The notes under the pieces were generated by a model, which saw only the letters and a program-made list of their open reading frames with translations, had not been told where the DNA came from and searched no databases. This document shows positions 1-64,000 of a stretch of 64,000 bases of DNA, piece after piece. Position numbers and translations under genes: made by a program. This DNA is from a phage, in sequence record PQ724392.1; one strand, given 5' to 3'. Positions within the stretch are counted from its first letter, which is position 1. The number at the start of each line of letters is the position of its first letter.

Positions 1-479
1 GCCGTCCTGATATCTCGTTGGTTCCAGAATACAACCGGCTCCAGGCCATAGGTATTCAATTCACGCTCGGGAATACCCTCATTGCGCTGTAGGTCACGGA
101 TAAGGTCAACAAACAACGGGAAGTCAAAAGACATTCCACGACACCACATAAGGCTTTCATATTTGTTAATTCCATTACCATTCAGATAGTCAATCGCCTG
201 TTGGATACCAGTCAAAGTATCAACATCTTGCGCAGAAGGAGCCAAGTTAACACGGGCTTCTGCTGATTGCTTTTTCCACCAACCCATGGTTGTTGTATCG
301 AACAGACGCTTACCTTTTTGGTATTCAAGGCTAAACTTGATACGTTTGCCGCGATTAACCAGGGTTTCGAATGATTCCACAATAGCAGGGTCAGATTCGA
401 ATGTAATCAGAGCCAGGTCAATAACGGCTCCCTTCGAGCCGTTTCCTAGAGTTTCAAAGTCAATAATAGCATCAATCAT
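1..479 (-). CDS. dexA: exonuclease A (DexA), N-terminal part; gene runs off the window start
   Basis: Minus-strand frame starting at ATG 479-477 and open to position 1; N-terminus MIDAIIDFETLGNGSKGAVIDLALI with DnaQ-type DFET motif, matches remembered T4 DexA; lies next to dda as in T4. Confidence 0.75.
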   Translation of the reverse strand, partial: MIDAIIDFETLGNGSKGAVIDLALITFESDPAIVESFETLVNRGKRIKFSLEYQKGKRLFDTTTMGWWKKQSAEARVNLAPSAQDVDTLTGIQQAIDYLNGNGINKYESLMWCRGMSFDFPLFVDLIRDLQRNEGIPERELNTYGLEPVVFWNQRDIRT

Positions 480-556
480 CGCACATCTCTTTTAATTTTT
501 GAATTTCACCAGCAACCATCGCACATCTCTTTTAATTTCTGAATTTCACCAGCAAC
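477..556. repeat. 40-bp tandem duplication, 2 copies, 1 mismatch
   Basis: Copy 1 477-516 and copy 2 517-556 (catcgcacatctcttttaattt[t/c]tgaatttcaccagcaac) read directly; spans dexA start codon and 3' end of upstream ORF. Confidence 0.9.
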
Positions 557-787
557 ATAGTCGGAGATAAAAATCCCTGGCTCTTCATTGTTAAAATATT
601 CAATCGCGGCCATACGTTTCCGAATAAGATTCAGTTCCAGTAAAACATAATTACCCTGCACGACGATAGTCGGATTATCTTCGAAAAATTCAACCGCGTC
701 CTGAATACCATAGATAAGATTATCTAAATCTTCTTTATGTACTTTATACATAATATGCGTCGTACCTCGCTCGTGTGATTCCAACAT
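506..787 (-). CDS. hypothetical protein
   Basis: ORF track; start probably internal Met near 751 because 787 would overlap dda; C-terminal codons lie inside the tandem duplication. Confidence 0.4.
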   Translation of the reverse strand: MLESHERGTTHIMYKVHKEDLDNLIYGIQDAVEFFEDNPTIVVQGNYVLLELNLIRKRMAAIEYFNNEEPGIFISDYVAGEIQKLKEMCDGCW

Positions 788-2072
788 AAGCCAACTGGCT
801 CGCTAATGAAGCTTCGGCCATATGGATGCATGGAGTATAGATGAATGCTTTGTCCACTGAAACGCCTTGGGCCTTGTGGATTGTACTGACCGGAAGAGCA
901 CGAACTTTCAAGAAGGTCCTGCGCGCTTTCCAGAAGTCTTTCCACTCTGGACGTTTACCAGCGGCTTTCATCTGTTTGTATGTGTCAGCAACTTTCGCCA
1001 GATATGCCTGGAATTTTGGTTGCTGGTCTTCTGGTAAAACTTTAATGCGGTCAACCTGATATTCTTCATCTTCATCAATTGACTCAACTTCCAGGTCCCA
1101 GTAATTAATCACTAACTGGTGCGATTCGCCTTTACAACGGAGAATGGTGGAAGTGTATTTACAATCCTTGATACGAACCAACTGACCATTATTAAAAATG
1201 GTTTCGCTGAATTTCTTACCTTCAAATTCCAGCTCTTTCATGTGCGGCTCTTGCATAACCAGGACTTCATACGGTAAAAATGCTTTATCCGTTTCATATA
1301 GCTTGCGACGAATAATATTGTTCAGTTTTTCAACTGATTTATTCGTGTATGCATACATCCTGTTTTCCATCAACATATCAGCATCTTTTACAATACTGAA
1401 ATAGTTTACCATGAAATCCTTTAAAGCAGTTTGTGAGGTGAAACCTTGCACACCATGACCTTCATACATACAGTCACGGAACCAACCCCCATTACGAATT
1501 TCTGTCGCCACTTCAATGATAGGAGCATTACTTCGCATAACCTCAGTCAGATGAATCTGTTTGAACTTAGGATGCGTAAAGAATGGACTTATCTTTTGTT
1601 GTGTACTTCCTGGGTCAACCGGCTGCAGCTGGTGCATATCACCAATCCCAAGAATAGTACACCATTCAGGAACAGAGTTAAGAATAATCTTAAACAGAGA
1701 CCCGTCATACATACTTGCTTCATCGCAAACCAGAACATTACATTTTGACATGTCAGGCATTTCGCGCTGTTCAAAAACGTTTTGGTCTTCATATGTGGTC
1801 GGGTTAATCTTCAAGATACTATGGATTGTATTCGCTGTTTGACCAGACAATTTAGATAAAACTTTTTTCGCCTGGTGAGTTGGTGCAGCGAGCACAATTC
1901 CCATAACTCCATTACGCACTAAGTGGTCAATGACAAATTTTGTCAGAGTGGTCTTACCTGTGCCAGCTGGACCATTCAGAGTGATACATTCCCCTGAACG
2001 CCGCTGAATAGCTTCAGTGATATAATCAAAAGCTTCTTTTTGTCCTGTGTTCAAGTCTTCAAATTTAATCAT
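744..2072 (-). CDS. dda: Dda DNA helicase (SF1)
   Basis: 442 aa; Walker A GPAGTGKTT; near full-length match to remembered T4 Dda including C-terminal YV; ATG confirmed at 2072. Confidence 0.9.
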   Translation of the reverse strand: MIKFEDLNTGQKEAFDYITEAIQRRSGECITLNGPAGTGKTTLTKFVIDHLVRNGVMGIVLAAPTHQAKKVLSKLSGQTANTIHSILKINPTTYEDQNVFEQREMPDMSKCNVLVCDEASMYDGSLFKIILNSVPEWCTILGIGDMHQLQPVDPGSTQQKISPFFTHPKFKQIHLTEVMRSNAPIIEVATEIRNGGWFRDCMYEGHGVQGFTSQTALKDFMVNYFSIVKDADMLMENRMYAYTNKSVEKLNNIIRRKLYETDKAFLPYEVLVMQEPHMKELEFEGKKFSETIFNNGQLVRIKDCKYTSTILRCKGESHQLVINYWDLEVESIDEDEEYQVDRIKVLPEDQQPKFQAYLAKVADTYKQMKAAGKRPEWKDFWKARRTFLKVRALPVSTIHKAQGVSVDKAFIYTPCIHMAEASLASQLAYVGITRARYDAYYV

Positions 2073-2368
2073 GCCAATTTTACTCGCTTAACATATAAAG
2101 TATCTAAAATTAATTTCAATTCTCGTGCGTGTTCTTCAGTAGGAAAAACAGTTTTTGTTTCACGCTTATCAAACCACCACTTCCTGGGAATATACCGTGT
2201 TTCAATACGTCCCATGCGTAAATAGCGGTTTGTAGTATATGAATAGTTGGCAAGTTCATAATCTGCACCCGCTTTTGTGGCGTATAAGGTAACCTTTCCA
2301 TCATACTCCAATGGGTGTTCAAAACCATCTTTATCTTTATGGACCAGCACATATGCGTAGTACATCAC
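2069..2368 (-). CDS. hypothetical protein
   Basis: 99-aa ORF whose stop overlaps dda start; no motif recognised. Confidence 0.4.
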   Translation of the reverse strand: MMYYAYVLVHKDKDGFEHPLEYDGKVTLYATKAGADYELANYSYTTNRYLRMGRIETRYIPRKWWFDKRETKTVFPTEEHARELKLILDTLYVKRVKLA

Positions 2369-2369
2369 A

Positions 2370-3113
2370 TTAACCTCTAATCAGTTTAAAAATTGACGCG
2401 TTCAAAGGCAGACCACGTTTCAGTTTAAGGCGGTCAATGAATGACAACTTATCTAAACGCTCCAGACCTTGAATAATTTTATCATACATATCGTAACGCG
2501 TTTCAGCGTCAGATGATTTCATTTTCAGACGCCAGTCAGGACCACCCATAACCATTTTCAGCCCACGTTGACTAGTTCCGATGGAAGCCATTTGTCCATG
2601 GATACGAGCCTTGACTGCAATCACAGAAGGGGTAGTATCTTTAGCGCCACTTTTATAAAGCTCTTTTAAATGTTTTTGACGCTTCTTGATTCCACGTTCA
2701 GTATCTTTAATATTTTTAACAATTTTGCGAATTTTATAATAGTCAGCAGGAGTTACTTTAAAACTATTGGGCATCTTAGAACCGCCATTAATACGCACCG
2801 CCAAACGAGTCTGTGCACGTTTAAGTTCATCAAGAGATAAATCAGCACGTAAACCGTTGTACTTAGTTTTGACAGGGATAACATTGCCTTCAATATAACC
2901 TATATCATTGTTAAAGCGTTCAAAGGAAACTTTATCTTGAGTTGAATTTTCATCAAAACGTTCACCAGAATACGCACAGAATTCCTGTTTCAAAAGATTG
3001 GCGATATACTTACTAGACAGATTGAAATCCTTGTTACGACGTTTTGCAGACGTTTTGGTATGCTCGCGACGTTTGTAAACTTTTAATTCAAACTCTTCTT
3101 TTGACATATTCAT
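2370..3113 (-). CDS. HNH-family homing endonuclease-like protein
   Basis: 247 aa; CAYSGERF ... FERFNNDIGYIEGNV resembles HNH nuclease core; basic DNA-binding-like C-terminus; inserted between mod-like genes and dda. Confidence 0.5.
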   Translation of the reverse strand: MNMSKEEFELKVYKRREHTKTSAKRRNKDFNLSSKYIANLLKQEFCAYSGERFDENSTQDKVSFERFNNDIGYIEGNVIPVKTKYNGLRADLSLDELKRAQTRLAVRINGGSKMPNSFKVTPADYYKIRKIVKNIKDTERGIKKRQKHLKELYKSGAKDTTPSVIAVKARIHGQMASIGTSQRGLKMVMGGPDWRLKMKSSDAETRYDMYDKIIQGLERLDKLSFIDRLKLKRGLPLNASIFKLIRG

Positions 3114-3248
3114 GATATTTTTCTCATCTTACGGACGATTGAATAACTCAGTACGGAATCATTATATACTATTCATCTTTTATGTACACTACTTTTTCAC
3201 CTTTAACGCTTTTATTTTTACTGTGTATAATGGTTCTAAGGTCTTTGG

Positions 3249-3863
3249 TTAGTTCAAAACAGTTAAATGCCAAACAGTATACAGGTTATTCAATGGGTGT
3301 GTTTCAATCAAGTCTACGCGGAGCGTAGTCCCAGCGGGAAACATAAACTCATCTTCATCATTAACCAGGTGCAAGTTTGACTTCCTGGTTGCTTCTGGAT
3401 ATGCACCATTGAACTCTTCAGGAGGAGCACCGCAAATCATTTTGAAGATTGCTTCCTGATAGTTATACGCATATGGTGCATTGTTTATACAGAAAATGTT
3501 CCTTGTGCCATAGAAACTGTATGATGCAAAATTTCTTGCAACCTGCCAGTCCCTGGAAAAACTCATTACACGATTGAATTCAATTGTTGCGCCAACATAT
3601 CTTAAATCTTCCAGGTATTCCATGGTTTTCTTTGATATACCACGGAACAATGCTGCCGGCGGCGCAGTATTCAGATTGTTGCGGATAATCCTGGACAAGT
3701 CTTCTTGAATCAGGTCGGGTTTATTTTCCATACACTGCCAGAGTACTGATTGCTCATTATCTGTATAAAGAGCATCAATCTCCGCTTGACATTGGTTACG
3801 AAAAGACTCACTAGAAGCGGCAGTGTCAATAATTCCATTCAAAACGTCATCAGTGTACAGCAT
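3249..3863 (-). CDS. ADP-ribosyltransferase, ModA/ModB-like
   Basis: R-S-E pattern (LFRGIS, SFS, EDEF); paralog of next gene; start moved to ATG 3863 because the promoter/leader repeat lies inside the longer ORF-track frame. Confidence 0.6.
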   Translation of the reverse strand: MLYTDDVLNGIIDTAASSESFRNQCQAEIDALYTDNEQSVLWQCMENKPDLIQEDLSRIIRNNLNTAPPAALFRGISKKTMEYLEDLRYVGATIEFNRVMSFSRDWQVARNFASYSFYGTRNIFCINNAPYAYNYQEAIFKMICGAPPEEFNGAYPEATRKSNLHLVNDEDEFMFPAGTTLRVDLIETHPLNNLYTVWHLTVLN

Positions 3864-3925
3864 TTTATTATCCTCATCAGTAGTTGATAGGAACATCTTA
3901 ACGTGTCTTATTGCTCTTGTACACA
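3864..3925 (-). promoter_or_regulatory. early promoter cassette (-35 GTGTAC, N18, -10 TAAGAT, conserved leader)
   Basis: Gene-sense reads GTGTAC-N18-TAAGAT then leader CCTATCAACTACTGATGAGGA before ATG; member of repeated cassette family. Confidence 0.45.
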
Positions 3926-4468
3926 GTCAAGAACATAATAATCACCAACAAATCCAGCATCAACTACCACGAATTTCTGGTCAACTGGAACAAACCATTC
4001 AAGCTCAGAATCAATCATGTCCATGTATTCTTCGCGCCTTAATGTAGCTGCCCGGACGGAACCAGAAGCTGTATTGAAGAATTCCAGTGGAACGTCAAGC
4101 GCGATTTTGCGCATCGCATCATGGTAACAAAAAGCTTTGGTCTGATTCAATCTGACGATAGTCCTTGTCACATATTCCATTGCAGCAAAATCCCTGGCAA
4201 TACCATAGTCTTCTGTAAAGGAGGTTACCCGTCCAAATTCAAAAGGTTGCATTGATTCTTTTGCTTCATCTAACAAATCAATCTCTTGCTGGGTTACTCC
4301 GCGCCACAAGACTGTATCGGGTATAGACAACCTTGACTTGATGATTGAGTTGACATTTGAATGCAAGGTCTTATCAACCTTTGATGTGCGGCATTCAAAT
4401 AATGAAGCTATCTCCATTTCACTAAATTTTAACTGGTTGGGTTCGGTATCAGATTTGATGATGTTCAT
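3908..4468 (-). CDS. ADP-ribosyltransferase, ModA/ModB-like
   Basis: 186 aa; R-S-E pattern (LWRGVT, SFT, ELEW); paralogous to 3249..3863. Confidence 0.6.
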   Translation of the reverse strand: MNIIKSDTEPNQLKFSEMEIASLFECRTSKVDKTLHSNVNSIIKSRLSIPDTVLWRGVTQQEIDLLDEAKESMQPFEFGRVTSFTEDYGIARDFAAMEYVTRTIVRLNQTKAFCYHDAMRKIALDVPLEFFNTASGSVRAATLRREEYMDMIDSELEWFVPVDQKFVVVDAGFVGDYYVLDCVQEQ

Positions 4469-4524
4469 AATGGTCTCTCTGTTGTAAGAAAGACCATTAT
4501 GTCATTAGGAGGGGAGTAAGTAAA

Positions 4525-4794
4525 CTACTTAAACACTCCAAGTGGAACGCCAAAGACTGCAATGTCTACGGCCATACCAATCGGAGATTGGTATGATGGA
4601 GATTGATATGATGAGTAAGAACTTTTCGATTTTATCGGGGTTTCGACTTTAATTGTCTCGGATTCAGTCTTAAGCCTTTGTAAACGATTAATTTTTTGTT
4701 GCTCGATTTCCTTATGAGCATGTTTACGGTCGATATCCAGCGCCGATGTGGGAATATTTGTTAACCAGTTCATTGTTTCACCCATGGTGCCCAT
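4525..4794 (-). CDS. hypothetical protein with Ser/Tyr-rich tail
   Basis: 89-aa ORF; KSSYSSYQSPSYQSP low-complexity segment. Confidence 0.3.
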   Translation of the reverse strand: MGTMGETMNWLTNIPTSALDIDRKHAHKEIEQQKINRLQRLKTESETIKVETPIKSKSSYSSYQSPSYQSPIGMAVDIAVFGVPLGVFK

Positions 4795-4948
4795 GGAGGT
4801 GGGTCGTCGTAATATGAGGCCAGGTCGCGTAGAACTTCCATTGGGAGGCTAAAACCGTGCTTCTGTATAATCGCATCAAGTTCGTCAACTAGGTCCACAC
4901 GGGCTTCCGTAGGAGCTTTAGGCTCTTCAAAAAGTTCAAATAAATCCA

Positions 4949-5431
4949 TTAGTAACCACCGATAGGGCCGTAACCATACATACGAGCTCGGACTTTAGTA
5001 TCGTGCATAGCTTCTTCTGTTAAAGTAAAGCGCAGACCAATATCAAAGTGTTTCCAAATCTGACGTTCGACTTCAGCAAGGTCGTCGGTAGTGGAAATCA
5101 GATATGTGCGACCTTGAAGACGTTCAGTGGCCATTTTATCTCTATCTTTATAGAAAATGGTATCTTCGCCATAAAGGTCTGGGTGACGATAGCCTTTGAT
5201 GTGCAGAGCTTCGGAAACAGTAAACGGACACCCTTCGGCAACATTAACGTTTTTTCTATGAAATACCTTCAGCATAACGTTTTCTGGCATCGTCAAGTTC
5301 ATTAATTTTGTTTCCAATGCAGTGACCGAATCCATGCCATTGTAAACCATGATAAGACATGCGGTAGCATCGTAAGGTCGTGTTTGACCTGCCGAATCAC
5401 GGACATAGAATTCTAATTCGTATACTTTCAT
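4949..5431 (-). CDS. hypothetical protein
   Basis: 160-aa ORF co-oriented with neighbours; no motif recognised. Confidence 0.4.
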
Positions 5432-5573
5432 AATGTTTTCCTCTTACCGACTAATGGACCATCAGGAACTTTATTTTCCTTGATGTACTTTTCGTTTTCT
5501 TCCATCATTTTACTGCCAATTTTCAAAAGCAAATCCAGTGCTTCTTTTGCTCGGCGTTCAGCATCTTCTTGTG

Positions 5574-5768
5574 TCATGATTTATCTCCGTAGATATCACG
5601 CATCAGTTTAAGCGCTGCTCGTTCAGTCTTCTTTTCCTGCATGGCTTTAAGCCCGTTAACGGCCCATTCTTCGGCTTCACGTTGCATTTCTTCCTCGGCC
5701 CTGGCTACCCAGGAATCATCAATCCCTGGAGTAACCAACCAATCTTTAAGCCAACTTGTAATTCTCAT
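5574..5768 (-). CDS. hypothetical protein
   Basis: 64-aa ORF; N-terminus (SWLKDWL) resembles that of next ORF. Confidence 0.3.
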
Positions 5769-6122
5769 TTAATCACACGAGCTGGAAGACGAATCACAGC
5801 TTCCCGAATCATAGGAGGAATAAGACGAATCACCGGTCCACGAACTAACTGCGGCGGCGGTGACCACAATCGAAGTAGTATCGATACTGCTTCGCGCTTG
5901 GGCTTGGGCTTGGGCTCTTTGTTCTTGCAGTCGAGTTAAACGTTTTTGTAGGTCTTCTTCTGACATTGTAGAATATAGGTCTTTTGATTTCGATTTGACC
6001 ACTTCTTCCATCATGCCGTCACCCATGTAAACATATTCTCTTAGCTTAACATCCGGCAGGCTAACCGGAACCACACCTTCACCAGGTTTAGTCTTGAATA
6101 AATTCTTGAGCCAACTAATCAT
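5769..6122 (-). CDS. hypothetical protein with Ser-rich C-terminal tail
   Basis: 117-aa ORF ending DSSYSSYDSGSCDSSSSSCD. Confidence 0.35.
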   Translation of the reverse strand: MISWLKNLFKTKPGEGVVPVSLPDVKLREYVYMGDGMMEEVVKSKSKDLYSTMSEEDLQKRLTRLQEQRAQAQAQARSSIDTTSIVVTAAAVSSWTGDSSYSSYDSGSCDSSSSSCD

Positions 6123-6316
6123 AGGAAACCTCGTTTAAATTCAACTTGACCATCATCATAACGGATTTCAATATTGAATTCTAAAGAGTCATCGTCATGC
6201 ATCATGAATGAATGTACGATAACTTCATCAAACACACCCAGACCATACTTAAAATGGACATCATGAGCAATAATTTCATCTAAAGCTTTGTTTGGTTTAA
6301 TCCAACGGTTTAACAT
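6119..6316 (-). CDS. hypothetical protein
   Basis: 65-aa ORF, stop overlaps next start. Confidence 0.35.
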   Translation of the reverse strand: MLNRWIKPNKALDEIIAHDVHFKYGLGVFDEVIVHSFMMHDDDSLEFNIEIRYDDGQVEFKRGFL

Positions 6317-6392
6317 AGTATTCTCCTCTGTAATTGAAATAATTATACCGCTTCTATTAAAAGCAAAAAGGGAACCCGAAGGTTCCCTATAA

Positions 6393-6626
6393 TTAAACTA
6401 CTGGGGTAGGCGTAAACATCGCCGCGTTCTTAGTTCGCCAATCAGCTGCACTAGACGCTACGGTGACATAAGCGGCCTTTTCGGAAGGAAAAGTCTGATA
6501 GTGTGCATTCGCAATACGATGCTCATTTGAATAGATTTCAAACGGAACAGATACTTCAACACCTTTAACTTCTTTACCTTCACCAGCTGGATGCGTAAAG
6601 GTTTTGATATTAACGAAACCACCCAT
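6393..6626 (-). CDS. soc: small outer capsid protein Soc
   Basis: 77 aa; VNIKTF ... AHYQTFPSEKAAY matches remembered T4 Soc; TATAAATA late promoter upstream. Confidence 0.8.
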   Translation of the reverse strand: MGGFVNIKTFTHPAGEGKEVKGVEVSVPFEIYSNEHRIANAHYQTFPSEKAAYVTVASSAADWRTKNAAMFTPTPVV

Positions 6627-6657
6627 AATTAACTCCTTTGTTGTTTAATTACGGGTG

Positions 6658-6665
6658 TATTTATA
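6658..6665 (-). promoter_or_regulatory. late promoter -10 element TATAAATA
   Basis: Exact TATAAATA on gene-sense strand about 30 nt upstream of soc ATG. Confidence 0.5.
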
Positions 6666-6667
6666 AC

Positions 6668-7186
6668 TTAATAACCCCGGTCCTGACGAGCAAAGTTCTC
6701 AGCGTTTTTCAGGTAATACAATTTAAAGATTTCTTCTGCAGTCAGTCCAAGGCCATGGAACATGTTCAGAACAAAGTGCAGGATATCAATCATCTCAAAT
6801 TTAATTTCGAGCTGGTCTTCGGGAGACAACTCATCAATACGACGATTACGGAATTCAGCATGTTGGACTTTCCATGGTTTCCATACACTAGATGCAGCTT
6901 TCTCGCCATTAGACATACCACCGAGAGAAGTCAGAAGTTCACGGAATTCGTCGTCGACATAATCTTTCTGGTTACGAAGCCATGCAACAACATCACCTGC
7001 AGTAGTCAATTCATCTGGATGTGAGTTATATTCTGGTTTTTCAGTAGCCAGACGAACTTGCAATGATTTCTGCATATCAAGCATAATCTGCAGCGGGTCA
7101 GTACCTTTTGTAATCGCATTGTCATAAGCTTCTTCAGCTTTATCAACACCAGCAATCAGTTGGGAACACTCGTTAAAATGAGCCAT
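6668..7186 (-). CDS. 56: dCTP pyrophosphatase gp56 (MazG-like)
   Basis: Start set at ATG 7186 (MAHFNEC...); matches remembered T4 gp56 through the C-terminal KNAENFARQDRGY. Confidence 0.75.
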   Translation of the reverse strand: MAHFNECSQLIAGVDKAEEAYDNAITKGTDPLQIMLDMQKSLQVRLATEKPEYNSHPDELTTAGDVVAWLRNQKDYVDDEFRELLTSLGGMSNGEKAASSVWKPWKVQHAEFRNRRIDELSPEDQLEIKFEMIDILHFVLNMFHGLGLTAEEIFKLYYLKNAENFARQDRGY

Positions 7187-7251
7187 TATATTTTTCCTTA
7201 TCAATTCATGTTATTTTGTATGTTAATTATATCATATTGGGTTGAAGCATA

Positions 7252-7469
7252 AATACACGGAAGGAGGATATATGCTCAAACTATCTAGTCTAATTCAAGC
7301 CATCAAAGGCAGTCGTAAGCGAACGATTCTGGTCCTTTCGATACTCTGTTTAGTTCTACTCTGGAACTTCGTTGTTGCCCCTGTTGCATTGACACATGGT
7401 GTTATATTACCAGTCATTGCACTCGAATCGGTTGTAGATGTTTCACTGGCATTAATCGGCCTTATATAG
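7252..7469 (+). CDS. small hydrophobic protein, plus-strand
   Basis: ATG 7252 preceded by AAGGAGGA; hydrophobic 72-aa product; followed by hairpin with T-tract; CATAAATA upstream. Confidence 0.45.
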
Positions 7470-7529
7470 GTGGAACTATGTGAACATTATTCTATCAGAT
7501 TTGGAAATTAACCAGTAAGAAAGACAAGA

Positions 7530-7563
7530 AACATCATGGGCTAAAAAGTCCATGATGTTTTTC
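7530..7563. terminator. bidirectional stem-loop terminator
   Basis: 10-bp stem aacatcatgg/ccatgatgtt with T-rich flanks on both strands, between convergent plus ORF and gene 61. Confidence 0.5.
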
Positions 7564-7587
7564 TGTGGAACTTACCGGAATCCCTTC

Positions 7588-8616
7588 CTAAACTTTTGCG
7601 TACTTCGAAAGTCGCATTCTCGCCATCAACCCTTGAGCAACGTTATCGGCCATATATGATTCGATTTGTTCAGGGGTTGCGCCCTCCGATTTAACCATCT
7701 CATTTATGTCTTTCGTATGCCATGGTGCATTGTCCCAGAACATAACGGCTTCACCCGCTTCAACGAGCTTCTTCATACGTTTAATCGTATCCGGATGTCT
7801 TGGCTCGTTGTCCATTACCCATACTCGGGTTTCAGCATAAGGAACGGCTTCCAATGCTAATGTTCCACCAGTTATCGCAATGCTGTTAGGGATAAACAAA
7901 CTATCAATCGGACCTTCCATTACCCACACGCGCTTGCGCTCATCAATCTTGTCTACGCCATAGACTTTGGAAGCTTCTGGGTGAGCTTTGATTGTGATAT
8001 ATTTTTGTGGTGCATCTTTGCGAAGAGCTCGTCCTTGGAAAGATTCGATTTCTTTTTTGCCGTTGAAGATAGGAATAACCAAGCGTGGTTCATTCGTTTC
8101 ATTCTTATACGTCCCAGGATTAACGGAGTTAACTAATGCAGGCCATTTGTTTGTAAACCATAACCGGTTCCAAACATTGCTCGGAATACACCGACTTTTT
8201 ACATACTTAACTATCGGATGCGCTTCTGGTAAAGTATCGATTCTTTCGCAAAAAGCAAGCTCTTCAATAACCGGAGTTTTTTCTTGTTCTTTCGGAGCTT
8301 CTGCAACTTCATTACGTTGTCGACCGAAGGCGTTTTCCTTGTACTTCTCAACCATATATTCCCGGTGCAAATCCGGCTCAAACTCTTTTATGTATTTGCT
8401 TATATGCGTGGAGTAGTCACAGTTAAAACATTTCACGTAAACCGCACCATCAGATGGATTGGTATACGCCCAGAATCGAGCCTTGTGTGAATCTTTCTGG
8501 GAGTCACCACAAACCTTACAACGACAGTTTGCCTTAAATGTGCTCCCGGTGACTTCTCTGTAACGTGGTTGATACGATAAAGCTTTGACTGCAAATTCTC
8601 TATCAATATATGACAT
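7588..8616 (-). CDS. 61: DNA primase gp61
   Basis: 342 aa (T4 gp61 size); zinc-ribbon CRCKVCGD...CFNCDY; position between 56 and 41. Confidence 0.85.
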   Translation of the reverse strand: MSYIDREFAVKALSYQPRYREVTGSTFKANCRCKVCGDSQKDSHKARFWAYTNPSDGAVYVKCFNCDYSTHISKYIKEFEPDLHREYMVEKYKENAFGRQRNEVAEAPKEQEKTPVIEELAFCERIDTLPEAHPIVKYVKSRCIPSNVWNRLWFTNKWPALVNSVNPGTYKNETNEPRLVIPIFNGKKEIESFQGRALRKDAPQKYITIKAHPEASKVYGVDKIDERKRVWVMEGPIDSLFIPNSIAITGGTLALEAVPYAETRVWVMDNEPRHPDTIKRMKKLVEAGEAVMFWDNAPWHTKDINEMVKSEGATPEQIESYMADNVAQGLMARMRLSKYAKV

Positions 8617-8646
8617 AGTTTCCTCATTTCAATGGCCTCGGAGGAC

Positions 8647-8814
8647 CATTATACTGTAGGTTTATCGTCTTTATTCTTACGCTTTTTTGATGGGATTTGT
8701 TCAGGGCCTTTATTGACAACTGCCCCGGAAGTGGTACCTGTTGCGATATTAGTTGGGTTTCCACCTGCATCACCGGCAACCATATCTTCATTGATAAAAT
8801 CTTTGAATGTTTTC
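8647..8814 (-). CDS. small Gly-rich protein with CTS-like N-terminus
   Basis: 55-aa frame translated by hand: MKTFKDFINEDMVAGDAGGNP...; below ORF-track size cut-off. Confidence 0.3.
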
Positions 8815-8835
8815 ATAACACCCCCTTTCCGCTAT

Positions 8836-9027
8836 TTATACAATGAAGATAGCTTTATTGCCATTTGCATCAGTCACTTCATAGGTGTCTTCATGATACA
8901 ACGGAATAATCCAGGTAACACCATCATCAGCGATAACATGGATTGCTTCTTGGTCTTGCGACACGATTTCATATTCTTCAAAAATCTGGAAGACCGAAAT
9001 CTTAGAGCCCGTACACATTGCAGTCAT
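8836..9027 (-). CDS. hypothetical protein
   Basis: 63-aa ORF co-oriented. Confidence 0.35.
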   Translation of the reverse strand: MTAMCTGSKISVFQIFEEYEIVSQDQEAIHVIADDGVTWIIPLYHEDTYEVTDANGNKAIFIV

Positions 9028-9028
9028 A

Positions 9029-9388
9029 TTAACCTCGCTTCATGAAGGCATTAAAAATCTGGTCATCAATATCAGTAGGCAGTTCTTGAGCTTTAACCCA
9101 AGCCCCTTCCAGAATGTCATTTGCTTCAGTAGATATCATGACCCCAATTTCAGGGTTTCCGGTTATCCATGCTGCACAATCGCGTACATTCTTTTTATCA
9201 AATGGATAGCCACGAGTATCTTCATAAGGTCCACTCATTACCATAAATGAGCGAGCCTTTATAATAACATCATCTTTAACGATAATATAACCAATCGCCT
9301 GATTAAACCGAGGCTCACGAAATTCATAACGGGCATTACCATTATTATTGCTCACCAGTTCAAAATTCAGAAAATTATAATAACTCAT
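9029..9388 (-). CDS. hypothetical protein
   Basis: 119-aa ORF; C-terminus DDQIFNAFMKRG shared with next ORF. Confidence 0.4.
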   Translation of the reverse strand: MSYYNFLNFELVSNNNGNARYEFREPRFNQAIGYIIVKDDVIIKARSFMVMSGPYEDTRGYPFDKKNVRDCAAWITGNPEIGVMISTEANDILEGAWVKAQELPTDIDDQIFNAFMKRG

Positions 9389-9389
9389 A

Positions 9390-9830
9390 TTAATCTCGCT
9401 TCATGAAGGCATTAAAAATTTGGTCGTCAACTGAATATACAGGGGTTTCCAGAAGTTTCAAAAGACTGTTTTTAATGTACTTACCCGGGATACCCATATT
9501 AACAATACTGTCATTCAATTCATTATCAGGGTTGATGTCTTTAAATTCAAACCCATCAAATTCAACCTTGTCAGGAATACCATCAGCGAAAAAATAAACC
9601 AATTGGTGCATTGTATTGCGCGAAAATAATTTAGACTTGACCGCAATAAGTTCTTGCCAATGGTTTAATTCTTTGTTAAGAAGTTTATGAGCAAACGTAA
9701 TTCTATTATCACTATCAACAAGAAAATAACCCAGGTATTGAATGGGGTCGTCGCTCCAAAACATCCTGTATGCTTGTGCATTTTGATTTTTACAACGAAG
9801 TTTTTTGATAACTAAATTTCTGTTAATCAT
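9390..9830 (-). CDS. hypothetical protein
   Basis: Start moved to internal Met (MINRNL...) to avoid overlap with sp-like gene; C-terminus DDQIFNAFMKRD. Confidence 0.4.
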   Translation of the reverse strand: MINRNLVIKKLRCKNQNAQAYRMFWSDDPIQYLGYFLVDSDNRITFAHKLLNKELNHWQELIAVKSKLFSRNTMHQLVYFFADGIPDKVEFDGFEFKDINPDNELNDSIVNMGIPGKYIKNSLLKLLETPVYSVDDQIFNAFMKRD

Positions 9831-9831
9831 T

Positions 9832-10125
9832 TTATTCACCTGTAACCCATTGAACAATTTTGCTATTGTCAAATGAAGCATCGCAATACAGAACATAGTT
9901 ATACTGCATAACGCCACCAGAAGTCAATTGGTCAGATACTTCTTTAACCATATCAGGGCGGTCACGTTTAGTTATGTTCATGATATCAGCATAAATCTGG
10001 TGTTCAACATCAGTCTGGTCAGCAGTCATAGACCACTCACAAAGGTCTTTATCAAGTCCAGCGGTGACAGGTGCTGTGCCACAAGATGCTACGGCAAAAA
10101 TTGCTGCGATAATTAACTTTTTCAT
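9832..10125 (-). CDS. sp: Spackle-like secreted protein
   Basis: 97 aa (T4 Sp size) with N-terminal signal peptide and VASC lipobox-like motif; position between 61 and 41. Confidence 0.45.
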   Translation of the reverse strand: MKKLIIAAIFAVASCGTAPVTAGLDKDLCEWSMTADQTDVEHQIYADIMNITKRDRPDMVKEVSDQLTSGGVMQYNYVLYCDASFDNSKIVQWVTGE

Positions 10126-10184
10126 AATGTTCTCCTCAGTAGTTGATAAGGATAATATACTGCATTATTCCCTTATTGTACACT
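10126..10184 (-). promoter_or_regulatory. early promoter cassette (-35 GTGTAC, -10 TATATT, conserved leader)
   Basis: GTGTAC-N18-TATATT then ATCCTTATCAACTACTGAGGAGAA before ATG. Confidence 0.45.
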
Positions 10185-10525
10185 TATTTTTCACCTTCAA
10201 CTGAAAAACCGGTCAAGTTGTAATATTCAGCACGTGCAATATGAAGAGCTGCTTCAATATCAGTAAGGCAGATTTCTTCATTTAACAGTTGCGCTTCAAC
10301 GGTCAAAATCAGATTACGCAATGCGGTACCCTTACGCATGTCTACTTTATGAATTAGCTTGTCATCAACAAAAGCTTCAACCAGCGCATTATAGTTATCA
10401 GCAGTCTTCTGGACATACCAGTGAATACCTGCGGGGTGGAACATGCTAGAACGTTCAAAAGATGGTACACCAACAGCACTCACTTTGATTGTTACTTTTA
10501 CGCGGTCTTCTGGATTAAAATCCAT
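10184..10525 (-). CDS. Dmd-like domain protein with C-terminal extension
   Basis: 113 aa; shares NALVEAFVDD block with adjacent Dmd-like ORF. Confidence 0.4.
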   Translation of the reverse strand: MDFNPEDRVKVTIKVSAVGVPSFERSSMFHPAGIHWYVQKTADNYNALVEAFVDDKLIHKVDMRKGTALRNLILTVEAQLLNEEICLTDIEAALHIARAEYYNLTGFSVEGEK

Positions 10526-10738
10526 TTAGATTTCCTCAGATAAGTGGATGCGATAATCATATTCAAAAACTTTATTGTCATTAACAAAGGCTTTCACCAG
10601 CGCATTATTCACTTCCGCATACTGCACTGTAACCCATTCAATCATATTTTGGTCACTAACATCCAACATGGTTTCTTTGGTAAACATATTACCATTTTCA
10701 AACCAACCAATAAATACTACGTTCTCTAATTTATACAT
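10526..10738 (-). CDS. dmd: Dmd-like antitoxin (discriminator of mRNA degradation)
   Basis: 70 aa; VVFIGWFENGNMFTKE ... YAEVNNALVKAFVND resembles remembered T4 Dmd; position next to gene 41. Confidence 0.5.
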   Translation of the reverse strand: MYKLENVVFIGWFENGNMFTKETMLDVSDQNMIEWVTVQYAEVNNALVKAFVNDNKVFEYDYRIHLSEEI

Positions 10739-11056
10739 TTAGATTTCCTCGCAGAAGGCCCAGGCAGCGTGATAAACTGTTGCGCCTTTAGTATCATTTA
10801 AACAAACCACGTCAACCGGTGCAATCACACGATAAAGACGGGGTTCTCCTCCATATGAGCGAGCTGCTCTTCCTGCATAGATACGCGCCAAACCAATATC
10901 TTCAGTAAAAAACACACGCCCTAAATTTTTCTTACGTCCAACTTCTGACAGAACACCAGTTGCATCAGGAGGACAAAGCATATTTTGGATTCCAGCATTA
11001 GAGCTTGACCCATGATAATAAACTTTGTATTCTGCCTTGCAATCAATGGTTTTCAT
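10739..11056 (-). CDS. hypothetical protein (HGS motif)
   Basis: 105-aa ORF with YYHGSSS motif; function unknown. Confidence 0.4.
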   Translation of the reverse strand: MKTIDCKAEYKVYYHGSSSNAGIQNMLCPPDATGVLSEVGRKKNLGRVFFTEDIGLARIYAGRAARSYGGEPRLYRVIAPVDVVCLNDTKGATVYHAAWAFCEEI

Positions 11057-11095
11057 TTTATTCTCCAGTAGTTGATAGGGTCATTATAACATAAG
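11057..11095 (-). promoter_or_regulatory. early promoter (-10 TATAAT, conserved leader)
   Basis: CTTACA-N17-TATAAT then GACCCTATCAACTACTGGAGAATAAA before ATG. Confidence 0.45.
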
Positions 11096-11120
11096 AAAAA
11101 GGGGCTGTAAGCCCCTTTTA
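11096..11120 (-). terminator. stem-loop terminator after gene 41
   Basis: GGGGCTTACAGCCCC hairpin followed by TTTTT on gene-sense strand. Confidence 0.5.
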
Positions 11121-11127
11121 AAATATT

Positions 11128-12567
11128 TTAAAATTTCATTTGAGCAGCAAGGTCGTCCAGGTCGCTCCTGTTGACCCTGGTTTGTCGATTCATTTCAGCC
11201 TGGCGATTCATCTCACCGGTGGCTTCTTTAACCGTAGGACCTTGTTTAGGAGCTGAATCATCATCAACCTCATACCAGCGCTGATTACCTTTCTTAACAC
11301 CCATCTTGAATTTATTATAGTAGTTCTTATCACCATAACGAGACTTAAGCTGTTTGATTAACTGCAGCCCCATTTGAGCGAATTCTTCGGTCTCAACAAC
11401 ACCCAACATAAAGTCAGCTGTATGAGCAATACCAAAGGATTCTGCGATATCAGCCATATCAATCTCAGCTGCAACGTTCGCGCCCCTGGTTGTCTGCGCT
11501 GCAGTCCACAGGACCACATTTTTCTCGACTGCCAGACCACGAAGTTCTTCTGCAACCATCTTAATCAGACCGTAACTATTTTCGGTAAACGTTTTCAGTC
11601 TTGAGCTCGCACAGATTGCCAGGTAGTCAACAATAATCACATCCGGCACAAACCCTTGCTTCAGCTTGTACTCGTTCAGTAATGCACGGAAGGTGTCCGC
11701 ATGAGCACCGCCAGTTGGATATTGTTTTATTTTCAGAGTCCCAAGAGTCCCGGAAGCACGCCATTTTTCCATCTTAGCTTTATATTCTGCCCATGATATA
11801 TGACCTTCATCAATATCATCCAGAGACACATCCAGCAAGTTGGCATCAATACGTTTGGCACATACTTCTTCGGCCATTTCCATGCTTATATAAAGCACGT
11901 TATGACCAGTCTGAAGATAGTCAGCGGCTAACGAACAAAGTCCTAGAGATTTCCCGACGTTGGTCCCAGCCAGTAAAACGTTTTCTGTACCATACTCAAC
12001 TCCACCCTTCGTGATTTTATTCAGGATGTTAATGCGGAACGGAACCTTTTTCGATTTGTTCAGATAAGTCTGGAATCGAGCTTCGTAATCGTTTAACCAG
12101 TCATGGCCCAGTGCAGAGTCAAAACAGATGGACAATGCATCACGCATGATGTCAGGGATAGCACCGATATCCGGGATTCGTTTATCACGTTTATCTTTCG
12201 GAAGTTCGGCATTACTCTGGATTTCGATAATCCTGGATGTGGCATTGAACATCGCAGACTTCTGTACATACTTCTCGGTTTCTCTGACCAACCATTCCTG
12301 GTCTTCTGGAGTATCGGCCAGGACTCCTAAGAGTTTCTTTGTGCCTTCGTATTCAACTTCAGAAAGGTCAGAACTGTCGAGCGCGATATCAAGTGCAGTC
12401 TTAGTTGGCACCGCCTGATATTCTTTTACGTGTTCGTTAATCGTATTAAAAAGGGTCTTCGCTGGACCCTTTTCAAAATATGTGCTATTCAGATATGGCC
12501 AGACTTTAACAAAATATTCCTTGTTAAAGAGTAGCTGGGATAAAATAGTTTCTACCACTTCCACCAC
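11128..12567 (-). CDS. 41: replicative DNA helicase gp41 (DnaB-like)
   Basis: 479 aa; Walker A GTNVGKS; T4 synteny between 61 and uvsX. Confidence 0.9.
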   Translation of the reverse strand: MVEVVETILSQLLFNKEYFVKVWPYLNSTYFEKGPAKTLFNTINEHVKEYQAVPTKTALDIALDSSDLSEVEYEGTKKLLGVLADTPEDQEWLVRETEKYVQKSAMFNATSRIIEIQSNAELPKDKRDKRIPDIGAIPDIMRDALSICFDSALGHDWLNDYEARFQTYLNKSKKVPFRINILNKITKGGVEYGTENVLLAGTNVGKSLGLCSLAADYLQTGHNVLYISMEMAEEVCAKRIDANLLDVSLDDIDEGHISWAEYKAKMEKWRASGTLGTLKIKQYPTGGAHADTFRALLNEYKLKQGFVPDVIIVDYLAICASSRLKTFTENSYGLIKMVAEELRGLAVEKNVVLWTAAQTTRGANVAAEIDMADIAESFGIAHTADFMLGVVETEEFAQMGLQLIKQLKSRYGDKNYYNKFKMGVKKGNQRWYEVDDDSAPKQGPTVKEATGEMNRQAEMNRQTRVNRSDLDDLAAQMKF

Positions 12568-12896
12568 CTCTTTTTCATTTTAATCTTATCAATTTCATCT
12601 TGTATTTGCATTGTAACACACTTTTCTACATGCACTGCAAGCTCCGCTTTGCGGTCTTCAGAAGGGGTGCCGAAATCAACTGAAACTTTTCCCGATGGTT
12701 CAATTTTAATTCCGGTTACGTACACAATGTGATTGGACCCATCAGGGAGTGATAACAGAATTTCCTGCCGTACAGTTCCCATGGATTGCCGGATAATCTC
12801 CAAACTTTTTTCGTAGTAAGGTACAGAAGGAGCCTTAGCTCCCTCCGCATCTTTCTCGAAATTATCTAAATCAGATAAATCGATATCATTCATCAA
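12552..12896 (-). CDS. 40: gp40-like protein
   Basis: 114-aa ORF between uvsX and 41, the position of T4 gene 40. Confidence 0.45.
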   Translation of the reverse strand: MMNDIDLSDLDNFEKDAEGAKAPSVPYYEKSLEIIRQSMGTVRQEILLSLPDGSNHIVYVTGIKIEPSGKVSVDFGTPSEDRKAELAVHVEKCVTMQIQDEIDKIKMKKRWWKW

Positions 12897-14064
12897 GGTC
12901 TTCCATCATATCTAAATCGTTTTCGATATCTGCCGCAGATGGTTTTGCCTTACCTTCAGGGGCAGAGTATTTTTCAACCTTGGAGGCAATAAGCGCATCA
13001 ACTTCGGCGTCAACAACAGCATTGCTATCGATTGCACCCAGCTGGTAATGGCGTTTGATTGCATCACGGAAAGGTTCGTGCTTAAACAATGGGCCCCAGA
13101 ATTCGGTGCAGTTAGTATCTTTTGCACGCCATGATTTTTCTTCGCGGACCATTTCACCGGTCTCAACATCAAGATATTCACGGTTATACCAACCAACTTT
13201 CGGTTTCACCACAAATCCGATTTCCATTGCCATATCAAGCAGGCCAGAATACGGGTCAATACCCCCATCGAATTTTACATCAATGAAGAATTTACTTTTC
13301 TCTTTGACCATACGAGATTTTTCGGCGTTCAGAACAAATTGGAAACCTTCAAGTTCTTTACCAGTTTCTTTAATCTGGCGTTTGCCGATAATGAATACGG
13401 TGTCCGCAGAATACATAACACCTGTACCACCGGTCATAACGGTTTTGCTATACATCTCAATCGTCTCGATTGTATGGTTAACCGCGACACAAGGAATATC
13501 CTTGATACTAAAATATGGGGTAACAATACGGAACAGAGATTTCAGGGATTTAGCACGAGTCATATCGCCAACGACTTTTTCGTTCATCGCATCTTCTGTT
13601 TCTTTTTTCGACGCCATGTTACCGATTGAGTCAATAAAGATAATGACTTTTTCACCGCGCTCAATTGCTTCAAGCTGGTTAACCATATCAACTTTCAATT
13701 GTTCAACCGACTGGATTGGTGTGTGGATAACACGCTCCGGGTCTACTTTCATTGCACGCAGATAGGCTTCTGTGATACCAAATTCTGAATCATAGAACAA
13801 ACAGATTGCTTCGGGGTATTTGTTCATATATGCAGAGACCATCGTTAAACCCATATTGGATTTAAAGTGTTTTGACGGACCAGCAAAAATAGTCAAACCT
13901 GACTGCATACCACCATCTAGTGCACCGCTGATTGCAATGTTCAGCATCGGGATTTTTGTACGAACTACATCTTTATCATTAAAAAACTTGGACTTAGTAA
14001 GAGTCGCAGTCATTTTGGATGTAGAAGCTTTAATCAAACGGGATTTCAAATCTGCAATAGACAT
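12886..14064 (-). CDS. uvsX: UvsX recombinase (RecA-like)
   Basis: 392 aa; Walker A GPSKHFKS; T4 synteny. Confidence 0.9.
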   Translation of the reverse strand: MSIADLKSRLIKASTSKMTATLTKSKFFNDKDVVRTKIPMLNIAISGALDGGMQSGLTIFAGPSKHFKSNMGLTMVSAYMNKYPEAICLFYDSEFGITEAYLRAMKVDPERVIHTPIQSVEQLKVDMVNQLEAIERGEKVIIFIDSIGNMASKKETEDAMNEKVVGDMTRAKSLKSLFRIVTPYFSIKDIPCVAVNHTIETIEMYSKTVMTGGTGVMYSADTVFIIGKRQIKETGKELEGFQFVLNAEKSRMVKEKSKFFIDVKFDGGIDPYSGLLDMAMEIGFVVKPKVGWYNREYLDVETGEMVREEKSWRAKDTNCTEFWGPLFKHEPFRDAIKRHYQLGAIDSNAVVDAEVDALIASKVEKYSAPEGKAKPSAADIENDLDMMEDLDE

Positions 14065-14143
14065 TCATTTTTTCCATAGGCACCATTATATTTTTCTCAC
14101 AGGTTTAAGATAGGATAATTATATCACTGTATTTTTAGAGCAA

Positions 14144-14272
14144 TTAACGATTGAATCCACGATTAATTGCACGTTCAACAATCTTCCGGGTCTGACGTTT
14201 GTCCCACCAGTACATAAAACCAATACCAAATGCAGACAACAACCACAGACTAATCAATAGCATACCAATCAT
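14144..14272 (-). CDS. small single-TM peptide
   Basis: 42-aa frame translated by hand (MIGMLLISLWLLSAFGIGFMYWW...); below ORF-track cut-off. Confidence 0.3.
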   Translation of the reverse strand: MIGMLLISLWLLSAFGIGFMYWWDKRQTRKIVERAINRGFNR

Positions 14273-14298
14273 AATATTTTTCTCGCAGTTCAGAGTAA

Positions 14299-14406
14299 TT
14301 TAGTAAACGTTTCCACGTTTCCAGTTTTCTTCAGCCAAATGCTTATTACGCTTTTCTAATAGCAGCAAACCAATTACTGTTCCAACAATCAGAAGTAATA
14401 ATAGCA
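14299..14406 (-). CDS. small single-TM peptide
   Basis: 35-aa frame (MLLLLLIVGTVIGLLLLEKRNKH...) starting right after the lipoprotein stop. Confidence 0.3.
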
Positions 14407-14910
14407 TCAGTTAATACCTTGGCGTGCTTTCTCTTTAGCTACACATTTATTAATATAGCTCAGACGGTTTTGAGCAGAACGCTGATACATATCGCGATAC
14501 TCATTGGCTTTTGGAGAACCCGTCTCCGCTGCCTGATAAGCTTCTGCACGCATGATGTTTATCTGCATATTGATATATGACATGCAGACCTGTGAAATCT
14601 GGTTAACAGTATCCAGGTCATTTTGGCGCTTGGTTTCTGCTTCCAGTTTAGCAATGATTTCGTCATGCTTCGCAGCTTGTTCGCGTTTGTACTCAATTTC
14701 ACGTTGAGCATATTTCGCGCAGTTATTTCCACATTGATTGTTGTCGCGTTTGTAGATAAGTCCAGTACCACCTTTGAAATCAAAGGAACCATTATGCACC
14801 TGACGGTCTGCAGCAATTCGCGCTTTACCAATCTCATTGGCATTAACAACATCACCCTGGTAAGCACAACCAGATAGCAGCATAACAGCTGCGATAGCTA
14901 ACTTTTTCAT
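14407..14910 (-). CDS. putative lipoprotein
   Basis: Start at MKKLAIAAVMLLSGCAY (signal peptide plus LSGC lipobox); sits where T4 has beta-gt/42. Confidence 0.5.
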   Translation of the reverse strand: MKKLAIAAVMLLSGCAYQGDVVNANEIGKARIAADRQVHNGSFDFKGGTGLIYKRDNNQCGNNCAKYAQREIEYKREQAAKHDEIIAKLEAETKRQNDLDTVNQISQVCMSYINMQINIMRAEAYQAAETGSPKANEYRDMYQRSAQNRLSYINKCVAKEKARQGIN

Positions 14911-15060
14911 TGTATTTTCCTCAATTAAAACATTCATAACGGGCTTGGAGTCCCAAAAATATCCAACCCAAAATTAAAGTTGGAATCATATGCGGAGTCA
15001 TTATTGCCCAATAGATTGACATACTAAAAAATGCAATCAGTACAATAATTGTAATTATCT

Positions 15061-15303
15061 TCATTTGGTTTCCTTGATGATAATTAACTGTGCGTTTGAT
15101 TTACGTTCAGCAACGAGTGCCCAAATAAACGCAATAAACCACCCAACCATTGTCCAACCTAACAGAAGGTTAACAAAGAAGATTCCGCAATTACTTTTGG
15201 TTCCACGCAGTAGCGCGATAATCCACGGTAGAAAATAGGTCAGTGCAGCCAGGAAGAAAGAACCAGCACCAAGAACAACAGTACCTGCAATTAATGTTTC
15301 CAT
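15061..15303 (-). CDS. imm: Imm-like small membrane protein
   Basis: 80 aa, two hydrophobic helices, immediately downstream-adjacent to gene 43 as T4 imm. Confidence 0.5.
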   Translation of the reverse strand: METLIAGTVVLGAGSFFLAALTYFLPWIIALLRGTKSNCGIFFVNLLLGWTMVGWFIAFIWALVAERKSNAQLIIIKETK

Positions 15304-15375
15304 TTTAATATCCTTAAGTTAATCATCAGTAATTGATGGAGTAATCATACGGCAATCCTTTGCCGTTGTAAACAC

Positions 15376-18090
15376 TTAAAAGTCAAACATATCAAAAAGA
15401 GATGCTTTTTTCTCGTAATCAACCTTAGCTGCTTCAGAGAACCCTGTCAATGGCTTAACAAAAGTCTTCTGGAACAGCGTGTTGTAGTCCATCCACTGCA
15501 AGACTTGGTCACGAATTTCAATCGGGAGTTCAATCCCTGATGGCCATGCAATCACGGTTTCGCCAAACGGGTTACCAACTTTAAGAGGAAGCACATACAC
15601 CTTTTCCCCTTCCATGATTTGTGGAACAGTCTTCAGCCCTTTAGTTGCACGCATATATGCAAGCACACCTTTGATATGAGCCGGGCACTTAAATCCAGGG
15701 AAACCGCCCTCATTATATTTCTGGATGTTGTTAACCGATGATACACCCGCGATGGTCATGTAGTTAAGCTCATTAAATTCCTTATTGAATTCCTTGAAGT
15801 ATGTCTGCAGAGATTCTTCACCTTCTTGCAGCATACGGCGGATACATTCTTTCAGAGCTTTCTGACATGCTTTTGGTGTACTCGACTTTTGAGTTTCCAG
15901 GCCCATGATTTTCAGTTTCGGAACAGCATATCGTGTGCCTTCCATATCGTACACGTTCAGAGCATAACGCTTCTTCGCCGTCCAGAATCCACCAACACCT
16001 TTAGAACCAAGTGGAGGACATGCAATCGCTTCACGGTCCATAAACATAAGGTGCTGTTTGTTGTTCATGTATTCAGCCAGCTCACGGAAAGCTTTATCGA
16101 TTGCTGGTTCCAGACGGTCTTTCGCGAACTTGTCCATGAAGTCAACCAGGTGGTTTGTATCGCGGAATTTAGATTCACCACCAACCTTTTTAATCAGGTT
16201 ATCGCACTGGATATAAATGGAGTCAGTATCACCATAGAATACATATGTTTCACCACTTGTACCGCAAACACTATCAAAATATTCGTTAACTTTACGCTCA
16301 ATCCACTGCAATGCAAGTTGTCCGAAAGATGTAATCGCGGTTGCATTTCGCAGGTCAAAGTAACGGAACCAGATATTACCCAGAGCGCCATAACAACTGT
16401 TGATAAGCAGTTTACGGTTAATCTGTGCGGTCATGCCTGCAACTTCTTCCATTTGTGCTTTGTACAACATACCATTCAGAACTGTTTGATTCAGACCATG
16501 CAAGGTTGTTTTCATATTGTCATCAAAGTCATAACGATAATCAACTTCAGGCTCGGTTGTACCAGTTCCTGGATTACGCAGGGCTTCCTTAATCAGTTCA
16601 CCATTACGTTGAGCCGCAAGCATATAACCTTTATGCTCTTTACGCTGATTAAACACCTTGGTGACTTCTGTCGGAATAATACCCGCAACATCTTTAAAAT
16701 ACATCATACCGTTTGGAGCACAACTAAATGTATCAGATGGACGGTCAGCAGTTCCTGCAATGTATTCATACATCGGCGCTGGTGTAAATGACCCGGCAAT
16801 CGTTTCTGGACTAATGTTAATCTGTCGGATGATGCTCGGATACAGAGATGTTAAATCACAGCTCATAACATATTTGTATGCGTTCGGAATCGGTTCCTTA
16901 ACAAATGCACCCGGGAACGATTGACGAACATGCGATTTGGTTTCCGGAATGACTTTATTTTGAGTCTTCAGGCTGTTAAAGATAATCGCATCCCAAGTTT
17001 TGATTGGGCTGAATACAGACTGAATCTGCATTTTTGCGTAATAACCCATTGACTGGCTAAGGTTAATAAACTGACGCTTACGGTCAATCTGTACAACACG
17101 ATAAACATCGATGATGTTATAAGAAATATACCGTTGGTGATTTGATTCGCGCAGTTTAGAAATCGGGCCATCATACGGGAGTTTACCAACACCCAGCTCA
17201 GATTCCGCAACATAATCCAACGAATAAGATGGCTGGTTTGTGAAGCTGAACTTTTTATACAGGTCCAGATAATCCAGAACAGAGATACCCAGAATCTGAA
17301 TGATTTCTTGTTCTTCACCGAATCCGTTGTTAATGACCTTAACTTTTGTACGACGATGTGGACTCAGACGTTTTGCCGTAGCTTCACCAAACACATTTTT
17401 AAGGCGGTTGTAGATATATGGAATATCAAACTTCTCGATGTTCCAACCAGTTAACATAACCGGAGTTTTCTCGTTCCAGAATACCAAATACTGCTGGAGC
17501 ATTTCTTCTTCTGAATCGAAAGCCATATAAACAATTTTTTCCAGGATTTCTTCAGGGACTTCATCGCCGCCATCTTCTTGCAGCTTAGCAGCAATATCAA
17601 TAGACCATTGCTCCACAGTGGCGTATGGTGAGCTCAAAAGGTCAAAGACATAGAATTTATCGTCTACCGAATCATAGTGCGTCAGGGCATCAATAGGGTG
17701 ACGTGCTTCAGACGGCTCAGGGAACCCATCAGGAGATGTCACCTCGATATCGAAGTTAGCCACACGGATTTTACTTGAATCGTATTTGATTTCGTGCGGG
17801 TAACGGTCGGACAAGTATGCGAGTTTAAAGTCATCCATACCCATAGCTTCGAGACCCATTTCATTCATTCGCTTCATCCACTGGGATGCATCACGCATGG
17901 AATCGAATTCTTTTTTCACACAACCTTTATTATAGATGTCTGTATACTTTGCGGCCTGGTCTTCGCGGGCGTGCATAAACAAGCATGGAGCATAAGGGAT
18001 TTCACGAACACGTTCATGACCGTTCTTGTCAATGTATCGTTCGAGCAGATTGTCACCGATTTGTTCGATAGTTAAATAAAATTCTTGCAT
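15376..18090 (-). CDS. 43: DNA polymerase gp43 (family B)
   Basis: 904 aa; YGDTDS polymerase motif; exonuclease FDIE motif; T4 synteny. Confidence 0.95.
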   Translation of the reverse strand: MQEFYLTIEQIGDNLLERYIDKNGHERVREIPYAPCLFMHAREDQAAKYTDIYNKGCVKKEFDSMRDASQWMKRMNEMGLEAMGMDDFKLAYLSDRYPHEIKYDSSKIRVANFDIEVTSPDGFPEPSEARHPIDALTHYDSVDDKFYVFDLLSSPYATVEQWSIDIAAKLQEDGGDEVPEEILEKIVYMAFDSEEEMLQQYLVFWNEKTPVMLTGWNIEKFDIPYIYNRLKNVFGEATAKRLSPHRRTKVKVINNGFGEEQEIIQILGISVLDYLDLYKKFSFTNQPSYSLDYVAESELGVGKLPYDGPISKLRESNHQRYISYNIIDVYRVVQIDRKRQFINLSQSMGYYAKMQIQSVFSPIKTWDAIIFNSLKTQNKVIPETKSHVRQSFPGAFVKEPIPNAYKYVMSCDLTSLYPSIIRQINISPETIAGSFTPAPMYEYIAGTADRPSDTFSCAPNGMMYFKDVAGIIPTEVTKVFNQRKEHKGYMLAAQRNGELIKEALRNPGTGTTEPEVDYRYDFDDNMKTTLHGLNQTVLNGMLYKAQMEEVAGMTAQINRKLLINSCYGALGNIWFRYFDLRNATAITSFGQLALQWIERKVNEYFDSVCGTSGETYVFYGDTDSIYIQCDNLIKKVGGESKFRDTNHLVDFMDKFAKDRLEPAIDKAFRELAEYMNNKQHLMFMDREAIACPPLGSKGVGGFWTAKKRYALNVYDMEGTRYAVPKLKIMGLETQKSSTPKACQKALKECIRRMLQEGEESLQTYFKEFNKEFNELNYMTIAGVSSVNNIQKYNEGGFPGFKCPAHIKGVLAYMRATKGLKTVPQIMEGEKVYVLPLKVGNPFGETVIAWPSGIELPIEIRDQVLQWMDYNTLFQKTFVKPLTGFSEAAKVDYEKKASLFDMFDF

Positions 18091-18151
18091 TTGGTTTCCT
18101 TTATAGTCGAGTGATTGACTTTTGTTTTATGACTTGACGCTATTATACTAC

Positions 18152-18173
18152 AAAAGGGACCGAAGTCCCTTTG
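18152..18173 (-). terminator. stem-loop (GGGAC-CGAA-GTCCC) between regA and 43
   Basis: Hairpin read directly; followed on gene-sense by TATAAT and the gene 43 leader. Confidence 0.4.
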
Positions 18174-18180
18174 CTTTAAA

Positions 18181-18549
18181 TTAATTACCAATTGTATATT
18201 TGGCCACGAGCTTCCAGTCGTCTTTTTGTTTAAAGGAGATAACACGGAAGTTGTTTGTTACTGCGAACAATTCATTATGCTCTTCTTCTTTGATAGTAAT
18301 TAAGCCCCAGTCTTCGAGCAGTTGAGCGATGGAATCACGGCGCTGATAGTCTTCACCATCAATATCCACCTGGCGGCCATCCATGCGCAGCATTTCTTTG
18401 AAGTGAACAATATAGTAACGGCCTTGCTTTTGGAGGATGTGGCAGCTCTGGTACAGTACACGGTCTTTATTATTTGCGATGCCCATACGGGTCAGAGTTT
18501 CTTTAACTTTCAGGAAGTCTTCAGGTTGCTTTAATGTAATTTCAATCAT
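18181..18549 (-). CDS. regA: translational repressor RegA
   Basis: 122 aa (T4 RegA size); position directly downstream of 62. Confidence 0.8.
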   Translation of the reverse strand: MIEITLKQPEDFLKVKETLTRMGIANNKDRVLYQSCHILQKQGRYYIVHFKEMLRMDGRQVDIDGEDYQRRDSIAQLLEDWGLITIKEEEHNELFAVTNNFRVISFKQKDDWKLVAKYTIGN

Positions 18550-18550
18550 T

Positions 18551-19129
18551 TTACCATTCCAATATTTGTTTTTTAATTTCTTTTTGTTCTTTCACATTAC
18601 TGGTAACGGTCTTTAAGAATTCATCCGTTACCAGACCTTTTGTCTTTTTCAAAACATCTTTAAGACTACCTTTGACTTTCAATGTTTCCATATACATCAA
18701 AGCATCATCTGCATTAATTGTATAATATTTCATTAAAAGCTTTAACACAAGCTGGACGTTGACCGTATCTGGCTCAGCCTTCGCCCATTTACCATAACGC
18801 TTGCCTTGCGGAACCGCATGCAGCAAATAATTATAATGCTGTTGGTCTGTTAACCCGGAACCAATTAAGTTCATCACGTTCACCTGCATAATGCAATCGA
18901 CATGTTGGCTCAATGCGTTTTCCAACCAGAATTTATTGTAGTTTTCCGATTGAATCAGGTTCCGTGGTTTTTTACTAACGGTTATGTCATTAAGAATCGC
19001 GAACAATTCATTTTCTGCTTTCTCTTTGTATGAATCGGACAATTCCTGAATTTTGTTAAAGTCGCGTGATTTCCACACAACCTCATGTTCGTTTAATTGA
19101 ACGTCATCATCAAAGAGACTTACAGCCAT
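18551..19129 (-). CDS. 62: clamp loader small subunit gp62
   Basis: 192 aa; overlaps end of 44 as in T4. Confidence 0.75.
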   Translation of the reverse strand: MAVSLFDDDVQLNEHEVVWKSRDFNKIQELSDSYKEKAENELFAILNDITVSKKPRNLIQSENYNKFWLENALSQHVDCIMQVNVMNLIGSGLTDQQHYNYLLHAVPQGKRYGKWAKAEPDTVNVQLVLKLLMKYYTINADDALMYMETLKVKGSLKDVLKKTKGLVTDEFLKTVTSNVKEQKEIKKQILEW

Positions 19130-20079
19130 TTCATTTCCCCAGCCAGTTGAGCAAACAGATAAGTCAAGTGAACTTCGGTATTGGCTGCAATGCCATGGTA
19201 CTGATTATTCTCACCCACAATCTCATACATACGGATGATGCTTGCACCAGTCAGTTTGCCATACATTTCATCAGCCAGCTTTGCAATGAAGCTTGAATAA
19301 TCATTTGCATGCTTAGGAGCCAGCCCACGGAGAACTTTAAAGTTACGGTCCTTAAGGGCATCAATCACATCATCAATTGGTGTGCGATTGTTTGTCACGA
19401 TGCTCAGAATACCGGAATCAATAACACCCTTTGCAGAGTAACGGTCAAGCTCATTAATTGTCTTACGCAGGTCCGGGAAGTTATGCTTAACCAGAGCAGC
19501 AACAACTTTCAGGTCTTCGATTTCAACGCCTTCGTTTTTACATATCGCGACTGCACGATGAATCATTTCTTTCATCATAGTGGTCTGGTCAGCTGGAGTT
19601 GCTTCACCAAACTTAATTACGCGACAACGAGACTGCAGCGGAGTGATGATGCCATCGATATTGTTCGCGGTCATAATGATTGAACAGTTGCTCGAATAAG
19701 CTTCCATAAAGCTACGAAGGTGTCGTTGTGATTCAGCCAGACCCGCGCGGTCGAACTCATCGATAACAATTACCTTGCGGCGACCTTCGATTGATTTAGA
19801 TGATGCAAAGCGAGTCAATTCATTACGCACAAAGTCAATTCGGCAATCGGAGCCGTTAACAAACAGCATATCAGAATTCGTATCTGCGCACATAGCTTTT
19901 GCAACTGTTGTCTTACCAGTACCAGGGGAACTACTGACCAGAATCAAGTTAGGAATTAAACCTTTTTTAACAATCGCCTCTAATGTTTCTTTATCATGAG
20001 CCGGGAGAATACACTCTGATAATGTACCTGGGCGGTATTTTTGTTCCCACATGAATTCTTTGTCATTAACCGTTAACAT
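19120..20079 (-). CDS. 44: clamp loader ATPase gp44
   Basis: 319 aa; Walker A SPGTGKTT; Walker B VIVIDEFD. Confidence 0.9.
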   Translation of the reverse strand: MLTVNDKEFMWEQKYRPGTLSECILPAHDKETLEAIVKKGLIPNLILVSSSPGTGKTTVAKAMCADTNSDMLFVNGSDCRIDFVRNELTRFASSKSIEGRRKVIVIDEFDRAGLAESQRHLRSFMEAYSSNCSIIMTANNIDGIITPLQSRCRVIKFGEATPADQTTMMKEMIHRAVAICKNEGVEIEDLKVVAALVKHNFPDLRKTINELDRYSAKGVIDSGILSIVTNNRTPIDDVIDALKDRNFKVLRGLAPKHANDYSSFIAKLADEMYGKLTGASIIRMYEIVGENNQYHGIAANTEVHLTYLFAQLAGEMKWL

Positions 20080-20116
20080 ATATTTTCCTCATATTAGTTT
20101 CTACTTTGTACTCCAT

Positions 20117-20130
20117 GGGGCCGAAGCCCC
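20117..20130. terminator. stem-loop GGGGC-CGAA-GCCCC between 45 and 44
   Basis: Hairpin read directly in 56-nt intergenic gap. Confidence 0.4.
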
Positions 20131-20135
20131 ATTTA

Positions 20136-20831
20136 TTAATCTTGGAATTCGTGGCTAGAGCCTTGTTCCATTGCAATCACATAGCTTGCTTGTGTGCCTT
20201 CAAACTTCGTAGCAAATTTATCATCTTTCGCCCAAAGCATAACACGGTAATCAGCCGGAATCATTTTCATGTTCAGTTTGTTAATGATAAATTTAAACGC
20301 TGCATCGCCTTCGTAATCACCACACACTAGGGAATACAATGGACGCGCTAACTCTTTATCTTCGAGCTGATTATAACCATGGATAACAATCTTACCGTCT
20401 TTGTTGGTGATTGCAAAAGTATCCAGAGACAAACCACCAGCCACACGCAGAAGCTGTTGCAGGTCACTACCTTTCAGGTCGAAAATAACCTTAGCTACCG
20501 GGAAAGGAATCTTCTTAGCAGGGAACACGATAGTGCTCGGGTCTGCTGCAGGCCAGTGAATCGTTGAACGTTGGTCTTTGATAATGATGTTTGATGCGTC
20601 TTCAGCCAGAGATACTTCAGCTTGGTCAGTTACCAGGCCCAGGATACTTAAGAAGCCGTTCAGGTCATAAATTGCAGCTTCAAAGTCAATTGTATCATTG
20701 ATTTCGGCTTCGCCATATGACGCTCCAGTTACGGAACGAGTCAGGATGGTATTACCTGGCTTAAGCATAATGCCAGAGTAAATGGAAGTGAAGTTTTTCA
20801 GAACTGCGATAGTGTCTTTAGAGAATTTCAT
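20136..20831 (-). CDS. 45: sliding clamp gp45
   Basis: 231 aa; extended match to remembered T4 gp45 (MKFSKDT ... LLLWAK). Confidence 0.9.
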   Translation of the reverse strand: MKFSKDTIAVLKNFTSIYSGIMLKPGNTILTRSVTGASYGEAEINDTIDFEAAIYDLNGFLSILGLVTDQAEVSLAEDASNIIIKDQRSTIHWPAADPSTIVFPAKKIPFPVAKVIFDLKGSDLQQLLRVAGGLSLDTFAITNKDGKIVIHGYNQLEDKELARPLYSLVCGDYEGDAAFKFIINKLNMKMIPADYRVMLWAKDDKFATKFEGTQASYVIAMEQGSSHEFQD

Positions 20832-20858
20832 TTAATTACCTTTTATTCAAATCAAAAA

Positions 20859-21290
20859 TTAAGCAACAACTGCCATTTGTTTGCGGATAGCTTCCGGAAG
20901 AGATTCAATATACTCTGGAAGTTGTGCAGCAATAATAGAACCAGCTTGCACCAGATGGTCATCAGAGTTAACGCAATAATCATCTTCAAGACGTTCGGAA
21001 CCGTCACGGTCGATAACCAGTTTAGCACCAGCAGCCAGTGAATCGTTATAGTGATTACGCATCAGTTCAATCCACTTATCAGATACATCAGTATCAATCA
21101 CACCATACAGCATGAATTTAATTTCTTGCGGCAGAGACTGCAGACGGGTAGCAGATGCTTCATCACAGGCCAGAACCCAGGATTTACGAACACGGTTTTG
21201 GTTATGCGGGTTAGCGTCGGTGCGGATGGTTTTAACTTGGATATCTTTAGCAGTTACGTTGTTCATAATATTCTCTCTATTCATTATCAA
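20859..21290 (-). CDS. rpbA: RpbA-like RNA polymerase-binding protein
   Basis: ORF at the T4 rpbA position between 46 and 45; start uncertain. Confidence 0.4.
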   Translation of the reverse strand: MIMNRENIMNNVTAKDIQVKTIRTDANPHNQNRVRKSWVLACDEASATRLQSLPQEIKFMLYGVIDTDVSDKWIELMRNHYNDSLAAGAKLVIDRDGSERLEDDYCVNSDDHLVQAGSIIAAQLPEYIESLPEAIRKQMAVVA

Positions 21291-21542
21291 TTAATCAAAG
21301 TATTCATATGCGAACCAGGCATTGTGTCTGTTCGCGATTATTTTAACATATTCTTCACCGAAAGCGTTTTGCAAGTCACGTTCAGTGACAAGGTGTTCAT
21401 CTTTCGAAAAGGTATTAACTAACACATACCGTTTAATTTCAGGGACAGCCAGTAAATGCTGCCCGGTTAAGAAGTCAGCCATAATAGCCTCTATTATAAC
21501 ATCCTTGTTTAAAGCATTATTCCATAACAGTGAATCGACCAA
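21291..21542 (-). CDS. hypothetical protein
   Basis: 83-aa ORF between 46 and rpbA. Confidence 0.4.
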   Translation of the reverse strand: MVDSLLWNNALNKDVIIEAIMADFLTGQHLLAVPEIKRYVLVNTFSKDEHLVTERDLQNAFGEEYVKIIANRHNAWFAYEYFD

Positions 21543-23199
21543 CTTTTTTCATCTGGAGATGTTGCCCGTATGCTTCCGGGTCATGGTCTCGGTGACTGAT
21601 AATAAAGATGTTGGTGTCTTCCAATTTGTTCAGGATGGTAGCAATTGCTTTAACACCCTCTACATCAGTGGCCGAGTCAAAAACTTCATCCAGAATCAAT
21701 GTGTTAATATTAACACCAGATACTTTCGCAGCAATATCGCGCCATGTAAACAGCAATGCAATATCTATACGAGCTTTTTCACCCTGGCTAAATGATGCAT
21801 AACTAAAGTCTTCACGTCCACGAGATTTAATCGTTTCGTTGAACTCTTCATCTAACGTAAAGCTATAATCAGCTTCCATAACTTTAAGATAAGCGTTTAT
21901 CTGCTTATTAAAGATAGGAATATATTTCTTAATAATCGCGCCCTTGATACCAGAATCTTTCAACATATCCGTTAGGATACCACGTTGATATTTTTCCATC
22001 ACAAGGTCAGATTTCTGTTTGACTATTTTATCAAGCTGGTCTTGAAGCATTTTAATGTCTGCTGCATGGTCAATGAATTCTGACTTGGCCTGCTCGATTA
22101 ATGCTTTAACCCTTTTAGCTTTTTCGACAGTCTGGACTAAGGTTTGTTTCTTAGTTTGAATGTCTTGTGCTATTGTACGCTGGTTTTGTCTTGCCTTGGT
22201 ATACGCATCAAATTGCTCCTGAACAGCATTCTGGCGAGCTTTATGCTTATCAGCCGATGCATTACATTCTTCAATCTTTGACTCAATCCTGGCGACAATA
22301 GGGTCTCCTGGATGCAACTGACTAGCACAGGTCTGACAACAACCACCTTTCTCGTACAGACCAACAACCTTTCGATAATCGTCAATCTTCGATTTAATCA
22401 GGAATGATTCCTGCTTTAACTTTGTGAGTTCGTGCTCAGGGTCTTCTCCCAAGATTATCTCGGTCAGTCTTGTCGTTGCTTCTTCGATAGTTGCCTTGAT
22501 TCCACGTGCTTCTGTGGCAAGTTCATCATACATCGTTTGCAGTCGCAACAGATTATCGCCTGACAATTTTCTTTGACGGTCTTCGTTGTCCTGATAGATT
22601 TTAATCTGTTGAACGATACCGTCATGCTGTACATCCATCACCTGGATTTGGCTATTGACTTCGCGGATAAGAGATTTGTTCAGCTTATCCATATCGGCCA
22701 GTACAGAAACCTCTAACAGGTCTTCGACGAGTTTTCTTCTTGCAGGAGTGGATAGGCCCATAAAAGGGGTATATCCAGCTGTGCCGAGTACGACAATTTG
22801 TTTGAAACTGGCGTATGACATTCCGATAAGCTGTTCAAATTCCGCTTGGAAGTCTTTACTGCTGGCAGATTCATCAAGACGTTTACCGCCACAAGAGATT
22901 TCAAAAACATTGGGTTTTTGCCCGCGTTTGATATAGTATTCTTTTCCATCATATTCCATCCACAATTCAACGAGCATATCTTTTTTGTTGCTCGAGTTAA
23001 TCAACTGGCCTTTCTTTACATCACGGAAAGGCTTACCGAACATAGCAAAGGTAACCGCTTCAAGGAACGTAGATTTACCCGCGCCATTCTTGCCGGTGAC
23101 CAGAGTTTTCTGGACTTTATCCAGTTCAACAGTAATCGGTTTAGCACCAACCGACATAATATTTTTATAGATAACTTTCTTAAGCTTAAACGTTTTCAT
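21517..23199 (-). CDS. 46: recombination nuclease subunit gp46 (Rad50/SbcC-like)
   Basis: 560 aa; Walker A GKNGAGKST; coiled-coil middle with CxxC zinc hook; C-terminal LDEVFD. Confidence 0.9.
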   Translation of the reverse strand: MKTFKLKKVIYKNIMSVGAKPITVELDKVQKTLVTGKNGAGKSTFLEAVTFAMFGKPFRDVKKGQLINSSNKKDMLVELWMEYDGKEYYIKRGQKPNVFEISCGGKRLDESASSKDFQAEFEQLIGMSYASFKQIVVLGTAGYTPFMGLSTPARRKLVEDLLEVSVLADMDKLNKSLIREVNSQIQVMDVQHDGIVQQIKIYQDNEDRQRKLSGDNLLRLQTMYDELATEARGIKATIEEATTRLTEIILGEDPEHELTKLKQESFLIKSKIDDYRKVVGLYEKGGCCQTCASQLHPGDPIVARIESKIEECNASADKHKARQNAVQEQFDAYTKARQNQRTIAQDIQTKKQTLVQTVEKAKRVKALIEQAKSEFIDHAADIKMLQDQLDKIVKQKSDLVMEKYQRGILTDMLKDSGIKGAIIKKYIPIFNKQINAYLKVMEADYSFTLDEEFNETIKSRGREDFSYASFSQGEKARIDIALLFTWRDIAAKVSGVNINTLILDEVFDSATDVEGVKAIATILNKLEDTNIFIISHRDHDPEAYGQHLQMKKVGRFTVME

Positions 23200-23420
23200 G
23201 TATTGTTCTCACGAATTGTTTGTTCAGCATATTCTAGCATTTCTTCGGAAGAAGCAAACACGTCGTCAAGTTCCATGGCCCATGAAACACCTTCAGAATA
23301 TTCAGAAGTGACATACATAGTTCCGGTATACCAAGAACCATCCACGTCCCATTCTACATTACCGAACCGGCCATCGCCAATATGAAAATCATGTTTATAC
23401 ATTTTCATCATTATAAGCAT
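23196..23420 (-). CDS. hypothetical protein
   Basis: 74-aa ORF, stop overlaps 46 start. Confidence 0.4.
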   Translation of the reverse strand: MLIMMKMYKHDFHIGDGRFGNVEWDVDGSWYTGTMYVTSEYSEGVSWAMELDDVFASSEEMLEYAEQTIRENNT

Positions 23421-23658
23421 CCTTGATGCATGATTCAGCCATATGAATTAATGTTTCTGGAGTATCATCTACCATTACATTAAAGCTAAATTCCACAGCC
23501 CAATCGGTGACTACATAGACTTTGATAAGTTGACCGGTTTCCCGGTCAGTGATAGCTTCAAACCAATACTTAATAGTATTCGGTTGATTATCGTCGTCAA
23601 CAACATCACATTCGCGGATATGCTCAAGTCCCGCTTCATTAAAATCATAAAGTCTCAT
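23395..23658 (-). CDS. hypothetical protein
   Basis: 87-aa ORF between 47 and 46. Confidence 0.4.
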   Translation of the reverse strand: MRLYDFNEAGLEHIRECDVVDDDNQPNTIKYWFEAITDRETGQLIKVYVVTDWAVEFSFNVMVDDTPETLIHMAESCIKDAYNDENV

Positions 23659-24674
23659 GGTTGTACCTCAAGATATAATTTGTTGGCCAATGCTTTAAGA
23701 GCTTTTGATTCTTTCTCATTGGTGTCAGGTAATGCATCAATATATTCTGCCATCATATCAGTTAAGCGTTTTATGTCTAACTCTTCTTCGGAGTCAGTCG
23801 TATCAACACTGTTATCAACCTTATTGACAACACGCAATTCATGTACACGCTTTTCTAATTCAGATTCGAACTTGGTCAGGTCTTTATCGACTTTTTCTAC
23901 AATAACACGGACTGATAGGTCTTTGAAGTCGTCGTAGTTAATAGTTTCGTTTGGATAGAAAATCTTCCGATGCCAGGTGGTTTCATTCGGAATAAATTTC
24001 ATCTCTTCGGTTTCTGTATCAAATTCCCAGAATCCGCGCGGGTCATTCTCATCACCTGCTGTTAATGTCCATGGTGTCCCGATGTACTTAACGTTTGCAG
24101 CTTCTGAAATGGTATGGAAGTGCCCAGACCAAACTTGCTTGTACTTCTTAAGGAAATCGGGCTCAAGCCCGTGGGATTTCAATCCTTTATAGAAATAAAA
24201 CCCGGTTAATTCCCAGTGACCAATGCAATATTCAGCACCAGAAGTTTTGATGTGTTGATGAATGTCAGTCGCGTTCTCGTCACACATCCATGGAATCATA
24301 TCAATCTGACAGCCGTCAAAATCAACAGTCGTTGGCTTGTCGTAGATTTTAACATGGTCATACTTATTCAGGAGTTCGGTGATAGCATTAGGATGAATCT
24401 TATTCTTCAGATTCATGTCATGGTTCCCGACTATCGTGTGCATAGTAATTCCTGCTTCACGAAGGAGTTCCATAATCTCGCGGCTGAATTCCATTGTCTT
24501 ATGCGTTACAGCCTTACGGACGTCAAAAATATCACCATATTGAATCCAGACTTTAATTCCATTTGCTTTGGAATATGCAATCGCCTGTAAAATACCATCC
24601 CGTTGAATGTTTTGAGCCCATGGGTCGTCAGCTTTGACACCCAAGTGCCAATCACCTAAATTTAAAATTTTCAT
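23655..24674 (-). CDS. 47: recombination nuclease gp47 (Mre11/SbcD-like)
   Basis: Start set at ATG 24674 (MKILNLGDWHLG); ORF-track start at 24701 is a TTG; phosphoesterase motifs GDWH, GNHD. Confidence 0.9.
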   Translation of the reverse strand: MKILNLGDWHLGVKADDPWAQNIQRDGILQAIAYSKANGIKVWIQYGDIFDVRKAVTHKTMEFSREIMELLREAGITMHTIVGNHDMNLKNKIHPNAITELLNKYDHVKIYDKPTTVDFDGCQIDMIPWMCDENATDIHQHIKTSGAEYCIGHWELTGFYFYKGLKSHGLEPDFLKKYKQVWSGHFHTISEAANVKYIGTPWTLTAGDENDPRGFWEFDTETEEMKFIPNETTWHRKIFYPNETINYDDFKDLSVRVIVEKVDKDLTKFESELEKRVHELRVVNKVDNSVDTTDSEEELDIKRLTDMMAEYIDALPDTNEKESKALKALANKLYLEVQP

Positions 24675-24814
24675 AAGCCAAGCGCCGTTATCGCAGTGCA
24701 AAATAAAATTATTGAAATGAACCCGTCAGGAGTAGAAAAGAATCCTATCCAACAAGCTCGTGTGAATGTGTAGAATGCCATGAATAACACAACATATCCT
24801 AAAAATAATTCCAT
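24671..24814 (-). CDS. small hydrophobic peptide
   Basis: 47-aa frame translated by hand; GAGGAG SD; TGA stop overlaps gp47 ATG. Confidence 0.35.
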   Translation of the reverse strand: MELFLGYVVLFMAFYTFTRACWIGFFSTPDGFISIILFCTAITALGL

Positions 24815-24831
24815 ATAATCTCCTCAGTTGG

Positions 24832-24862
24832 TTCATTTTATCATCCCGAATATAAAGCAAAA
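24832..24862 (-). promoter_or_regulatory. MotA-type middle promoter candidate
   Basis: Gene-sense tttTGCTTTA-N12-TAAAAT, immediately after a hairpin+T-tract terminator. Confidence 0.4.
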
Positions 24863-24883
24863 AAGGAAGCACTAGGCTTCCTT
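24863..24883 (-). terminator. stem-loop terminator
   Basis: AAGGAAGC-acta-GCTTCCTT hairpin followed by TTTTTT on gene-sense strand. Confidence 0.5.
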
Positions 24884-25200
24884 TCCAATTAATACACCAT
24901 ACAGAGGTTCATGAGAAGACCTGAACTTGATAGGCTTATATTTAATAGTACCTTCATTTTCTGCTTTAATACGAGCGGCTTCAAATTGAAGTATCATCTC
25001 ATTTTTGTCAGATTTAATCTTATCAAAATCCGTCGAATTCGTCATTCATATGACCTCTTAAAAATCAGGATGTTCGTCTTGAAATATATTACCCAATCGT
25101 TTTAATTCGTCGGAAGTAAGAATATCTACATCATCAATAGTCATAATACACCTCTTAAACTTTTTCGTATTCGTCATTCATTAACCGGCAGTCCATGTTA

Positions 25201-25401
25201 TCATCGTTGCCACCACTTCTTAAGTTGATGTGAATCCACCCAAACCTTGGCTACAGGCTCAATCCGAAAAATTTCATCGGAATACTGCCCAACCATTTTA
25301 TATTCGGTTTCAGTCTGCTTGATACAGATATTACCATATGAGCGAAGTCTGAAAGCGGCTCCAATAAGAAGCCGTTTAAAAGGTTTATTTACTAATGCCA
25401 T
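25201..25401 (-). CDS. hypothetical protein
   Basis: 66-aa ORF co-oriented. Confidence 0.3.
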   Translation of the reverse strand: MALVNKPFKRLLIGAAFRLRSYGNICIKQTETEYKMVGQYSDEIFRIEPVAKVWVDSHQLKKWWQR

Positions 25402-25696
25402 TTACGATTTCCCAAATTTGTTTGCGAGTAGTTTCCCACATCAACTTAATCAGGTCTTCCGTAACTGGTTGGCGGTAAATTCCACGCAGTTTAACTAAAG
25501 CATATTTGTATGCTTCAAAATTGTTTTCCAGCACTGCCCCTTGAGCATGCTTATTCAGTCGTGCAATTTCACGAGCATTCTTTTTCAGAATCTTTGCTGC
25601 TTGACTCTGTGCTTCGAGCGCGTTCGCTTCTTCGAGACGTTCCTGTGCTTCTTCAATCTGCTTATCGGTCAGTTGAGAAATATCTGGAGCTTGCAT
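25385..25696 (-). CDS. hypothetical protein
   Basis: 103-aa ORF co-oriented. Confidence 0.4.
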   Translation of the reverse strand: MQAPDISQLTDKQIEEAQERLEEANALEAQSQAAKILKKNAREIARLNKHAQGAVLENNFEAYKYALVKLRGIYRQPVTEDLIKLMWETTRKQIWEIVNGISK

Positions 25697-25697
25697 A

Positions 25698-25949
25698 TTA
25701 ATCCTTGGGAGTTAACTCAATTGTAAAATATAGATTAGCATTATCCACATGATAACGGTAATCAACGTTATTATCCGGCGAAGTAAATTCCAGATTCCGG
25801 ACGTTTAAAGGGTCGATATCAATTGGAAGACCTTTTATGTCTCGCAGATAAAGTTTAATGAAATATGGGAGCGCAGTAAAGTCTTCCTCGATTTTATCTA
25901 AAAAATCGGTAATATCAAATTGATGTTCCATATAAAAAATCCAAATCAC
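25698..25949 (-). CDS. hypothetical protein
   Basis: 83-aa ORF co-oriented. Confidence 0.35.
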
Positions 25950-26472
25950 CTTCTTTATCTTTGGCGCTCTTATCAGACCCTGGCGCTTTAACTAAAGAGG
26001 ATTCGTACTGTGTCATTTTGTCATAGATGTCCTGGATAAATGTTTCATCAGCCAGAGCCACCATATCGTCGTCACGTGAATCATACACGTTATGAACGAA
26101 GTAGCTATATTTCTTTGCCATTTCTTTACGTTCTTTTTTGATACGCTGAACGAAAGCATTGAAGCAAGCCATTGTTATGTAAGCATGTGGATTATCGTAT
26201 TTTGTTTCGTCGAAGTTATGAAGACCTTTTATTGCGGCCTCAATTCCGTCTGCAATCATTTCTTGCTTCCAGGATTGGGTATATCCGGAGAAGTTGAAAC
26301 GTTTGCTAAGACCTTCGGCTATAAGCATAATTGCCAGACCAATAACATCGTTCTGGCGAATAATTTTATTCGGGTCGGTGTTCGCATTCAGCTTCTGTTT
26401 CCACTCCGAAATAGCTTTCAGAAGCTCTTTATTATTTACATAGTTATTCTTGGTTAATTTAATTTCGTTCAT
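25915..26472 (-). CDS. 55: late transcription sigma factor gp55
   Basis: 185 aa, the size of T4 gp55; position between 47 and nrd genes. Confidence 0.8.
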
Positions 26473-26522
26473 ATCGCCTCGCTTAGTATATGAATATTAT
26501 ATCATCCTTAATACAAAGCATT
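26473..26522 (-). promoter_or_regulatory. MotA-type middle promoter candidate for gene 55
   Basis: Gene-sense aaTGCTTTG-N12-TATAAT upstream of gp55 ATG. Confidence 0.4.
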
Positions 26523-26787
26523 AGCGAAGTAAACAGTAAGCCTGAAAGACCTTCTCCATAATTGCCTTAAATTCATGAATGTCAATATAAGGAATAACCT
26601 CGGCATCGCTAATGAATTCCATCAGGCGGTCATGTTCGTTGCGGTATTGCCCTTCATTCAGCATACCGATATGGGACTCCCAAGAGCCATACCCTTCTGC
26701 GTGCGGGAAGAATGTTATTTTCATAAATTCATCCACCCAAAACGTTCCCAGGTCCTGGACGGATATCATTGTATGATTGATGTGCAT
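26521..26787 (-). CDS. hypothetical protein
   Basis: 88-aa ORF co-oriented. Confidence 0.35.
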   Translation of the reverse strand: MHINHTMISVQDLGTFWVDEFMKITFFPHAEGYGSWESHIGMLNEGQYRNEHDRLMEFISDAEVIPYIDIHEFKAIMEKVFQAYCLLR

Positions 26788-27053
26788 CAGTACACCATCT
26801 GAGCAGCTTCTAAAACATCGTCAAGCTTATCAAACTGGTCAACATAATCAATCCCACCTACTTCATCTTTAGCATACAACCAATACTGATGGAATTCATA
26901 TTCAATAATAAAGTGGTCACCTTCAATCTGGAGAACACCAACATCATTAAATTGAACTGCATAACCCGCCAGACGTACATCATTCAGGAGTTCTTCTTTC
27001 ATAGTAATCATTTCCAGGTTTTTCTCATAATGAGAGAGTTTAATTTTAATCAT
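26787..27053 (-). CDS. hypothetical protein
   Basis: 88-aa ORF co-oriented. Confidence 0.35.
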   Translation of the reverse strand: MIKIKLSHYEKNLEMITMKEELLNDVRLAGYAVQFNDVGVLQIEGDHFIIEYEFHQYWLYAKDEVGGIDYVDQFDKLDDVLEAAQMVY

Positions 27054-27294
27054 TTAAGTAGTCCAGGAATTCGTCTAATGTCATGCCTTCCGCCCAAGCT
27101 ATTTTAGGGTCAGGCATTTTCATATAAGTGGTCTTAGAGCTTATAGGAAGTATCCTGAAATCATAATGACTTCCACGTAGCCTCTTAGCCTCTTTTATAA
27201 TAGTTTCACTATTAACCATCATAGATGTACGTTGGAAACCAGATAAAGCTTTAAGGACGATTATGGCTGATACACCTTCTGGTAAATTATTCAT
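27046..27294 (-). CDS. hypothetical protein
   Basis: 82-aa ORF co-oriented. Confidence 0.35.
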   Translation of the reverse strand: MNNLPEGVSAIIVLKALSGFQRTSMMVNSETIIKEAKRLRGSHYDFRILPISSKTTYMKMPDPKIAWAEGMTLDEFLDYLND

Positions 27295-27617
27295 TTCGCA
27301 CCCTTAACAATTTTTAGGTCAACAAAACCTTTCTTGCGCTGGGAATTCATGCGCTTGATGGCTTTATCAGAAACTTCTTTGTTTTCGCGCAGAAGCGGCA
27401 GACCAAACGCTACTACATCAAATTCGTGCAGGATATACTGGACAAGGCTTTCACGAATACGCGCTTTACCCATTGTCTGACCTTCTGCAATAATCAGTTT
27501 CTGTACATCGCCTTCCCACTGGTCCAGAATCTCAGGGGTAACAAAACCAGATTTCATCAGAGTGTTAACTTTAGCAAATGCGAAATTAGCGATGATGTTA
27601 GTGATAGATGCAGTCAT
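27291..27617 (-). CDS. hypothetical protein
   Basis: 108-aa ORF co-oriented. Confidence 0.4.
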   Translation of the reverse strand: MTASITNIIANFAFAKVNTLMKSGFVTPEILDQWEGDVQKLIIAEGQTMGKARIRESLVQYILHEFDVVAFGLPLLRENKEVSDKAIKRMNSQRKKGFVDLKIVKGAK

Positions 27618-27689
27618 GATATATTCCTCAGTCTCATTAAATTAAAATTTTATTATCCTGGGGCCATTATACCATGACCCCGTTGATTT

Positions 27690-27887
27690 TTATTGCGCTT
27701 TAGCCGCTTTCCAGCCTTCATACATCATTGCGGCTGATATCAATATTGCTCCTGAGCAACTTGAATATTTGTGATTCCAAAACCAGTTCAGAAAAACTTC
27801 GTCATCGATACCTTGAGCTATCATATTTTCAAAAAACTGGCGACGAGCTTCAGCAATTCGCTGTGATAATTTAGATTCAGGGTTCAT
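27690..27887 (-). CDS. hypothetical protein
   Basis: 65-aa ORF co-oriented. Confidence 0.35.
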   Translation of the reverse strand: MNPESKLSQRIAEARRQFFENMIAQGIDDEVFLNWFWNHKYSSCSGAILISAAMMYEGWKAAKAQ

Positions 27888-28019
27888 TTAAATTTTCCAG
27901 TTACCGTTTTCATCAATAAATTCAATCCAGTCATTTACTGACCACTTAGTTGTATCGCCTTTGGGGGCAGAATTTAAAGTGTATAACCCCTGCTTAAAAA
28001 GCATTCGTTTGATATTCAT
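27888..28019 (-). CDS. hypothetical protein
   Basis: Start moved to internal Met to avoid overlap with next ORF. Confidence 0.3.
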   Translation of the reverse strand: MNIKRMLFKQGLYTLNSAPKGDTTKWSVNDWIEFIDENGNWKI

Positions 28020-28026
28020 ATTTTCC

Positions 28027-28320
28027 TCAACTGTAGCGATAACATTCGTTTGATTTACGTTTTGCAACACGATGAGAAGTATTGTAATCCAAATCATCCT
28101 CAACGTATACATCTTTTTTCAACTGACGAACTTCTTTACGCAGTTGACGATTCATCTCATTCTTGACTTCTGAATCAACGCCACAAAAACGTTTCCATTT
28201 GTCCGAACGGAAGATATTTTTATTCAAAGTTTCTTCTGATACACCGTCAGGTGCTTTACGTCTAGCTATGCAATTAAAATCTTTAGAAGACAATTCTTTA
28301 CGACGGATAGTTTTACCCAT
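28027..28320 (-). CDS. hypothetical basic protein
   Basis: 97-aa ORF, Lys/Arg-rich. Confidence 0.35.
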   Translation of the reverse strand: MGKTIRRKELSSKDFNCIARRKAPDGVSEETLNKNIFRSDKWKRFCGVDSEVKNEMNRQLRKEVRQLKKDVYVEDDLDYNTSHRVAKRKSNECYRYS

Positions 28321-28322
28321 AG

Positions 28323-28577
28323 TTACCTCAACAGTTTGTATCCAATAAGATTTTTAATGTACTGGATATCTTTGACATCCAAATCCAACTTAAGGTCTTT
28401 CAGACGGTCGCACAGGGTCAAAAAGGTTACATGCTTCCAATTCTTCACTGGGCAGCAATAAGTCTTAGGACCATTTGCAATTTCAATATTCTTATCAGTG
28501 ACGGTGAGAAAAATTAGGCGCTCATCATCCAGATTAAGGGTAATGATATTTTTCATTGAGTGTAATTTCAGGCTCAT
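28323..28577 (-). CDS. hypothetical protein
   Basis: 84-aa ORF co-oriented. Confidence 0.35.
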   Translation of the reverse strand: MSLKLHSMKNIITLNLDDERLIFLTVTDKNIEIANGPKTYCCPVKNWKHVTFLTLCDRLKDLKLDLDVKDIQYIKNLIGYKLLR

Positions 28578-28750
28578 AATTTAATTTCCTTAGCTATCGA
28601 ACAAAACACTCCACGGTCACAAATCATTTTAATACCAAGGTCAATTATGGTATACCACACATCCAGGCTAGATATTTCAGTTACTAAAACAGCTTTGCCG
28701 TTGATTGAATAATACTGGTTGACTTTAATTTCTTTATCTTCAATAACCAT
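28574..28750 (-). CDS. hypothetical protein
   Basis: 58-aa frame translated by hand (MVIEDKEIKVNQYYSINGK...); stop overlaps next start; preceded by promoter cassette. Confidence 0.35.
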   Translation of the reverse strand: MVIEDKEIKVNQYYSINGKAVLVTEISSLDVWYTIIDLGIKMICDRGVFCSIAKEIKL

Positions 28751-28820
28751 TTTGTTTTCCTCATCAGTAGTTGATGGGATAATGATACACCGTTCAAAGG
28801 GGCTTGTACACCCCTTTTTT
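28751..28820 (-). promoter_or_regulatory. stem-loop + early promoter cassette (PeSL-like)
   Basis: GGGGTGTACAAGCCCC hairpin containing -35 GTGTAC, N18, TATCAT, leader TATCCCATCAACTACTGATGAGGAA. Confidence 0.5.
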
Positions 28821-29136
28821 AATCTTCAATTAAGTCCTGGTCGTACCCCAGGGATATCAGTTTTGTTTTAAAGGCAGGAATATTGGTCATTTTTTCATCA
28901 TTGACAAAAATCACCGGGTAACGAATGTTAAGAGTAGGATATCCAGCACGCTTAGCCAAAGACACGATTAAAGGCCTGTCATAAGCGATTTCAGAGCCTT
29001 GTTTGTTAAGGACTGAATAGAATGTATAAGGAAGGTTTAAGGAGCCCAGAAGCCCCCTGACGTGCATACAACCAGGGCATCGACCGACTTCTTCGGGGAT
29101 ACCATAGATTTCAATCTTAGTCGAGTTTTGGTCCAC
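28819..29136 (-). CDS. nrdH: NrdH-like glutaredoxin
   Basis: 105 aa with CPGC redox motif; adjacent to nrdG/nrdD. Confidence 0.6.
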   Translation of the reverse strand: MDQNSTKIEIYGIPEEVGRCPGCMHVRGLLGSLNLPYTFYSVLNKQGSEIAYDRPLIVSLAKRAGYPTLNIRYPVIFVNDEKMTNIPAFKTKLISLGYDQDLIED

Positions 29137-29416
29137 AGGAAATCACTCCTTGGTAGTTCCAGGTTTTAATAACTTCTTCATCGCTGGCGGTTGCATACGG
29201 GACATAAATCTGAATAAGGAAACCTGTGTCATCGAAAGAGAAATAAACCGTCGGTTTGATTCCATGAATCTCAGATAGAGCATAGATATCTTTAAGGTCT
29301 TCTTCTTTATCAGCAAAGAATTTCGGGTCCAGGTCACAGTCGTGGAAGTACCATTCATCACCGAACTTGTCCCACGCGGTCCAATTAGTAGCTACATATT
29401 CTTCAAAACGTTTCAT
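29117..29416 (-). CDS. hypothetical protein
   Basis: 99-aa ORF co-oriented. Confidence 0.4.
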   Translation of the reverse strand: MKRFEEYVATNWTAWDKFGDEWYFHDCDLDPKFFADKEEDLKDIYALSEIHGIKPTVYFSFDDTGFLIQIYVPYATASDEEVIKTWNYQGVISCGPKLD

Positions 29417-29652
29417 TCTTTCACCTTCATCATTTTAGCAATAACACTATGCACAGCCTGGATTCGTTTGTCGAACTCAGACCCTTCGAGGCCCTTTTCA
29501 GTACTCAGGGCACCAATCATCACAAACAGCAATCCAAATGGGATAACCAGGATTAAAAGGCACACAATAAACAGAACAAATGTAATATTGGCCAGGATAT
29601 CAGAAACAGCATTACGAAATTTATTCATATTTACCCTTAATTGATTAACCAA
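29413..29652 (-). CDS. small membrane protein
   Basis: 79-aa ORF with one long hydrophobic helix. Confidence 0.4.
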   Translation of the reverse strand: MVNQLRVNMNKFRNAVSDILANITFVLFIVCLLILVIPFGLLFVMIGALSTEKGLEGSEFDKRIQAVHSVIAKMMKVKE

Positions 29653-29742
29653 GCATTGATAAGCACTAAACTATACTGCGAATAAAATTCTGGACCAAAA
29701 TGAAAAATCATATCATTTATAGTATCCATAATATAATTAAAT

Positions 29743-30213
29743 TTAATCATGTTTCCACACCCCATCGGTATTTGACCAAAGTCGCTGATTATCTGACCCT
29801 CGCCACAGTTTTTTGGTCGGAAGATTTTTCTCATACTTCCCATCAATAATAACATCAACATATTTAAGCATTTCTAGTTGTTTAATATCTTCAAACTTAT
29901 ATCCTGTCCACATCCAAATGCTTTTATTTGGATAAAGATTTTTAACAGTTTGAACCACAGATTGAATAACATCTCGGTTATCAGGATAGAGAGGGTCTCC
30001 TCCAGTTATAGTTAATCCTTCTATATAATCATTATTCAAACATTCAATTAATTGTTCTAGTGTTTTACCAGTGAATGGAACACCATTTCTAGCATTCCAT
30101 GTTGATTTATTATAACACCCTTCGCATTTATGCAAACAACCTGTGACGAAAAGAACGACCCTGCATCCAGGGCCATTAATAAAATCACAAGGATAAATTC
30201 TATCATAATTCAT
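29743..30213 (-). CDS. nrdG: anaerobic ribonucleotide reductase activating protein NrdG (radical SAM)
   Basis: 156 aa; CxxxCxxC radical-SAM motif (CLHKCEGC); stop overlaps nrdD. Confidence 0.9.
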   Translation of the reverse strand: MNYDRIYPCDFINGPGCRVVLFVTGCLHKCEGCYNKSTWNARNGVPFTGKTLEQLIECLNNDYIEGLTITGGDPLYPDNRDVIQSVVQTVKNLYPNKSIWMWTGYKFEDIKQLEMLKYVDVIIDGKYEKNLPTKKLWRGSDNQRLWSNTDGVWKHD

Positions 30214-32027
30214 TGGTGTTTAACCCTATGCATGATTTCTTTATTTTTGCCGAGATTAAATCCGCGTTCGTTCGGATTTCCCAAATAACCACAAGTTCTT
30301 CTTATTGTGTTCATCTTTTTAGGGTCAGTTTCTCCACAAATAGAACAAACAAATCCGTTTTCAGTAGGAGTCATTTCATGGGTACTTCCACACGTAAAAC
30401 ATTTATCTACTGGCATGTTAACACCAAAATAATCTAAATGTTGCGCAGCATAATCCCATACAGCCTCAAGACCTTTTAAGTTATTTTTCATATCAGGAAG
30501 TTCAACATAAGAAATGTGACCACCTGTCGCAATGAAATGATATGGAGCTTCGCGGGAAATCTTTTCAAACGGGGTGATATTTTCTTCTACTGAAACATGG
30601 AAACTATTAGTGTACCAGCCTTTATCAGTAACATCCTTTACACTTCCATATTTTTCAGTATCAAGTTTACAGAAGCGATAACAAAGGTTTTCAGCAGGTG
30701 TAGAATACAAACTAAAAGCAAAACCGGTTCTTTCAGTCCACTGCTTAAGACGAGCATTCATTTTAGTTAAAATTTCTTGCCCAATATCACGACCGGCAAG
30801 AATATTCAATTCGTGAATACCAATGTATCCCAAAGACACTGAACTTCTACCGTTTTTAAATAACTCAATTATATCATCATCAGGTTTAAGACGAACCCCG
30901 AATGCACCTTCTTGGTAAAGAATAGGAGCAACAGTCGCTTTAACTCCTTTTAAGGAATTAATTCTACACATCAAAGCTTCAAAACACAAATCCATTCGCT
31001 CATTGAACAATTCGATAAATTTCTGTTCATTGAACTGTGTTCCAATATAAGAATCTAACGCAATGCGAGGAAGATTCAGTGTTACAACACCAAGATTATT
31101 ACGTCCATCAAGAATTTCATTACCAGTCGAATCTTTCCATACGCCCAAGAAACTACGGCAACCCATTGGAGAAACAGGAATAGATGAACCAGTGATAGCT
31201 TTATTATTCTTAGCTGAAATAATATCAGGATACATCCTTTTGCTTGCACACTCTAGAGCAAGCTGCTTAATATCATAGTTCGGGTCGTCTTTATAAAGAT
31301 TAACACCTTCTTCAACGAACATAACAAGTTTAGGGAAAATAGGAGTTATCCCATCGCGACCAAGACCTTTGATACGATTTTTCAGAATTGCTTTCTGAAT
31401 CATTCGTTCAGTCCAGTCAGTTCCCGTACCAAATGTAATGGTTACAAAAGGCGTTTGTCCGTTTGAACTAAAGAGAGTATTTACTTCATATTCATAAGCT
31501 TGGAATGCATCGTATACGTCTTTTTCTGTTTTAGATTGGGCATAATTCAATGCATCAGTGATTTGCCATTTTTCTGCATCTTCAATATGTTTTGCGTATG
31601 TACGTTTAACATAAGGAGAAAATACTTTGTCTACATTAGCAAAAGTCGTTCCGCCATATTGGTGAGAAGCAACCTGTGCAGTAATTTGTGCCATAATTGC
31701 AGTAGCAACACCGATTGATTTAGGAGTTTCAATCTGTGCATTACCAAGCTTAAATCCGTTCTCAAGCATTCCTTTTAAATCTACTAAACAGCAATTAGTA
31801 AATGGAAGAGCAGGGGAATAATCAATATCATGGAAATGAATAATTCCACTTTCATGGGCTTTCATAATAAAAGACGCGACCATATTTTTGGCAATATGTT
31901 TAGATACAATACCAGCCATAAGGTCCCGTTGAGTTGGAAAAACACGAGAATCTTTATTAGCATTCTCGTTTAAAAGGTCTTTATTAGTTTTATGAATCAA
32001 TCCTTCAATTTCGTTTTCAATTGTCAT
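30210..32027 (-). CDS. nrdD: anaerobic ribonucleoside-triphosphate reductase NrdD
   Basis: 605 aa, the size of T4 NrdD; C-terminal glycyl-radical region RTCGYLG and Cys cluster; contiguous, no intron. Confidence 0.95.
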   Translation of the reverse strand: MTIENEIEGLIHKTNKDLLNENANKDSRVFPTQRDLMAGIVSKHIAKNMVASFIMKAHESGIIHFHDIDYSPALPFTNCCLVDLKGMLENGFKLGNAQIETPKSIGVATAIMAQITAQVASHQYGGTTFANVDKVFSPYVKRTYAKHIEDAEKWQITDALNYAQSKTEKDVYDAFQAYEYEVNTLFSSNGQTPFVTITFGTGTDWTERMIQKAILKNRIKGLGRDGITPIFPKLVMFVEEGVNLYKDDPNYDIKQLALECASKRMYPDIISAKNNKAITGSSIPVSPMGCRSFLGVWKDSTGNEILDGRNNLGVVTLNLPRIALDSYIGTQFNEQKFIELFNERMDLCFEALMCRINSLKGVKATVAPILYQEGAFGVRLKPDDDIIELFKNGRSSVSLGYIGIHELNILAGRDIGQEILTKMNARLKQWTERTGFAFSLYSTPAENLCYRFCKLDTEKYGSVKDVTDKGWYTNSFHVSVEENITPFEKISREAPYHFIATGGHISYVELPDMKNNLKGLEAVWDYAAQHLDYFGVNMPVDKCFTCGSTHEMTPTENGFVCSICGETDPKKMNTIRRTCGYLGNPNERGFNLGKNKEIMHRVKHQ

Positions 32028-32497
32028 TTTAAACTCTTTCTAAGCTGCTTCTTAAATGAAGTCATTAATTGTGTTTTGGTGTCAGATTCATTATAAGTCA
32101 TACCATTCAAAAGCATTTCCCGAATCATTTCTTCTTTCCCCAGACGACCGAACTCTTTGGCTTTGTCTGTTACAAAATTGGGGTGAATATTGTTTTCGGT
32201 ATAATCAGATTTCAGATAGACAAGCAAACTCTCTAACCATTCCAGGTAGTCAACATCGCGACTTTTCAGACCCGAACGGCTGAACTTATGCTTCATTTGT
32301 CCTTCTGTCCCATTGCACAGATTGCATAGTAACCCGCGAACCTTACCAGCTTTTGGCCCGTTCAATTCGTGGTCATGGTCAAGATGGTTGGCCTGAACAT
32401 CGGAGTCCAAATCACGGTGGCAAATTGGACACTTACCAGCTTGTGCATCATAAAGTTTTTGTTTTTCTTCTTTGTATAATTTGCCAGTCAACAACAT
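32024..32497 (-). CDS. 49: endonuclease VII gp49 (Holliday junction resolvase)
   Basis: 157 aa; CPICHRDLD ... HLDHDHE ... CNLCN zinc/His motifs typical of Endo VII. Confidence 0.85.
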   Translation of the reverse strand: MLLTGKLYKEEKQKLYDAQAGKCPICHRDLDSDVQANHLDHDHELNGPKAGKVRGLLCNLCNGTEGQMKHKFSRSGLKSRDVDYLEWLESLLVYLKSDYTENNIHPNFVTDKAKEFGRLGKEEMIREMLLNGMTYNESDTKTQLMTSFKKQLRKSLK

Positions 32498-32532
32498 AAT
32501 AAACCCTTACCATTATTAGATAAGGGTATTTA

Positions 32533-32709
32533 TTAAATCTTATAAAACGCGCGGTGTAACCGTTTAAATTGACGAATCATCTTTTTAGTAGGACGAGTAT
32601 ACAATCCTACACAGGTAGCCATAAACTGGTCAGTTGGACTTCCTTTAATAAGAAGTTTCCAGACCTTGACACCATTTAACTTTTCGGTATAGACTAATGC
32701 AGTTTTCAT
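32533..32709 (-). CDS. small basic protein
   Basis: 58-aa frame translated by hand (MKTALVYTEKLNGVKVWKLL...); TAATG overlap with upstream ORF. Confidence 0.35.
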   Translation of the reverse strand: MKTALVYTEKLNGVKVWKLLIKGSPTDQFMATCVGLYTRPTKKMIRQFKRLHRAFYKI

Positions 32710-32981
32710 TAAACAATCCTAAAACAAGGATAATGACATTCAACGTTACCATTATCAATTATCATATACTCAGTGATACAGGTCCATGACCCTTCAATTT
32801 CTATGGTATCAAAAAGGTATTCATCTGTTTCAACAACGTCCCAAACATTACATTCAACATCAGGGTCAAAACGTTGTCTTAACGCCTGGATAACATCGCC
32901 ATTTTTAAATCCTGCGTCTTGAAGCTCTTTCATAAATCCTGATTGAGCAGCCGCATGAATATTAACAATTTCTAAAAACAT
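32709..32981 (-). CDS. hypothetical protein
   Basis: 90-aa ORF co-oriented. Confidence 0.35.
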   Translation of the reverse strand: MFLEIVNIHAAAQSGFMKELQDAGFKNGDVIQALRQRFDPDVECNVWDVVETDEYLFDTIEIEGSWTCITEYMIIDNGNVECHYPCFRIV

Positions 32982-33271
32982 TAAAAGGCCTCATCAGAAA
33001 AGCGGAGTTGAGCTTCAAGCCAATGGATATAATCCGCCGCGGCAAAAATTAAAGCAGATTCTTCATCAGGTAACTTACGGGAATCCGACAGTTCATAAAG
33101 TGATTTTTCAATCAGGCGGCCTTTATGACGGCCAATTTCAATTTTGGTACTCATATCCAAACTCCATATCGATTAAATCATTGTTTGAAGGTTCATTATA
33201 ATCTATTTCGGAATCGTTGTAAACAGGTTCCTCTGGCTCGACGGTTTCCCATCGAGCGGTGTACCATGGTT

Positions 33272-33592
33272 TTATAGCGTAATCCATTCTCTGATAGTTT
33301 GGGTTACGACACGTTCTTGGAGCTTGACCAGTTCAACAGTCGGGACCATATGGTCCCAGTCGGTATGATAAGAGCCGGTACGAGTTTCGTTTACAGCCAC
33401 ATGTACATTATGTTTTTTGCTGAAATAAATTGCCTGGCGATATTGGTATTTGCCAGATTGTGTCCATTCGCCTAATTCAACCGGAACCAGGTAGTCCGAA
33501 AATTCAAACTCGTATGATTCAGTAAACGCATCATGGTCTTCAATGATTTCGCTTAAAACAGCATCAACATCTAATTCATTTTCAATAGTCAT
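33272..33592 (-). CDS. hypothetical protein
   Basis: 106-aa ORF co-oriented. Confidence 0.35.
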   Translation of the reverse strand: MTIENELDVDAVLSEIIEDHDAFTESYEFEFSDYLVPVELGEWTQSGKYQYRQAIYFSKKHNVHVAVNETRTGSYHTDWDHMVPTVELVKLQERVVTQTIREWITL

Positions 33593-33897
33593 TGGTCACT
33601 CCAATAGCTTGATACTTCAAAATCAGGCTCGCCGTCGTCCCAGTACCAGGGACCCACCGGATGCCAATCGCCATGCTTATCTTCTTCATATTCTATAGAT
33701 TCAAGCCCAACGTATTGCCATTGGACTTCATAAGCAGTACCGCCGATTACAACAGTGTTCTCACCATACGGGTTAGCCACAGCAAAGTCAATACCTTCTT
33801 CCTTTGCCAGGGCGACCATGTATTCGTATAGTTTATATTCCAGGTCGTCTTCGTTGCCATCGCCCAGATAAATTGTTTGTCCGTCTAATTCACTCAT
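33589..33897 (-). CDS. hypothetical acidic protein
   Basis: 102-aa ORF, stop overlaps next start. Confidence 0.35.
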   Translation of the reverse strand: MSELDGQTIYLGDGNEDDLEYKLYEYMVALAKEEGIDFAVANPYGENTVVIGGTAYEVQWQYVGLESIEYEEDKHGDWHPVGPWYWDDGEPDFEVSSYWSDQ

Positions 33898-34230
33898 AAT
33901 TCCACCATAAATTCAAATAACTGGTCGCGTACACAAGTATCAGTCCAACCCCATTCGTTGGCTTCTTCTTTTAACCAATCCGGGAGATTTGCCAATACGG
34001 TTTCTTTACTAGGCGCAGGAGTATCAAACTCTCTTGCGCAGGTTTTATAGGCCATATCAAATTCGGTCATTTAAAGTTCCAGAATGAAGCACCAACCAGA
34101 AATAAAGGCCAACAAATCATAGACGTCAGCCACCAGCAAAAGTCACCTGCACCGAAATCATCTAATTTAGCTAGGGTCTTAGCATAACCAATACCGATGA
34201 TAAGATACAAAATACCCAACAATAATTCAA

Positions 34231-34494
34231 TCATTTAAAATATTCTCGCAGTTCAGTGAATCCGCCAATATGACTTCCGTCAGGAGCAAATACTTGCGGC
34301 ATGGTCAAACCAATTTGAGATTCGCGACCAAGTGCAGCCAGGAGTTGGGCAATCTTCTCATCATCAAACACACCTTTTTCTGGCATAACGTTGATGAACT
34401 CGTAAGGTTGTTTTTTAACATCCAAAAAACGTTTTGCATTATCGCAGAATACACAGCGATGAATAGATGAATCATAACCATATACTTTAAACAT
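34231..34494 (-). CDS. nrdC: thioredoxin/glutaredoxin NrdC
   Basis: 87 aa; CVFC redox motif; size and position as T4 NrdC. Confidence 0.8.
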   Translation of the reverse strand: MFKVYGYDSSIHRCVFCDNAKRFLDVKKQPYEFINVMPEKGVFDDEKIAQLLAALGRESQIGLTMPQVFAPDGSHIGGFTELREYFK

Positions 34495-34495
34495 A

Positions 34496-34738
34496 TTATT
34501 CCTTAATTCCTAATACTTGTTTGAAGGTCTCAGTATAATCGGGGTATTGACCGGTTTGTTCTTTATGTTTGACCATAATACCATAAACTTCTGAACGCAT
34601 ATTATTATATGAACGAGTTAAAGCAGATTTCAATACTGAATAACTATCCGGAAGTTTACCGTGTTCTTTATAATAGGCCAGAGTTAATTCACGGACCGCC
34701 TTATCAGCAGTCTCAAGATATTCTTTACGCTTTGCCAT
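34496..34738 (-). CDS. hypothetical protein
   Basis: 80-aa ORF co-oriented. Confidence 0.4.
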
Positions 34739-35036
34739 TATCTACAATCTCATTATAAGCTGTATAGGCCGCTATTGCAATACACTCTTCTAACGGTAAA
34801 TTTGTATTTGGTTGGTTTATTAAAGCCGAATTAGCCCGGATTTTAAAAACAGTAATGGCATAATCAATTGAAGATTGAATATTACGATGGATGGAATCTA
34901 TACTAACTGTTGCACCGCAATCTTCAACGTATTGGAGACATATTCGGGTCGTTAATTCCTGAAGTTCTTTAAACAAGCCTTTCATCTCATCAGTCTCAAT
35001 GATATTTTGACTTTTAAATGGGTTTAAATTATTCAT
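34725..35036 (-). CDS. hypothetical protein
   Basis: Start moved to internal Met (MNNLNPF...) to resolve overlap. Confidence 0.35.
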
Positions 35037-35316
35037 TTTCTTCTCGCTCAAATTTGTGTTTGCAATGTCTGCATTTATAACGAAGATTACTAGTCTGCCA
35101 ATGGACCAACTGGACCTGCTCAGTTCCACATTCTGGACAGTTTGGAACACGCTTAGAGGCGCGTTCACGGCGACGAACCATAGCCATTACCATATCCCAG
35201 TCAGTAACCTGGTTATAATCATCAGTCCAGTTTAAAAGACCTTTATTAACCCCCGCTGCGGGGGTCCATTCTGGAAATGCAGTTTCTGCAATATCTTCAG
35301 CTAAACGTTGTTTCAT
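35029..35316 (-). CDS. zinc-ribbon protein
   Basis: 95 aa with CPEC ... CRHC pairs. Confidence 0.4.
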   Translation of the reverse strand: MKQRLAEDIAETAFPEWTPAAGVNKGLLNWTDDYNQVTDWDMVMAMVRRRERASKRVPNCPECGTEQVQLVHWQTSNLRYKCRHCKHKFEREENE

Positions 35317-36302
35317 TTCAGCAGCTCCAGAGCTTGTTCCAGTTTATCCAGACGATTAGTTGATTCTTCCCAAAGTCGCTTGGCTTTGGTATAGTCTTCA
35401 GTTGCCTTTTTATTAACAGCAAGAGCTTTATTATACGCCATTTCCAGAGCAACAATTTCAGGCGCTTTTTGTTCCACTGGCTCATTATTCAGATTATCAA
35501 TCAGGTCTTCAAGGGTGGTTTCTTGCGGAGCATTCATAATTTCCTCACTTTTCTTTTTATAAATTTCTGCATCAGTTGGTTGTTTTGCGCATTTAACTTC
35601 ACGCAATGTCACCACAATTTTCCAACCTTTCCAACCATGAGCACTGGTGATAGGGTCTACTTTAATTTTTTCAACAGTGCGCATATAATTAAGGGCACAT
35701 TGCAGCTGTGAAGTAAGCGTGCTCGCGGCATCAAGATACTTTTTGACATTTTCTGGAGTAGCCACTGGCGTAAAGAATCCATACTTAACTGTAATAATTA
35801 CCTGGTTTTCACCAGACTCTTTAACCTTTATCATGTGCTCAGCCAAATGGGAGATAGTGCGATAATCGCTACCCATCAATTTTGTCGCTGATTTGATGAT
35901 AGACATTTTGTTATCTCTGAATTCACGAGCCCAGCAATTTGCGAATTCAGAAACAGTATAGCCTTGTTTATCAAGGTAGTATTTTTCAACATCACCAAAC
36001 CAATGATATCCAATTGTACCTTTACCATGTCTGGATTCAACGCCAAACTTATTAAGAAGGTCTTTATTAACTAGGTATGCCAGGACTCGGGAACCTTTAA
36101 AAGTTTTCTTGATATCATCTTTACCGGCACGGCTCGCAATAGTCGCAATGTCTTTCTTGAAGCGCCCGGATGCAACAATCGTCGAGTCAATCTGATTTAA
36201 CCAGTAATTGATAATTAAAAGGATAGCCGATTCACCTATTAATGGTTTTACTTTTGCATCGATAGTGGTGTTAAAGGCCTGGATATATTCGTTACGTGTC
36301 AT
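35313..36302 (-). CDS. hypothetical protein with C-terminal coiled coil
   Basis: 329-aa ORF; C-terminal heptad-like tail (RLDKLEQALELLK). Confidence 0.45.
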   Translation of the reverse strand: MTRNEYIQAFNTTIDAKVKPLIGESAILLIINYWLNQIDSTIVASGRFKKDIATIASRAGKDDIKKTFKGSRVLAYLVNKDLLNKFGVESRHGKGTIGYHWFGDVEKYYLDKQGYTVSEFANCWAREFRDNKMSIIKSATKLMGSDYRTISHLAEHMIKVKESGENQVIITVKYGFFTPVATPENVKKYLDAASTLTSQLQCALNYMRTVEKIKVDPITSAHGWKGWKIVVTLREVKCAKQPTDAEIYKKKSEEIMNAPQETTLEDLIDNLNNEPVEQKAPEIVALEMAYNKALAVNKKATEDYTKAKRLWEESTNRLDKLEQALELLK

Positions 36303-36360
36303 AGTGTTCTCCTCATAAAGTAGGAATTCATTATACTCCCTCCATCCTTGGAAGTAAACA

Positions 36361-37272
36361 TTATTTTAATGCTAAAATCGCCGCCTGCAATTTATTGCGT
36401 TGTGTTTCCATATTCTTGATGCGATTCAGAACATCCTGAATACCCTTTTTCTCATCTTCAATCAGACCGTTTAAGCGGTTGACTGATTCCTGGATAGCAT
36501 CAGCATGATAGCTCTCAATAGGCTTCATTGGTGGGTTAAAGATTTCAAGAGAGCTGTTTGGCTGGATTTTCCATTGATACATATTTTTAACTTCCAGTGG
36601 TGAAATTTTAGCCTGGTCGTAAGATTTAAACTGACCTGTAACTGCTGGGTTATATGCTGCAGTAGGGGTTTCCATTTCTGGTTCCTTTTTCTCTTGATAA
36701 GGAGCATAAGACAAAAGATATTCTTTAGTTAATTTAATATCAATGACTATAGTTTTAAGGAATTTTTCTGTTTGATGGATATAATTTGTATCTTCTTCAA
36801 ACGTGTATGCTTCAACGGCATGACGCATATAAAACAGAGCAATACCCATAACCTCTTTAAAGGTATCACAAAGAGCAACATCACCCTTAGTAGTTGGCTT
36901 GAACTTAATCTGCACGCCATCGTTCTTGATATTAATAATCAAGTTATCGGAGTTAAAATTATAGTTCTTGATGTTAACCGGAGCCTTGCGAATACGAAGC
37001 CCCGCAGCCAGGATTTCCTTAATGCTCTTACGAACTGTGGCACCAAACAAAAACGCAGGGCGGCGGCAGTAATCATTCAGAGAGTTAATTCTTACAATAC
37101 GTTGCCCATACCCCTGGGTGGCAGAACCTGATTTGATTTTACCAAAGTTAACCAGAGAATTCATCGCGATAAGACGGGTTGCACGACCTTCACGCTGTTC
37201 AAATCGAGAATATTCTTTACGTGTTTTAATTTTCATATCATAATCCAAATAATTTTTCATAGAGTTTAGCAA
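36361..37272 (-). CDS. hypothetical protein with C-terminal coiled coil
   Basis: 303-aa ORF; C-terminal tail (IKNMETQRNKLQAAILALK). Confidence 0.45.
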   Translation of the reverse strand: MLNSMKNYLDYDMKIKTRKEYSRFEQREGRATRLIAMNSLVNFGKIKSGSATQGYGQRIVRINSLNDYCRRPAFLFGATVRKSIKEILAAGLRIRKAPVNIKNYNFNSDNLIINIKNDGVQIKFKPTTKGDVALCDTFKEVMGIALFYMRHAVEAYTFEEDTNYIHQTEKFLKTIVIDIKLTKEYLLSYAPYQEKKEPEMETPTAAYNPAVTGQFKSYDQAKISPLEVKNMYQWKIQPNSSLEIFNPPMKPIESYHADAIQESVNRLNGLIEDEKKGIQDVLNRIKNMETQRNKLQAAILALK

Positions 37273-37474
37273 AAGGCCAGGTCACACACATTATAACAGC
37301 GACTACCCAGAATATAGGCCAGCAAAATGTTGTGAACGCCGCATCATACTCGTCCCCACTTTCGTAGGGACTATCAAACTTGTGGAGCAACAGGGTAGTA
37401 ATAAAACCTATCACAAGATAACCAAAAATAATGCTGATAATCAAAATAGTCATATTAATCCTTAAGCAATTCAA
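37238..37474 (-). CDS. small membrane protein
   Basis: 78 aa, two hydrophobic helices. Confidence 0.4.
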   Translation of the reverse strand: MNCLRINMTILIISIIFGYLVIGFITTLLLHKFDSPYESGDEYDAAFTTFCWPIFWVVAVIMCVTWPFAKLYEKLFGL

Positions 37475-38300
37475 TAACGTTCATCAGTTTCTGACGTTCG
37501 GCTTTCGCCGCGTTATTCAGTCCCGACAGACGGAAAATTTCATCATCTTGCTGCTGGATGGTGATGTTAAGCTCTTCAATCTGTTTAGTGAAAAGCTCAA
37601 TTTGCTCTGAATATTTTTCATTGCTTCGCACTGGAACAGGTTCCATTTTAGGAGCTTGTTCTGAAGGGCTGACTTCAAATTGGTCTTTAATTTGGCATAA
37701 TTTAATACGCTGGACGCCTCCAGTTTTAACATCATAAAAGGTAAGAATACCGTGACATTCCAGTACAGACAATGCCAAACGAAGATGGAATTTCCAATTA
37801 TCATATTGACATCCACTAAAAGAAGAAATACTGTATTCACCTTCTTTTTGACCTTTAATAACATTAAATAGTTTATAATCTAAAGAATTATTGGTTTTAA
37901 AGGTCATTTGTTTATCTTGACCGCTTGCTAAACGAGCGCCTAATGCCAATAAACGGCGCTGGTTTTTCCAAAGGTCTTTAACCACTTCATCAAACGTCAT
38001 GGTGTTAATCGCACGACCATAAAGGTCATAACCTTTATTATAATTTTTAAGTAAAATTTTGGCATTAGCACGAGACAACATACCTGAACGATGAAGAGAT
38101 TTCATGACTCGGTCTTCTAATGTAAGAAGACCAGTGGTCTTTTCAAAGATTTTAGTGAATTCAGCGGAATTAGTACAAACATTGAACTTATTCCACATCA
38201 TATATAGAACATTTAAAACCACATCTTTGGTGCTTGGTATACGACCAAATTTAACAACTTTTTTAACTTCAGAACGAATTTCATTAATTGCTTGCGACAT
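37455..38300 (-). CDS. hypothetical protein with C-terminal coiled coil
   Basis: 281-aa ORF; C-terminal tail (KAERQKLMNVIELLKD). Confidence 0.45.
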   Translation of the reverse strand: MSQAINEIRSEVKKVVKFGRIPSTKDVVLNVLYMMWNKFNVCTNSAEFTKIFEKTTGLLTLEDRVMKSLHRSGMLSRANAKILLKNYNKGYDLYGRAINTMTFDEVVKDLWKNQRRLLALGARLASGQDKQMTFKTNNSLDYKLFNVIKGQKEGEYSISSFSGCQYDNWKFHLRLALSVLECHGILTFYDVKTGGVQRIKLCQIKDQFEVSPSEQAPKMEPVPVRSNEKYSEQIELFTKQIEELNITIQQQDDEIFRLSGLNNAAKAERQKLMNVIELLKD

Positions 38301-38363
38301 AATAATTTCCTCAATAGATTAATCAAAGGTCAGAACCATTATACCATCCTTGGTATAAAGCGT

Positions 38364-38888
38364 TTATGCGAGAACCGTCTTTAAACGCTCTTCAAACTTC
38401 TGAAGGAGTACCTGGCGCTCTGCTCTTTGTTTGGTATAGGTTTCAATACGCTCTGAAGTGAGATTGTATTGTTCATTAACTGATTCCCTCATGAATTCAG
38501 GAATCTCTTTACATGCTTTGATTTCATTGAACTTATCAAGCACCGCTTGTTGTTCAGCAATCAGACCATCATAATATTGGATATCTGATTTGATGTTTTG
38601 TACATCAGATTCAGTAGGCATATTTTTCTTTGCTCTTGTCGCCTGATACTCAGCATTAGTCTCTCTTGACCAGAACAAAGAGCGGTTTTTATTGGTGTTT
38701 TTATACACATCAACAATACCAACTGAATCAACAGTCACAATCCAGTTCCAGGCGTTTTTATAAGTTTGACCGCCTGATACTGTAATCTCACCCGCACAAG
38801 CAACATCATTAAAGAACTTGCTTTGTGCTTCTGATTTAAAATTACCATTATTGTAATTAATCAGATTAAAGATTGATTTCGCTTCCAT
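38364..38888 (-). CDS. hypothetical protein with C-terminal coiled coil
   Basis: 174-aa ORF; preceded by promoter cassette. Confidence 0.45.
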   Translation of the reverse strand: MEAKSIFNLINYNNGNFKSEAQSKFFNDVACAGEITVSGGQTYKNAWNWIVTVDSVGIVDVYKNTNKNRSLFWSRETNAEYQATRAKKNMPTESDVQNIKSDIQYYDGLIAEQQAVLDKFNEIKACKEIPEFMRESVNEQYNLTSERIETYTKQRAERQVLLQKFEERLKTVLA

Positions 38889-38954
38889 TTTATTCTCCAG
38901 TATTTGGTAACTCAGTATGGGAACATTATACGTCTATCCCCATACCATGTACAC
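38889..38954 (-). promoter_or_regulatory. early promoter cassette (-35 GTGTAC, -10 TATAAT, long conserved leader)
   Basis: GTGTAC-N18-TATAAT then GTTCCCATACTGAGTTACCAAATACTGGAGAATAAA before ATG. Confidence 0.5.
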
Positions 38955-38956
38955 AT

Positions 38957-39259
38957 TTAATTAAAAGTTCTTTCAGTATTTTCACCGCTGAACCAGACGC
39001 TCTTAACGGCTTGCTGGGCGCGGTAGAGCTGCTCCGCCATATAAACACCAAGGGCCTCAGCTTTACGCGTTCTGTGAGCTTCTGCGGCGACCATTTGCAG
39101 CTTATCCATCATGATAAGAGCTTTACATTTCTCCTTCAGAGCATATCGCTTCTTCTCTTCTGGAGTTTTGACCATTCCTCTTAACTTGTGCATTTTCAAC
39201 TTAAAATGGTCAGCAGATTTCAGACATGCATCAATCATGTCAATTTCATACTTTTTCAT
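38957..39259 (-). CDS. hypothetical protein
   Basis: 100-aa ORF co-oriented. Confidence 0.4.
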   Translation of the reverse strand: MKKYEIDMIDACLKSADHFKLKMHKLRGMVKTPEEKKRYALKEKCKALIMMDKLQMVAAEAHRTRKAEALGVYMAEQLYRAQQAVKSVWFSGENTERTFN

Positions 39260-39265
39260 AATTCC

Positions 39266-39472
39266 TCACTTGCGACGACGTTTTGGTAATGGTTTAGGGA
39301 AGAACATTGCTTTACCTGCAGGGGTTAAAGTCACACGCAAAGCATTACCAATACCAAGGGATGCTTTAACCAGACCTTTGGCTTTTAACTCACCAAATGC
39401 TTGACGTTGTTCAGGGTCACGAGTGTTAACCATCAGACCTTTTTCACCAGCAGCTTTGATTAATTCTAACAT
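39266..39472 (-). CDS. hypothetical small basic protein
   Basis: 68-aa ORF ending KRRRK; preceded by promoter cassette. Confidence 0.4.
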   Translation of the reverse strand: MLELIKAAGEKGLMVNTRDPEQRQAFGELKAKGLVKASLGIGNALRVTLTPAGKAMFFPKPLPKRRRK

Positions 39473-39543
39473 TTTATTCTCCGTTTGTTTATTTGGTAAC
39501 TCAGTATGGAATCATTATGCCTCATGACCATCTGGTTGTACAC
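39473..39543 (-). promoter_or_regulatory. early promoter cassette (-35 GTGTAC, -10 CATAAT, long conserved leader)
   Basis: GTGTAC-N18-CATAAT then GATTCCATACTGAGTTACCAAATAAACAAACGGAGAATAAA before ATG. Confidence 0.5.
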
Positions 39544-39589
39544 ATATACTAAATAAAAATACTTAATAAAACCATAAAGGAGAAAGTTT

Positions 39590-40336
39590 ATGATTTTATC
39601 CGGAAGAACTGTTGATGAACTCAATGAAAAAGTCCAGGCTGCCTTGGCTAATAATTGGTATTTGTTTGGTTCTACTATGGTGTTGCCGAATACTCCTACG
39701 GATAGCAAAGAGCGTTTTTTCCAAACTATGTCCAGCTCGGAAACTCAGATACCGGGCCCGCCTGGTCCAAAAGGAGACCCGGGTGTACCAGGACCAAAAG
39801 GAGACCCAGGCGGGGATGGAAAGTCTTCTTATCAGATATGGCTTGACTTGGGAAATACAGGAACTGTTGATGATTTTTTAACTGATACAGCAGGAAAGAG
39901 GGAAAAATCCGAGGTGTTTTGGAGTGGTATAAACGTTCTATTAACTAATGGTGTGACTTCAAACATAATTAGTATTTTAAAGGGGATTCCGCCGACTGCA
40001 GGGACTCTATCTCCGTTTTTTAGAACCACTGATGATAAGTTGTGGCCATATAACCAAGACAGAAGCCTAATGTTTAAACTCAACCTTATTGGTAATTTTA
40101 CAGGAGCCTCGCAAGCTCGAAGTATAACATTAAATTTCGTTGGAACCAACGGAAACACTTATATACAGAATCGTCCGGAAAATGCTACAGATATTTTGTC
40201 TTTTACAACGTTCTTTAGCATTGATAAAGATGGGGCAATGGCAACCAATGGTACAGCTATAACTGTTATGCCAAATGGCGGCAACTTTACAATAACCTCT
40301 GCATTGTTAGTAGCCGAACAAACAGTGACTTCATAA
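39590..40336 (+). CDS. collagen-like repeat protein with C-terminal globular domain, plus-strand
   Basis: ATG 39590 preceded by AAGGAGAAAG; eight G-X-Y triplets (GPPGPKGDPGVPGPKGDPGGDGKS); followed by hairpin + T-tract; only sizeable gene antisense to its neighbours. Confidence 0.6.
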   Translation: MILSGRTVDELNEKVQAALANNWYLFGSTMVLPNTPTDSKERFFQTMSSSETQIPGPPGPKGDPGVPGPKGDPGGDGKSSYQIWLDLGNTGTVDDFLTDTAGKREKSEVFWSGINVLLTNGVTSNIISILKGIPPTAGTLSPFFRTTDDKLWPYNQDRSLMFKLNLIGNFTGASQARSITLNFVGTNGNTYIQNRPENATDILSFTTFFSIDKDGAMATNGTAITVMPNGGNFTITSALLVAEQTVTS

Positions 40337-40345
40337 ACAAAAAAA

Positions 40346-40365
40346 GGGCCAGATGGCCCTTAGAT
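40346..40365 (+). terminator. stem-loop terminator of the collagen-like gene
   Basis: GGGCC-agat-GGCCC followed by TTAGATT, 10 nt after stop codon. Confidence 0.5.
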
Positions 40366-40602
40366 TGCACTCCAAAAATTATGGAATCTTATAGTATTGA
40401 TAGCCCAGTTAACAAACCTGCGAGTTTGCTTGGGAGTTGGTTTGCATGTGTACTTGATATTGACCCGACGACCAGTTTCCCGACAGACTGCTTCGAGATA
40501 CCAGCGTCGACCTTTATTAGGTCTTCCGTATGATAAGAAGACCTTCATTTCTTCATTAACGATAATAGGAATTGTGGTTGTCAAGATATACCTCTTCAAC
40601 AA
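40360..40602 (-). CDS. small basic protein (start uncertain)
   Basis: 80-aa ORF overlapping the nucleotidyltransferase 3' end; internal Met would remove the overlap. Confidence 0.3.
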   Translation of the reverse strand: MLKRYILTTTIPIIVNEEMKVFLSYGRPNKGRRWYLEAVCRETGRRVNIKYTCKPTPKQTRRFVNWAINTIRFHNFWSAI

Positions 40603-41566
40603 ACTTGTCCCAGAACTTCATGTCCACCTTCGCAGGCATACCGTTCTTAGCAGCCTGGATGGCCAGGACTTCAACTTCATCAACAGTATTTTCCAACAGG
40701 CCTTGAACTACTTTGAAAGGCATATCACCAGCTTTTATTGCTTTAATAATAGAAGCGTTTTTGAGCGGATAAACCAGGTCACCAGTTTGATAGATTTCCT
40801 TCAGCTGATATCCAGCTCGATAAGCATGGCTCAGAGCTTTCCAGTCAATACCTTCATTCGCTTCAGCCTTACGAGCACGTTCACCATATTCGGCATCAAG
40901 TTTATTCAGAGATTGCTTGAGCTCGATTAATGACAAAGTAGTTTGGTATTTACGACCGAGAATAGTATAGAACGTTTGAGGACCTGTTTTCTCATGGTTA
41001 TGAAATATCCATTCACAGAACTCGTTTTCAGGGAGTCTGTGTTTGATATCTTCTACCTTAGTACGTCGTTGCTTAGTAGAACCATCTTCTTGATAATCGA
41101 CCCATTGTTCAGGAATCTGGTTAACAATTTCCAATACACCACGCAGTGCAGCCAATCGAGAACCTTTAACACCATATTTGGAAGCTTGCTTACGGACGTA
41201 CCCCAAATAGGCTTTCATGTTAGTTGTATAGAACCGTGAACGGTTGTCCTGAATAAACTTCCATACATCTGGTAAATCGGATTTGACTACCAGGTCAGCC
41301 GGGGTGTGAATCATATCCAGAGCAACGGTTTCGCCATCGGCCGCCAGTTTAAAGAAATATTTCAGACTATAAAGTTCATGGTCAACATCATCTTTTGTAT
41401 TTTTGGTAGCCGTGTTATTCGTGTTCAGGTTTGTATGATTCATCGCGGTTCCGAGCAGGATATCTCGCGGATGTGGAACAAAGATTTCTTTAAAATCGAC
41501 ATCAGATTCTGGGGTACTTGTTCCATAAAGATGGCTACCGAAGTAGCCTTTCATAACTGTTCTCAT
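40556..41566 (-). CDS. Pol-beta superfamily nucleotidyltransferase-like protein
   Basis: 336 aa; N-terminal GSHLYGTSTPESDVDF fits GS-x9-SD-x-D NTase signature, followed by DDVDH; ATG overlaps stop of upstream membrane ORF. Confidence 0.5.
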   Translation of the reverse strand: MRTVMKGYFGSHLYGTSTPESDVDFKEIFVPHPRDILLGTAMNHTNLNTNNTATKNTKDDVDHELYSLKYFFKLAADGETVALDMIHTPADLVVKSDLPDVWKFIQDNRSRFYTTNMKAYLGYVRKQASKYGVKGSRLAALRGVLEIVNQIPEQWVDYQEDGSTKQRRTKVEDIKHRLPENEFCEWIFHNHEKTGPQTFYTILGRKYQTTLSLIELKQSLNKLDAEYGERARKAEANEGIDWKALSHAYRAGYQLKEIYQTGDLVYPLKNASIIKAIKAGDMPFKVVQGLLENTVDEVEVLAIQAAKNGMPAKVDMKFWDKFVEEVYLDNHNSYYR

Positions 41567-42015
41567 TTCTTCGCCTCAAAATGGATTACTGGGCACATCT
41601 TAGATTTACGAGCTTTGATATATTGAATGAAAACATTTTCTTTAATTTCCTTTCCTTCACGTTTAGCTTTAATGCGTTCCCATTCTTTTTCTTCTTTACG
41701 TAAATCGTACCAGGCCCATAAATTCATTAGACCATACATTAGACCAAATGCTACCGTCAGAATAAGAGCCAGTGTAGCTAGTCCTAAAATAAACCCTAAA
41801 CCTAAACCGACCGGGGTGCTTAATACAAAGAAATGCTCTAATACACCTGCGCCCGCGACAGTTAATCCAAAAACCATACTACCGATAAAAACGGCACAAA
41901 CAAAACAAGCCCAAACCATTTTCCAGAAATAAGCACACAAAGAGTGTGGACGAGAATGACGGTCATAAAAACGGTCGTGGAAACGAGCGTGCCATGAGTT
42001 TGTATTGATAATCAT
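41563..42015 (-). CDS. multi-pass membrane protein, translationally coupled to NTase
   Basis: 150 aa; 3-4 hydrophobic helices; Lys/Glu-rich C-terminal tail; ATGA overlap with downstream gene. Confidence 0.45.
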   Translation of the reverse strand: MIINTNSWHARFHDRFYDRHSRPHSLCAYFWKMVWACFVCAVFIGSMVFGLTVAGAGVLEHFFVLSTPVGLGLGFILGLATLALILTVAFGLMYGLMNLWAWYDLRKEEKEWERIKAKREGKEIKENVFIQYIKARKSKMCPVIHFEAKK

Positions 42016-42026
42016 AATAATTTTCC

Positions 42027-42587
42027 TTAAGAGTTCATAGTTGGGATAACAGAGTTCAGATAAGAGACTAAAACTTTTAGCTCGTCCTTAGTAAATACCA
42101 CTTCACTTTCGCCGTCATGTCTTTGGACAATAGATAACAGGTCACGGCCGTTATGTTGATGCACAGTTAATTCAGTATTATAATCTAGTTCTTCTTCATC
42201 GCCTTCAAACGTTTCACTAGAGCGAATCAGTGCATCTTGTCCCGGAACTTTCCATTCAACTTCCGGTTTACATTCTTCCTGGAAGAGTTTGAAAATACAA
42301 TCAAAGAATTTATCAGAATCGCTAATGCTCAGGCATTCTATACCATTTTCCAGATTAAACCCATTTTCATTTTTATAGATATAAGCGTATAGCTCATCGT
42401 TAATATCGACAGGAGCACTGTTACGTCCATTGAGATAGTCAGCTCTATCCAAAACCATTAAATCATAAAGTGGTTTAATATCTTGGATAGTCAGTACGAT
42501 TTTATCGTCTTCTTGACAAAGCTCAATTGCGTTATTAACCACTTCAGCAGTCAGTTCGCCAAACAATTCAGTTGTTTCAATAATCAT
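42027..42587 (-). CDS. strongly acidic hypothetical protein
   Basis: 186-aa ORF with large excess of Asp/Glu over Lys/Arg. Confidence 0.45.
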   Translation of the reverse strand: MIIETTELFGELTAEVVNNAIELCQEDDKIVLTIQDIKPLYDLMVLDRADYLNGRNSAPVDINDELYAYIYKNENGFNLENGIECLSISDSDKFFDCIFKLFQEECKPEVEWKVPGQDALIRSSETFEGDEEELDYNTELTVHQHNGRDLLSIVQRHDGESEVVFTKDELKVLVSYLNSVIPTMNS

Positions 42588-42597
42588 TTTCTGTTCC

Positions 42598-42882
42598 TCA
42601 ACGGTTATGTTTTAAAATACTATAAAGCGCTTCTACTTGGCTTGCATCCAGGTAAATAACATCATCATCTTGCTCAATGGAAATCCCACCGGTATTACCT
42701 TTAACAAAATTACATTCGCATACTTCAACTGGGCGGTATACGTCACCAACTGGATGCTCAGGCTCCAGAACAATCACACCATTTTCAGAATTACCGCTTG
42801 GGTCATATAACATTACATTTTCCTCACTAACCACGAAAAGAATAAACCGATTAAAATAGGACCTATAATCATTGTTGACCAA
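42598..42882 (-). CDS. hypothetical protein
   Basis: 94-aa ORF co-oriented. Confidence 0.35.
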   Translation of the reverse strand: MVNNDYRSYFNRFILFVVSEENVMLYDPSGNSENGVIVLEPEHPVGDVYRPVEVCECNFVKGNTGGISIEQDDDVIYLDASQVEALYSILKHNR

Positions 42883-42904
42883 GCCCAGGGTTCTAAGTAA
42901 TAAA

Positions 42905-43162
42905 TCATCTCATGCTCCTGTGCCAACAATTTCTTGGTTCACGTTTAAAAATTTCATCATGCATTGATTGACAACCAACACAATATATCACACCTTTAAT
43001 CGCTTGTCTCCGCGCTTCAGGAATTTTTTCGTCGCAGTCAAAACAGAATTCAGCAGACTCCCTTTCAACTGCAACTTGTGCTCGTGCGTGAACGATAGCG
43101 GCTTGGACAACCGCTTCCATCTCTAACTGTTCAGCACCATCTTTTGTAAATCCAACAGCCAT
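42905..43162 (-). CDS. zinc-ribbon protein
   Basis: 85 aa with CFDC ... CVGC pairs. Confidence 0.4.
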   Translation of the reverse strand: MAVGFTKDGAEQLEMEAVVQAAIVHARAQVAVERESAEFCFDCDEKIPEARRQAIKGVIYCVGCQSMHDEIFKREPRNCWHRSMR

Positions 43163-43344
43163 TATGCTTTCAACTCATTCAGATACTCAACCATGGCTGC
43201 TTTAGAGTTAGCCAAATCTCGTTTACACTGCTCTATTCCGGAATATGAATAGCCTTCACAATGTTCGACTGCAATATCATAAGAATCGCGTTCAATAGCA
43301 GTAGCAAGTTTAAGGATTTTTTCAATCTGTTCAGTAGTTAACAT
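43162..43344 (-). CDS. hypothetical protein
   Basis: 60-aa ORF co-oriented. Confidence 0.35.
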   Translation of the reverse strand: MLTTEQIEKILKLATAIERDSYDIAVEHCEGYSYSGIEQCKRDLANSKAAMVEYLNELKA

Positions 43345-43348
43345 AATA

Positions 43349-43585
43349 TCACCAGTATTTTTTGATGGTAGAAATTAATTCTTGAGCTTGAGTGGTCTTC
43401 AGCTTACACCCACAACCCTTTAAGGTATCTTTAAGGAGCCATGGCTCCTTGAGCTCGTCCTTTTCCAGTCGGATTCTATATCCGCGGTAATCAGCAAATA
43501 TGCTTCCGTCATCAAATATCTTAATTTCAAGAATATGATTATTGGTTTCATATTCTAATGAAACCATGGTATTTGTAAGTTTCAT
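43349..43585 (-). CDS. hypothetical protein
   Basis: Start moved to internal Met (MKLTNTMVSL...) adjoining upstream stop. Confidence 0.35.
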   Translation of the reverse strand: MKLTNTMVSLEYETNNHILEIKIFDDGSIFADYRGYRIRLEKDELKEPWLLKDTLKGCGCKLKTTQAQELISTIKKYW

Positions 43586-43791
43586 TATTCCACCACATAT
43601 GATAATGAGAAAATTGCCGATGAAAGATGAGTAGCATCTTCTTCGCACAGTTCAAATGGAGCTTTCTGTAAGAGTTCAACCACTTCTTCATCAGTGGCAC
43701 TGTCCATAAAGATTGCATAATCATTAAGATAGATAACAACCTCATCACCAGTATTAACTGCATCAATCTTGATATTTTTAATTCTCATCAT
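43585..43791 (-). CDS. hypothetical protein
   Basis: 68-aa ORF directly downstream of promoter cassette. Confidence 0.4.
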   Translation of the reverse strand: MMRIKNIKIDAVNTGDEVVIYLNDYAIFMDSATDEEVVELLQKAPFELCEEDATHLSSAIFSLSYVVE

Positions 43792-43850
43792 GTTCTCCTC
43801 AGTAGTTGATGGGATAATAGTACACCCTTTTTATGAGGATGTAAACCCCC
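43792..43850 (-). promoter_or_regulatory. early promoter cassette (-35 GTTTAC, -10 TACTAT, conserved leader)
   Basis: GTTTAC-N18-TACTAT then TATCCCATCAACTACTGAGGAGAAC before ATG. Confidence 0.5.
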
Positions 43851-43889
43851 TAAATGAAAAAAGGTCCACCCGAAGGCAGACCTTTTGAA

Positions 43890-44273
43890 TTACTCTAGTG
43901 TTAACAGATACTTAGTCTGAAAGAAAACTCCAACGATATCGTCCAGAGTCGATTGAATAGCCTTAGGTACAACTTTATAGACTCTTTCCGAGCTTTTAAT
44001 CATTTCATCTAAAAACAAAATTGTATCTTTCGGCAAGTCCGAGGCGGACGGTAATGCAGCTTTGTATTGTTTCCCGCTGTAACCTAACCATTGCTCACTG
44101 AACTGGTCGAGTGGACCTTGGATTTCTGTGAAGTAGAAATCATAAGCTTTATGGCGGGCGTAACTTTTGGTTTCAAGATGGGCAGATTTAAAATAAGCCA
44201 AAGAGACTAACAACCACCCAATATATGAATCCACCTCAGACCCACGACCCGTTACGAAATCATCAAATTTCAT
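43890..44273 (-). CDS. hypothetical protein (rI.-1 position)
   Basis: 127-aa ORF immediately downstream of rI. Confidence 0.4.
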   Translation of the reverse strand: MKFDDFVTGRGSEVDSYIGWLLVSLAYFKSAHLETKSYARHKAYDFYFTEIQGPLDQFSEQWLGYSGKQYKAALPSASDLPKDTILFLDEMIKSSERVYKVVPKAIQSTLDDIVGVFFQTKYLLTLE

Positions 44274-44604
44274 CTTCCAATTTTACCTTCATTAATTTAG
44301 CGTATTCGACTGCAGCAGCACGGCCATCAATTTGACATGTGATTTCATTTACACATTGGCTCTTATTGTTCCATTCAGTTTTAATAAAAGCCCAAAATTG
44401 TTCGGACTGCTCGACGCTTGGTTCTTTGAATTGCGAATAGATTTGCATCGCACTATCTGCATACTGGGTAAATTTACCATCTGTCGCAGAGGACATATTT
44501 GGGCCTAAACAGCCCATTAGTAATAGACTTAGAGAAAGTCCTCGAATAAGGTCCATAAAGGACTCCTTATTGTTGGTCATGATTACGCTTTGCAGCCTTA
44601 ACAT
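44263..44604 (-). CDS. rI: lysis inhibition regulator RI
   Basis: Signal-anchor then SVEQSEQFWAFIKTEW ... EYAKLMKVKLEDE, matching remembered T4 RI C-terminal half; start likely internal Met. Confidence 0.7.
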   Translation of the reverse strand: MLRLQSVIMTNNKESFMDLIRGLSLSLLLMGCLGPNMSSATDGKFTQYADSAMQIYSQFKEPSVEQSEQFWAFIKTEWNNKSQCVNEITCQIDGRAAAVEYAKLMKVKLEDEI

Positions 44605-44630
44605 AGCGGAATACTAGTTAGTAACTGTAT

Positions 44631-44906
44631 TTATAATCTTTTAAATTTGAAACAATACATTGCAAATAAATCAGAAAAATGTCTATCAACCCATATTCTT
44701 TGCACTGGACTAGTCACAGTCAGCATATAATGTGATTTTTGTAAATTTATTCCATTTTTATTCGGGCATTCTTTATTAACAGAATGGTACGTGCTTGCTA
44801 CTATTTCAATTTCCCTTTCATATCTCTCGCTATCTGTTTGTGTGGGAATAAATGCAATTCCAGCAATAACAAAAATAGAGATATACGTCCAAACCTTGTA
44901 TACCAT
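44631..44906 (-). CDS. small membrane protein
   Basis: 91 aa with N-terminal hydrophobic helix; between tk and rI. Confidence 0.4.
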   Translation of the reverse strand: MVYKVWTYISIFVIAGIAFIPTQTDSERYEREIEIVASTYHSVNKECPNKNGINLQKSHYMLTVTSPVQRIWVDRHFSDLFAMYCFKFKRL

Positions 44907-44913
44907 GCGAACC

Positions 44914-45486
44914 TCAGCTTGTTAATTCGAGCCAATGTTTTCTGCATAAAGATACGTACGATTCATTCCCACCGACTAACACTTGCTCGCCGTCCTTTAC
45001 AGCAGCACCGTCGATTACTCTCGCGGTCATGGTTGCTTTCCGGCCGCAATGACAGACGCCCTTTAATTCAACCAGTTTATCCGAAATAGCCAGAAGTCTG
45101 GCTGAACCGGGAAATAATTGACCCCGAAAATCTGTTCTTAACCCGTAACACATAACGGGGATATTGTAATTATCAACCACTTGAGCTAACTGGTCAATTT
45201 GCTCTGGTAACAAAAATTGAGCTTCATCGACCAGGACGCAATGGATATCCTTTTGAGACTCGGCCCATTTATAGAATTCAAACAGGTTCATGTCGGCCGT
45301 TACCAGGTTTGCTTCCTGGCTAATACCAATACGTGATTTAATTTCAGATTCCGAGTCCCGATTATCAATAACAGGTTTTAGCAAAAGCACACTCATTCCA
45401 CGCTCTTTATAGGAATAAGCTGCAGTCAGCAATGAAGCTGTTTTGCCTGCATTCATTGCTGCGTAATGATAAATTAAACTCGCCAT
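44914..45486 (-). CDS. tk: thymidine kinase
   Basis: 190 aa; MASLIYHYAAMNAGKTASLL P-loop; extended match to remembered T4 Tk. Confidence 0.9.
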   Translation of the reverse strand: MASLIYHYAAMNAGKTASLLTAAYSYKERGMSVLLLKPVIDNRDSESEIKSRIGISQEANLVTADMNLFEFYKWAESQKDIHCVLVDEAQFLLPEQIDQLAQVVDNYNIPVMCYGLRTDFRGQLFPGSARLLAISDKLVELKGVCHCGRKATMTARVIDGAAVKDGEQVLVGGNESYVSLCRKHWLELTS

Positions 45487-45495
45487 ATCACCTTC

Positions 45496-45681
45496 TTAAA
45501 GCGTATTCACATAAGCTATTAATTCGTTTTCTTTCGCATCAAATCGATTAGCAAATTCTTCCTGATGTTCGGCATCTATCGGACCATATTCATCGTAAAA
45601 AGCGTTTGCTTCTGTATGCTCATCCAAAAGCTCATGGATAAGCTCAAACAATCTACTTTTCTGACTAATACTTAAACTCAT
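45496..45681 (-). CDS. hypothetical protein
   Basis: 61-aa ORF co-oriented. Confidence 0.35.
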   Translation of the reverse strand: MSLSISQKSRLFELIHELLDEHTEANAFYDEYGPIDAEHQEEFANRFDAKENELIAYVNTL

Positions 45682-45884
45682 TTCGGTTCACCATATCGCA
45701 CAAATTTAGGATGTTCGCAATAACCAGAATGAAAACCTTCACCCTTATGATTAGAACATCCTTTATTAGAACAGTACCACCAGTAATCAAATTCACATTC
45801 CATTTCGTCGTTGCATAAAGCTGCGATTACTGGCCATTCGCATTTTTCACATTTGGCCGTTTTAAGAATTCGGGCTTGGCTCAT
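45678..45884 (-). CDS. Cys-rich small protein
   Basis: 68 aa with multiple CxxC pairs. Confidence 0.4.
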   Translation of the reverse strand: MSQARILKTAKCEKCEWPVIAALCNDEMECEFDYWWYCSNKGCSNHKGEGFHSGYCEHPKFVRYGEPK

Positions 45885-46078
45885 AATTCAATTCCGTCCA
45901 TAGCCAAAATTCTTTTTCGTTGGGCCTTGAGAGCTTCATTAGCCCGGTCATAATCTTCTTGACTACCGCTAGGCTGTAAAGCCGCTACTTTTTTGGCCAA
46001 GTGAATAAGCTTATCCAAGTTTTCAACAATACGTTCTTGTTCTTCATTCAGGCTCATAACCATTGCACCTTTAAGCAA
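45881..46078 (-). CDS. hypothetical protein
   Basis: 65-aa ORF co-oriented. Confidence 0.35.
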   Translation of the reverse strand: MLKGAMVMSLNEEQERIVENLDKLIHLAKKVAALQPSGSQEDYDRANEALKAQRKRILAMDGIEL

Positions 46079-46266
46079 TATTCTTCTACATGCTGTTTAC
46101 GTTTATTTTTATCTATAAAAGTATATTCAACAAATGTTCCAATATAGTCTTTATCTACATCATGTGGACTATTAATTGGGCATTTAGTACGGCAAATGCG
46201 TTCCCATTGACGAATAATTTCCACCTTGTTTTTAGGGTCAAACGGATGCGGGTAATGTGCTTTCAT
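46054..46266 (-). CDS. hypothetical protein
   Basis: 70-aa ORF co-oriented. Confidence 0.35.
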   Translation of the reverse strand: MKAHYPHPFDPKNKVEIIRQWERICRTKCPINSPHDVDKDYIGTFVEYTFIDKNKRKQHVEEYCLKVQWL

Positions 46267-46717
46267 AATCCACCACTATTAAATCAATATCAGGAGTAAA
46301 CATGTCGATTAATTTAGAAACCTTTTCCCAATCTCCACCTGCAATACCACAACCAATGCGAGGAATGTAAATTACCGGTTTAAACAAAAGGGTTTCTGCT
46401 TGTAGATTTAATTCTATCATACAATTTACTAAAGCACCATAATCAAGATTAGGGCCCGGTTCATATTGGGTGTACAAATTATAACACATACCAAACCCAG
46501 TAGGTTTATGTTTAAAAACAATAGACATATCGCCTAATTTATCACGAGAACCATATTCAGTGGTGGTTTTATCTATTTCTAAAACTTTTGGATAGGCCTT
46601 CGCCAACTGTCCAGCTACACCAGAACCCATTGTGTGAAAGCAGTTGCAACCATGAGCAATAATATTGCCTTGAAGAAAGAGGGCGACGATATCGCCCTTA
46701 ATATACTGGGTAATCAT
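46238..46717 (-). CDS. macro-domain protein (ADP-ribose binding/processing fold)
   Basis: 159 aa; HGCNCFHTMGSGVAGQ and PRIGCGIAGG match the two glycine-rich macro-domain loops; ATGA overlap with upstream gene. Confidence 0.6.
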   Translation of the reverse strand: MITQYIKGDIVALFLQGNIIAHGCNCFHTMGSGVAGQLAKAYPKVLEIDKTTTEYGSRDKLGDMSIVFKHKPTGFGMCYNLYTQYEPGPNLDYGALVNCMIELNLQAETLLFKPVIYIPRIGCGIAGGDWEKVSKLIDMFTPDIDLIVVDYESTLPASV

Positions 46718-47073
46718 TTAGAGTTCAATCCTCTATTATATGAATCCACTAACCTGTCAACCATACTGGTGCAGGCCGCCTTATATTTTGCACTTGAAAG
46801 AATGCAATCCATTTCAAATAATTTCTTTTCATATTTGTTGGATAATACATTCTTTTTCAAAAGTGTATGTTCAACATCATTTTGGCCATCTTTATATGCC
46901 GCGGTGAGCTTGGCACTGAACTGGATTATACAATCCACATTGCTTGCTGCGCAATAATCTTTGGCCGTCCTCGTTGCATATTCTATGATGCTGTTGTTGT
47001 CGTCGCTCTGTACTGAAGCTATTCCTCCCGTGCTGAATACTAACCCTATGGCTAAAGTGATAACTCTTACCAT
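46714..47073 (-). CDS. secreted/periplasmic protein
   Basis: 119 aa with N-terminal signal peptide. Confidence 0.4.
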   Translation of the reverse strand: MVRVITLAIGLVFSTGGIASVQSDDNNSIIEYATRTAKDYCAASNVDCIIQFSAKLTAAYKDGQNDVEHTLLKKNVLSNKYEKKLFEMDCILSSAKYKAACTSMVDRLVDSYNRGLNSK

Positions 47074-47075
47074 TT

Positions 47076-47618
47076 TTAATCCACCGTTTTTAATAGGCCT
47101 CGTGATTTTAAGTAGTTAGCTTTTTCTAGGACCTGTGAAGCATACGTATTACCAGCTTTCACATTCCATCCTGCGTTATATGATGATAGTGTTTTCCTTA
47201 TATCCCCCTTATGAATATTCAACCAGTATGAAAGCTCAATGTAAGCCCAGCGTGCACTGTTCTCTCTCTTGCTTATCATCTTGATTATTTCTTTATCTGT
47301 CATTGTCCACCCAACCTGTTTCACGCGTTCGCGCACGGTTGGAAGATAATTTTGGAATATACCATATGCATGATGCTTATCTTTATTTAATCCAGTATTA
47401 ATCCCAGCAGAACTCTCCTGCCAGGTTAAACCAGCCATGATATATCCCAAACCATTATGTTGGTGCGGATTTTCTTTGTACTTACCATTTTTCTGGAACT
47501 GTTCTCCAAACGCATAAGCATATTGGAGGTTTTCCATTTGTTCATTACTGAAAGTAGGCTCTACGCTATGGGCAGACATACTAACTGTCAATAGTAAGGT
47601 GGCGATTACTTTTTTCAT
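47076..47618 (-). CDS. secreted lytic transglycosylase-like protein
   Basis: 180 aa; signal peptide; TWQESSAG ... AYGIFQ resembles SLT catalytic Glu-Ser and GLMQ-like motifs. Confidence 0.4.
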   Translation of the reverse strand: MKKVIATLLLTVSMSAHSVEPTFSNEQMENLQYAYAFGEQFQKNGKYKENPHQHNGLGYIMAGLTWQESSAGINTGLNKDKHHAYGIFQNYLPTVRERVKQVGWTMTDKEIIKMISKRENSARWAYIELSYWLNIHKGDIRKTLSSYNAGWNVKAGNTYASQVLEKANYLKSRGLLKTVD

Positions 47619-47628
47619 GAATTCCCCA

Positions 47629-48087
47629 TTAGATATAAATCACTTTTGTGCTAATTTTTCCTTCCAGACGATTAGAGTTAACAAACGCCATACGACAACA
47701 CATGGTCGGAGACTTCCCAGGAATAGCGGGGTTAACTGTCATTCCTAACCACAGGTTCTTGTCTGTAATTTCCAGACGAAGTGGACGGTAGTTCACATTC
47801 GGGTCAATTTGTGCTTCAACTTCCGGGAGTGGTTTCATCTCCAAGAATTCAACGATTTCTTTTACATGTGGTGTGATTTTTCCAAACAAGTCAAAAACAT
47901 ATTGTTCATCAATTTCACGTTGGATTGCACGGTCCAACAGATGTGGACTGTACTTAATGAAGAATGCCTCAAGGCCTGCTTCTTTACAAGCCTTGTTGAT
48001 AGCATTATTAATTTTGAGGAACTCCGTTTCAAAAATGCGACGAAGTTTATTGCGGCGAATGTAAACACTTGAATCGATAGTAGTCAT
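47629..48087 (-). CDS. regB: endoribonuclease RegB
   Basis: Start set at ATG 48087 (MTTIDSSVYIRRNKLRRIFETEF...), 152 aa; matches remembered T4 RegB; promoter cassette lies inside the longer ORF-track frame. Confidence 0.7.
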   Translation of the reverse strand: MTTIDSSVYIRRNKLRRIFETEFLKINNAINKACKEAGLEAFFIKYSPHLLDRAIQREIDEQYVFDLFGKITPHVKEIVEFLEMKPLPEVEAQIDPNVNYRPLRLEITDKNLWLGMTVNPAIPGKSPTMCCRMAFVNSNRLEGKISTKVIYI

Positions 48088-48143
48088 AATTATCTCCTTT
48101 TGTTTGATGGGATAATCATAACTCATTTCAATCTGCTTGTACA

Positions 48144-48144
<1 letters not shown>
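48088..48144 (-). promoter_or_regulatory. early promoter cassette (-35 GTGTAC, -10 TATGAT)
   Basis: GTGTAC-N18-TATGAT then TATCCCATCAAACAAAAGGAGATAATT before regB ATG. Confidence 0.5.
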
Positions 48145-48723
<579 letters not shown>

Positions 48724-48727
<4 letters not shown>

Positions 48728-48942
48728 TTCACTTCCTCATCAGATGCATTATCATATTCTACCAAACGAAGGCCATCATATCCGCCACGAACAGAGATAT
48801 ATGTACTCGGATAAACAATTTCTTTACCATTCCATTGGCCACCGTCCCAACATTCCATAAAGCCTTGTTCGCCCTGTTCGTGGAACCAGTCAACAAACAT
48901 CTTCAGAGCTTCTTCAGAACCTTCAATAGTCAATTTAGACAT
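48724..48942 (-). CDS. hypothetical protein
   Basis: 72-aa ORF co-oriented. Confidence 0.35.
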
Positions 48943-49231
48943 ATTTTTTCCAGTCAGAAATCATATGAATCTCTTGGTCATACGTCAAGAGACTACGAGT
49001 TATAATGCCCTTACAAGGCCCTGAGATGAACTCGAGGGTGAAGTAAGGAACCTGTTTCATTAATCGGATACTAGGAGCGTGGCATCTAAAACGAGAGCCC
49101 TTAAAGGGCCCTGACATGAATACATATTCTAATGGATAGAAATAAGCATATTCAAAATTTGTAGTAAGGTCCTCTCTTCGGACCTTACGTGAGAAATAGC
49201 AGAACTCAAAAAGTTCTTCATCAGTCATCAT
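48935..49231 (-). CDS. hypothetical protein
   Basis: 98-aa ORF co-oriented. Confidence 0.35.
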   Translation of the reverse strand: MMTDEELFEFCYFSRKVRREDLTTNFEYAYFYPLEYVFMSGPFKGSRFRCHAPSIRLMKQVPYFTLEFISGPCKGIITRSLLTYDQEIHMISDWKKYV

Positions 49232-49755
49232 TGCATTCCTATCACAAAGAACAGTGGCAGAGGTTTAGAACCTTGGCACATAAATTTATTCATCATTGTC
49301 TGATAAGCTTCATAGAACTTATCCATCGCTGGTAGGCGAATAGGCTCTTCAATAATAATCAATAATCGGGTAACAGACAGTCCACGATATTTGTGAAAAT
49401 GATCTTCATCTAAAAATGAACGAACAGTATCATATACAACAAAACCAGGTCGTTCAACATTAAGATGTGGCTGTGCTTTAGAAACCCGCTTTATTATATC
49501 ACAGATTTCTCGTGAGCGATGCGAAGAACTCGACATAACAATTACATCATTACCCTTAGAAACCCAATCCGCAGCGAACTGCGCAATGGCACTTGTTTTA
49601 CCTGTTTGTCTTCCGCCGTCAAGTCTAAGAGTACCAAACTCTTGCATTCTTGAAGCGGGTTCATACCAGGTGTATTGGTCTGAATCTAAGCGTTCAATGG
49701 CGCGTTCAGCGAAGGCGTGCATTAAGGTTAGATAAATTGGAGTTAAAAATTTCAT
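49228..49755 (-). CDS. small P-loop NTPase
   Basis: 175 aa; Walker A GGRQTGKTS and Walker B-like LLIIIEEP. Confidence 0.45.
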   Translation of the reverse strand: MKFLTPIYLTLMHAFAERAIERLDSDQYTWYEPASRMQEFGTLRLDGGRQTGKTSAIAQFAADWVSKGNDVIVMSSSSHRSREICDIIKRVSKAQPHLNVERPGFVVYDTVRSFLDEDHFHKYRGLSVTRLLIIIEEPIRLPAMDKFYEAYQTMMNKFMCQGSKPLPLFFVIGMQ

Positions 49756-49915
49756 AGTTGCCTCTTAGTTGTGGGGCCGTTCCTTGGCACATAATTCATC
49801 CGTGTATCCGTATGTAAACCCCTTACCGCACTTGGGCTCGACCTTATTACAGGTAGGGAAAGGTCCATCACTCAGAGGACGCGACGTTCATGAGGAGAGG
49901 GCCGGCTTGCCTTTA

Positions 49916-50215
49916 TTAGAAAGAACCAGAGCCTTTAATTGTGTTCTGGCGACCTTTATTTTCTAATTCAGAATGGTCGATTTCATATGCTTGTGCTACG
50001 CCAAAGGCCTTTTTAACTTTAGCTAAAGAGCCTTTAGATGTGACAATATTAAAAGTATTGCCTTTAGTAAAATCAACCAAATCCACTTGTACACCCTGTT
50101 TACCGAGGCTTGCTACAATAGCATCAACATATTGTTGGTCTAAATTGCCCTGGACTCCGATTTGAAATGCTTTGGGAGCTTTGGCTTCAGTAATAAATTC
50201 TTGATACGTTTTCAT
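49916..50215 (-). CDS. internal-protein-like gene with capsid targeting sequence
   Basis: Internal start MKTYQEFITEAK matches T4 IP CTS pattern (MKTYQEFIAE); ORF-track frame extends 13 codons upstream. Confidence 0.5.
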   Translation of the reverse strand: MKTYQEFITEAKAPKAFQIGVQGNLDQQYVDAIVASLGKQGVQVDLVDFTKGNTFNIVTSKGSLAKVKKAFGVAQAYEIDHSELENKGRQNTIKGSGSF

Positions 50216-50263
50216 TTTATATTCCATTGTTTGGTTGATAAAATCATTATACAACCTTTTTAG

Positions 50264-50680
50264 TTAAGCGTACACAGCTTTCCCATAGTATTTGTACCAA
50301 GCAGGCTTTTGAGAAATTTTCTCATTCAGTCTAGCTTGACTGATTTCAATTGACCAGATTGATGGTTGATAATCATTCTTCCATTCATCAGGAATATCAG
50401 TTAAATCTTGGGTAGAAATATCTTTTATGTTAAACCCTCGCTTTAAACATTCCGCAATAAGTTCTTGATGCCGGTTTTTAAGGAACAAAAGCTTATCATA
50501 AAAGAAGGTGACATGACCAGTCCCTAAAAGGAAAGATGATGGGATTTTAAAGTCAGAAACCTTTTTACCATTTTGTACATGCTTACGAACAGCACCAAAC
50601 ACGCGAGGAAGTTCACGATATTCAGCCATAAGATGTTGGTCAGCGAGTTCAGATACCAGGGTTAAATTAATGCGAGTCAT
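50264..50680 (-). CDS. denV: endonuclease V (pyrimidine dimer DNA glycosylase)
   Basis: 138 aa; [35 protein letters not shown] ... [11 protein letters not shown] matches remembered T4 DenV nearly throughout. Confidence 0.9.
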
Positions 50681-50735
50681 GTTTGTTCTCCGTAGTTGAT
50701 AGGGTCATTATAACCCTATCATTTGGAGATGTACA
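50681..50735 (-). promoter_or_regulatory. early promoter (-35 ATGTAC, -10 TATAAT)
   Basis: TGTACA-N17-TATAAT then GACCCTATCAACTACGGAGAACAAAC before denV ATG. Confidence 0.45.
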
Positions 50736-51005
50736 TCATTTCTTAGAGTATTGACCCATAAGTTTAGCGATATCACCCAATTTCTGATTAAACAAATAAT
50801 CCACTTCTTTGCCAGATTTATCTACAATTTGCCACTGACCATTTCCTTTGTTGCCAAAGGTCCAATCACCAACTTTAAATGAAGTTCCATTAACTTTTTT
50901 AATAGAAGTAAACTCAAAGCCTTCTTTCTTAGCTAAAAATGCCATGCGGCTTTCATCTGATTCATTTAATACAGATTCAGCCAAAAATTCTTGATACGTT
51001 TTCAT
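50736..51005 (-). CDS. internal-protein-like gene with capsid targeting sequence
   Basis: 89 aa starting MKTYQEFLAESV. Confidence 0.5.
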   Translation of the reverse strand: MKTYQEFLAESVLNESDESRMAFLAKKEGFEFTSIKKVNGTSFKVGDWTFGNKGNGQWQIVDKSGKEVDYLFNQKLGDIAKLMGQYSKK

Positions 51006-51013
51006 ATTTTACC

Positions 51014-51505
51014 TTATTTGTATGCGTCAAAAGTTCCGGTACGGAACGTTTCTATAACTCGTTTGGCTCGGTTCGGAGTCTGGACTTTATACCATCTTGA
51101 GTCCGCCAGTTCCTTGGCAGCCGCTTCCCATGATTTAGCCTTCAGCAATCGCATACCCTTAGGAAAACCAGCAACACCAGCAACACCCATCTGGAATACC
51201 ATATTAATGAGTGCACAACGACGAACTTCATCCAGTACATCATAAACAGGTTTTAAGACAGGATGTCTCAAGATTCCGGCTTTAGCCTTTTCGACCGAAC
51301 GGTTAAACAGTGTTTCGGCTTCGTGCTGGGTTATACGACCATTACAGACACGACCCATGAGCTTATCGAGCTCGGCGCGAGCAACATCTTTAGATGGGTT
51401 CTTAGTTATCAGTTGTCCGATGCCAATGGTCCAATAGCCTTCAGTATCTTTATACAAATCCAACTTACAACCTTCATCTATACGTAACATTTCGAATATA
51501 TTCAT
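51014..51505 (-). CDS. e: lysozyme (endolysin, T4 e)
   Basis: 163 aa; [12 protein letters not shown] ... TPNRAKRVI ... FRTGT.DAYK matches T4 lysozyme including catalytic Glu11/Asp20. Confidence 0.95.
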
Positions 51506-51531
51506 AATACCCCCTTATATAGGGGTATTTA

Positions 51532-51990
51532 TTATCCGAAAATTTGAGTCATTACCTTGTACATCGATTTGCCCATCACATACTGCCATTGACTCGGTTT
51601 AATCAGAGCAAATGCATCGAACTCTGGAACCGAACTACCATCCGGGAAGGTATGATAGGCAGAGCATTTACTATGTCTGAACTGCTCATGCTCGACCGGA
51701 ACCGTGTACAAAAACAGGTGAAGATTTTTGTTATCTGAATAACGGAATTCACCCAGGTCCTTTAAGAATGCCGGGTCGTATTGGGTAAACCCAGTTTCTT
51801 CTTCGGTTTCACGGATAGCCGCTTCAATCGGGGATTCACCAGCTTCAACATGACCCTTGGGGGTGTCCCATTTGTGTGCAGGCATACCTGGTTTACGAGA
51901 ACCAGTCACACGACCCATGAATAACTCTTTATCTTCGGTCATGAAAATAATGCCAGCAGATAATTCTTTCACCTTGTTTTTCTTACTCAT
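51532..51990 (-). CDS. nudE: Nudix hydrolase NudE
   Basis: Nudix box GHVEAGESPIEAAIRETEEETG; adjacent to e as in T4; start uncertain. Confidence 0.75.
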   Translation of the reverse strand: MSKKNKVKELSAGIIFMTEDKELFMGRVTGSRKPGMPAHKWDTPKGHVEAGESPIEAAIRETEEETGFTQYDPAFLKDLGEFRYSDNKNLHLFLYTVPVEHEQFRHSKCSAYHTFPDGSSVPEFDAFALIKPSQWQYVMGKSMYKVMTQIFG

Positions 51991-52219
51991 CGTCACGTTT
52001 CCATGATTGGTTAAAAATATCACTCATTAAAAATTCAAGTCTATTTTCCAATGAAGGGCTTTCACTACTAGAAACTTGAACCATGTAGTCAGAAATAGGT
52101 CGGAACATATCCAAGTCAGTTTCTAAATCATCTTTGATTTTCTCTTCTGGTGTTCCAGTGTCATAGGAATACAGATAAGAATCACATGACTCGGATTTAA
52201 TATAAATTGCAATACTCAT
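51983..52219 (-). CDS. hypothetical protein
   Basis: 78-aa ORF co-oriented. Confidence 0.35.
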   Translation of the reverse strand: MSIAIYIKSESCDSYLYSYDTGTPEEKIKDDLETDLDMFRPISDYMVQVSSSESPSLENRLEFLMSDIFNQSWKRDDE

Positions 52220-52803
52220 TTACGGCATTCCTCAATAAAGGAGTTCAATGTATTTTTCTTAGTGATATCGTCATATACCTTTTTAACTTTAGAAATACGA
52301 AAAGGTACTTCAATAACCATAGTCCATAAAAATGATGCAATAAGCCCAGCGAGAGCAGTAGAAAAGCACGCACCCATTACAGCTACAGGTGCTTCATTTT
52401 TGCCTGTCAAGAAAAACCACAGGAATGGTAAAAATAAGATTCCAGCCCAGGCATAAAACCTGGAACAAATTAACTTATCAAATTCATCACTCCAGGTACG
52501 AAATCCATATTTCTTGCTATAAGAAATTAATGGGTCGGGTGTCTGTTCTTTGAGCGGTTCTGGTTGATGCCCATTAATGATGTATCCCATTTTATATTCC
52601 TTAATTAAAAGCTCTTTCACATGACGATTGCATCGCGACCAATCAACATTTTCCACCTTGATTCCTTCATCACCATCATCAAGGTTCGCCCAATATTTTT
52701 TGGTAATCATAAATTCATCTCTTGATACAATTATACCTGCATTTTCTGCCCGGCGGATGAAGTTTACATCAACACCCATGCACCCGGGCTCATAAAGGGC
52801 CAT
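52216..52803 (-). CDS. membrane protein, FIxEC C-terminal family
   Basis: 195 aa; two hydrophobic helices; ends FIEECRK. Confidence 0.4.
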   Translation of the reverse strand: MALYEPGCMGVDVNFIRRAENAGIIVSRDEFMITKKYWANLDDGDEGIKVENVDWSRCNRHVKELLIKEYKMGYIINGHQPEPLKEQTPDPLISYSKKYGFRTWSDEFDKLICSRFYAWAGILFLPFLWFFLTGKNEAPVAVMGACFSTALAGLIASFLWTMVIEVPFRISKVKKVYDDITKKNTLNSFIEECRK

Positions 52804-53489
52804 TACCAGCCCTCCATAGGGAATTCCAGATATACTTGAGCATTAACGCGGATTTCATTTGTAATCTTTTTAACACGGTCAGTATTACGAGACACACGAC
52901 CAAACCAGCGCCACCCGTTACTTACTGCGCGAGAACCTGTATGCCATGTCTGCCAATCAAACTGGAGCAATGTGCGGTCAGGAGCATCCCACTTGGTTAA
53001 TTCATTGGACTCAATTTTTTCCAGAACTTCTTTATGCCACTGACGATAGATAAGTTCGCCTTCAGGAATCTGACTAAATTGCGCAGTTCCGGTTGCAAAA
53101 TAAGTAGGACACACATCAGCGTTAACAAGACCAAGAATATGTTCAGAATGGTAACGAGGATTATCATAATCAGGTTGCCCTGCAGTAATAAAGTGTTGAC
53201 CAACCGGAATATCCGGGCGTGGTACATCGTCATGGTGATAACCTGGGATAGCAGGATACCAACCAGGCATCAGCATATGAACCCGAGAATCAAATACAAC
53301 CTGGTCGGTGTTCCAATCATCCGGCAAACTCATGATAAAGCTACGAGTAATAGGACCGCCATTGTCAAAAGCGAAAGCCAATGAGCTGTTGAAGAACATA
53401 GTTTCGTTTTTGATTTTATCATTAGAAATTTTACCAGCGAAACTGCCTACTGCATGAGCTTGAGAATTAAAAGTTTTTGGACCGTTCAT
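52803..53489 (-). CDS. hypothetical protein
   Basis: 228-aa ORF; His-rich patches (YHHDD, YHSEH); function unknown. Confidence 0.4.
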   Translation of the reverse strand: MNGPKTFNSQAHAVGSFAGKISNDKIKNETMFFNSSLAFAFDNGGPITRSFIMSLPDDWNTDQVVFDSRVHMLMPGWYPAIPGYHHDDVPRPDIPVGQHFITAGQPDYDNPRYHSEHILGLVNADVCPTYFATGTAQFSQIPEGELIYRQWHKEVLEKIESNELTKWDAPDRTLLQFDWQTWHTGSRAVSNGWRWFGRVSRNTDRVKKITNEIRVNAQVYLEFPMEGW

Positions 53490-53548
53490 AATATTTTCCT
53501 CATTGATTGTGGGACCATTGTGTCATAGTCCCACTTAGATGTACATAC

Positions 53549-54508
53549 TTATTTTGTGAAAGGACGAATTAAATGCTGGTTAGCTTTGAAACGTTTAACA
53601 TAGTCTTCGTGACCCAGGGTGTTGTACATATTAACCACTTCCTGGTAATGTTCCCAGGCATACTCGCGGAACCATCCAGAAGTAATGGAGGTGCAGACTT
53701 TTTCCAGCGCAATATGGAAGCTCACGGATGGAGAGATATTGAACTCATTGGGAACCTGCGAACGCTCCAGAGCGAGTACACATGCTTCTTCATAAACCCC
53801 TGCCAGTTTAATAATCTCAGGGAGTGCTTCAAATTTTTCACGCGAGGTCATAACTTCTGAATCATCCTTCATATAGAACTTATATGCAGGCTTATCAGCA
53901 AGCGCCACGGCCTCGTGGATGGAGTCATGGTCAAGGGTATAGATTGTATCATTAAAGAAAGTTTTCTTGCCCACGTCTAGTTTAGGGTGGCTATACGACA
54001 ATGTTTCTGCCTGGCGCTGCAGCATGATTTTCTGCAGTTCATCATTAAGAACAACACCCTTATTGCGAAGGTAATTAATATGACTCATGGTCTTCAGGAA
54101 GAATGGATTGTTCTTCAGGTAACGATGAGACAGTTTAATTGCCAGACAAATATCAGGAGTCGCCCAATAGAAACCTGTAAGACGGTCTTTCTTAATATGA
54201 TTTTCAGCGTATTTCAAGAGACGATAACTTGAGGTGAAATCTTCATCTTGAAGCTCACCAGTAATTTCTCGTACGTTAGTCAGGGCACGGACAATATAAG
54301 CTTCAAAATAGGTTTCTTTTCCATTGTACATACATTTAAAAGCTTGGACATCAGGGTTATCCACAGGAACATGAGCACCGAACATACGTGCTTTAAAGTG
54401 GTTCCAGGAGCCCTGGTCAGCGATAAAGTCCCAATCAGAGTTTTCAATTTTCTGACTTTCAATCAGACCAGCGTTATGTAATGCACGAGAACCAATAACT
54501 AACATCAT
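53549..54508 (-). CDS. hypothetical protein
   Basis: 319-aa ORF co-oriented; no motif recognised. Confidence 0.45.
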   Translation of the reverse strand: MMLVIGSRALHNAGLIESQKIENSDWDFIADQGSWNHFKARMFGAHVPVDNPDVQAFKCMYNGKETYFEAYIVRALTNVREITGELQDEDFTSSYRLLKYAENHIKKDRLTGFYWATPDICLAIKLSHRYLKNNPFFLKTMSHINYLRNKGVVLNDELQKIMLQRQAETLSYSHPKLDVGKKTFFNDTIYTLDHDSIHEAVALADKPAYKFYMKDDSEVMTSREKFEALPEIIKLAGVYEEACVLALERSQVPNEFNISPSVSFHIALEKVCTSITSGWFREYAWEHYQEVVNMYNTLGHEDYVKRFKANQHLIRPFTK

Positions 54509-54699
54509 AATATTTTCCTCATTAGTAAAGACGAGTTACTTCATATTTTCCAAGTGCCGATTTTTTCGCTTCAATTCGTGAGGCAGCAAGATTGGCGGCC
54601 TCTAGTGAAGAAAATTGAACCACTTGAGAAGTATTCTGTCTTACTCCACCTTGCGGGTGAGTGACAAAAACAATAAAAACATTATACATAATATTTTCC

Positions 54700-54900
54700 T
54701 CAAATAATACCGTATGCGTAAATATCTCTTTTAATGCAGGAAACTACTTCTTCCAGAGAATCACAAACACGTTCTGTGACGCCTGCGTAATCACCACTGA
54801 TGGTTACTTTAATGCCATCAGAAACTTCCTGGAGATTAACCTCCAGTTGGTTGACTTTGGCTTCGTTCAGAACTTTGATTAATTCGTTTGCGATAGACAT
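54700..54900 (-). CDS. hypothetical protein
   Basis: 66-aa ORF directly downstream of promoter cassette. Confidence 0.4.
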   Translation of the reverse strand: MSIANELIKVLNEAKVNQLEVNLQEVSDGIKVTISGDYAGVTERVCDSLEEVVSCIKRDIYAYGII

Positions 54901-54958
54901 TTTTATTCTCCTGTTCTGATAACGTGATTGTCATCAGTTGATAGGAGTATAGTAACAC
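54901..54958 (-). promoter_or_regulatory. early promoter (-35 GTATAC, -10 TACTAT)
   Basis: GTATAC-N18-TACTAT then ACTCCTATCAACTGATGACAA leader. Confidence 0.45.
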
Positions 54959-54964
54959 AGTTTT

Positions 54965-55309
54965 TTAGACTTGTATACTGCTTCTACAATATTCTAAAAA
55001 TAATTTATCGTTGTCTACCTTATCCCAACGACGCCAAGATGGATTCCAGACCAGAGCGTTGTCACCGCAATCATTGAGCTTAAAGTGGTCGTAGTACATA
55101 GCTATATGTCTGGTTTCGTCACCAGAGAACCCCAGTATATGCTCACCGTGGGTATGATACATATGATGATGCATTGAGAGGTCGCATTTGTAAAACATCT
55201 CACGTTTACCACGAACGAACAAGAAGGCTTGCCCATTCATATAGAATTCTTTATCTGTTTTCAAAAGATATTTGAATACCGAATCTTTATGCATAATTCC
55301 TCCTACCAC
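54965..55309 (-). CDS. His-rich hypothetical protein
   Basis: 114 aa with MHHHMYHTHGEH cluster. Confidence 0.4.
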   Translation of the reverse strand: MVGGIMHKDSVFKYLLKTDKEFYMNGQAFLFVRGKREMFYKCDLSMHHHMYHTHGEHILGFSGDETRHIAMYYDHFKLNDCGDNALVWNPSWRRWDKVDNDKLFLEYCRSSIQV

Positions 55310-55324
55310 ATCCTTGTGATTAAA

Positions 55325-55552
55325 TTATTTTCCTAACGAAATACGAGTAGGTTTTTTACCGAAATATTCTTCATAGGAACCATCTAAACGACCCGCTTTA
55401 GACCGACAATACGAATCATACTTTTTGTAATAAGTCAACTCGTTATTATAACGTGGATGTCTATCAGCCATAATAATACTTAATGGCCAACCTTTGGCAT
55501 AATCACGAAGACCATTTATTTTACGAATATATCTTTTCTTTAATTTTAGCAT
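55325..55552 (-). CDS. hypothetical basic protein
   Basis: 75-aa ORF co-oriented. Confidence 0.35.
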   Translation of the reverse strand: MLKLKKRYIRKINGLRDYAKGWPLSIIMADRHPRYNNELTYYKKYDSYCRSKAGRLDGSYEEYFGKKPTRISLGK

Positions 55553-55770
55553 GAGCTCGGGTGCCAGATTTTACCGTCAGGTTGAGCAACGAAGGTACGA
55601 CCAGCTTCTTCACCATAACAAGAGCTGTTCAGCCAGTCTTCAAGACGAACCTCACCATCATATTCGTCAAGCTCAATACCGAAATCTTGAGCGTTAGCCA
55701 TATCTTTTACTTTCTTATACAATGCAGCCAGTTCAAGTGCTGCTTTTTCTAATTCATTAATATCAGACAT
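55546..55770 (-). CDS. small protein, WxSSSxxC-tail family member
   Basis: 74 aa ending KIWHPSSC. Confidence 0.4.
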   Translation of the reverse strand: MSDINELEKAALELAALYKKVKDMANAQDFGIELDEYDGEVRLEDWLNSSCYGEEAGRTFVAQPDGKIWHPSSC

Positions 55771-55779
55771 TTTTATTCC

Positions 55780-55992
55780 TTAGCATTCGTAAGAGGATGA
55801 TACCCAAGAGGTACCACTAATAGTAATACAACCGTTATAAAGCGTGATATGTCGTTCTAAGTCACGAACACCATCAATGTAGATATCAGCTTCTTCGCGT
55901 TCTTCTTTACAAATCTGGATAACGTTTTCAATAGCTGCCGCGGCAGTACGGATTGCACAATCTAATTCACGAGACATATAATTCCTTAACAT
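55780..55992 (-). CDS. small protein, WxSSSxxC-tail family member
   Basis: 70 aa ending TSWVSSSYEC. Confidence 0.45.
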   Translation of the reverse strand: MLRNYMSRELDCAIRTAAAAIENVIQICKEEREEADIYIDGVRDLERHITLYNGCITISGTSWVSSSYEC

Positions 55993-56267
55993 TCAGAAGA
56001 GGAGGACACCCAACCGCCATTTTCCAGGTCAGTTGTATAGTCATGAGTGTTAACAATAGCCCATTCAGGATGGCCATGTTCTTCCCAATGGGCAAGGTCA
56101 GCTTTCAAGGCACCAGGAGAATAATAGTCACCGCCCATACCGCGAGCAGGGTATATATTAAAATGAGTCTCATATTTGTTTGCAATTTCCTCGGCACGAC
56201 GAATAGCTTTATGGATATCATTTACTGCGTTAGCCAGTTCTTTATTTTTACGGTAATCATTCATCAT
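55986..56267 (-). CDS. small protein, WxSSSxxC-tail family member
   Basis: 93 aa ending GGWVSSSSEC. Confidence 0.45.
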   Translation of the reverse strand: MMNDYRKNKELANAVNDIHKAIRRAEEIANKYETHFNIYPARGMGGDYYSPGALKADLAHWEEHGHPEWAIVNTHDYTTDLENGGWVSSSSEC

Positions 56268-56276
56268 AGCGTTTCC

Positions 56277-56567
56277 TTAGCACATTGCCGAAGAGGAGAC
56301 CCAAGCACCAACTGTAACGACACCGTTTTCAACTTCGCCGCCGTTGTTTTCAATTTCATCTTTAAACCACTGGGAGCACTCATAACCGACAGGATAATAT
56401 GTACGGCCTGAACCATAATCACCGGTACCGAATTGGATACCATATTCATCTGCGATTTCTTCACAGTGTTTTTCAATTTCAGAGGTCTTATTTAGAAGAG
56501 AATAGATAGCTTTTTCTGCAGATTTCTCATCATAATACTTGGGGATAGCAATTTCAATTTTATTCAT
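56277..56567 (-). CDS. small protein, WxSSSxxC-tail family member
   Basis: 96 aa ending GAWVSSSAMC. Confidence 0.45.
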   Translation of the reverse strand: MNKIEIAIPKYYDEKSAEKAIYSLLNKTSEIEKHCEEIADEYGIQFGTGDYGSGRTYYPVGYECSQWFKDEIENNGGEVENGVVTVGAWVSSSAMC

Positions 56568-56917
56568 GATTTACATTCCTTAATAAAGGTTTCAAGGTCA
56601 TTACGTTTTGTTTTGTCTAGGAACTTATTATACTCAGCCATTGCTGAAGCATATCTCTTCCGACTAGGAGCATTCACGGCGTTTGTGTGACAAATATCAT
56701 ACACAACCGGGATAAAATAAGCCACAACAGCCGGAGCGATTATCATAAAGAAACCCATCTCAATGGGCATGACTCCCTCGATTGCAGCCATAACCGTGGT
56801 CATTACCAGACCAACCAAACCACCGAGCATACCGGTGACAATTCCCAATAATAAATTGCCGCCAATATCATATTCAGCCAATTGATAAACATGTGATGCA
56901 AGACTAGGCCGTTCCAT
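56564..56917 (-). CDS. membrane protein, FIxEC C-terminal family
   Basis: Start moved to internal Met; hydrophobic helices; ends FIKECKS. Confidence 0.4.
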   Translation of the reverse strand: MERPSLASHVYQLAEYDIGGNLLLGIVTGMLGGLVGLVMTTVMAAIEGVMPIEMGFFMIIAPAVVAYFIPVVYDICHTNAVNAPSRKRYASAMAEYNKFLDKTKRNDLETFIKECKS

Positions 56918-57299
56918 TACGAACCTCCTTAATAAATTCTTCGGCACATTTAATTTTGTGCTCTTCTTGTAGGGAAACACATTTTTGTTCCCACTCTTTA
57001 ACTCGCCCACGATATCCTTTATTCATATGATTTTGATGCCACACATTTATCAATATCATACTCAGGACCGTAATAAAAGGAGCTGCGATTATTAGCGCCC
57101 AGGCAACTCCAACACTGATGATATCCATATCCCCACAAAGCACCATCATTATAACCCCAACGATGCACATGGACAAAGCTCCAAATGGAGGCATAAGGTC
57201 TTTATCAATCTTGTCTGCGTATACAAATTTTTCTGGTTTACTTGGCAGATATAGCGTTCGCATTTTGAACCCCTTTAGCATATTCACGACATTCAGCAA
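56904..57299 (-). CDS. membrane protein, FIxEC-like C-terminal family
   Basis: 131 aa; two hydrophobic helices; ends EEFIKEVRNGTA. Confidence 0.4.
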   Translation of the reverse strand: MLNVVNMLKGFKMRTLYLPSKPEKFVYADKIDKDLMPPFGALSMCIVGVIMMVLCGDMDIISVGVAWALIIAAPFITVLSMILINVWHQNHMNKGYRGRVKEWEQKCVSLQEEHKIKCAEEFIKEVRNGTA

Positions 57300-57810
57300 T
57301 AAAACGATTAAGCTTACGTTTCCGTTTACGACCCTCTAATGTATACTCAGCCGCCAAATCAAGAAGCTCATCTTTATCATAATTTTTAATATCAGTATAA
57401 GTTGGGCGGCGGTCAACCATTCCAAAGTGGTCACCATTTTCCAACATCAAATAACACACCAAATGGTCATCATCGTCCGCATTAATAAGCTGCTTATAAT
57501 CACTTGGTTCATTTAACGCATACACAGAATAACTCAGCCCAGCGAATTCCACTCGTTGAATACCCAGATTTACGTCAATAATTTCCAAGGCATCTGCAAA
57601 AGAAAGGTCTTCAGCTAAAGCAAAAATAAAAGGCAATTTGGTAGTATCGCCGCGACTTGTTGTTCTTCTTAAGAAATCATTGGAATAGCCCAAGTCGCGT
57701 CGGATTCTATAAAGAACTGTGTTAGTTTCAGTGGCAAGACCACTACCGCCAAACCATTCCACATTTGATAAAAGATTATCATATAAAGTCATAATTTTCT
57801 CCTCTCCCAA
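57238..57810 (-). CDS. hypothetical protein, FIxEC C-terminal family
   Basis: 190 aa; C-terminus NRFIAECREYAKGV. Confidence 0.4.
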   Translation of the reverse strand: MGEEKIMTLYDNLLSNVEWFGGSGLATETNTVLYRIRRDLGYSNDFLRRTTSRGDTTKLPFIFALAEDLSFADALEIIDVNLGIQRVEFAGLSYSVYALNEPSDYKQLINADDDDHLVCYLMLENGDHFGMVDRRPTYTDIKNYDKDELLDLAAEYTLEGRKRKRKLNRFIAECREYAKGVQNANAISAK

Positions 57811-57834
57811 TTAGGGGGCTTTGCCCCCTTTATC

Positions 57835-58428
57835 TTACTTAAGTGAATTGATGTATTCTTCAATGTCAGCGGACGTGGTATCCACACCAACCTGTGGACC
57901 TTTGAAAGTTTCAACACGCATCAAGGTGTCTTCAATATCAATCTTAGTCAATGCAGCGATTTCAACAACATCATCTGCAGTCGCAATACCCAGGGCAGAT
58001 ACCTTACGGGTTTCGCGGATGTATTCCAGTTTAACAGCTAGTTCCTGACGAGAATCATCCAGCTCTTTAACTTTCAATTTAATTTCATTACGCATTTCAA
58101 CATAATCGTCTGCCTTCTTACGAAGTTGTTTAGCAGTGCGACGATACAGGAGACCCAGTTTAGCATGGACCTGGACATCCGCGCCATCAGCAATCAGTTT
58201 GCGGATTTCACGCTCTTTTGAGGCGGCGAGTTGGTCTTTTTCATTCGCTAACTCGCGGATGCGTTTTTCTTCATTAACAGACTTAACGTGGGCGGTCTGG
58301 AGCTCAGTAATCTTGTCAATCAGGGTAGACGCCGCTTGAGTATATTGGTCTTCAATAGACAGGTTTTTTGCCATTGCAGTACCCAGTTTGGAGCGGATGA
58401 ATTCAACAAGTTTCTTTAAAGTATTCAT
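57835..58428 (-). CDS. PspA/IM30-like coiled-coil protein (tentative)
   Basis: 197 aa, predicted all-helical with long heptad-like charged repeats; resemblance to PspA is by eye only. Confidence 0.35.
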
Positions 58429-58500
58429 GGTATTTCCTTCAGTTGGTTAATGTTTTATTATCCAGGGAACATACTATCATGTTCCCATTAAAGCACTAAT

Positions 58501-58806
58501 TTAGATTTTGTTTTCCTGCACACCATAATAAAGTTCATCAGACACAATATCCAGGATGCGGCGAACATATTCATCATGGTATTGGCAGTCAAAATCAAAT
58601 GCAACAGTAGTTTCCGCTTCACGAGTGAATTTAACTTGCACATTCAGGTGATTAACAACGTTAGTTAATTTATCAGTAAAGAACTCTTTTGCTACCGCCT
58701 GTTGGACTTGCACTTTAAACTTGGTGTTACGAATCATATTTTCAGCAGATGCGAAATTACCAGTTTTATCAAAGTCAACAAGCGCCAGGTTGATGATGAA
58801 TTTCAT
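58501..58806 (-). CDS. hypothetical protein
   Basis: 101-aa ORF downstream of promoter cassette. Confidence 0.4.
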   Translation of the reverse strand: MKFIINLALVDFDKTGNFASAENMIRNTKFKVQVQQAVAKEFFTDKLTNVVNHLNVQVKFTREAETTVAFDFDCQYHDEYVRRILDIVSDELYYGVQENKI

Positions 58807-58885
58807 TTTATTCTCCAGTGTTTTATTTGGTAACTCAGTATGGAATCATTATGCCTTAAAGCAGGGGGCTTGTATACCCCCTTTT
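58807..58885 (-). promoter_or_regulatory. stem-loop + early promoter cassette (PeSL-like)
   Basis: GGGGGTATACAAGCCCCC hairpin containing -35 GTATAC, N18, CATAAT, leader GATTCCATACTGAGTTACCAAATAAAACACTGGAGAATAAA. Confidence 0.5.
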
Positions 58886-58889
58886 TGAA

Positions 58890-59333
58890 TTAAATTTCAA
58901 ATTCTTTGCGGAAGTTGGAAGCATAAGACTGAACTGATGCTTTGTTGAATCCAAACTCACGCACAATCATATCAATAACAGCTCTGCGAGCAGCACCATT
59001 AGACATATTAACAGTTTTGAACATATCATAGCATAAATCTTTGTTGCTCATACCGGAGCGTTTAGGTGCCTTACGTTCAGCTTTTGGTTCAGCTTTAGGA
59101 GTAGGTTTAACTTCTGGTTTAACCTGTCCATCATTCAGACCTTTAAAAATTTTACCTGCCAGAGTTGCCAGTTTAGCAGCTTCGCCACGAGTGATACCAA
59201 ATACTGCCGGGTTAAATGAAATACCTTCAGCTGCCAGACGTTTGAAGAACATACGTGCTGCGGATTGTGCTTCAGCTTCAGAAGAGTTGTTTAATGCCAG
59301 CTTAACGTACTTAACCAGTTTTGAAGTTTTCAT
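58890..59333 (-). CDS. hypothetical protein, paralog of 59415..59840
   Basis: 147 aa; shared C-terminal block GAARRA.ID..V ... VQSYASNFRK. Confidence 0.45.
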   Translation of the reverse strand: MKTSKLVKYVKLALNNSSEAEAQSAARMFFKRLAAEGISFNPAVFGITRGEAAKLATLAGKIFKGLNDGQVKPEVKPTPKAEPKAERKAPKRSGMSNKDLCYDMFKTVNMSNGAARRAVIDMIVREFGFNKASVQSYASNFRKEFEI

Positions 59334-59403
59334 TTTATTCTCCAGTGTTTATTTGGTAACTCAGTATGGGATAATTATACACTATCCCACCTGGAAGTAA
59401 AAC
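59334..59403 (-). promoter_or_regulatory. early promoter cassette (-35 GTTTTAC, -10 TATAAT, long conserved leader)
   Basis: GTTTTAC-N17-TATAAT then TATCCCATACTGAGTTACCAAATAAACACTGGAGAATAAA. Confidence 0.5.
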
Positions 59404-59414
59404 ACTTTTCTCAA

Positions 59415-59840
59415 TTATTTTTGAGCTTTGCGGAAGTTGGAAGCATATGACTGAACAACAGTCTTTTTGATATCATGGGTGTTAACCAGAACATCAATCA
59501 GGGCGCGTCGAGCTGCACCATCTGCCATATCAATTTCTGCAAATGCCTGGAAGCAAATGTCACGAGCATTACCAGATTTAGACTGGATTTTTTCTTCTTT
59601 AACTTCTTCAATTGGGAATTCAATCATTTCAGCTTGGATTAATTCAATGATAGATTCTTTTGACTGTTTGGTGTTTACCTTCAGTTCAGAATTAAGGGAC
59701 TTAGCGATGGCAACAATCTGGGTTGAAGTCAGATGAATAAGTGCATCTTCACGAATGCAGATTTCACATACTTCGTCGGCAACCATTTTGTTAGTGATGC
59801 GGGTAACAGAGAATGCAGAAGTCAGGGTCAGGAAGTTCAT
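59415..59840 (-). CDS. hypothetical protein, paralog of 58890..59333
   Basis: Start set at ATG 59840 (MNFLTLTS...) because promoter cassette lies inside the longer ORF-track frame. Confidence 0.45.
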   Translation of the reverse strand: MNFLTLTSAFSVTRITNKMVADEVCEICIREDALIHLTSTQIVAIAKSLNSELKVNTKQSKESIIELIQAEMIEFPIEEVKEEKIQSKSGNARDICFQAFAEIDMADGAARRALIDVLVNTHDIKKTVVQSYASNFRKAQK

Positions 59841-59925
59841 TTTATTTCTCCAAAGTTTTGTTTGATTCAGTGTGTAACTCAGTATGGAATCATTATGCAT
59901 CCAGTCAATTCGGATGTACACTACT
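59841..59925 (-). promoter_or_regulatory. early promoter cassette (-35 GTGTAC, -10 CATAAT, long conserved leader)
   Basis: GTGTAC-N18-CATAAT then GATTCCATACTGAGTTACACACTGAATCAAACAAAACTTTGGAGAAATAAA. Confidence 0.5.
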
Positions 59926-59981
59926 TTTTGAAGAAAATTTCAAATTTATTCGGGGTATAAAAAAGCCCGCAATGCGGGCTG

Positions 59982-60536
59982 TTAGTTCTTATAAAAGCGG
60001 AACGGATTTATATGAAAGGCGAGCATAGCCTTAGGGATTGGTCGGGACAGAAGACTCTTGAGCTTCCAGCCACAATAAACGCGCAGATAAAAGGTGATTC
60101 CACCGACCTTAAGATAAGGAACAGAAGCAAAAACACCCCAGGCATTATCCGTCCACATCCAGAGCCAGCCATGGTGAGCTTTGTCTGGGGAGCCGGATTC
60201 AACATCAGGATTACCTTTATAATGGAATTCTGAATTGCAATCACGACCAAGCTTGTGGTAAGCAAAATTGTATGCTTTATTTCGCCAGAGCCAGGCTACT
60301 CGTTGGAAGTAAACACCTAACGGCCATTTTCGGATTTTTGACCAACGTTCGACATGACCCCGGTCGCCATCAATCGGATTGTCATATGTCATCATCCAAT
60401 CAAATCCGAACGGAAGTTTACCAGTCTTTTTATTATGGAATGGAACTACAAATGGAGCCAGGATAACGGCCAGAATCATGGAGATAAAATCCAGCGGAAC
60501 TAACAGAATCCAACTCAAATATTTTAACAGTTTCAT
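59982..60536 (-). CDS. membrane protein
   Basis: Likely start MKLLKYLSWILLVPLD; N-terminal hydrophobic helices; TATAAATC late-like element upstream. Confidence 0.4.
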   Translation of the reverse strand: MKLLKYLSWILLVPLDFISMILAVILAPFVVPFHNKKTGKLPFGFDWMMTYDNPIDGDRGHVERWSKIRKWPLGVYFQRVAWLWRNKAYNFAYHKLGRDCNSEFHYKGNPDVESGSPDKAHHGWLWMWTDNAWGVFASVPYLKVGGITFYLRVYCGWKLKSLLSRPIPKAMLAFHINPFRFYKN

Positions 60537-60560
60537 ACGTTTCTCTTTAGTTGATTTATA

Positions 60561-60588
60561 AAAAAGCCCCAACCTTTCGGAAGGGGCT
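60561..60588 (-). terminator. stem-loop terminator
   Basis: AGCCCC-loop-GGGGCT followed by TTTTTT on gene-sense strand. Confidence 0.5.
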
Positions 60589-60625
60589 ATACCTTGTCGG
60601 GGTTCCACCTGCAAGGCAAGTGTTC

Positions 60626-61009
60626 TTATCCGCGAGCGAATGCCATTGCAGCGCGTTCGTTGGCACGGTCGGTGATGTTCAAGAATTTATCACGAGCGAT
60701 TTCGATTGGAGCGCCAACCCAGTCAGCAGCTCCATTACCCGGAGACTGTTTAGGGCGAACCATATAAGTTGAAACTTTGGAACCGGCTAGTTTGGCACCT
60801 GGCGCCGCGGCATTTTTAACGTCTTTAGCTTTGATGCCAAACCCAGTTACGATACCCCAAGAAACGCCATTAACTGGTTTCTTGAACATAACACGGTCAC
60901 CAATTGAAACACCGGCTTTTTCTGGAGCCACTAAAGAAAATTTACCAGCTTCAGTCAGTACAGATTCGGTGATGGTATTGCGATTTAAAAATTCTGCATA
61001 TGTAAGCAT
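60626..61009 (-). CDS. hypothetical protein with CTS-like N-terminus
   Basis: 127 aa starting MLTYAEFLNR; exact TATAAATA upstream. Confidence 0.45.
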   Translation of the reverse strand: MLTYAEFLNRNTITESVLTEAGKFSLVAPEKAGVSIGDRVMFKKPVNGVSWGIVTGFGIKAKDVKNAAAPGAKLAGSKVSTYMVRPKQSPGNGAADWVGAPIEIARDKFLNITDRANERAAMAFARG

Positions 61010-61030
61010 TTTGTTTTTCCATTATTAGGG

Positions 61031-61038
61031 TTGTTGTT
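61031..61038 (-). promoter_or_regulatory. late promoter -10 element TATAAATA
   Basis: Exact TATAAATA on gene-sense strand about 25 nt upstream of ATG 61009. Confidence 0.45.
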
Positions 61039-61049
61039 AATATTTATAT

Positions 61050-61240
61050 TCCATAGTACCGGATGCACCATCCGCTCGGATTTCTCATACTACCGGGCGC
61101 ACCGCCCGCTCTGGAAAAACTCCGTAAAAGGGTGCGCCGTTTCAGCTGTGGTAGTAAAGAACCAGAACACAGTAAAACTGTGGGAGGAACTATACTTCAG
61201 GGAACTTCAGTCCGACGACTTACCGGTAGCGACCCGGTTT
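61050..61240 (-). other. structured intergenic element with paired hairpin repeats
   Basis: Two ~24-nt direct repeats each folding into a short hairpin with CAC loop, plus downstream complement of the second; no ORF; adjacent to tRNAs. Strand not determined. Confidence 0.3.
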
Positions 61241-61241
61241 C

Positions 61242-61481
61242 TCATTCAATTGTAATAGCTAATTTGACTTTAACAACCTTATAATTGGAATCAAGGTCAT
61301 TGAATTCCATAAAATTTGTTGCTAATCTGCGAGTCGGGAAACTTAGATATTTATTATGCTCAGGTGGAGCAGTTAATGCAAACCATGGGACTTGTTTATC
61401 ATTTTCATCAAACTCATCAAAGCTATAAACCAGCTCGTTGTTGGTTATATCCATAACTGCATATGATTCACTAATAACCAT
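61242..61481 (-). CDS. hypothetical acidic protein
   Basis: Start moved to MVISESY; the ORF-track N-terminal extension is the reverse complement of tRNA-Arg. Confidence 0.4.
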   Translation of the reverse strand: MVISESYAVMDITNNELVYSFDEFDENDKQVPWFALTAPPEHNKYLSFPTRRLATNFMEFNDLDSNYKVVKVKLAITIE

Positions 61482-61486
61482 AATAT

Positions 61487-61563
61487 CCTCGGTAATTGGT
61501 CGGGGTGGTGGGATTCTAACCCACAACCTACGGTTTAGAAGACCGTTGCTCTATACAATTGAG
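61487..61563 (-). tRNA. tRNA-Arg (anticodon TCT), CCA encoded
   Basis: Folded by hand: acceptor CGGGGTG/CACCCCG, D-arm GCTC/GAGC, anticodon stem ACGGT/ACCGT with loop CTTCTAA, T-arm GTGGG/CCCAC, discriminator A + CCA. Confidence 0.8.
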
Positions 61564-61565
61564 CT

Positions 61566-61639
61566 ACACCCCGGGTGGCCCCATCCGGACTTGAACCGGA
61601 AACCTGCCAGTTATGAGCCGGATGCTCTAACCAATTGAG
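61566..61639 (-). tRNA. tRNA with anticodon CAT (Met or lysidine-type Ile)
   Basis: Folded by hand: acceptor GGCCCTG/TGGGGCC (two G-U), D-loop with GG, anticodon loop CTCATAA, T-arm TCCGG-TTCAAGT-CCGGA; 2-nt spacer to tRNA-Arg. Confidence 0.7.
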
Positions 61640-61654
61640 CTACAGGGCCTAAAA

Positions 61655-61930
61655 TTAAATTACAAATCCAGCGGGAGCATTATCATCTTTAACCATATGC
61701 TGAATTGTATGATAAGTCATTTCTTCTGGAGCAACCAGATAAGCCGCCGTATTAACCAACGGGATTAATTTGACTTTATTAAATGTTGGACAACCAATTG
61801 ACATAAAGGTTTCGCCTGTTGGATGCTGAATTTCGCCAAATTGGCACTCATACGAGATAGAGCAACGTTTGGTAGTGGTTGTCTTTGTTTTAGGGTCATA
61901 AAAAGCTAATTTTAATACTAACATAAACAC
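61655..61930 (-). CDS. hypothetical protein
   Basis: 91-aa ORF co-oriented. Confidence 0.35.
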   Translation of the reverse strand: MFMLVLKLAFYDPKTKTTTTKRCSISYECQFGEIQHPTGETFMSIGCPTFNKVKLIPLVNTAAYLVAPEEMTYHTIQHMVKDDNAPAGFVI

Positions 61931-62045
61931 CTCAAGTAAAATTAAGTAAAGTAAGTTTGATTAATAGCACATGCTATTATGAAAGGTTCTTTGAGGGAAG
62001 AACCTTTGGTAATAGAGGGTACTTATTAATAATAACACATTTTTA

Positions 62046-62528
62046 TTAAAGCATATCAAGCGCTTTAACAGATGGGATTCGGATTTCTTCTTCGATTATA
62101 TATAGCTTAACATAAGAAATTACACGCATGAAATCGCCATCATATTCGCAAGCCATACCAAGGAGCTCAGTAAGGGCTTCATTCAGGTAGTATTCTTCAT
62201 CATCGCCATTTAGCAATGCATCTAAATCTTCTACACCCAAAACCTTACTTAAAAATTCATGGGTTAACTGACCAGATTTTACGCCAGATTCAATGTGGGC
62301 AATAACCAAGTGTTTAACCACATCCCATTTTGAATTACCACATTTGTTGTGGTTGTTGCAATGCGAACCATGGAAAAGTTCCAGGATATATTTGTACTGT
62401 TGGATTTCTTGTTCTTCTACACCAAATACAGTCTGGGTTTTATAATTATCACCATCATTTTCCCAGGTTTCAATTTCAATCACATAACCTTTAGGGATGG
62501 TCTGACCAAATTTGATATTCATTCGCAT
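62046..62528 (-). CDS. hypothetical protein
   Basis: 160-aa ORF co-oriented. Confidence 0.4.
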   Translation of the reverse strand: MRMNIKFGQTIPKGYVIEIETWENDGDNYKTQTVFGVEEQEIQQYKYILELFHGSHCNNHNKCGNSKWDVVKHLVIAHIESGVKSGQLTHEFLSKVLGVEDLDALLNGDDEEYYLNEALTELLGMACEYDGDFMRVISYVKLYIIEEEIRIPSVKALDML

Positions 62529-62908
62529 GTGCCTTCATCAACAATAGTATGTGTATTGGCATTGACAATCTGCCACCAGTCAAAGCGATTGGAACCATAA
62601 CAAGGCTTATTCTCGTTTTCTTTAATGATAACACGCAGTTCATCTTCAGTCGCAGCCTTTGCGATTAAGTCAGCATAACCGCCACGAGGATAATAGCTAT
62701 CACCAGCAAAGAGCAAAAAGTTTGTTTTGATATTCTTGAATTCTTCAAGAGTAATAACTGTTCCACCCGGTTGAACAATATCTACATAACTATATCCTAA
62801 TTTCTGTGCTTCATTTACCGCTTCGAGCAGGGTGTCGTGTGCCCACCCAATTTGACAATCTGGTTTTTCAGATGGGTTTGCCTGATAATCCGCATACACT
62901 TTATACAT
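62519..62908 (-). CDS. hypothetical protein
   Basis: Likely start MYKVYADYQ. Confidence 0.4.
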   Translation of the reverse strand: MYKVYADYQANPSEKPDCQIGWAHDTLLEAVNEAQKLGYSYVDIVQPGGTVITLEEFKNIKTNFLLFAGDSYYPRGGYADLIAKAATEDELRVIIKENENKPCYGSNRFDWWQIVNANTHTIVDEGTCE

Positions 62909-62909
62909 T

Positions 62910-63095
62910 TTACTCACCTTTGGAGATTTTATCCATAACGAAAGAGATTGAACCAATTAAAAATGCAACTACTAAAGAGATTATATTCTCAGAAGTTGAA
63001 AGCATATTCAACATAAAGCCAGCAAACATGCTAAAACCAAAAGCGGTAACAGCAACAAGGGCAGTAACATTTCTAATTAATTCGCAACGTTTCAT
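62910..63095 (-). CDS. small membrane protein
   Basis: 61 aa, hydrophobic; directly downstream of promoter cassette. Confidence 0.4.
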   Translation of the reverse strand: MKRCELIRNVTALVAVTAFGFSMFAGFMLNMLSTSENIISLVVAFLIGSISFVMDKISKGE

Positions 63096-63154
63096 TTTAT
63101 TCTCCTCAGTAGTTGATGGGATAATTATAATGCAGTTATCCCATCGCGTATACT
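63096..63154 (-). promoter_or_regulatory. early promoter cassette (-35 GTATAC, -10 TATAAT, conserved leader)
   Basis: GTATAC-N18-TATAAT then TATCCCATCAACTACTGAGGAGAATAAA. Confidence 0.5.
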
Positions 63155-63397
63155 TTATTTTAAGTCTTCCAGACGTTTTTTCATCTTGGTGCCGTTCTTA
63201 GCAATCTCGCCTGCATCGGAACAAAGAGCAAGGAGAGCTTTAACTTTACCCTGGTCGCCTTTAAAAGATGATGCATCTACTGAATCAGCAAGTTCTTTGA
63301 TACGTGCAAACAGGCGCTCTGCTTCAGCAAGGGCTTGACCAAGTTTAACTTCCATACCATGAGAAGATTCTGTTATAAATGTTTGATAAGTTTTCAT
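63155..63397 (-). CDS. internal-protein-like gene with capsid targeting sequence
   Basis: 80 aa starting MKTYQTFITES. Confidence 0.5.
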   Translation of the reverse strand: MKTYQTFITESSHGMEVKLGQALAEAERLFARIKELADSVDASSFKGDQGKVKALLALCSDAGEIAKNGTKMKKRLEDLK

Positions 63398-63413
63398 GTT
63401 GTCTCCAAGCCAT

Positions 63414-63436
63414 AAAAAGGGGATAATTATCCCCTT
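63414..63436 (-). terminator. palindromic stem-loop terminator
   Basis: GGGGATAATTATCCCC followed by TTTTT on gene-sense strand. Confidence 0.5.
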
Positions 63437-63442
63437 GTATTA

Positions 63443-63742
63443 TTACATCTTACTACCACGGATTACACCATAAGCGGCGAAGTCGTCAGTGATATTTTTA
63501 GGGGTGTTCTTACCAGTTTCAATGAAGGCAATGCTTGATTTCTGACTAAAAGAGGTAATTTTGTTATAGTTAGAGTCAAGGAAGGTATAACCATTTTTAC
63601 GCAACTGGTCAAAGTCTTCAGCGTCGCCTTTACCTTTGAAGTCAACCCATTTGTAGGTGTTTTTCTTCTGAAGGCCAAGAGGCCAGGTTTTTGCTTCCGC
63701 CAGGTAATTGTTTTCTACCAAAAATTCATGAAAAGTTTGCAT
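63443..63742 (-). CDS. internal-protein-like gene with capsid targeting sequence
   Basis: 99 aa starting MQTFHEFLVEN. Confidence 0.45.
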   Translation of the reverse strand: MQTFHEFLVENNYLAEAKTWPLGLQKKNTYKWVDFKGKGDAEDFDQLRKNGYTFLDSNYNKITSFSQKSSIAFIETGKNTPKNITDDFAAYGVIRGSKM

Positions 63743-63750
63743 TTGAAATC

Positions 63751-63948
63751 CTATTTAAGATAAATTGCATATTTTTTATAACCAGCTGTCTCATGACGGA
63801 GACCCTTGTCATTGGCAAAACGCTCAATGTTATTAATTTGGTTCTGGTCAAGTTCTGAAATGTCAAACGCGAAAAAGTTGCGTTTGTTGCCAATTGTTAT
63901 ATGGTCAGTTAAGTCAATGCTATACAGGTGATTGATATTGTCAATCAT
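63751..63948 (-). CDS. hypothetical protein
   Basis: 65-aa ORF co-oriented. Confidence 0.3.
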   Translation of the reverse strand: MIDNINHLYSIDLTDHITIGNKRNFFAFDISELDQNQINNIERFANDKGLRHETAGYKKYAIYLK

Positions 63949-64000
63949 AGCTTTGACTGCTTTACTAATTTTTACTTCTTCATTCAGTTGTGACTCGTTG

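Follow-up and report, generated by a model that had tools for sequence, protein, structure and literature searches.

The window, a 64,000-nucleotide stretch of DNA from a T4-like E. coli phage (record PQ724392.1), belongs to Gaprivervirus, the VR7/SP18-like relatives of T4. The locus analyzed here carries three genes, all encoded on the minus strand: dda comes first, followed by a small DexA.2-like ORF and then dexA, the latter two being early genes. The dda gene (744-2072) encodes a DNA helicase of 442 aa with matches to the Dda SH3 domain (PF18343, E = 1.9e-33) and to PHROG 325 (E = 8.6e-167). The 5' part of dexA, 159 codons (1-479), begins at the ATG at 479-477 (MIDAIIDFETLGNG...), is truncated by the window start and matches both PF16473 (E = 3.3e-15) and PHROG 255, an exonuclease family (E = 3.9e-47); the 3'-5' exonuclease domain match and a position after dda that is kept in 26 relatives identify its product as exonuclease A. 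Over positions 1-20000 the best matches of the window are pEC-M719-6WT.2, ECML-359 and EAWsc9, which are 97-98% identical in several pieces. These matches indicate a distinct, mosaic member of Gaprivervirus.

Between dda and dexA lies the DexA.2-like ORF of 81 aa (506-751), whose C terminus reads SDYVAGEIQKLKEMCDGCW and whose stop codon is at 508-506. PHROG 5263 matches its residues 1-78 (E = 2.9e-32), a significant profile match across the protein that places it in the DexA.2/Y00H-G family, and the corresponding ORF of VR7, VR20 and ECML-359 is annotated as similar to T4 DexA.2. Our local copy of Pfam-A gave no match to the ORF (506-751) at E <= 0.01, whereas a precomputed listing assigns an identical protein to PF26837 (Phage_T4_Y00H_G), a discrepancy that looks like a difference between library versions. 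The ORF finder began the small ORF at an ATG at 787, inside dda (787-506, 93 aa); the ATG at 751 gives 81 aa and overlaps the dda stop codon by 8 nt (ATGTATAA). GenBank is inconsistent on this start, which is given either as the ATG inside dda, yielding 91/93 aa (UPEC07, UPEC01, YenP8 and CJ20; loci L008, L010, L021 and L022), or as the ATG overlapping the dda stop, yielding 79/81 aa.

The boundary between the small ORF and dexA is occupied by two 40-bp copies arranged head to tail in the same orientation (477-516 and 517-556), which are identical at 39 of 40 positions and differ solely at 499 (T) versus 539 (C). The initial annotation had described two such adjacent copies with a single mismatch, duplicating the dexA ATG, its ribosome-binding region and the last codons of the upstream ORF, and the sequence bears out each of these points. 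TRF reports the repeat at 473-556 with a period of 40, 2.1 copies, 95% matches and a score of 154; the next-best tandem repeat in the 64-kb window scores 55, so that the 40-bp repeat is by far the strongest. A scan of periods from 12 to 300, independent of TRF, again placed this pair first (39/40 at start 477), and the chance expectation for such a 40-bp pair at the base composition of the window is about 4e-17 per window. Read on the minus strand, each unit is GTTGCTGGTGAAATTCA(G/A)AAATTAAAAGAGATGTGCGATG, the variable position being that at 499, which in gene orientation gives CAA in the downstream copy and CAG in the upstream copy. A second, smaller tandem repeat lies at 4583-4613 (15 bp, 2.1 copies, 14/15 identical), in frame within an 89-aa minus-strand ORF (4794-4525), where it encodes SYQSP-SYQSP.

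The duplicated unit straddles the gene boundary: it takes in the final 13 codons of the small ORF as well as the dexA ATG with about 37 nt of preceding sequence. The conserved C terminus of the DexA.2-like ORF, VAGEIQKLKEMCD, is encoded by the upstream copy (517-556, minus strand), which also holds a decoy dexA ribosome-binding region and a decoy ATG (519-517). The downstream copy (477-516, minus strand) contains the stop codon of the DexA.2-like ORF, a 26-nt spacer (505-480) with a Shine-Dalgarno-like stretch (AAGAG), and the dexA ATG proper. The unit length is not a multiple of three (40 = 3 x 13 + 1), so that the small ORF continues into the second copy in a shifted frame, which gives Gly-Cys-Trp and then the stop codon at 508-506. 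The new tail and its TGA (517-506) replace the last Asp of the ORF, lengthening it from 79 to 81 aa, and the stop now lies 26 nt before the dexA ATG, a change in stop-to-start spacing from -8 to +26. The duplication also creates a mini-ORF of 15 codons (472-519, minus strand; MVAGEIQKLKEMCDD) that starts at the decoy ATG and whose TGA overlaps the genuine dexA ATG by 8 nt as ATGATTGA, re-forming the ancestral overlap. On the dexA side, the ATG and the 37 nt upstream of it are preserved apart from one base. We considered and rejected an N-terminally extended DexA: the decoy ATG lies in a different frame from dexA, whose own frame contains a TAA 5 codons upstream of the ATG, so that there is no in-frame upstream start.

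The comparison with related genomes that the initial annotation had proposed was carried out by megablast of positions 300-800 of the window against a phage collection. This returned 34 records, all from Gaprivervirus or from similar but unclassified phages, which correspond to 28 distinct genomes after removal of RefSeq duplicates. The two-copy state (a 501-nt span) is present in 10 of the 28, namely TH22, TH55, UPEC07, ECML-359, TH41, MN01, TH57, TH54, UPEC01 and VR20, which come from the USA, Uganda, Bangladesh and Lithuania, and a single copy (461 nt) is present in the other 18; counting the window, two copies occur in 11 of 29 genomes. The region was read base by base in 24-26 of the 28 genomes, the one-copy state of VR25 and VR26 being taken from their IMG/VR copies. 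The one-copy relatives are otherwise collinear with the two-copy genomes at this locus. All 10 two-copy GenBank genomes have the same junction, GCGATG followed by GTTGCTGG, which recurs in three ENA metagenome assemblies and two Logan run assemblies. The exact 81-aa protein is present in 31 blocks of the assembly collection, including ENA metagenome and Logan run assemblies; since the metagenomic haplotypes were picked out by an exact match to this protein (...GCW), they form a biased sample, uninformative on selection for the tail. A scan of IMG/VR for the junction pattern found only VR20 itself, and scans with the copy pattern added one further one-copy contig in the JGI metagenomes, recovered VR20, VR25 and VR26 in IMG/VR and gave no match in the GTDB genomes. 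No three-copy form was seen among the GenBank relatives, IMG/VR, the JGI metagenomes, GTDB or the ENA and Logan assemblies. The repeat is present unremarked in public records; literature searches on dexA.2 (swamped by medical 'DEXA' papers), on tandem duplication in Gaprivervirus and on duplication in overlapping genes did not turn up any account of it.

Two further features of the region vary among these genomes. The ORF after dexA, equivalent to VR7 gp013 and situated just beyond the window start (locus coordinates about 1172-1477, loci L002-L027), is either 258 nt or 306 nt long; both lengths occur among one-copy genomes, and every annotated two-copy genome has the shorter one. In the 140,978-bp record of phage DCP80 (PQ671644.1, locus L018), tail sheath and terminase genes adjoin the dexA region, unlike in any relative, and this record is probably a rearranged or misjoined assembly.

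The two-copy sequences fall into at least five haplotypes whose copies differ from each other at 0-3 sites. In type I the upstream copy has CAG and the downstream copy CAA; it is found in the window and in eight GenBank records whose 80 nt are identical to those of the window, as well as in both Logan run assemblies. Type II, with TGC upstream and TGT downstream, is found in VR20 and UPEC01, and the ENA metagenome assemblies contribute three others, which have the same junction and whose copies differ from each other at 0, 2 and 3 sites. The two-copy state occurs on several diverged flanking haplotypes, with lineages that differ by 4-7% in their flanks, and UPEC01 and L039 differ from the remaining two-copy sequences at two positions upstream of the repeat, 4 and 7 nt away from it. 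These observations bear on two suggestions of the initial annotation. An assembly artefact, for example a retained overlap of contig ends, has next to no probability as an account of the variant: the junction recurs across many laboratories, assemblers and sample types, the copies are non-identical, a 40-bp unit is shorter than typical reads and is hence spanned directly, and the genes on either side are called as intact. For this particular isolate, two copies are supported by its assembly and by the identical 80 nt of the eight other records. We regard as equally far-fetched a recent slippage or recombination event private to the genome of the window; it could draw on the single-base divergence of the two copies, but the same difference is shared by the other type I sequences, and the several diverged flanks and the number of haplotypes speak against a recent date.

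One copy is the ancestral state, a polarity that follows from four observations and is firmer than the origin and collapse of the duplication discussed below, which we infer from sequence comparison. In the one-copy form the small ORF is 79 aa long, ends ...KEMCDD before its stop codon and overlaps the dexA ATG by 8 nt. The 77 positions of the PHROG 5263 profile extend no further than residue 78 of the ORF, so that the Gly-Cys-Trp tail is an add-on. The deepest Gaprivervirus clade in neighbor-joining (NJ) trees of the flanks (VR7, TH15 and TH40) has one copy. Other homologues of the small ORF were found only in Karamvirus-like phages, at about 33% identity, and in Karamvirus CC31 dda and dexA flank an 80-aa homologue that ends ...FVAGNIREFKEMT (...KEMT) before its stop codon and runs onto dexA through an ATGA overlap.

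We examined the unit boundaries for traces of the duplication mechanism. The unit begins and ends with G, is preceded by T and followed by A, and therefore cannot be rotated, which defines its breakpoints uniquely. There is no microhomology at these breakpoints, only an imperfect GTTG/ATTG nearby, and the direct repeat that slipped-strand or microhomology-mediated duplication requires is thus absent. Slippage on the nearby TTG would have given GATGATTG at the junction, which does not occur in any of the 16 two-copy sequences read. Since all 16 have exactly the same blunt breakpoints in this context, we suggest a single origin of the duplication. Yet NJ trees built from 1.9 kb of each flank require at least five (upstream) and at least six (downstream) changes of state, and in them the two-copy state is shown to be non-monophyletic. 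Recurrent independent duplications at a mutational hotspot would account for these changes and for the two-copy state on several flanking haplotypes, including those of UPEC01 and L039 with their two different upstream bases. A hotspot would nevertheless have had to reproduce one blunt junction every time, and the trees conflict with each other (TH41, for instance, is placed with UPEC01 by the upstream flank and with ECML-359 by the downstream flank), which points to pervasive recombination; we therefore rate recurrent origin, as against one event spread by recombination, as very unlikely.

Comparison of close relatives bears on how the second copy may be lost. The one-copy genomes EAWsc9, YenP8 and pEC-M719 are identical or nearly identical to the two-copy genomes TH22, TH55 and UPEC07 at variable sites over about 400 nt on each side of the repeat. 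EAWsc9 and YenP8 carry CAG, and pEC-M719 is the only one-copy genome with CAA, which is otherwise specific to the downstream copy. These CAA and CAG forms are the two outcomes that would be expected of collapse, with the crossover falling on either side of the single nucleotide difference, and we infer that the duplication has collapsed repeatedly. Singer et al. (1982) reportedly found that recombination in T4 drops steeply below about 50 bp of homology, and a 40-bp repeat that is only moderately unstable would fit this dependence. The most economical history would then be a single duplication without microhomology, in which the ribosome-binding region and ATG of dexA were copied along with the final 13 codons of the small ORF, followed by spread of the two-copy variant among co-infecting phages via homologous recombination and by its repeated loss through recombination or slippage between the two copies.

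To consider the consequences for dexA translation, we compared the locus with coupled overlapping gene pairs. A spacing of -8 with the form NTGNNTGA is one of three enriched overlap motifs (PMC12548453); according to the same review, the efficiency of coupling peaks at spacings of -4 to +3 nt, coupling persists but can fall 3- to 10-fold as the spacing rises to about +40 nt, and in one study that it cites spacing had no effect up to +25 nt. The one-copy relatives have this -8 arrangement at their DexA.2-like/dexA junction, and the overlap of dda with the DexA.2-like ORF at 744-751 has the same geometry. In the window the 81-aa ORF is instead separated from dexA by the 26-nt gap, and the overlap is provided by the mini-ORF (519-472), so that any direct coupling would be to the mini-ORF. 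The dexA start region is predicted to be equally accessible in either state, with a mean unpaired probability of 0.40-0.42 versus 0.41 for one and two copies. Predicted folds around the repeat revealed no stable mRNA structure, being no more stable than those of shuffled sequences (z about +1.5), and a scan of positions 1-2600 for promoters and terminators found nothing in the repeat, with counts at or below those of shuffles. The initial annotation had raised the possibility of altered dexA initiation, of which one part holds, since the translational context has changed from an 8-nt overlap to a 26-nt gap with a mini-ORF; the initiation site itself is intact. On these predictions the effect on DexA output is expected to be none to modest. 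The duplication is tolerated because its unit straddles the gene boundary, such that only the last residue of the small ORF changes and dexA keeps its full initiation region; its effect on the level of DexA appears small, close to neutral, and the variant is most likely harmless.

The same features could be read as adaptive. A selected regulatory variant would uncouple dexA translation from the DexA.2-like ORF or re-tune it via the mini-ORF, and would free the DexA.2 C terminus and the dexA initiation region from their shared nucleotides. The shift in spacing and the restored -8 overlap would supply the means, given that spacing affects coupling efficiency (PMC12548453), and the variant is frequent, geographically widespread and old enough for its copies to have acquired up to three differences. 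We nevertheless consider selection improbable, as closely related genomes lose the duplication without any other visible change, and the Shine-Dalgarno-like stretch and ATG of dexA are unchanged and as accessible as before. In addition, dexA is non-essential in T4, and we know of no function for T4 dexA.2. A little less credible still is a naturally segregating expression switch that alters the amount of exonuclease A, its states kept by selection as a slow reversible toggle; gain would come through recombination and loss through collapse, and the mini-ORF, opened by the decoy ATG and terminating in the old 8-nt overlap, would tune dexA together with the stop shifted 26 nt upstream.

The duplication resembles several known systems to different degrees. 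With the short tandem-duplication polymorphisms of T4-like phages it shares head-to-tail copies, presence or absence among close relatives and loss that yields the variant of either copy (CAA in pEC-M719 versus CAG in EAWsc9); it differs from them in the lack of breakpoint microhomology, in a unit that is not a multiple of three and in its persistence across lineages 4-7% apart. In the refactored phage T7.1, overlapping genes were reportedly separated deliberately by duplicating the shared segment. Here too each gene gains its own copy of the shared nucleotides, although the variant is natural and there is no sign that the separation was selected. The likeness to the 50-nt translational bypass of T4 gene 60 is superficial, consisting in a T4-family early gene with matching codons tens of nucleotides apart, where a hop of 40 nt would restore the ancestral ...KEMCDD reading. 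We rejected a bypass of this type: none of the possible take-off codons in the upstream copy is followed by a stop, the first stop in frame is reached only within the second copy, and a stable hairpin is lacking.

Taken together, these data identify the 40-bp duplication as a real and heritable presence/absence polymorphism that segregates among Gaprivervirus phages, for which one origin, recombinational spread, repeated loss and a near-neutral effect are likely. Small structural polymorphisms of this ordinary sort are of little consequence except for bookkeeping. As the repeat is genuine, assemblies that contain it should not be "corrected"; it also accounts for the two annotated lengths of the small ORF in Gaprivervirus genomes, 79 aa and 81 aa. 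As a marker, the 40-bp unit is handy for tracing recombination among these phages. It provides a small natural example of a frame-breaking duplication that is tolerated at an overlapping gene boundary and separates two overlapping genes, and, if the two states differ in DexA output, they would offer a simple natural test of the distance dependence of translational coupling.

Follow-up and report, generated by a model that had tools for sequence, protein, structure and literature searches.

Two adjacent early genes in the adfA slot of a T4-like phage share a near-identical C-terminal tail and are probably diverged AdfA-family paralogues

The window, that is the whole stretch of DNA analysed (64,000 nucleotides), comes from a T4-like phage. 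Its closest relatives, identified by megablast of positions 8600-10200 (86 phage records found), are TH54, TH15 and SP18 of the genus Gaprivervirus. The genes of the region lie on the minus strand in the order 41, a 105-aa gene, dmd, a 113-aa gene, sp, gene A, gene B, a 63-aa gene, 61.1 and 61, with gp41 encoded at 11128-12567 and the gp61 primase at 7588-8616. Gene A (9390..9830, 146 aa, phrog_8539; its ATG at 9830 agrees with the annotated SP18gp036) and gene B (9029..9388, 119 aa, phrog_4122) occupy a variable slot whose conserved left border is sp (spackle, 9832..10125) and whose right border is the 61.1 homologue (8649..8816). The 63-aa gene (8836..9027, phrog_3249) follows gene B. In T4 this slot holds 61.2, which is adfA (anti-DarT factor A). 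The position of the slot, downstream of sp and upstream of 61.1/61, is kept in the window, T4, T6, T2, RB18, SP18 and VR26, and two divergent metagenomic phages each carry one member of 120 or 125 aa in the same sp-61.1 slot.

The neighbourhood including dmd, tifA/61.4 and adfA has been proposed to form an "anti-toxin-antitoxin island" (PMC9391042). Two Dmd-related genes stand in tandem on the minus strand at 10184-10525 and 10526-10738: one is the 70-aa dmd (PF17587, E 4e-20) and the other the 113-aa gene (phrog_23762), in which residues 34-64 show a weak similarity to Dmd (E 1.7e-3). They may correspond to another diverged tandem pair in the same island. Just downstream of gene 41, a PeSL-like element (11083-11119, minus strand) includes the stem-loop AAAAGGGGCTTACAGCCCCTTTT with a -35-like CTTACA in the loop and TG-TATAAT 17 nt later. 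It is probably a terminator and early promoter heading the dmd-sp-A-B-61 block.

A direct-repeat search of the A-B region delimits a 46-nt repeat at 9024-9069 and 9385-9430, with 43 of 46 positions identical (93%) and a spacing of 361 nt, one base more than the length of gene B. On the coding strand, both copies read GAY GAC CAR ATT TTT AAT GCC TTC ATG AAG CGA G(G/A)T TAA T ATG A. In each, the last 12 codons of a gene, DDQIFNAFMKR(G/D), are followed by the stop, a single base and the ATG with which the next gene begins; the stretch that runs past the stop and takes in the downstream ATG is TAATATGA. Copy 1 (9024..9069, minus strand) covers the C-terminus of gene B (DDQIFNAFMKRG, 9032-9067) together with one more common codon position, the stop TAA at 9029-9031, a Shine-Dalgarno GAGG (CCTC on the plus strand, 9033-9036) and the ATG(A) of the 63-aa gene (9027-9024), the RBS and start codon of that gene both lying within the copy. 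Copy 2 (9385..9430, minus strand) covers the C-terminus of gene A (DDQIFNAFMKRD) and its stop TAA at 9390-9392. The Shine-Dalgarno is weaker in this copy, reading GAGA (9394-9397), and the ATG(A) at 9388-9385 is that of gene B. The first of the three mismatches (9033/9394, GGT vs GAT) changes the last residue, Gly or Asp, and the other two are synonymous (9059/9420, CAG vs CAA; 9065/9426, GAT vs GAC).

The 40-nt core, with up to three mismatches allowed, is found at two sites in the 64-kb window and at none in 100 dinucleotide shuffles, and degenerate back-translation of DQIFNAFM identifies only the same two sites within the window. A 56-nt query spanning the junction matches 754 places in 557 phage records. 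About one third of these records must therefore carry two copies, and the repeat is not an assembly artefact. The same arrangement is also present in the independently sequenced TH54, TH15, SP18, VR20, VR25, EAWsc9 and RB18. The idea that the repeat reflects chance, or an artefact of assembly or duplication, has nothing in its favour beyond the AT-rich sequence; its probability is close to nil and the comparative data have already refuted it. The initial annotation had described a near-identical segment at the 3' ends of adjacent genes and the same C-terminus DDQIFNAFMKR(G/D) on both proteins. Both are borne out by the alignment, the shuffles and the translations, and the tail and junction recur in related phages, as it had proposed to check. 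The repeat is however 5 nt longer than noted and extends beyond the stop codon, so that the downstream ATG is included.

Three weaker resemblances and candidates accompany the repeat. A third, degenerate and in-frame match (30/46) lies within sp at 9962-10007 on the minus strand, where residues VEHQIYADIMNITKRD align with IDDQIFNAFMKRG and its stop. It is the sole other site of the 64-kb window with at least 27/46 (binomial expectation of about 0.006 per window) and may be a coincidence or an old relic. A 58-aa ORF at 33894-34070 (minus strand), which ends in CVRDQLFEFMVEL, loosely resembles DDQIFNAFM with another spacing, probably by chance. Antisense ORFs starting from the ATG in the palindrome CTTCATGAAG were discarded: they span 15 aa in copy 1 and 64 aa in copy 2, and their lengths are not conserved.

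At the protein level, the tail is a signature located at the extreme C-terminus, DDQIFNAFM(N/K)(R/K)(G/D), present in A, B and T4 gp61.2. The latter ends in SIDDQIFNAFMNRG at its stop codon and runs into the TAATATG of 61.1, and in both T4 and T2 the tail is directly followed by 61.1. The comparison drew on about 30 loci and 65 protein clusters. Every one of the 65 representatives, fragments excepted, ends in the tail, and their bodies share less than 25% identity. The only changes in DDQIFNAFM among them are two Asp-to-Glu and one Met-to-Leu, the latter in a fragment. Synonymous variants occur at seven of the eight degenerate codons of DDQIFNAF (both Asp, Gln, Ile, Asn, Ala and the second Phe), and the RB69 tail codons, as given by primer sequences, differ again (PMC11257639). 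Since the codons vary and the residues do not, the peptide is under strong purifying selection. The linker preceding the tail varies in length and sequence. AF2 gives the tail helix of B (residues 106-116) a pLDDT of about 52-55 vs about 90 for the body, and the sequence places the tail Ile, Phe, Phe and Met on one helix face. From these predicted features we infer that the tail may be a tethered, amphipathic helix whose role is constant, the bodies giving specificity. The initial annotation had considered a shared interaction tail. This stands as regards functional constraint (invariant peptide, synonymous codons) but not as root cause, the tail being the signature of the AdfA family. T4-type sliding-clamp-binding tails (gp55/gp33/gp43 type) carry a C-terminal (S/T)LDFL(F/Y)-like motif. 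A clamp-binding or PIP-like tail was rejected here: DDQIFNAFMKRG does not fit the motif, and the 185-aa gp55-like ORF of the window ends differently.

Gene B is related to AdfA beyond the tail. Against the AdfA profile PF23813 it scores 21.5 bits, below the Pfam gathering threshold (27 bits), with the tail only as its best stretch: the last 17 residues (103-119) match the end of the profile (positions 195-211). The 118-aa proteins of T2 and RB18, hereafter B', pass this cutoff (32.5 and 34.1 bits), their residues 22-118 aligning with profile positions 113-211; protein P0014 passes it too. Gene B and T2 B' are 46% identical (E 3e-27). When the last 14 residues were cut from every sequence, the B profile matched the C-half of AdfA (residues 108-169, hhalign E 9.8e-5) and, more weakly, the N-half (residues 33-73, E 7.4e-4). 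These hhalign comparisons were not significant with shallow alignments and gained significance with deeper ones. Body homology outside the tail therefore holds for B, both from the identity with the T2 member and from the tail-less comparison. The matches to both halves suggest that AdfA contains two such modules where B has a single one, so that gene B is a single-module AdfA-family protein with a variable linker before the tail helix. That B-type genes resemble gp61.2 had been flagged earlier by annotators, and it is already known that B' forms lie inside the AdfA family of Pfam.

The AF2 model of B (pLDDT 81) is composed of four strands, a short strand pair, a helix, a strand and a helix, followed by the tail helix. 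In a Foldseek search of BFVD with this model, the group of B itself is followed by the A-type protein of VR25 (E 1.3e-4, TM 0.56) and a 212-aa protein (E 9.4e-4), scores that the identical tail may inflate. A structure search found no solved structure like the B model, and NCBIfam yielded no match. A word-indexed search with B alone retrieved eight close relatives only, and a full HMMER scan family members only, plus a spurious repetitive 447-aa protein (P0067).

The relationship of gene A is more remote. It gives no hit against PF23813, and its JS98-type counterpart scores 16.3 bits with the tail only. BLASTP of A against B aligns nothing but the last 27 residues. The tail-less A profile nevertheless matches a merged profile of B and the AdfA C-terminal module with a score of 25.1 (E 8.4e-4), residues 20-47 of A falling on residues 19-45 of B. 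The match is short (about 28 columns); none of 200 column permutations reached its score (mean 11.6, sd 2.2, maximum 19.9). The AF2 model of A, of a confidence too low to support a fold search (pLDDT 53), has the same order of elements as the B model. These profile and model comparisons suggest that gene A is probably a remote AdfA-family paralogue. The earlier statement that the rest of the two proteins differs therefore holds at the BLASTP level but not at the profile and fold level.

A scan of IMG/VR with a degenerate tail pattern, completed with further loci, identified three body types ending in the tail. The AdfA type (208-216 aa) is found in T4, T6 and RB69-like phages, and type A (144-148 aa) in JS98-like phages and the group of the window; B/B' is the third. 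With tail-less bodies, tblastn detects 487 phage records carrying AdfA, 333 with B/B' and 86 with A, the last including SP18 and the JS98-like JS10, Bp7 and QL01. RB18 has the order sp, AdfA, B', 61.1, a two-tail tandem in which the annotation of the second gene reads "some similarity to gp61.2", and in T2 B' is alone in the slot. Searching 5.8 billion proteins with a profile of the three types returned only members of the AdfA, A and B groups. As far as this search reaches, the tail does not occur as a portable module on other proteins.

Gene content within the slot changes at the tail junctions. SP18 and UPEC01 have sp, A, B, a 73-aa gene, the 63-aa gene and 61.1; EAWsc9 and the window have the same order without the 73-aa gene, and VR26 (sp, A, 73-aa gene, 63-aa gene, 61.1) is without B. 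The gap of VR26 in a multiple alignment spans 9390 to 9030 of the window, exactly one repeat period (gene B), as recombination between the direct repeats would produce. The extra 73-aa gene of SP18 and UPEC01 begins exactly at 9030, and the far end of this indel has only AATATG in common with the tail junction. Overall, the same tail has four different genes downstream of it and three body types upstream. A mosaic patch can also be observed at the start of gene B, where the first 16 or so codons of EAWsc9 (locus L002, 2310-2360, MYIQSDLSYLNFELVK) and of the window (9340-9388, MSYYNFLNFELVS) differ sharply. Both flanks of the patch are near-identical and it begins at the A-tail junction.

Tail DNA clusters by phage lineage and not by gene type. 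Both tails of SP18-like phages have GCC, TTC, AAG (Lys) and CGA in common, and both tails of T4-like phages GCT, TTT, AAT (Asn) and the rare AGA. The two tails of RB18 differ by 1 nt and both contain the rare AGA codon, and the B' tail in a T4-like backbone is identical to the T4 AdfA tail at 45 of 45 positions. The B tail of UPEC01 and VR20 has also taken on the "SV" that stands before the A tail ("SVDDQ"), and B is two residues shorter. As recombination between microhomologies of 6-10 bp is documented in T4 (PMC9391042) and the tails follow the genome that carries them, gene conversion or crossover within the tail would account for this pattern. The codon sharing within genomes, from which this is inferred, concerns few sites and few independent lineages, and co-evolution with a partner could be an alternative to conversion for the N to K change common to both tails. 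In T2 (locus L027, 1417-1431), the sequence TTAGAGGTTAGTATG (TAGAGGTTAGTATG) located between sp and the sole AdfA-family gene resembles the tail end AGAGGTTAATATG, which looks like the trace of a long adfA deleted from an AdfA+B' ancestor.

Such observations could be taken to mean that A and B are unrelated proteins that acquired their 3' end through crossover at the junction, the peptide being a functionless by-product. Indels delimited by the junction, varied upstream and downstream partners, tail DNA that tracks the phage backbone and the lack of BLASTP similarity outside the tail are all consistent with pure module exchange of this type. We nevertheless regard it as improbable: tail-less bodies still match each other and AdfA, the order of secondary structures is common to the models and a Foldseek match was obtained, and no non-family protein with the tail was returned from the 5.8 billion sequences, within the limits of the search. 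In addition, a functionless by-product would not show an invariant peptide despite many synonymous changes. The exchange of modules at a conserved junction, as suggested by the initial annotation, is thus supported by the junction-exact indels, the varied partners and the lineage grouping of tail DNA, with the correction that it involves probable tandem paralogues and not unrelated proteins.

The end of the tail also carries translation signals. The sequence (C/A)GAGGTTAATATG, made up of the last two codons and the stop, would supply the next gene with both its Shine-Dalgarno site and its start codon, GAGG standing 5 nt before the ATG. In two-tail tandems, the upstream tail ends with RD or KG before the stop, and the GAGG preceding the B-type gene is spoiled: CGAGAT in the window (9393-9398), AGAGAT in RB18 and AAAGGT in locus L021. 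GAGGT (RG before the stop) is retained where a copy is single or last in the array, at 9032-9037 in the window. This asymmetry, of which locus L022 (2175-2190) is one example, is common to Gaprivervirus and Tequatrovirus. The spoiled site may adjust how well B is translated, or it may simply accompany the B cassette as a passenger. In a divergent metagenomic relative (locus L026, 3368-3389), a 9-nt tandem duplication, AGAGGCTAA AGAGGCTAA, at the junction between the tail and the next gene doubles the last codons, the Shine-Dalgarno and the stop codon. A promoter-like TTGAAA-16-TATATT (10/12) lies directly upstream of the A tail at 9434-9461 (minus strand), in a region which overall contains about twice as many promoter-like matches as its shuffles. 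If this promoter were active, the gene B mRNA would have the tail as its 5' leader. A structured RNA at the junction was considered and rejected: the folds are no better than those of shuffles and differ between copies.

These signals raise the question of whether conservation acts mainly on RNA or DNA (translational coupling, an RBS hairpin, a 5' UTR or a promoter), the peptide being secondary. The GAGG formed by the last two codons 5 nt before the ATG, the spoiled Shine-Dalgarno (GAGAT or AAAGGT) of tandem upstream copies and the promoter-like sequence just upstream of the A tail would fit this explanation. However, the RBS accounts for the last 5-6 nt only, third-codon positions are free to vary while residues are fixed, and junction RNA folds no better than shuffles (z = 0.47, 1.56 and -0.43), with no common structure. 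Conservation mainly at the RNA or DNA level is therefore highly improbable.

We consider it likely that A and B are AdfA-family paralogues, arranged in tandem and strongly diverged, that the tail is the C-terminal signature of this family and that three constraints keep its DNA near-identical. Both genes would end alike because both are diverged copies of adfA, the root cause being tandem paralogy. The signature would consist of a flexible linker followed by the amphipathic helix DDQIFNAFM(K/N)(R/K)(G/D). The first constraint is the purifying selection that the codon comparison reveals. The second is suggested by the sequence of the junction itself, where the tail-end codons would double as Shine-Dalgarno and start of the next gene. 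The third, to which the lineage-specific codon patterns point, would be gene conversion or homologous recombination between copies. Recombination at the tail junction might also delete, insert and swap cassettes. With respect to function, the variable body could determine target specificity and the constant tail could contact a conserved toxin surface or a common partner. A and B may thus represent further inhibitors of toxins or defence systems with other specificities.

What is established for AdfA itself frames these proposals. Neutralisation of DarT1, an ADP-ribosyltransferase toxin, is known only for the RB69 AdfA(R164H) and T4 alleles. Whether the toxin is bound is decided by residue 164 (His164 being required), and the protein has no known fold or mechanism (PMC11257639). 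Deletion of T4 adfA gave no DarTG1 phenotype (PMC11257639), which leaves the natural targets of the family uncertain. A bolder and only tentative extension of the paralogy reading is that the tail represents the constant, tethered docking or effector helix of a hypervariable family of toxin inhibitors. Its coding DNA, with the RBS and start, would then constitute a built-in recombination site for stacking, swapping and deleting cassettes, and phages said to lack adfA (T2 and the JS98/SP18-related A-type phages) would carry short paralogues directed against other DarT variants or defence toxins.

T2 has been described as a phage that "naturally lacks an adfA homolog" (PMC11825919). The family appears larger than the literature treats it, with single-module relatives in the slot of T2 and in JS98/SP18-related A-type phages. 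To our knowledge, the presence of single-module A, B and B' in the adfA slot of phages reported without adfA is new to the literature, as apparently are the 12-residue tail as the only invariant part of the family, the tail DNA fused to an RBS as a recurrent boundary of indels and recombination, and the concerted evolution of tandem tails. AdfA is among the few experimentally studied phage inhibitors of toxin-antitoxin defence. The sole invariant part of its family, a predicted 12-residue tethered helix, is an obvious first target for mutagenesis or pull-down. The DNA coding for this helix, as a natural crossover point, could explain diversification of the anti-toxin island. No current view is overturned by this analysis, which supplies testable candidates and a defined motif. 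If the extended reading is true, T-even phages would use the tail DNA as a coding-sequence counterpart of PeSLs.

Among known systems, the closest is AdfA itself (T4 61.2; PF23813; phrog_3781), which shares with A and B the slot, the invariant C-terminal tail and the stop/RBS/ATG junction. Its C-terminal module is homologous to the B body and probably to the A body. It differs in having two modules in 208-216 aa, an architecture of about 210 aa that is absent in A (146 aa) and B (119 aa), which have one module each and remain below the Pfam cutoff. Residue 164 and its surroundings, involved in DarT1 binding, are not conserved in A and B. The 118-aa proteins of RB32 (RB32ORF033c), wV7 and T2 (phrog_4122, "some similarity to gp61.2") belong to the subfamily of B, with 43-47% full-length identity. 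They carry the same tail and are found alone (T2) or right after AdfA (RB18), in the same two-tail tandem as A-B. Unlike B, they are located on Tequatrovirus backbones, have the T4-type tail codons GCT TTT AAT AGA and follow AdfA instead of an A-type gene.

In T4-type modular shuffling, PeSL cassettes (promoter-early stem-loops; PMC2839356, PMC4122927) resemble the tail repeat in being short, conserved and located at gene borders, and in both cases insertions, deletions and replacements begin and end there within hyperplastic regions. However, PeSLs are intergenic terminator/promoter motifs whereas the tail repeat is coding, without stem-loop and confined to one locus. The PeSL hallmark, an intergenic stem-loop terminator overlapping an early promoter, is absent from the tail junctions, where there is no terminator-like site. 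Amplification and deletion in the dmd-tifA "anti-TA island" (PMC9391042) concern the same neighbourhood, and there too short direct repeats change the copy number of counter-defence genes. Those events involved chance microhomologies of 6-10 bp during laboratory evolution, while the tail is a selected 46-nt repeat of natural isolates.

A constant motif bordering a hypervariable specificity part is, finally, not restricted to this locus. The VENN motif of the CdiA toxin borders a hypervariable specificity domain in this way. The glycine-rich motifs of gp38 adhesins (PMC3157838), like the tail, border a hypervariable specificity domain and provide homology for swapping. In gp38 and CdiA the variable part is C-terminal to the motif, whereas here the constant part is itself the extreme C-terminus and carries the RBS of the next gene.

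Follow-up and report, generated by a model that had tools for sequence, protein, structure and literature searches.

Gene order and transcription of the dmd locus

The DNA analysed here, a 64,000-nucleotide stretch of phage sequence (PQ724392.1) referred to below as the window, derives from a Gaprivervirus, a T4-like genome (Straboviridae, Tevenvirinae), and its region 9000-11200 is 94-97% identical to the Gaprivervirus genomes TH15, EAWsc9, VR20 and SP18. In T4, the interval between gene 41 and gene 61 contains dmd (61.5), tifA (61.4), sp (61.3) and adfA (61.2) (PMC9391042). The window contains the following features in and around this interval:

11128-12567, minus strand: gene 41 helicase
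11083..11119, minus strand: stem-loop (11097-11119) overlapped by an early-type sigma-70 promoter, CTTACA-17-TATAAT with a TG extension, just after gene 41
10739-11056, minus strand: ORF105 (phrog_2110), ending ...CEEI before its stop codon, first gene of the ORF105-dmd-ORF113 unit
10736..10750, minus strand: junction repeat copy 1, GAGGAAATCTAAATG, comprising a Shine-Dalgarno sequence, the ORF105 stop and the dmd start
10526-10738, minus strand: dmd (ORF70), 70 aa, canonical Dmd antitoxin orthologue by sequence
10523..10537, minus strand: junction repeat copy 2, identical at 15/15 nt, comprising a Shine-Dalgarno sequence, the dmd stop and the ORF113 start
10184-10525, minus strand: ORF113, 113 aa, two modules
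10328-10525, minus strand: ORF113 residues 1-66, putative divergent Dmd-fold domain, predicted strand-strand-helix-strand-strand
10359-10392, minus strand: 34-nt block in ORF113 encoding NALV.AFV.D, 88% identical to 10575-10608 within dmd
10184-10327, minus strand: ORF113 residues 67-113 and stop codon, portable helical hairpin (predicted) ending SVEGEK
10154..10182, minus strand: next early-type promoter, TGTACA-17-TATATT, which starts the spackle unit and bounds the variable slot on the right
9832-10125, minus strand: spackle (sp), conserved downstream neighbour (Pfam, PHROG)
between spackle and gene 61, minus strand: two genes with AdfA-like tails, then two small ORFs
7588-8616, minus strand: gene 61 primase

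The 70-aa and 113-aa ORFs were thus found side by side, as the initial annotation had placed them, and both are on the minus strand. ORF113 resembles Dmd in location, being part of the early operon that lies between gene 41 and sp/gene 61, and the gene carries the product name "hypothetical protein" in every annotated record inspected. ORF105 is a conserved member of phrog_2110, a family with a function-less label, and an RB69 ORF040c-like homologue of it is annotated in VR7; it gave no match in Pfam or NCBIfam and none to PDB sequences at E <= 10. A YHGS...R...Y pattern in ORF105 is reminiscent of ADP-ribosyltransferases, but no match in Pfam, NCBIfam, PDB or PHROG supported this.

The promoter at 11083..11119, which we classify as strong and early-type, marks the start of the ORF105-dmd-ORF113 transcription unit. 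Its combination with a stem-loop resembles the PeSL cassette, as that arrangement is described in PMC2839356 and PMC4122927. ORF105, dmd and ORF113 are joined by overlapping TAAATG couplings behind this single promoter and constitute one early, translationally coupled unit. The 5' leader behind the spackle promoter is a repeat of 11066-11088.

Across the 64 kb, the 15-mer GAGGAAATCTAAATG has just two matches, with 0.02 expected, and these flank dmd at a distance of 213 nt, the length of one dmd gene; the same junction is also present in ESCO10. The ...EEI tails of ORF105 and Dmd, with their stop codons, encode the ribosome-binding site of the next gene. Both the EEI and the EGEK tails, stop codons included, coincide with the Shine-Dalgarno, stop and start signals of the following gene (GAGGAAATCTAAATG, or GAAGGTGAAAAATGA in VR7; L003 2810-2830, L004 2640-2646). 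Since these tails overlap coupling signals, part of their invariance may reflect constraint at the nucleotide level rather than protein function.

A second adjacent gene pair sharing a module lies nearby, at 9029-9388 and 9390-9917 (minus strand). The tail of AdfA (T4 gp61.2), DDQIFNAFMKRG/D, forms the C-terminus of both of its proteins, and their score against the Pfam AdfA profile (21.5 bits) is below the cut-off. The 3' ends and junctions of this pair form a 46-nt direct repeat (9024-9069 and 9385-9430; 93% identity, 361 nt apart). The 175-aa member probably starts at an internal ATG, giving a protein of about 145 aa as in annotated relatives.

Comparison of ORF70 and ORF113 with Dmd

In T4, Dmd (discriminator of mRNA degradation; T4 gp61.5) inhibits the HEPN RNase toxins RnlA and LsoA by binding to them; it is a textbook antitoxin of phage origin; to our knowledge, it has been described so far solely as a single-domain, single-copy protein. 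ORF70 matched RB69 Dmd (PDB 5i8j, E 4.6e-23), T4 Dmd (PDB 5hy3_B, E 1.4e-16), the Dmd family PHROG 2102 (E 1.3e-33) and Pfam PF17587 (72.3 bits, cut-off 27). The resemblance to T4 Dmd that the initial annotation had noted for this ORF is borne out, and on these profile and sequence matches ORF70 is a true, ordinary Dmd antitoxin orthologue. ORF70 also weakly matched positions 236-285 of the 367-aa profile phrog_6532 (E 0.0044) and phrog_24669 (E 0.01), which may represent further Dmd-like domains within larger phage proteins. In Enterobacteria phage Cognac (Krischvirus; L006 1400-1700), dmd is divided between two reading frames, being either a frameshifted pseudogene or the product of a sequencing error; the partial Dmd match in that record was accordingly dismissed as a new paralogue.

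The block NALV.AFV.D, reported earlier as common to the two ORFs, was confirmed in both (NNALVKAFVNDNKV in Dmd versus YNALVEAFVDDKLI in ORF113; NNALVKAFVND versus YNALVEAFVDD). BLASTP aligned ORF70 with ORF113 over 58 aa at 31% identity (E 2e-6), and in a six-frame comparison of the whole 64-kb window the two were mutual best non-self matches (E 5e-4 and 3e-3; runners-up 1.4 and 0.84). From identical start junctions onward, dmd and ORF113 are colinear, and the shared block is shifted by a single codon (spacings of 213 versus 216). The N-terminal part of ORF113 scored 25.4 bits against a custom Dmd HMM, whereas composition-preserving shuffles reached at most 14.9 bits and none of 5000 attained the ORF113 score. 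Furthermore, the PHROG Dmd profile phrog_2102 ranked second among 38,880 families (E 9.4e-6), being one of the three matches at E <= 0.01 together with phrog_23762 and phrog_27940, and an hhalign comparison of the ORF113 family with 15 Dmd sequences returned a probability of 91% (E 1.1e-6) over residues 31-65.

Alignment of both ORFs with T4 Dmd, the check that had been proposed for them, yielded similarity in each case: in an L-INS-i alignment the ORF113 domain is colinear with full-length T4 Dmd at 30% identity. Its identity to each Dmd lineage compared, that of Krischvirus included, is 26-30%, and the Dmd lineages share 38-73% among themselves; this similar distance to all of the lineages compared indicates a split that is either old or fast-evolving. 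Of the 24 columns invariant among 15 Dmd sequences, 12 are kept in ORF113, the Trp included (one MAFFT alignment, A6; manual count). The domain is as long as T4 Dmd, its strands and helix are predicted to follow the same order, it retains the Trp and an A-L-V-x-A-F-V/I-x-D ... D-x-R segment, and it shares with the dmd of the window its operon, orientation and start-junction sequence. Wan et al. (2016) are said to have found T4 Dmd W31 and N40 to be needed for LsoA binding. ORF113 keeps a Trp (W36) at the W31-equivalent position, whereas the N40 equivalent is Tyr45 (His in VR7) and the Asn is thus absent. Moreover, ORF113 differs from Dmd in lacking the 9-residue loop of the window phage's Dmd and in having an additional 47-aa helical module.

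Several results count against homology. The significant alignment between ORF113 and Dmd is limited to the helix and the last two strands (residues about 30-65), and the placement of the first 30 or so residues differs between two alignments, leaving strands 1-2 ambiguous. The GW motif, present in all 15 aligned Dmd sequences (alignment A1), is missing from ORF113. The VR7 version scored 15.9 bits against the custom Dmd HMM, near the shuffle maximum of 14.9 bits, those shuffles having been made from the window's sequence, and the reverse profile comparison of Dmd with phrog_23762 gave no match at E <= 0.01, so that the relationship is not reciprocal.

Structure prediction by AF2 on two near-identical family sequences was uninformative (pLDDT 43), and an alignment to which Dmd and hairpin-module sequences had been added raised the pLDDT to 86.5. 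The resulting ORF113 model comprises strands 9-17 and 23-29, helix 31-45, strands 47-53 and 56-62, and helices 67-81 and 88-105. Its compact strand-strand-helix-strand-strand fold of about 60 aa is superimposable on 5HY3_B or 5I8J, although this comparison of a predicted model is partly circular because Dmd rows were present in the AF2 input alignment. A separate prediction, the BFVD model of the VR25 homologue, matched at a TM of about 0.7 over 110 residues. The predicted structure indicates compatibility with the Dmd fold and does not constitute proof of it.

Could the resemblance to Dmd have arisen by chance, or by convergence on a short amphipathic motif in an unrelated small early protein? 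Such an origin would agree with the Pfam PF17587 score of ORF113, which at 19.1 bits (E 0.0017; profile positions 29-59 only) falls below the gathering threshold of 27, with a PDB sequence search that gave only E 0.055 and 0.31, with the lack of any Dmd among the ORF113 matches at E <= 0.001 in a search of 1.84 billion representative proteins, and with the partial circularity of the structural support. It is difficult to reconcile with several independent profiles at E 1e-5 to 1e-6, the shuffling result, the mutual best matches across the window, the colinearity of the two genes from identical start junctions with the block offset by one codon, and the adjacency and common orientation of dmd and ORF113 in one operon. 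We therefore regard a chance resemblance as very unlikely, and homology of the N-terminal domain of ORF113 to Dmd as highly probable. The earlier designation of ORF113 as a Dmd paralog stands in so far as profile, shuffle and fold evidence point to a Dmd-related domain, but does not extend to membership of the Pfam family at its gathering threshold.

The C-terminal module and the distribution of ORF113

The C-terminal part of ORF113, initially described as an extension, is indeed additional to the Dmd-like portion, but it corresponds to a separate module that stands alone or is fused to other domains elsewhere. In tblastn and database searches, residues 68-113 matched the C-termini of 120-aa proteins of phAPEC8-like phages (Phapecoctavirus), and metagenomic proteins of 99 and 174-179 aa also carry the module behind unrelated N-terminal parts. 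On its own, it makes up proteins of 50-55 aa (P0020, P0021, P0023 and P0031), and in P0024 and P0026-30 it is fused to other N-terminal domains; all module matches terminate in S-[VI]-E-G-E-K. Compared with ORF113, the phrog_27940 proteins (phAPEC8_0038-like, Phapecoctavirus) and the stand-alone SVEGEK proteins (ESCO10 P0031) have the module of about 47 aa in common, at 44-67% identity and with the invariant S-x-E-G-E-K end, whereas their N-terminal parts are unrelated to that of ORF113 (coiled-coil-like, or an extra domain of about 75 aa) or absent. In ESCO10, the slot between dmd and sp contains, after the same GAGGAAATCTAAATG junction, a 46-aa zinc-ribbon ORF and the stand-alone 50-aa module P0031. 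Judged by these matches, residues 67-113 of ORF113 are a separate, portable module of about 47 aa and not an elaboration of Dmd. Searches of Pfam, NCBIfam and PHROG found no function for the module, its fusion partners or the ESCO10 zinc-ribbon ORF.

A 620-aa protein from the representative-protein search, P0022, was rejected as a spurious match driven by WRIAKSADNYNW repeats. On a 135-kb metagenomic phage contig (L008 1-659, 3001-3165), about 2.3 kb separate the gene for P0021 from an upstream gene with a Pfam match to Gad2 (anti-Gabija), which weakly hints at a counter-defence neighbourhood.

Full-length ORF113 was found in 15 of 50,697 phage records, 799 of which contain Dmd, and in a set of 1.84 billion representative proteins the full-length form makes up only two clusters. 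In VR7 and VR25, a TifA-like gene comes after a version of ORF113 that is 61-62% identical. Between the window and VR7, non-synonymous differences in ORF113 are less frequent than synonymous ones (pN 0.25, pS 0.74; dN/dS about 0.1, with dS saturated), a pattern which identifies it as a real gene under purifying selection; the Dmd proteins of the two phages are 73% identical. ORF113 differs from its EAWsc9 counterpart at 1 of 339 nt, and the flanking genes show pS values of 0.14-0.18; a near-identical ORF113 between diverged flanks suggests recent cassette exchange. The close relative SP18 lacks window positions 10193-10550, with clean breakpoints. Its Dmd ends in ...YRSNEK and a stop codon followed by GTGTACAA, which equals the 3' end of ORF113 (...GEK, stop codon, GTGTACAA), and this state would fit either a deletion that spans about codon 63 of dmd to the final codons of ORF113 or an insertion of that stretch. 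ORF113 thus appears to be an accessory, mobile gene.

These data also bear on whether the Dmd-like half is a decaying remnant, only the C-terminal module being functional and an accidental in-frame fusion keeping the hairpin expressed from the dmd coupling signal. We consider this improbable. The hairpin does exist as a stand-alone gene elsewhere and is better conserved between the window and VR7 than the N-terminal domain (70% versus 54% identity), the two family members share only about 28% identity over strands 1-2 (alignment A2, manual count), and the whole gene is lost in SP18. However, with pN 0.31 and pS 0.77 against VR7, non-synonymous change has been held down in the N-terminal half as well, and all 15 records, as well as both diverged lineages, retain an intact reading frame. 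Moreover, the lineages share about 70% identity over residues 30-66 (alignment A2, manual count), a segment that keeps several Dmd-invariant residues including W, A, L, V, A, F, D, D and R.

Origin and possible role of ORF113

We favour a reading in which dmd is accompanied by ORF113, a diverged Dmd-fold domain joined to the hairpin, which probably originated by duplication and fusion and acts as an accessory inhibitor of a toxin outside the range of Dmd. Under this model, dmd would have been duplicated in tandem at the repeated Shine-Dalgarno-stop-start junction, and the copy would then have diverged and become fused in frame to a small ESCO10-type gene lying downstream. Residues of about 6-66 would have kept the Dmd core in part while many other conserved positions changed. 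[quoted passage not shown] The suggestion of duplication and divergence made in the initial annotation therefore gains a plausible route from the identical 15-nt junctions 213 nt apart; the roughly equal distance of the domain to all Dmd lineages compared nevertheless places the split far back, or on a fast-evolving branch, and the Dmd-like domain may instead have been acquired from elsewhere. A recent gene conversion between dmd and ORF113 was dismissed, as 9 of 15 identical degenerate residues use the same codon (expected 6.3 +/- 1.85), and codon identity not above expectation gives no sign of such an event.

With regard to function, ORF113 would serve as an accessory, stoichiometric inhibitor of a host defence toxin not covered by canonical Dmd, its Dmd-like domain acting as a plug and its hairpin providing oligomerisation or a second contact. 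For an anti-defence role as such, we judge the chances to be about even. PMC7180214, citing Otsuka & Yonesaki 2012, states that T4 Dmd alone neutralises both RnlA and LsoA. Covering these two toxins would hence not require a second copy, and any new target would be a different one; that the target of ORF113 belongs to the RnlA/LsoA family appears doubtful.

The slot directly downstream of dmd, usually that of tifA, is held by ORF113 in the window phage. Like ORF113, TifA (T4 gp61.4, the ToxIN inhibitor) is a small accessory early protein in a counter-defence neighbourhood, and T4 tifA is co-transcribed from a promoter upstream of dmd (PMC9391042). The two types are nonetheless without sequence similarity, ORF113 giving no BLASTP match to the TifA-like VR7ORF041c at E <= 100. 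Since VR7 and VR25 carry a version of ORF113 plus a TifA-like gene, side by side in VR7, ORF113 is not tifA, and its assignment as the T4 61.4/tifA orthologue was rejected. Elsewhere in the window, a 58-aa ORF (32533-32709, minus strand) with a basic segment, RPTKKMIRQFKR, shows weak similarity to VR7ORF041c (tblastn E 0.033) and adjoins ORF 32024-32497, which we take to be T4 gp49 endonuclease VII.

Occupation of the tifA slot, together with tight co-expression with dmd from the TAAATG coupling, would also suit a protein acting on the phage's own Dmd, as a decoy or heterodimer partner, or on RNA, by affecting mRNA stability in a TifA-like manner, rather than on a new host toxin; PMC10853763 describes RNA binding by TifA. 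We give little credence to this alternative, given that ORF113 does not resemble the TifA-like protein of VR7, a phage with both genes, that no TifA-type basic cluster was seen in ORF113 on inspection by eye, and that the LsoA-Dmd complex reportedly does not dimerise (PMC8266594).

A more general scheme, which we regard as speculative and rather unlikely, would extend the model of an accessory inhibitor to a combinatorial counter-defence design. In such a design, the SVEGEK module would be a common adaptor for oligomerisation or host-factor docking, combined with interchangeable "warhead" domains (the Dmd fold here, others in phAPEC8-like phages) shuffled at conserved Shine-Dalgarno-stop-start junctions, and the Dmd-fold warhead would bring a toxin family other than RnlA/LsoA within reach of Dmd-type inhibition.

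No paper on a Dmd-like paralogue came up in full-text literature searches, and ORF113 would represent a new architecture within a known inhibitor family. If the favoured reading is correct, the Dmd inhibitor scaffold can be duplicated, re-targeted and recombined with a module from unrelated myophages, and the repeated junctions offer one possible way in which single-gene cassettes are duplicated or swapped in T4-like early regions. ORF113 is also a concrete candidate for a new pairing of a host toxin with a phage inhibitor.

What the first reader, a model, noticed from the sequence alone, without database searches (positions are those of the whole stretch)
14065..15375. No gene 42, beta-gt or alpha-gt at their T4 positions despite a gp56-like dCTPase
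In T4 the uvsX-imm interval holds beta-glucosyltransferase and dCMP hydroxymethylase, and alpha-gt lies between 47 and 55. Here the uvsX-imm interval holds only a lipoprotein and two tiny membrane peptides, and the 47-55 interval holds three small ORFs. A gp56-like dCTPase is present at 6668..7186. Either the cytosine-modification genes are elsewhere in the genome, or this phage uses unmodified or differently modified DNA; the lipoprotein occupying the slot may be an exclusion factor.
Basis: partly seen in the sequence, partly recalled or inferred. Interest (0 to 1): 0.5.

Follow-up and report, generated by a model that had tools for sequence, protein, structure and literature searches.

The report
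T4-like phage missing hydroxymethylcytosine genes
This T4-like coliphage (genus Gaprivervirus) really does lack the genes that T4 uses to make and sugar-coat hydroxymethylcytosine, and its relatives' only remaining thymidylate-synthase gene carries the one amino-acid change known to retarget that enzyme to cytosine, so its DNA probably contains 5-methylcytosine instead.

Summary
The window is a Gaprivervirus, 97.8% identical to phage MN01. Between uvsX and gene 43 it has only a 42-aa and a 35-aa membrane peptide, a 167-aa lipoprotein, a gp42.1-like peptide and imm. T4 gp42, alpha-gt and beta-gt have no tblastn hit in the window. The same is true of the complete genomes of MN01 and VR7. The sister genus (JS98) carries a 4.2-kb cassette at this spot: a gp42-like hydroxymethylase plus arabinose-type genes.

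Two published genome surveys (2021, 2025) already note that the genus lacks gp42 yet keeps gp56, Alc, DenB and DenA. They leave the modification unknown. Restriction data for VR7 show modified, non-glycosylated cytosines.

My explanation lies outside the window. The genus's only TS-fold gene, td, has Asp where E. coli ThyA has Asn177. This change is known to switch the enzyme from dUMP to dCMP, giving 5-methyl-dCMP. All eight Gaprivervirus td genes examined have Asp, and 115 of 120 T4-like Td clusters have Asn. Acinetobacter phages 133 and ZZ1, reported as also lacking gp42, have Asp too.

The predicted outcome is 5-methylcytosine DNA. This is untested biochemically. The lipoprotein is a conserved neighbour of the slot, not a replacement for gene 42.

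The parts
6668..7186 (-). Gene 56 homologue (dCTPase/dUTPase, all-alpha NTP pyrophosphohydrolase)
   Evidence: 68% identical to T4 gp56. Matches PF08761 and phrog_173. Only 71% identical to VR7 gp56, although neighbouring genes are 95-99% identical.
12886..14064 (-). uvsX recombinase
   Evidence: 98.7% identical to VR7 UvsX.
14144..14272 (-). Conserved 42-aa single-pass membrane peptide just upstream of uvsX
   Evidence: Identical in VR7, where it is unannotated, and 97.6% identical in MN01. 47% identical to an unannotated ORF in JS98 at L007 7954-8061, E 3e-7.
14273..14406 (.). Empty slot. JS98 carries here a 4.2-kb cassette, orf38-orf42: a gp42-like hydroxymethylase (orf39) plus arabinose-type genes. 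T4 carries gene 42, beta-gt and segA in the corresponding interval.
   Evidence: Synteny with JS98 and T4. JS98 orf38-42 have no tblastn hit in the window, MN01 or VR7. VR7 is about 100 bp shorter here.
14300..14407 (-). Variable 35-aa hydrophobic ORF inside the slot
   Evidence: Present in the window and MN01. Absent from VR7 through a 101-bp indel. No family match.
14407..14910 (-). 167-aa predicted lipoprotein (lipobox LLSG|C, conserved QCGNNCAKYAQRE motif, helical C-terminal half), orthologue of JS98 orf43; function unknown
   Evidence: phrog_1754, E 6e-47. Found in 122 phage records, all T4-like: Gaprivervirus, Dhakavirus and Enterobacter, Serratia and Erwinia phages. N-terminal 28 aa are 50% identical to T4 Imm.1. 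AF2 mean pLDDT 70; the fold search was uninformative.
14921..15064 (-). gp42.1-like 47-aa membrane peptide
   Evidence: phrog_3610, E 1e-26. 96% identical to VR7 gp42.1. JS98 orf44 and an unannotated T4 ORF between genes 42 and imm are homologous.
15061..15303 (-). imm, superinfection immunity membrane protein
   Evidence: PF14373, E 8e-18. 51% identical to T4 Imm.
15376..18090 (-). Gene 43 DNA polymerase
   Evidence: 97.8% identical to VR7 gp43.
24671..25931 (-). Interval between genes 47 and 55: 47.1, a-gt.2, a-gt.3, a-gt.4 and a-gt.5; no alpha-gt and no mobB
   Evidence: tblastn with VR7 and T4 proteins. T4 alpha-gt has no hit.

Best explanation
The window comes from a Gaprivervirus, a T-even-like lineage that has lost the whole hydroxymethylcytosine module. 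That module comprises the gp42-type dCMP hydroxymethylase and the sugar-transfer genes. In T4, RB69-type phages and the sister genus Dhakavirus it lies between uvsX and imm.

The lineage still keeps the machinery that excludes ordinary cytosine:
- gp56 dCTPase (in the window)
- Alc, DenB, DenA and Ndd (in the complete genomes of MN01 and VR7)

The replacement lies outside the window. The resident thymidylate synthase gene td, still translationally coupled to frd (dihydrofolate reductase), has Asp at the position of E. coli ThyA Asn177. This substitution is known to switch thymidylate synthases from dUMP to dCMP. The proposed pathway is:
1. gp56 turns dCTP and dCDP into dCMP.
2. Td(Asp177) methylates dCMP to 5-methyl-dCMP, producing dihydrofolate that Frd recycles.
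3. The gp1 dNMP kinase and host NDP kinase make 5-methyl-dCTP.
4. gp43 incorporates it, so virion DNA carries 5-methylcytosine in place of cytosine, without sugars.
5. dTMP would come from host ThyA, from salvage, or from deamination of 5-methyl-dCMP by the phage dCMP deaminase.

**Shown here:** the gene absences, the synteny, the Asp177 state and its distribution, and purifying selection on td.
**From the literature:** VR7 DNA has modified, non-glycosylated cytosines, and Asp177 thymidylate synthases make 5mdCMP.
**Inferred:** the Gaprivervirus enzyme does this, the DNA base is 5mC, and the route to dTMP.
For: 1. **Genome-wide absence.** T4 gp42, alpha-gt, beta-gt and Dam, and JS98 orf38-42, have no tblastn hit in the window, in all of MN01 or in all of VR7. 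Both genomes encode gp56, Alc, DenB, DenA, Ndd, Cd, gp1 and Td.
2. **Ancestral state of the slot.** JS98 carries orf39 here, a gp42 homologue (E 3e-8 to T4 gp42), together with orf38 and orf40-42.
3. **The Asp177 state.** VR7 Td reads DVFLGLPFDIGSY. T4 Td (PDB 1TIS) aligns almost gaplessly (one one-residue gap near the C-terminus) and reads PFNIASY.
4. **Distribution in T4-like phages.** Of the 120 best Td homologue clusters, 115 have Asn. The five with Asp are the four Gaprivervirus-type clusters and one sister lineage, P0074.
5. **A maintained gene.** All eight Gaprivervirus td genes examined are intact, carry Asp, and have dN/dS of 0.04-0.16.
6. **Independent lineages.** Acinetobacter phages 133 and ZZ1 are reported to have DenB, Alc and gp56 but no base-synthesis enzyme (PMC8056088). 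Both have Asp. Their relative Acj9 has Asn; it belongs to a group reported to retain the hydroxymethylase.
7. **Methyl rather than hydroxymethyl product.** The hydroxymethylase signature is Asp or Glu three residues before the catalytic Cys, plus loss of the C-terminal tail (PMC6400193). It is absent here: Td reads ALPPCH and has a full thymidylate-synthase C-terminus. frd overlaps td by 4 nt.
8. **Biochemical precedent.** Asn177-to-Asp switches thymidylate synthase to dCMP and gives 5mdCMP (PMC8670742). Five of seven natural Asp177 enzymes, plus the Xp12 enzyme, made 5mdC in vivo with T4 gp1 as the kinase (bioRxiv 10.1101/2024.12.05.627091).
9. **Experiment on VR7.** Its DNA has modified, non-glycosylated cytosines, and BREX blocks the phage (PMC6326788 and its Supplementary Fig. 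S4).
10. **Compatibility with Alc.** Methylation of CpG sequences is reported to block Alc (Kashlev 1993, as cited in PMC8056088).
11. **No rival candidate.** VR7-specific ORFs show only homing-endonuclease-type domains.
Against: - No enzyme assay or nucleoside analysis exists for any Gaprivervirus. The product could be 5-hydroxymethyl-dCMP or something else.
- td is not in the window, so the claim for this phage rests on relatives that are 94-98% identical.
- The VR7 restriction figure could not be seen. The legend says only 'modified cytosines'.
- Laboratory Asn177Asp mutants are poor enzymes compared with wild type (from my own knowledge).
- Fully 5mC-substituted DNA should be a target of McrBC, McrA and Mrr (from my own knowledge). 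Yet at least one close relative, vB_EcoM_RZ, is recorded on E. coli K-12 MG1655. An anti-restriction function would be needed, and I did not identify one.
- The absence of gp42 from phages 133 and ZZ1 is taken from the paper. I did not recheck it on whole genomes.
- Many small ORFs of unknown function remain, so an unrecognised modification enzyme cannot be excluded.
Confidence: 0.65

Rival explanations
1. The phage makes non-glycosylated 5-hydroxymethylcytosine DNA. Td(Asp177) acts as a dCMP hydroxymethylase and functionally replaces gp42. Only the sugar-transfer step has been lost.
For: Asp at position 177 is shared with T4 gp42 (Asp179). VR7 behaves like the non-glucosylated hmC mutant T4147 towards BREX, and its cytosines are 'modified' and 'unglycosylated'.
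Against: Td has Leu, not Asp or Glu, three residues before the catalytic Cys. It also keeps the thymidylate-synthase C-terminal tail. Both are the published discriminators for methyl versus hydroxymethyl transfer (sequences). It is 66-69% identical to genuine T4-type thymidylate synthases and stays coupled to DHFR. The BREX authors tested T4 beta-glucosyltransferase pre-treatment. They called T4147 'hydroxymethylated' but VR7 only 'modified'.
Confidence: 0.12
2. An unrecognised enzyme encoded among the many ORFs of unknown function makes a so-far unknown non-canonical base. This is what the 2021 and 2025 genome surveys propose. The Asp177 in Td is then incidental or serves another purpose.
For: PMC8056088 and PMC12115623 raise exactly this possibility. 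Dozens of small hypothetical ORFs remain uncharacterised.
Against: Ten VR7 ORFs (nine with no annotated T4 or JS98 homologue, plus ORF232c) show only homing-endonuclease-type domains or nothing. The annotated 'deaminase' ORF147c has no zinc-deaminase motifs in its sequence. Asp177 is fixed, under purifying selection, and recurs in the two other lineages reported to lack gp42. That pattern would be an unexplained coincidence.
Confidence: 0.13
3. The phage has reverted to ordinary cytosine DNA. gp56 serves mainly as a dUTPase, and Alc and DenB are inactive, retargeted or tolerated.
For: T4-like phages with ordinary cytosine, such as RB49 and RB43, also carry gp56 and DenA homologues. No dedicated modification gene is annotated.
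Against: Restriction analysis of VR7 shows modified cytosines. Alc and DenB are intact and 93-95% conserved between VR7 and MN01. In T4, growth with cytosine DNA requires loss of these functions (from my own knowledge of T4 dC-DNA mutants; the 2025 survey argues the same). This model also leaves Asp177 in Td unexplained and would deprive the phage of its own thymidylate synthase for no gain.
Confidence: 0.05

Closest known systems
Xanthomonas phage Xp12 and Pseudomonas phage PaMx74 type: complete replacement of C by 5-methylcytosine through a thymidylate-synthase-fold dCMP methyltransferase
   Same: A thymidylate-synthase-fold enzyme with Asp at the Asn177 position, accompanied by DHFR and a dCMP-family deaminase. 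The Xp12-family phage MET13-T1 has a TS(PYD)-deaminase-DHFR cluster. The predicted product is 5mdCMP. dT could come from deamination of the methylated nucleotide.
   Different: The Gaprivervirus enzyme is only about 28% identical to the Xp12-family enzyme. It is clearly a T4-type Td (66% identical to T4 Td), so the switch arose independently. It keeps Gln165 and His147. It works in a T-even background with gp56, Alc and DenB, and has no adjacent dedicated 5mdCTP deaminase. The activity and the DNA base are untested.
T4 hydroxymethylcytosine pathway (gp56, gp42, gp1, alpha-gt and beta-gt, with Alc, DenB and DenA acting against cytosine DNA)
   Same: gp56, gp1, Alc, DenB, DenA, Ndd, Cd and Frd are all present, and the flanking synteny is the same: 41-40-uvsX ... 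42.1-imm-43.
   Different: There is no gp42, alpha-gt, beta-gt or Dam anywhere in the genome. Td carries Asp177.
RB69 and JS98 type arabinosyl-hydroxymethylcytosine cassette (Mosigvirus, Dhakavirus)
   Same: The closest relatives of the window outside its genus, with the same flanking genes. These include the lipoprotein (JS98 orf43), the 42.1-like peptide (orf44) and the 42-aa peptide.
   Different: The five-gene cassette orf38-orf42 is missing from the window, MN01 and VR7. The Dhakavirus-like phage VR5 has glycosylated DNA and escapes BREX, whereas VR7 does not.
Engineered thymidylate synthase Asn177Asp (E. coli) and Asn229Asp (L. casei) dCMP methylases
   Same: The same single-residue change in an otherwise canonical thymidylate synthase (cited).
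   Different: This is a natural, fixed variant. It comes with further lineage-specific changes, for example position 162 Gln to Leu, which is non-Gln in all natural Asp-type enzymes compared, and changes at positions 148-149 next to the catalytic Cys.

Membership tests
T4-type hydroxymethylcytosine/glucosyl-hmC system | dCMP hydroxymethylase (gp42 homologue) | tested here: not met
   No tblastn hit at E<1e-3 in the window, the whole of MN01 or the whole of VR7. The same query finds T4 gp42 and the divergent JS98 orf39.
T4-type hydroxymethylcytosine/glucosyl-hmC system | alpha- and/or beta-glucosyltransferase | tested here: not met
   No tblastn hit in the window, MN01 or VR7. None is annotated in VR7.
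T4-type hydroxymethylcytosine/glucosyl-hmC system | dCTPase gp56, and the nucleases and terminator that act on cytosine DNA (DenB, DenA, Alc) | tested here: met
   gp56 lies in the window at 6668-7186. Alc, DenB and DenA are in MN01 and VR7.
Arabinosyl-hmC system (RB69/JS98 type) | gp42-like hydroxymethylase plus arabinose-nucleotide synthesis and transferase genes between uvsX and imm | tested here: not met
   JS98 orf38-orf42 have no hit in the window, MN01 or VR7.
Thymidylate-synthase-fold dCMP methyltransferase (5mC-substituting phages, Xp12 type) | Thymidylate synthase fold with the catalytic Cys | tested here: met
   PF00303 is recorded for P0001-P0004. E 6e-128 to the T4 TS structure 1TIS, with an almost gapless alignment and the PPCH motif. 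This was tested on relatives; td is outside the window.
Thymidylate-synthase-fold dCMP methyltransferase (5mC-substituting phages, Xp12 type) | Asp at the position of E. coli ThyA Asn177 (cytosine specificity) | tested here: met
   PFDIGSY in VR7, MN01, SP18, CJ20, TH40, VR20, VR25 and VR26. 115 of 120 related clusters have Asn.
Thymidylate-synthase-fold dCMP methyltransferase (5mC-substituting phages, Xp12 type) | Methyl rather than hydroxymethyl transfer: hydrophobic residue at Cys-3, C-terminal tail present, DHFR partner | tested here: met
   ALPPCH, a C-terminus ...PAPMAV aligned to that of T4 Td, and frd overlapping td. The criterion comes from PMC6400193. This is a sequence-level test only.
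Thymidylate-synthase-fold dCMP methyltransferase (5mC-substituting phages, Xp12 type) | Enzyme converts dCMP to 5-methyl-dCMP, and virion DNA has 5mC in place of C | not testable with these tools
   Only indirect evidence: the VR7 DNA restriction pattern shows 'modified', non-glycosylated cytosines.
Imm superinfection immunity protein | Match to PF14373 and a position next to gene 43 | tested here: met
   E 7.6e-18, 64.6 bits against a cutoff of 27.9. 51% identical to T4 Imm.
Bacterial-type lipoprotein | Signal peptide ending in a lipobox L-x-x-C | tested here: met
   MKKLAIAAVMLLSG|C is invariant in 10 homologues. Lipid modification itself cannot be tested here.
Known phage exclusion lipoproteins (T5 Llp, Cor) | Sequence or fold similarity to a characterised exclusion lipoprotein | tested here: inconclusive
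   No Pfam family reached its cutoff. The PHROG has unknown function. The BFVD fold search found only its own orthologue. The model has moderate confidence (pLDDT 70). No direct comparison with Llp or Cor was run.

The most novel reading that the evidence does not exclude
Gaprivervirus coliphages, and independently Acinetobacter phages 133 and ZZ1, are T4-like phages whose DNA carries 5-methylcytosine in place of cytosine. They reached this state by a one-residue re-specification (Asn177 to Asp) of the resident thymidylate synthase, after which the gp42 and glycosylation cassette was lost. The phage then has no dUMP-specific thymidylate synthase of its own. It makes thymidylate by deaminating 5-methyl-dCMP with its dCMP deaminase, or relies on host ThyA. 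This would be the first 5mC-substituted lineage among T-even-type phages that I know of. It would also be a natural replay of the classic N177D experiment.
Probability: 0.6. Interest if true: 0.75.

Novelty: new member of a known kind. Interest (0 to 1): 0.6.

Why it matters
- **An open question becomes testable.** Two genome surveys flag Gaprivervirus as a puzzle: it has all the T4 functions that destroy or silence cytosine DNA but no known way to avoid cytosine. One of them declines to advise on therapeutic use for that reason. A specific candidate enzyme and a specific predicted base turn this into a one-day experiment: LC-MS of virion DNA, or td plus gp1 expressed in E. coli.
- **Consequences for host defences, if true.** 5mC DNA would explain why VR7 is fully sensitive to BREX. 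It predicts sensitivity to 5mC-dependent type IV enzymes. It also predicts resistance patterns to restriction and CRISPR that differ from those of glucosyl- or arabinosyl-hmC phages.
- **Evolution.** It would show how a phage can change its DNA chemistry by a point mutation in a housekeeping enzyme followed by loss of a cassette.
- **Annotation.** 'Thymidylate synthase' labels in phage genomes should be checked at residue 177.

Tried and rejected
- **Other TS-fold or glycosyltransferase genes.** tblastn with T4 gp42, alpha-gt, beta-gt and Dam, and with the JS98 cassette, against the window, MN01 and VR7 found only td.
- **VR7ORF147c as a second deaminase.** It is annotated as similar to a cytidine/deoxycytidylate deaminase, with a homologue at window 59418-59840. 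The protein has no H-x-E or P-C-x-x-C zinc motifs. It shares its C-terminus with a neighbouring paralogue. The annotation looks spurious.
- **Window ORFs of enzyme size.** The 228-aa, 319-aa, 210-aa and 190-aa ORFs at 52.8-60.6 kb match only domains of unknown function.
- **VR7 ORFs with no annotated T4 or JS98 homologue.** Pfam shows only homing-endonuclease-type domains.
- **Unusual divergence of Td, as a sign of recent import.** Td is 68.5% identical between VR7 and JS98, which is typical for this pair (range 47-91%). Td is therefore the vertical orthologue.
- **Lipoprotein function.** The alignment has only 9 sequences. AF2 gave pLDDT 70 with a helical C-terminal half. The BFVD fold search returned only its JS10 orthologue. 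No function could be assigned.
- **Original VR7 papers.** The 2010 paper (Arch Virol) is not held in the library. I did not request the 2011 genome note.
- **Literature searches.** Three searches returned mostly irrelevant papers. None of the 18 papers in the library that mention Gaprivervirus has a title or abstract start bearing on 5mC or residue 177 of Td. I read relevant passages of six of them.
- **Not attempted.** Restriction-site avoidance statistics, because they cannot separate 5mC from hmC. Whole-genome checks of phages 133, ZZ1 and Acj9 for gp42, which I took from PMC8056088.
Full report
**What the window is.** All genes in the first 22 kb lie on the minus strand. GC content is about 40%. 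Bases 12000-19000 are 97.8% identical to Escherichia phage MN01 and 94% identical to vB_EcoM-VR7. Both belong to the genus Gaprivervirus (Straboviridae, Tevenvirinae). I used the complete genomes of MN01 (172,584 bp) and VR7 (169,285 bp) as proxies for the part of the genome outside the window.

**Checking the observation.** tblastn with VR7 and T4 proteins gives this gene order, in the direction of transcription:

| Gene | Window coordinates | Note |
|---|---|---|
| Gene 43 | 15376-18090 | |
| imm | 15061-15303 | PF14373, E 8e-18 |
| gp42.1-like peptide, 47 aa | 14921-15064 | phrog_3610 |
| Lipoprotein, 167 aa | 14407-14910 | |
| ORF, 35 aa | 14300-14407 | |
| ORF, 42 aa | 14144-14272 | |
| uvsX | 12886-14064 | |
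| Gene 40 | 12555-12893 | tblastn match |
| Gene 41 | 11131-12558 | tblastn match |

- T4 gp42, beta-gt and alpha-gt find nothing in the window.
- The gp56 homologue at 6668-7186 is real: 68% identical to T4 gp56.
- Between genes 47 (23658-24674) and 55 (25918-26472) there are five small ORFs: 47.1, a-gt.2, a-gt.3, a-gt.4 and a-gt.5. There is no alpha-gt.

So the core observation is correct. The counts of small ORFs were slightly off.

**The absence is genome-wide and affects a whole cassette.** Neither complete Gaprivervirus genome has a tblastn match at E<1e-3 to T4 gp42, alpha-gt, beta-gt or Dam. The VR7 annotation lists none either.

In the sister genus (JS98, Dhakavirus) the uvsX-imm interval holds five genes, orf38 to orf42. 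After them come orf43 (the orthologue of the window's lipoprotein), orf44 (gp42.1-like) and imm. orf39 is an unannotated, divergent gp42 homologue: 24.5% identical to T4 gp42, E 3e-8. The other four genes are annotated as similar to RB69 ORFs. They include a phosphoheptose-isomerase-like and a thymidylate-kinase-like gene, the arabinose-type set discussed in PMC8056088. None of orf38-42 has a match in the window, MN01 or VR7.

The 42-aa peptide gene next to uvsX is conserved in VR7, where it is unannotated, and in JS98. The position of the missing 4.2-kb cassette is therefore window 14273-14406. The 35-aa ORF lies there. It is present in MN01 but absent from VR7 through a 101-bp indel.

The lipoprotein is therefore a conserved neighbour of the cassette, not its replacement.

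**What was already known.** Two comparative papers state that Gaprivervirus lacks the hydroxymethylase yet has DenB, Alc, DenA, Ndd and the dCTPase. They conclude that an unknown protein or an unknown base must be involved (PMC8056088, 2021; PMC12115623, 2025).

Gordeeva et al. (PMC6326788) report from restriction digests that 'VR7 has modified cytosines' in 'unglycosylated DNA'. In their assays VR7 is completely blocked by BREX, as is the non-glucosylated hmC mutant T4147. VR5 has glycosylated DNA and escapes BREX. VR5 carries the JS98-type lipoprotein at the JS98 position.

Eighteen papers in the searchable library mention Gaprivervirus. None has a title or abstract start bearing on 5mC or on Td residue 177, and the passages I read in six of them say nothing on it.

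**The lead.** The only TS-fold gene in VR7 and MN01 is td. Its product reads ...YQRSVDVFLGLPF**D**IGSY.... T4 Td (PDB 1TIS) aligns over all 286 residues, with a single one-residue gap near the C-terminus. Like E. coli ThyA, it has Asn at that position, E. coli Asn177.

This residue sets pyrimidine specificity. Changing it to Asp converts thymidylate synthase into a dCMP methylase that makes 5mdCMP, and T4 gp42 has Asp179 at the equivalent position (PMC8670742, section 11, citing Hardy & Nalivaika 1992, Liu & Santi 1992 and Graves 1992). In viral metagenomes Asp177 is enriched on contigs with modified cytosine. Five of seven natural Asp177 enzymes, plus the Xp12 enzyme, produced 5mdC in E. coli when co-expressed with T4 gp1 (bioRxiv 10.1101/2024.12.05.627091).

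**How specific the substitution is.**
- Among the 120 best homologue clusters of the MN01 Td, 115 have Asn. The five with Asp are the four Gaprivervirus-type clusters (99, 87, 87 and 86% identical) and P0074.
- P0074 comes from a 5.4-kb T4-like contig. It shares many Gaprivervirus-specific residues and is best read as a sister lineage.
- All eight Gaprivervirus td genes I retrieved are intact 286-codon ORFs with Asp. Their dN/dS is 0.04-0.16, so the variant is maintained by selection.
- Td is not unusually divergent from JS98 Td: 68.5% identity, within a range of 47-91% for 29 proteins. It is the vertical orthologue with a changed active site, not an import.
- Alc and the lipoprotein are the most divergent proteins of that set, at 46.7% each.

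**Independent replication in other lineages.** PMC8056088 names two further phages that have DenB, Alc and the dCTPase but no base-synthesis enzyme: Acinetobacter phages 133 and ZZ1. Both Td proteins have Asp: KPFDIASY and MPFDIASY. Their relative Acj9 belongs to a group that the paper reports as retaining the hydroxymethylase, and its Td has Asn (CFNIASY).

A scan of IMG/VR for DVFLGxPFDI found only Gaprivervirus, phage 133 and four metagenomic contigs. So every lineage tested that was flagged as lacking gp42 but keeping Alc and DenB has an Asp-type Td. The gp42 status of the Acinetobacter phages comes from the paper and was not rechecked here.

**Methyl or hydroxymethyl.** The T4 hydroxymethylase structure paper gives a signature for hydroxymethylation: an Asp or Glu three residues before the catalytic Cys, where thymidylate synthase has Leu, plus loss of the C-terminal tail. 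Gaprivervirus, phage 133 and ZZ1 Td read ALPPCH, TLPPCH and ILPPCH. All keep the thymidylate-synthase C-terminus. frd (DHFR) overlaps td by four bases. An Xp12-family phage also pairs its Asp-type enzyme with DHFR and a dCMP deaminase. On sequence grounds the predicted product is therefore 5-methyl-dCMP. The BREX paper's wording agrees: T4147 'hydroxymethylated', VR7 only 'modified', with glucosyltransferase pre-treatment included in the test. I could not see the gel.

**Proposed mechanism.** The pathway is:
1. gp56 removes dCTP and dCDP.
2. Td(Asp177) makes 5mdCMP.
3. gp1 and host NDP kinase raise it to the triphosphate.
4. gp43 incorporates it.

Methylation of CpG sequences is reported to block Alc (Kashlev 1993). 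Whether DenB spares such DNA is not known. dTMP could come from host ThyA, from salvage, or from the phage Cd acting on 5mdCMP. DCTD-family enzymes accept 5mdCMP. Xp12 makes dTTP by deaminating 5mdCTP. These steps are inference.

**Open difficulties.**
- There is no biochemical test.
- Fully methylated DNA should be attacked by McrBC, McrA and Mrr (from my own knowledge). Yet a near-identical phage, vB_EcoM_RZ, is recorded on E. coli K-12 MG1655.
- td lies outside the window.

**The lipoprotein and small peptides.** The 167-aa protein has an invariant lipobox, a conserved QCGNNCAKYAQRE motif and four conserved cysteines. It occurs in 122 T4-like phage records, always in this neighbourhood. Its first 28 residues are 50% identical to T4 Imm.1, which also reads as a lipoprotein next to imm. 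The AF2 model (pLDDT 70) shows a confident helical C-terminal half. The fold search gave nothing beyond its own orthologue. A periplasmic role related to imm is possible. Nothing here supports or refutes an exclusion function.

**Verdict.** The most likely explanation is that the phage uses differently modified DNA, made by a retargeted thymidylate synthase encoded elsewhere in the genome. I put confidence in the 5-methylcytosine model at about 0.65.

Noticed in passing
window 29743-32027: nrdG (156 aa, 80% identical to T4 NrdG) and nrdD (605 aa) are present in the window. NrdG has no tblastn match in the complete MN01 or VR7 genome, and the VR7 annotation goes from 55.8 to gene 49 with no nrdD or nrdG. 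The anaerobic ribonucleotide reductase therefore seems to be variable within the genus.
   Followed up: partly
window 6668-7186: The gp56 of the window is only 71% identical to VR7 gp56, although flanking genes are 95-99% identical. VR7 has a segF homing endonuclease next to gene 56, which the window and MN01 appear to lack. This suggests allele replacement linked to endonuclease homing.
   Followed up: no
window 14119-14145 (minus strand): Upstream of uvsX lies TTGCTCTA, then 12 nt, then TATAAT. This resembles a T4 middle (MotA-dependent) promoter. It is invariant in the window, MN01 and VR7. The sigma-70 scan did not list it.
   Followed up: no
window 58890-59333 and 59415-59921: Two adjacent paralogous ORFs share a C-terminal motif (...GAARRA.ID..V......K..VQSYASNFRK). 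The second is the homologue of VR7ORF147c, which is annotated as deaminase-like but has no zinc-deaminase motifs.
   Followed up: partly
window 55546-56567: Four tandem small ORFs (74, 70, 93 and 96 aa). Three end in a similar C-terminal motif, WVSSSYEC, WVSSSSEC and WVSSSAMC; the fourth ends in WHPSSC. They look like a family of tandem paralogues of unknown function.
   Followed up: no
L007 8960-9658 (JS98 orf39): This gene is annotated as a hypothetical protein. It is a divergent dCMP hydroxymethylase homologue (24.5% identical to T4 gp42, E 3e-8) within the arabinose-type cassette.
   Followed up: partly
L018 6318-7175, L019 9992-10927, L020 7608-8414, L022 2368-3177: Four metagenomic viral contigs, none visibly T4-like, encode thymidylate-synthase homologues with the PFDI (Asp177) motif. 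By N-terminal sequence, their neighbours look like a dCMP deaminase (L022), a DHFR (L020) and a P-loop kinase (L018). They may be further phages with modified cytosine.
   Followed up: no
L005 36496-36999 (VR7 alc) versus L024 9343-9837 (JS98 alc): Alc is only 46.7% identical between Gaprivervirus and Dhakavirus, the lowest value (with the lipoprotein) of 29 proteins compared. This may reflect adaptation to a different DNA modification.
   Followed up: no
Td alignment, E. coli ThyA positions 162 and 165: All natural Asp177-type enzymes compared have a non-Gln residue at position 162 (Leu, Met, Lys or Ser), where 99% of Asn-type T4-like Td have Gln. Phages 133 and ZZ1 and the metagenomic enzymes also have Met at 165, as T4 gp42 does. 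Gaprivervirus keeps Gln165.
   Followed up: partly
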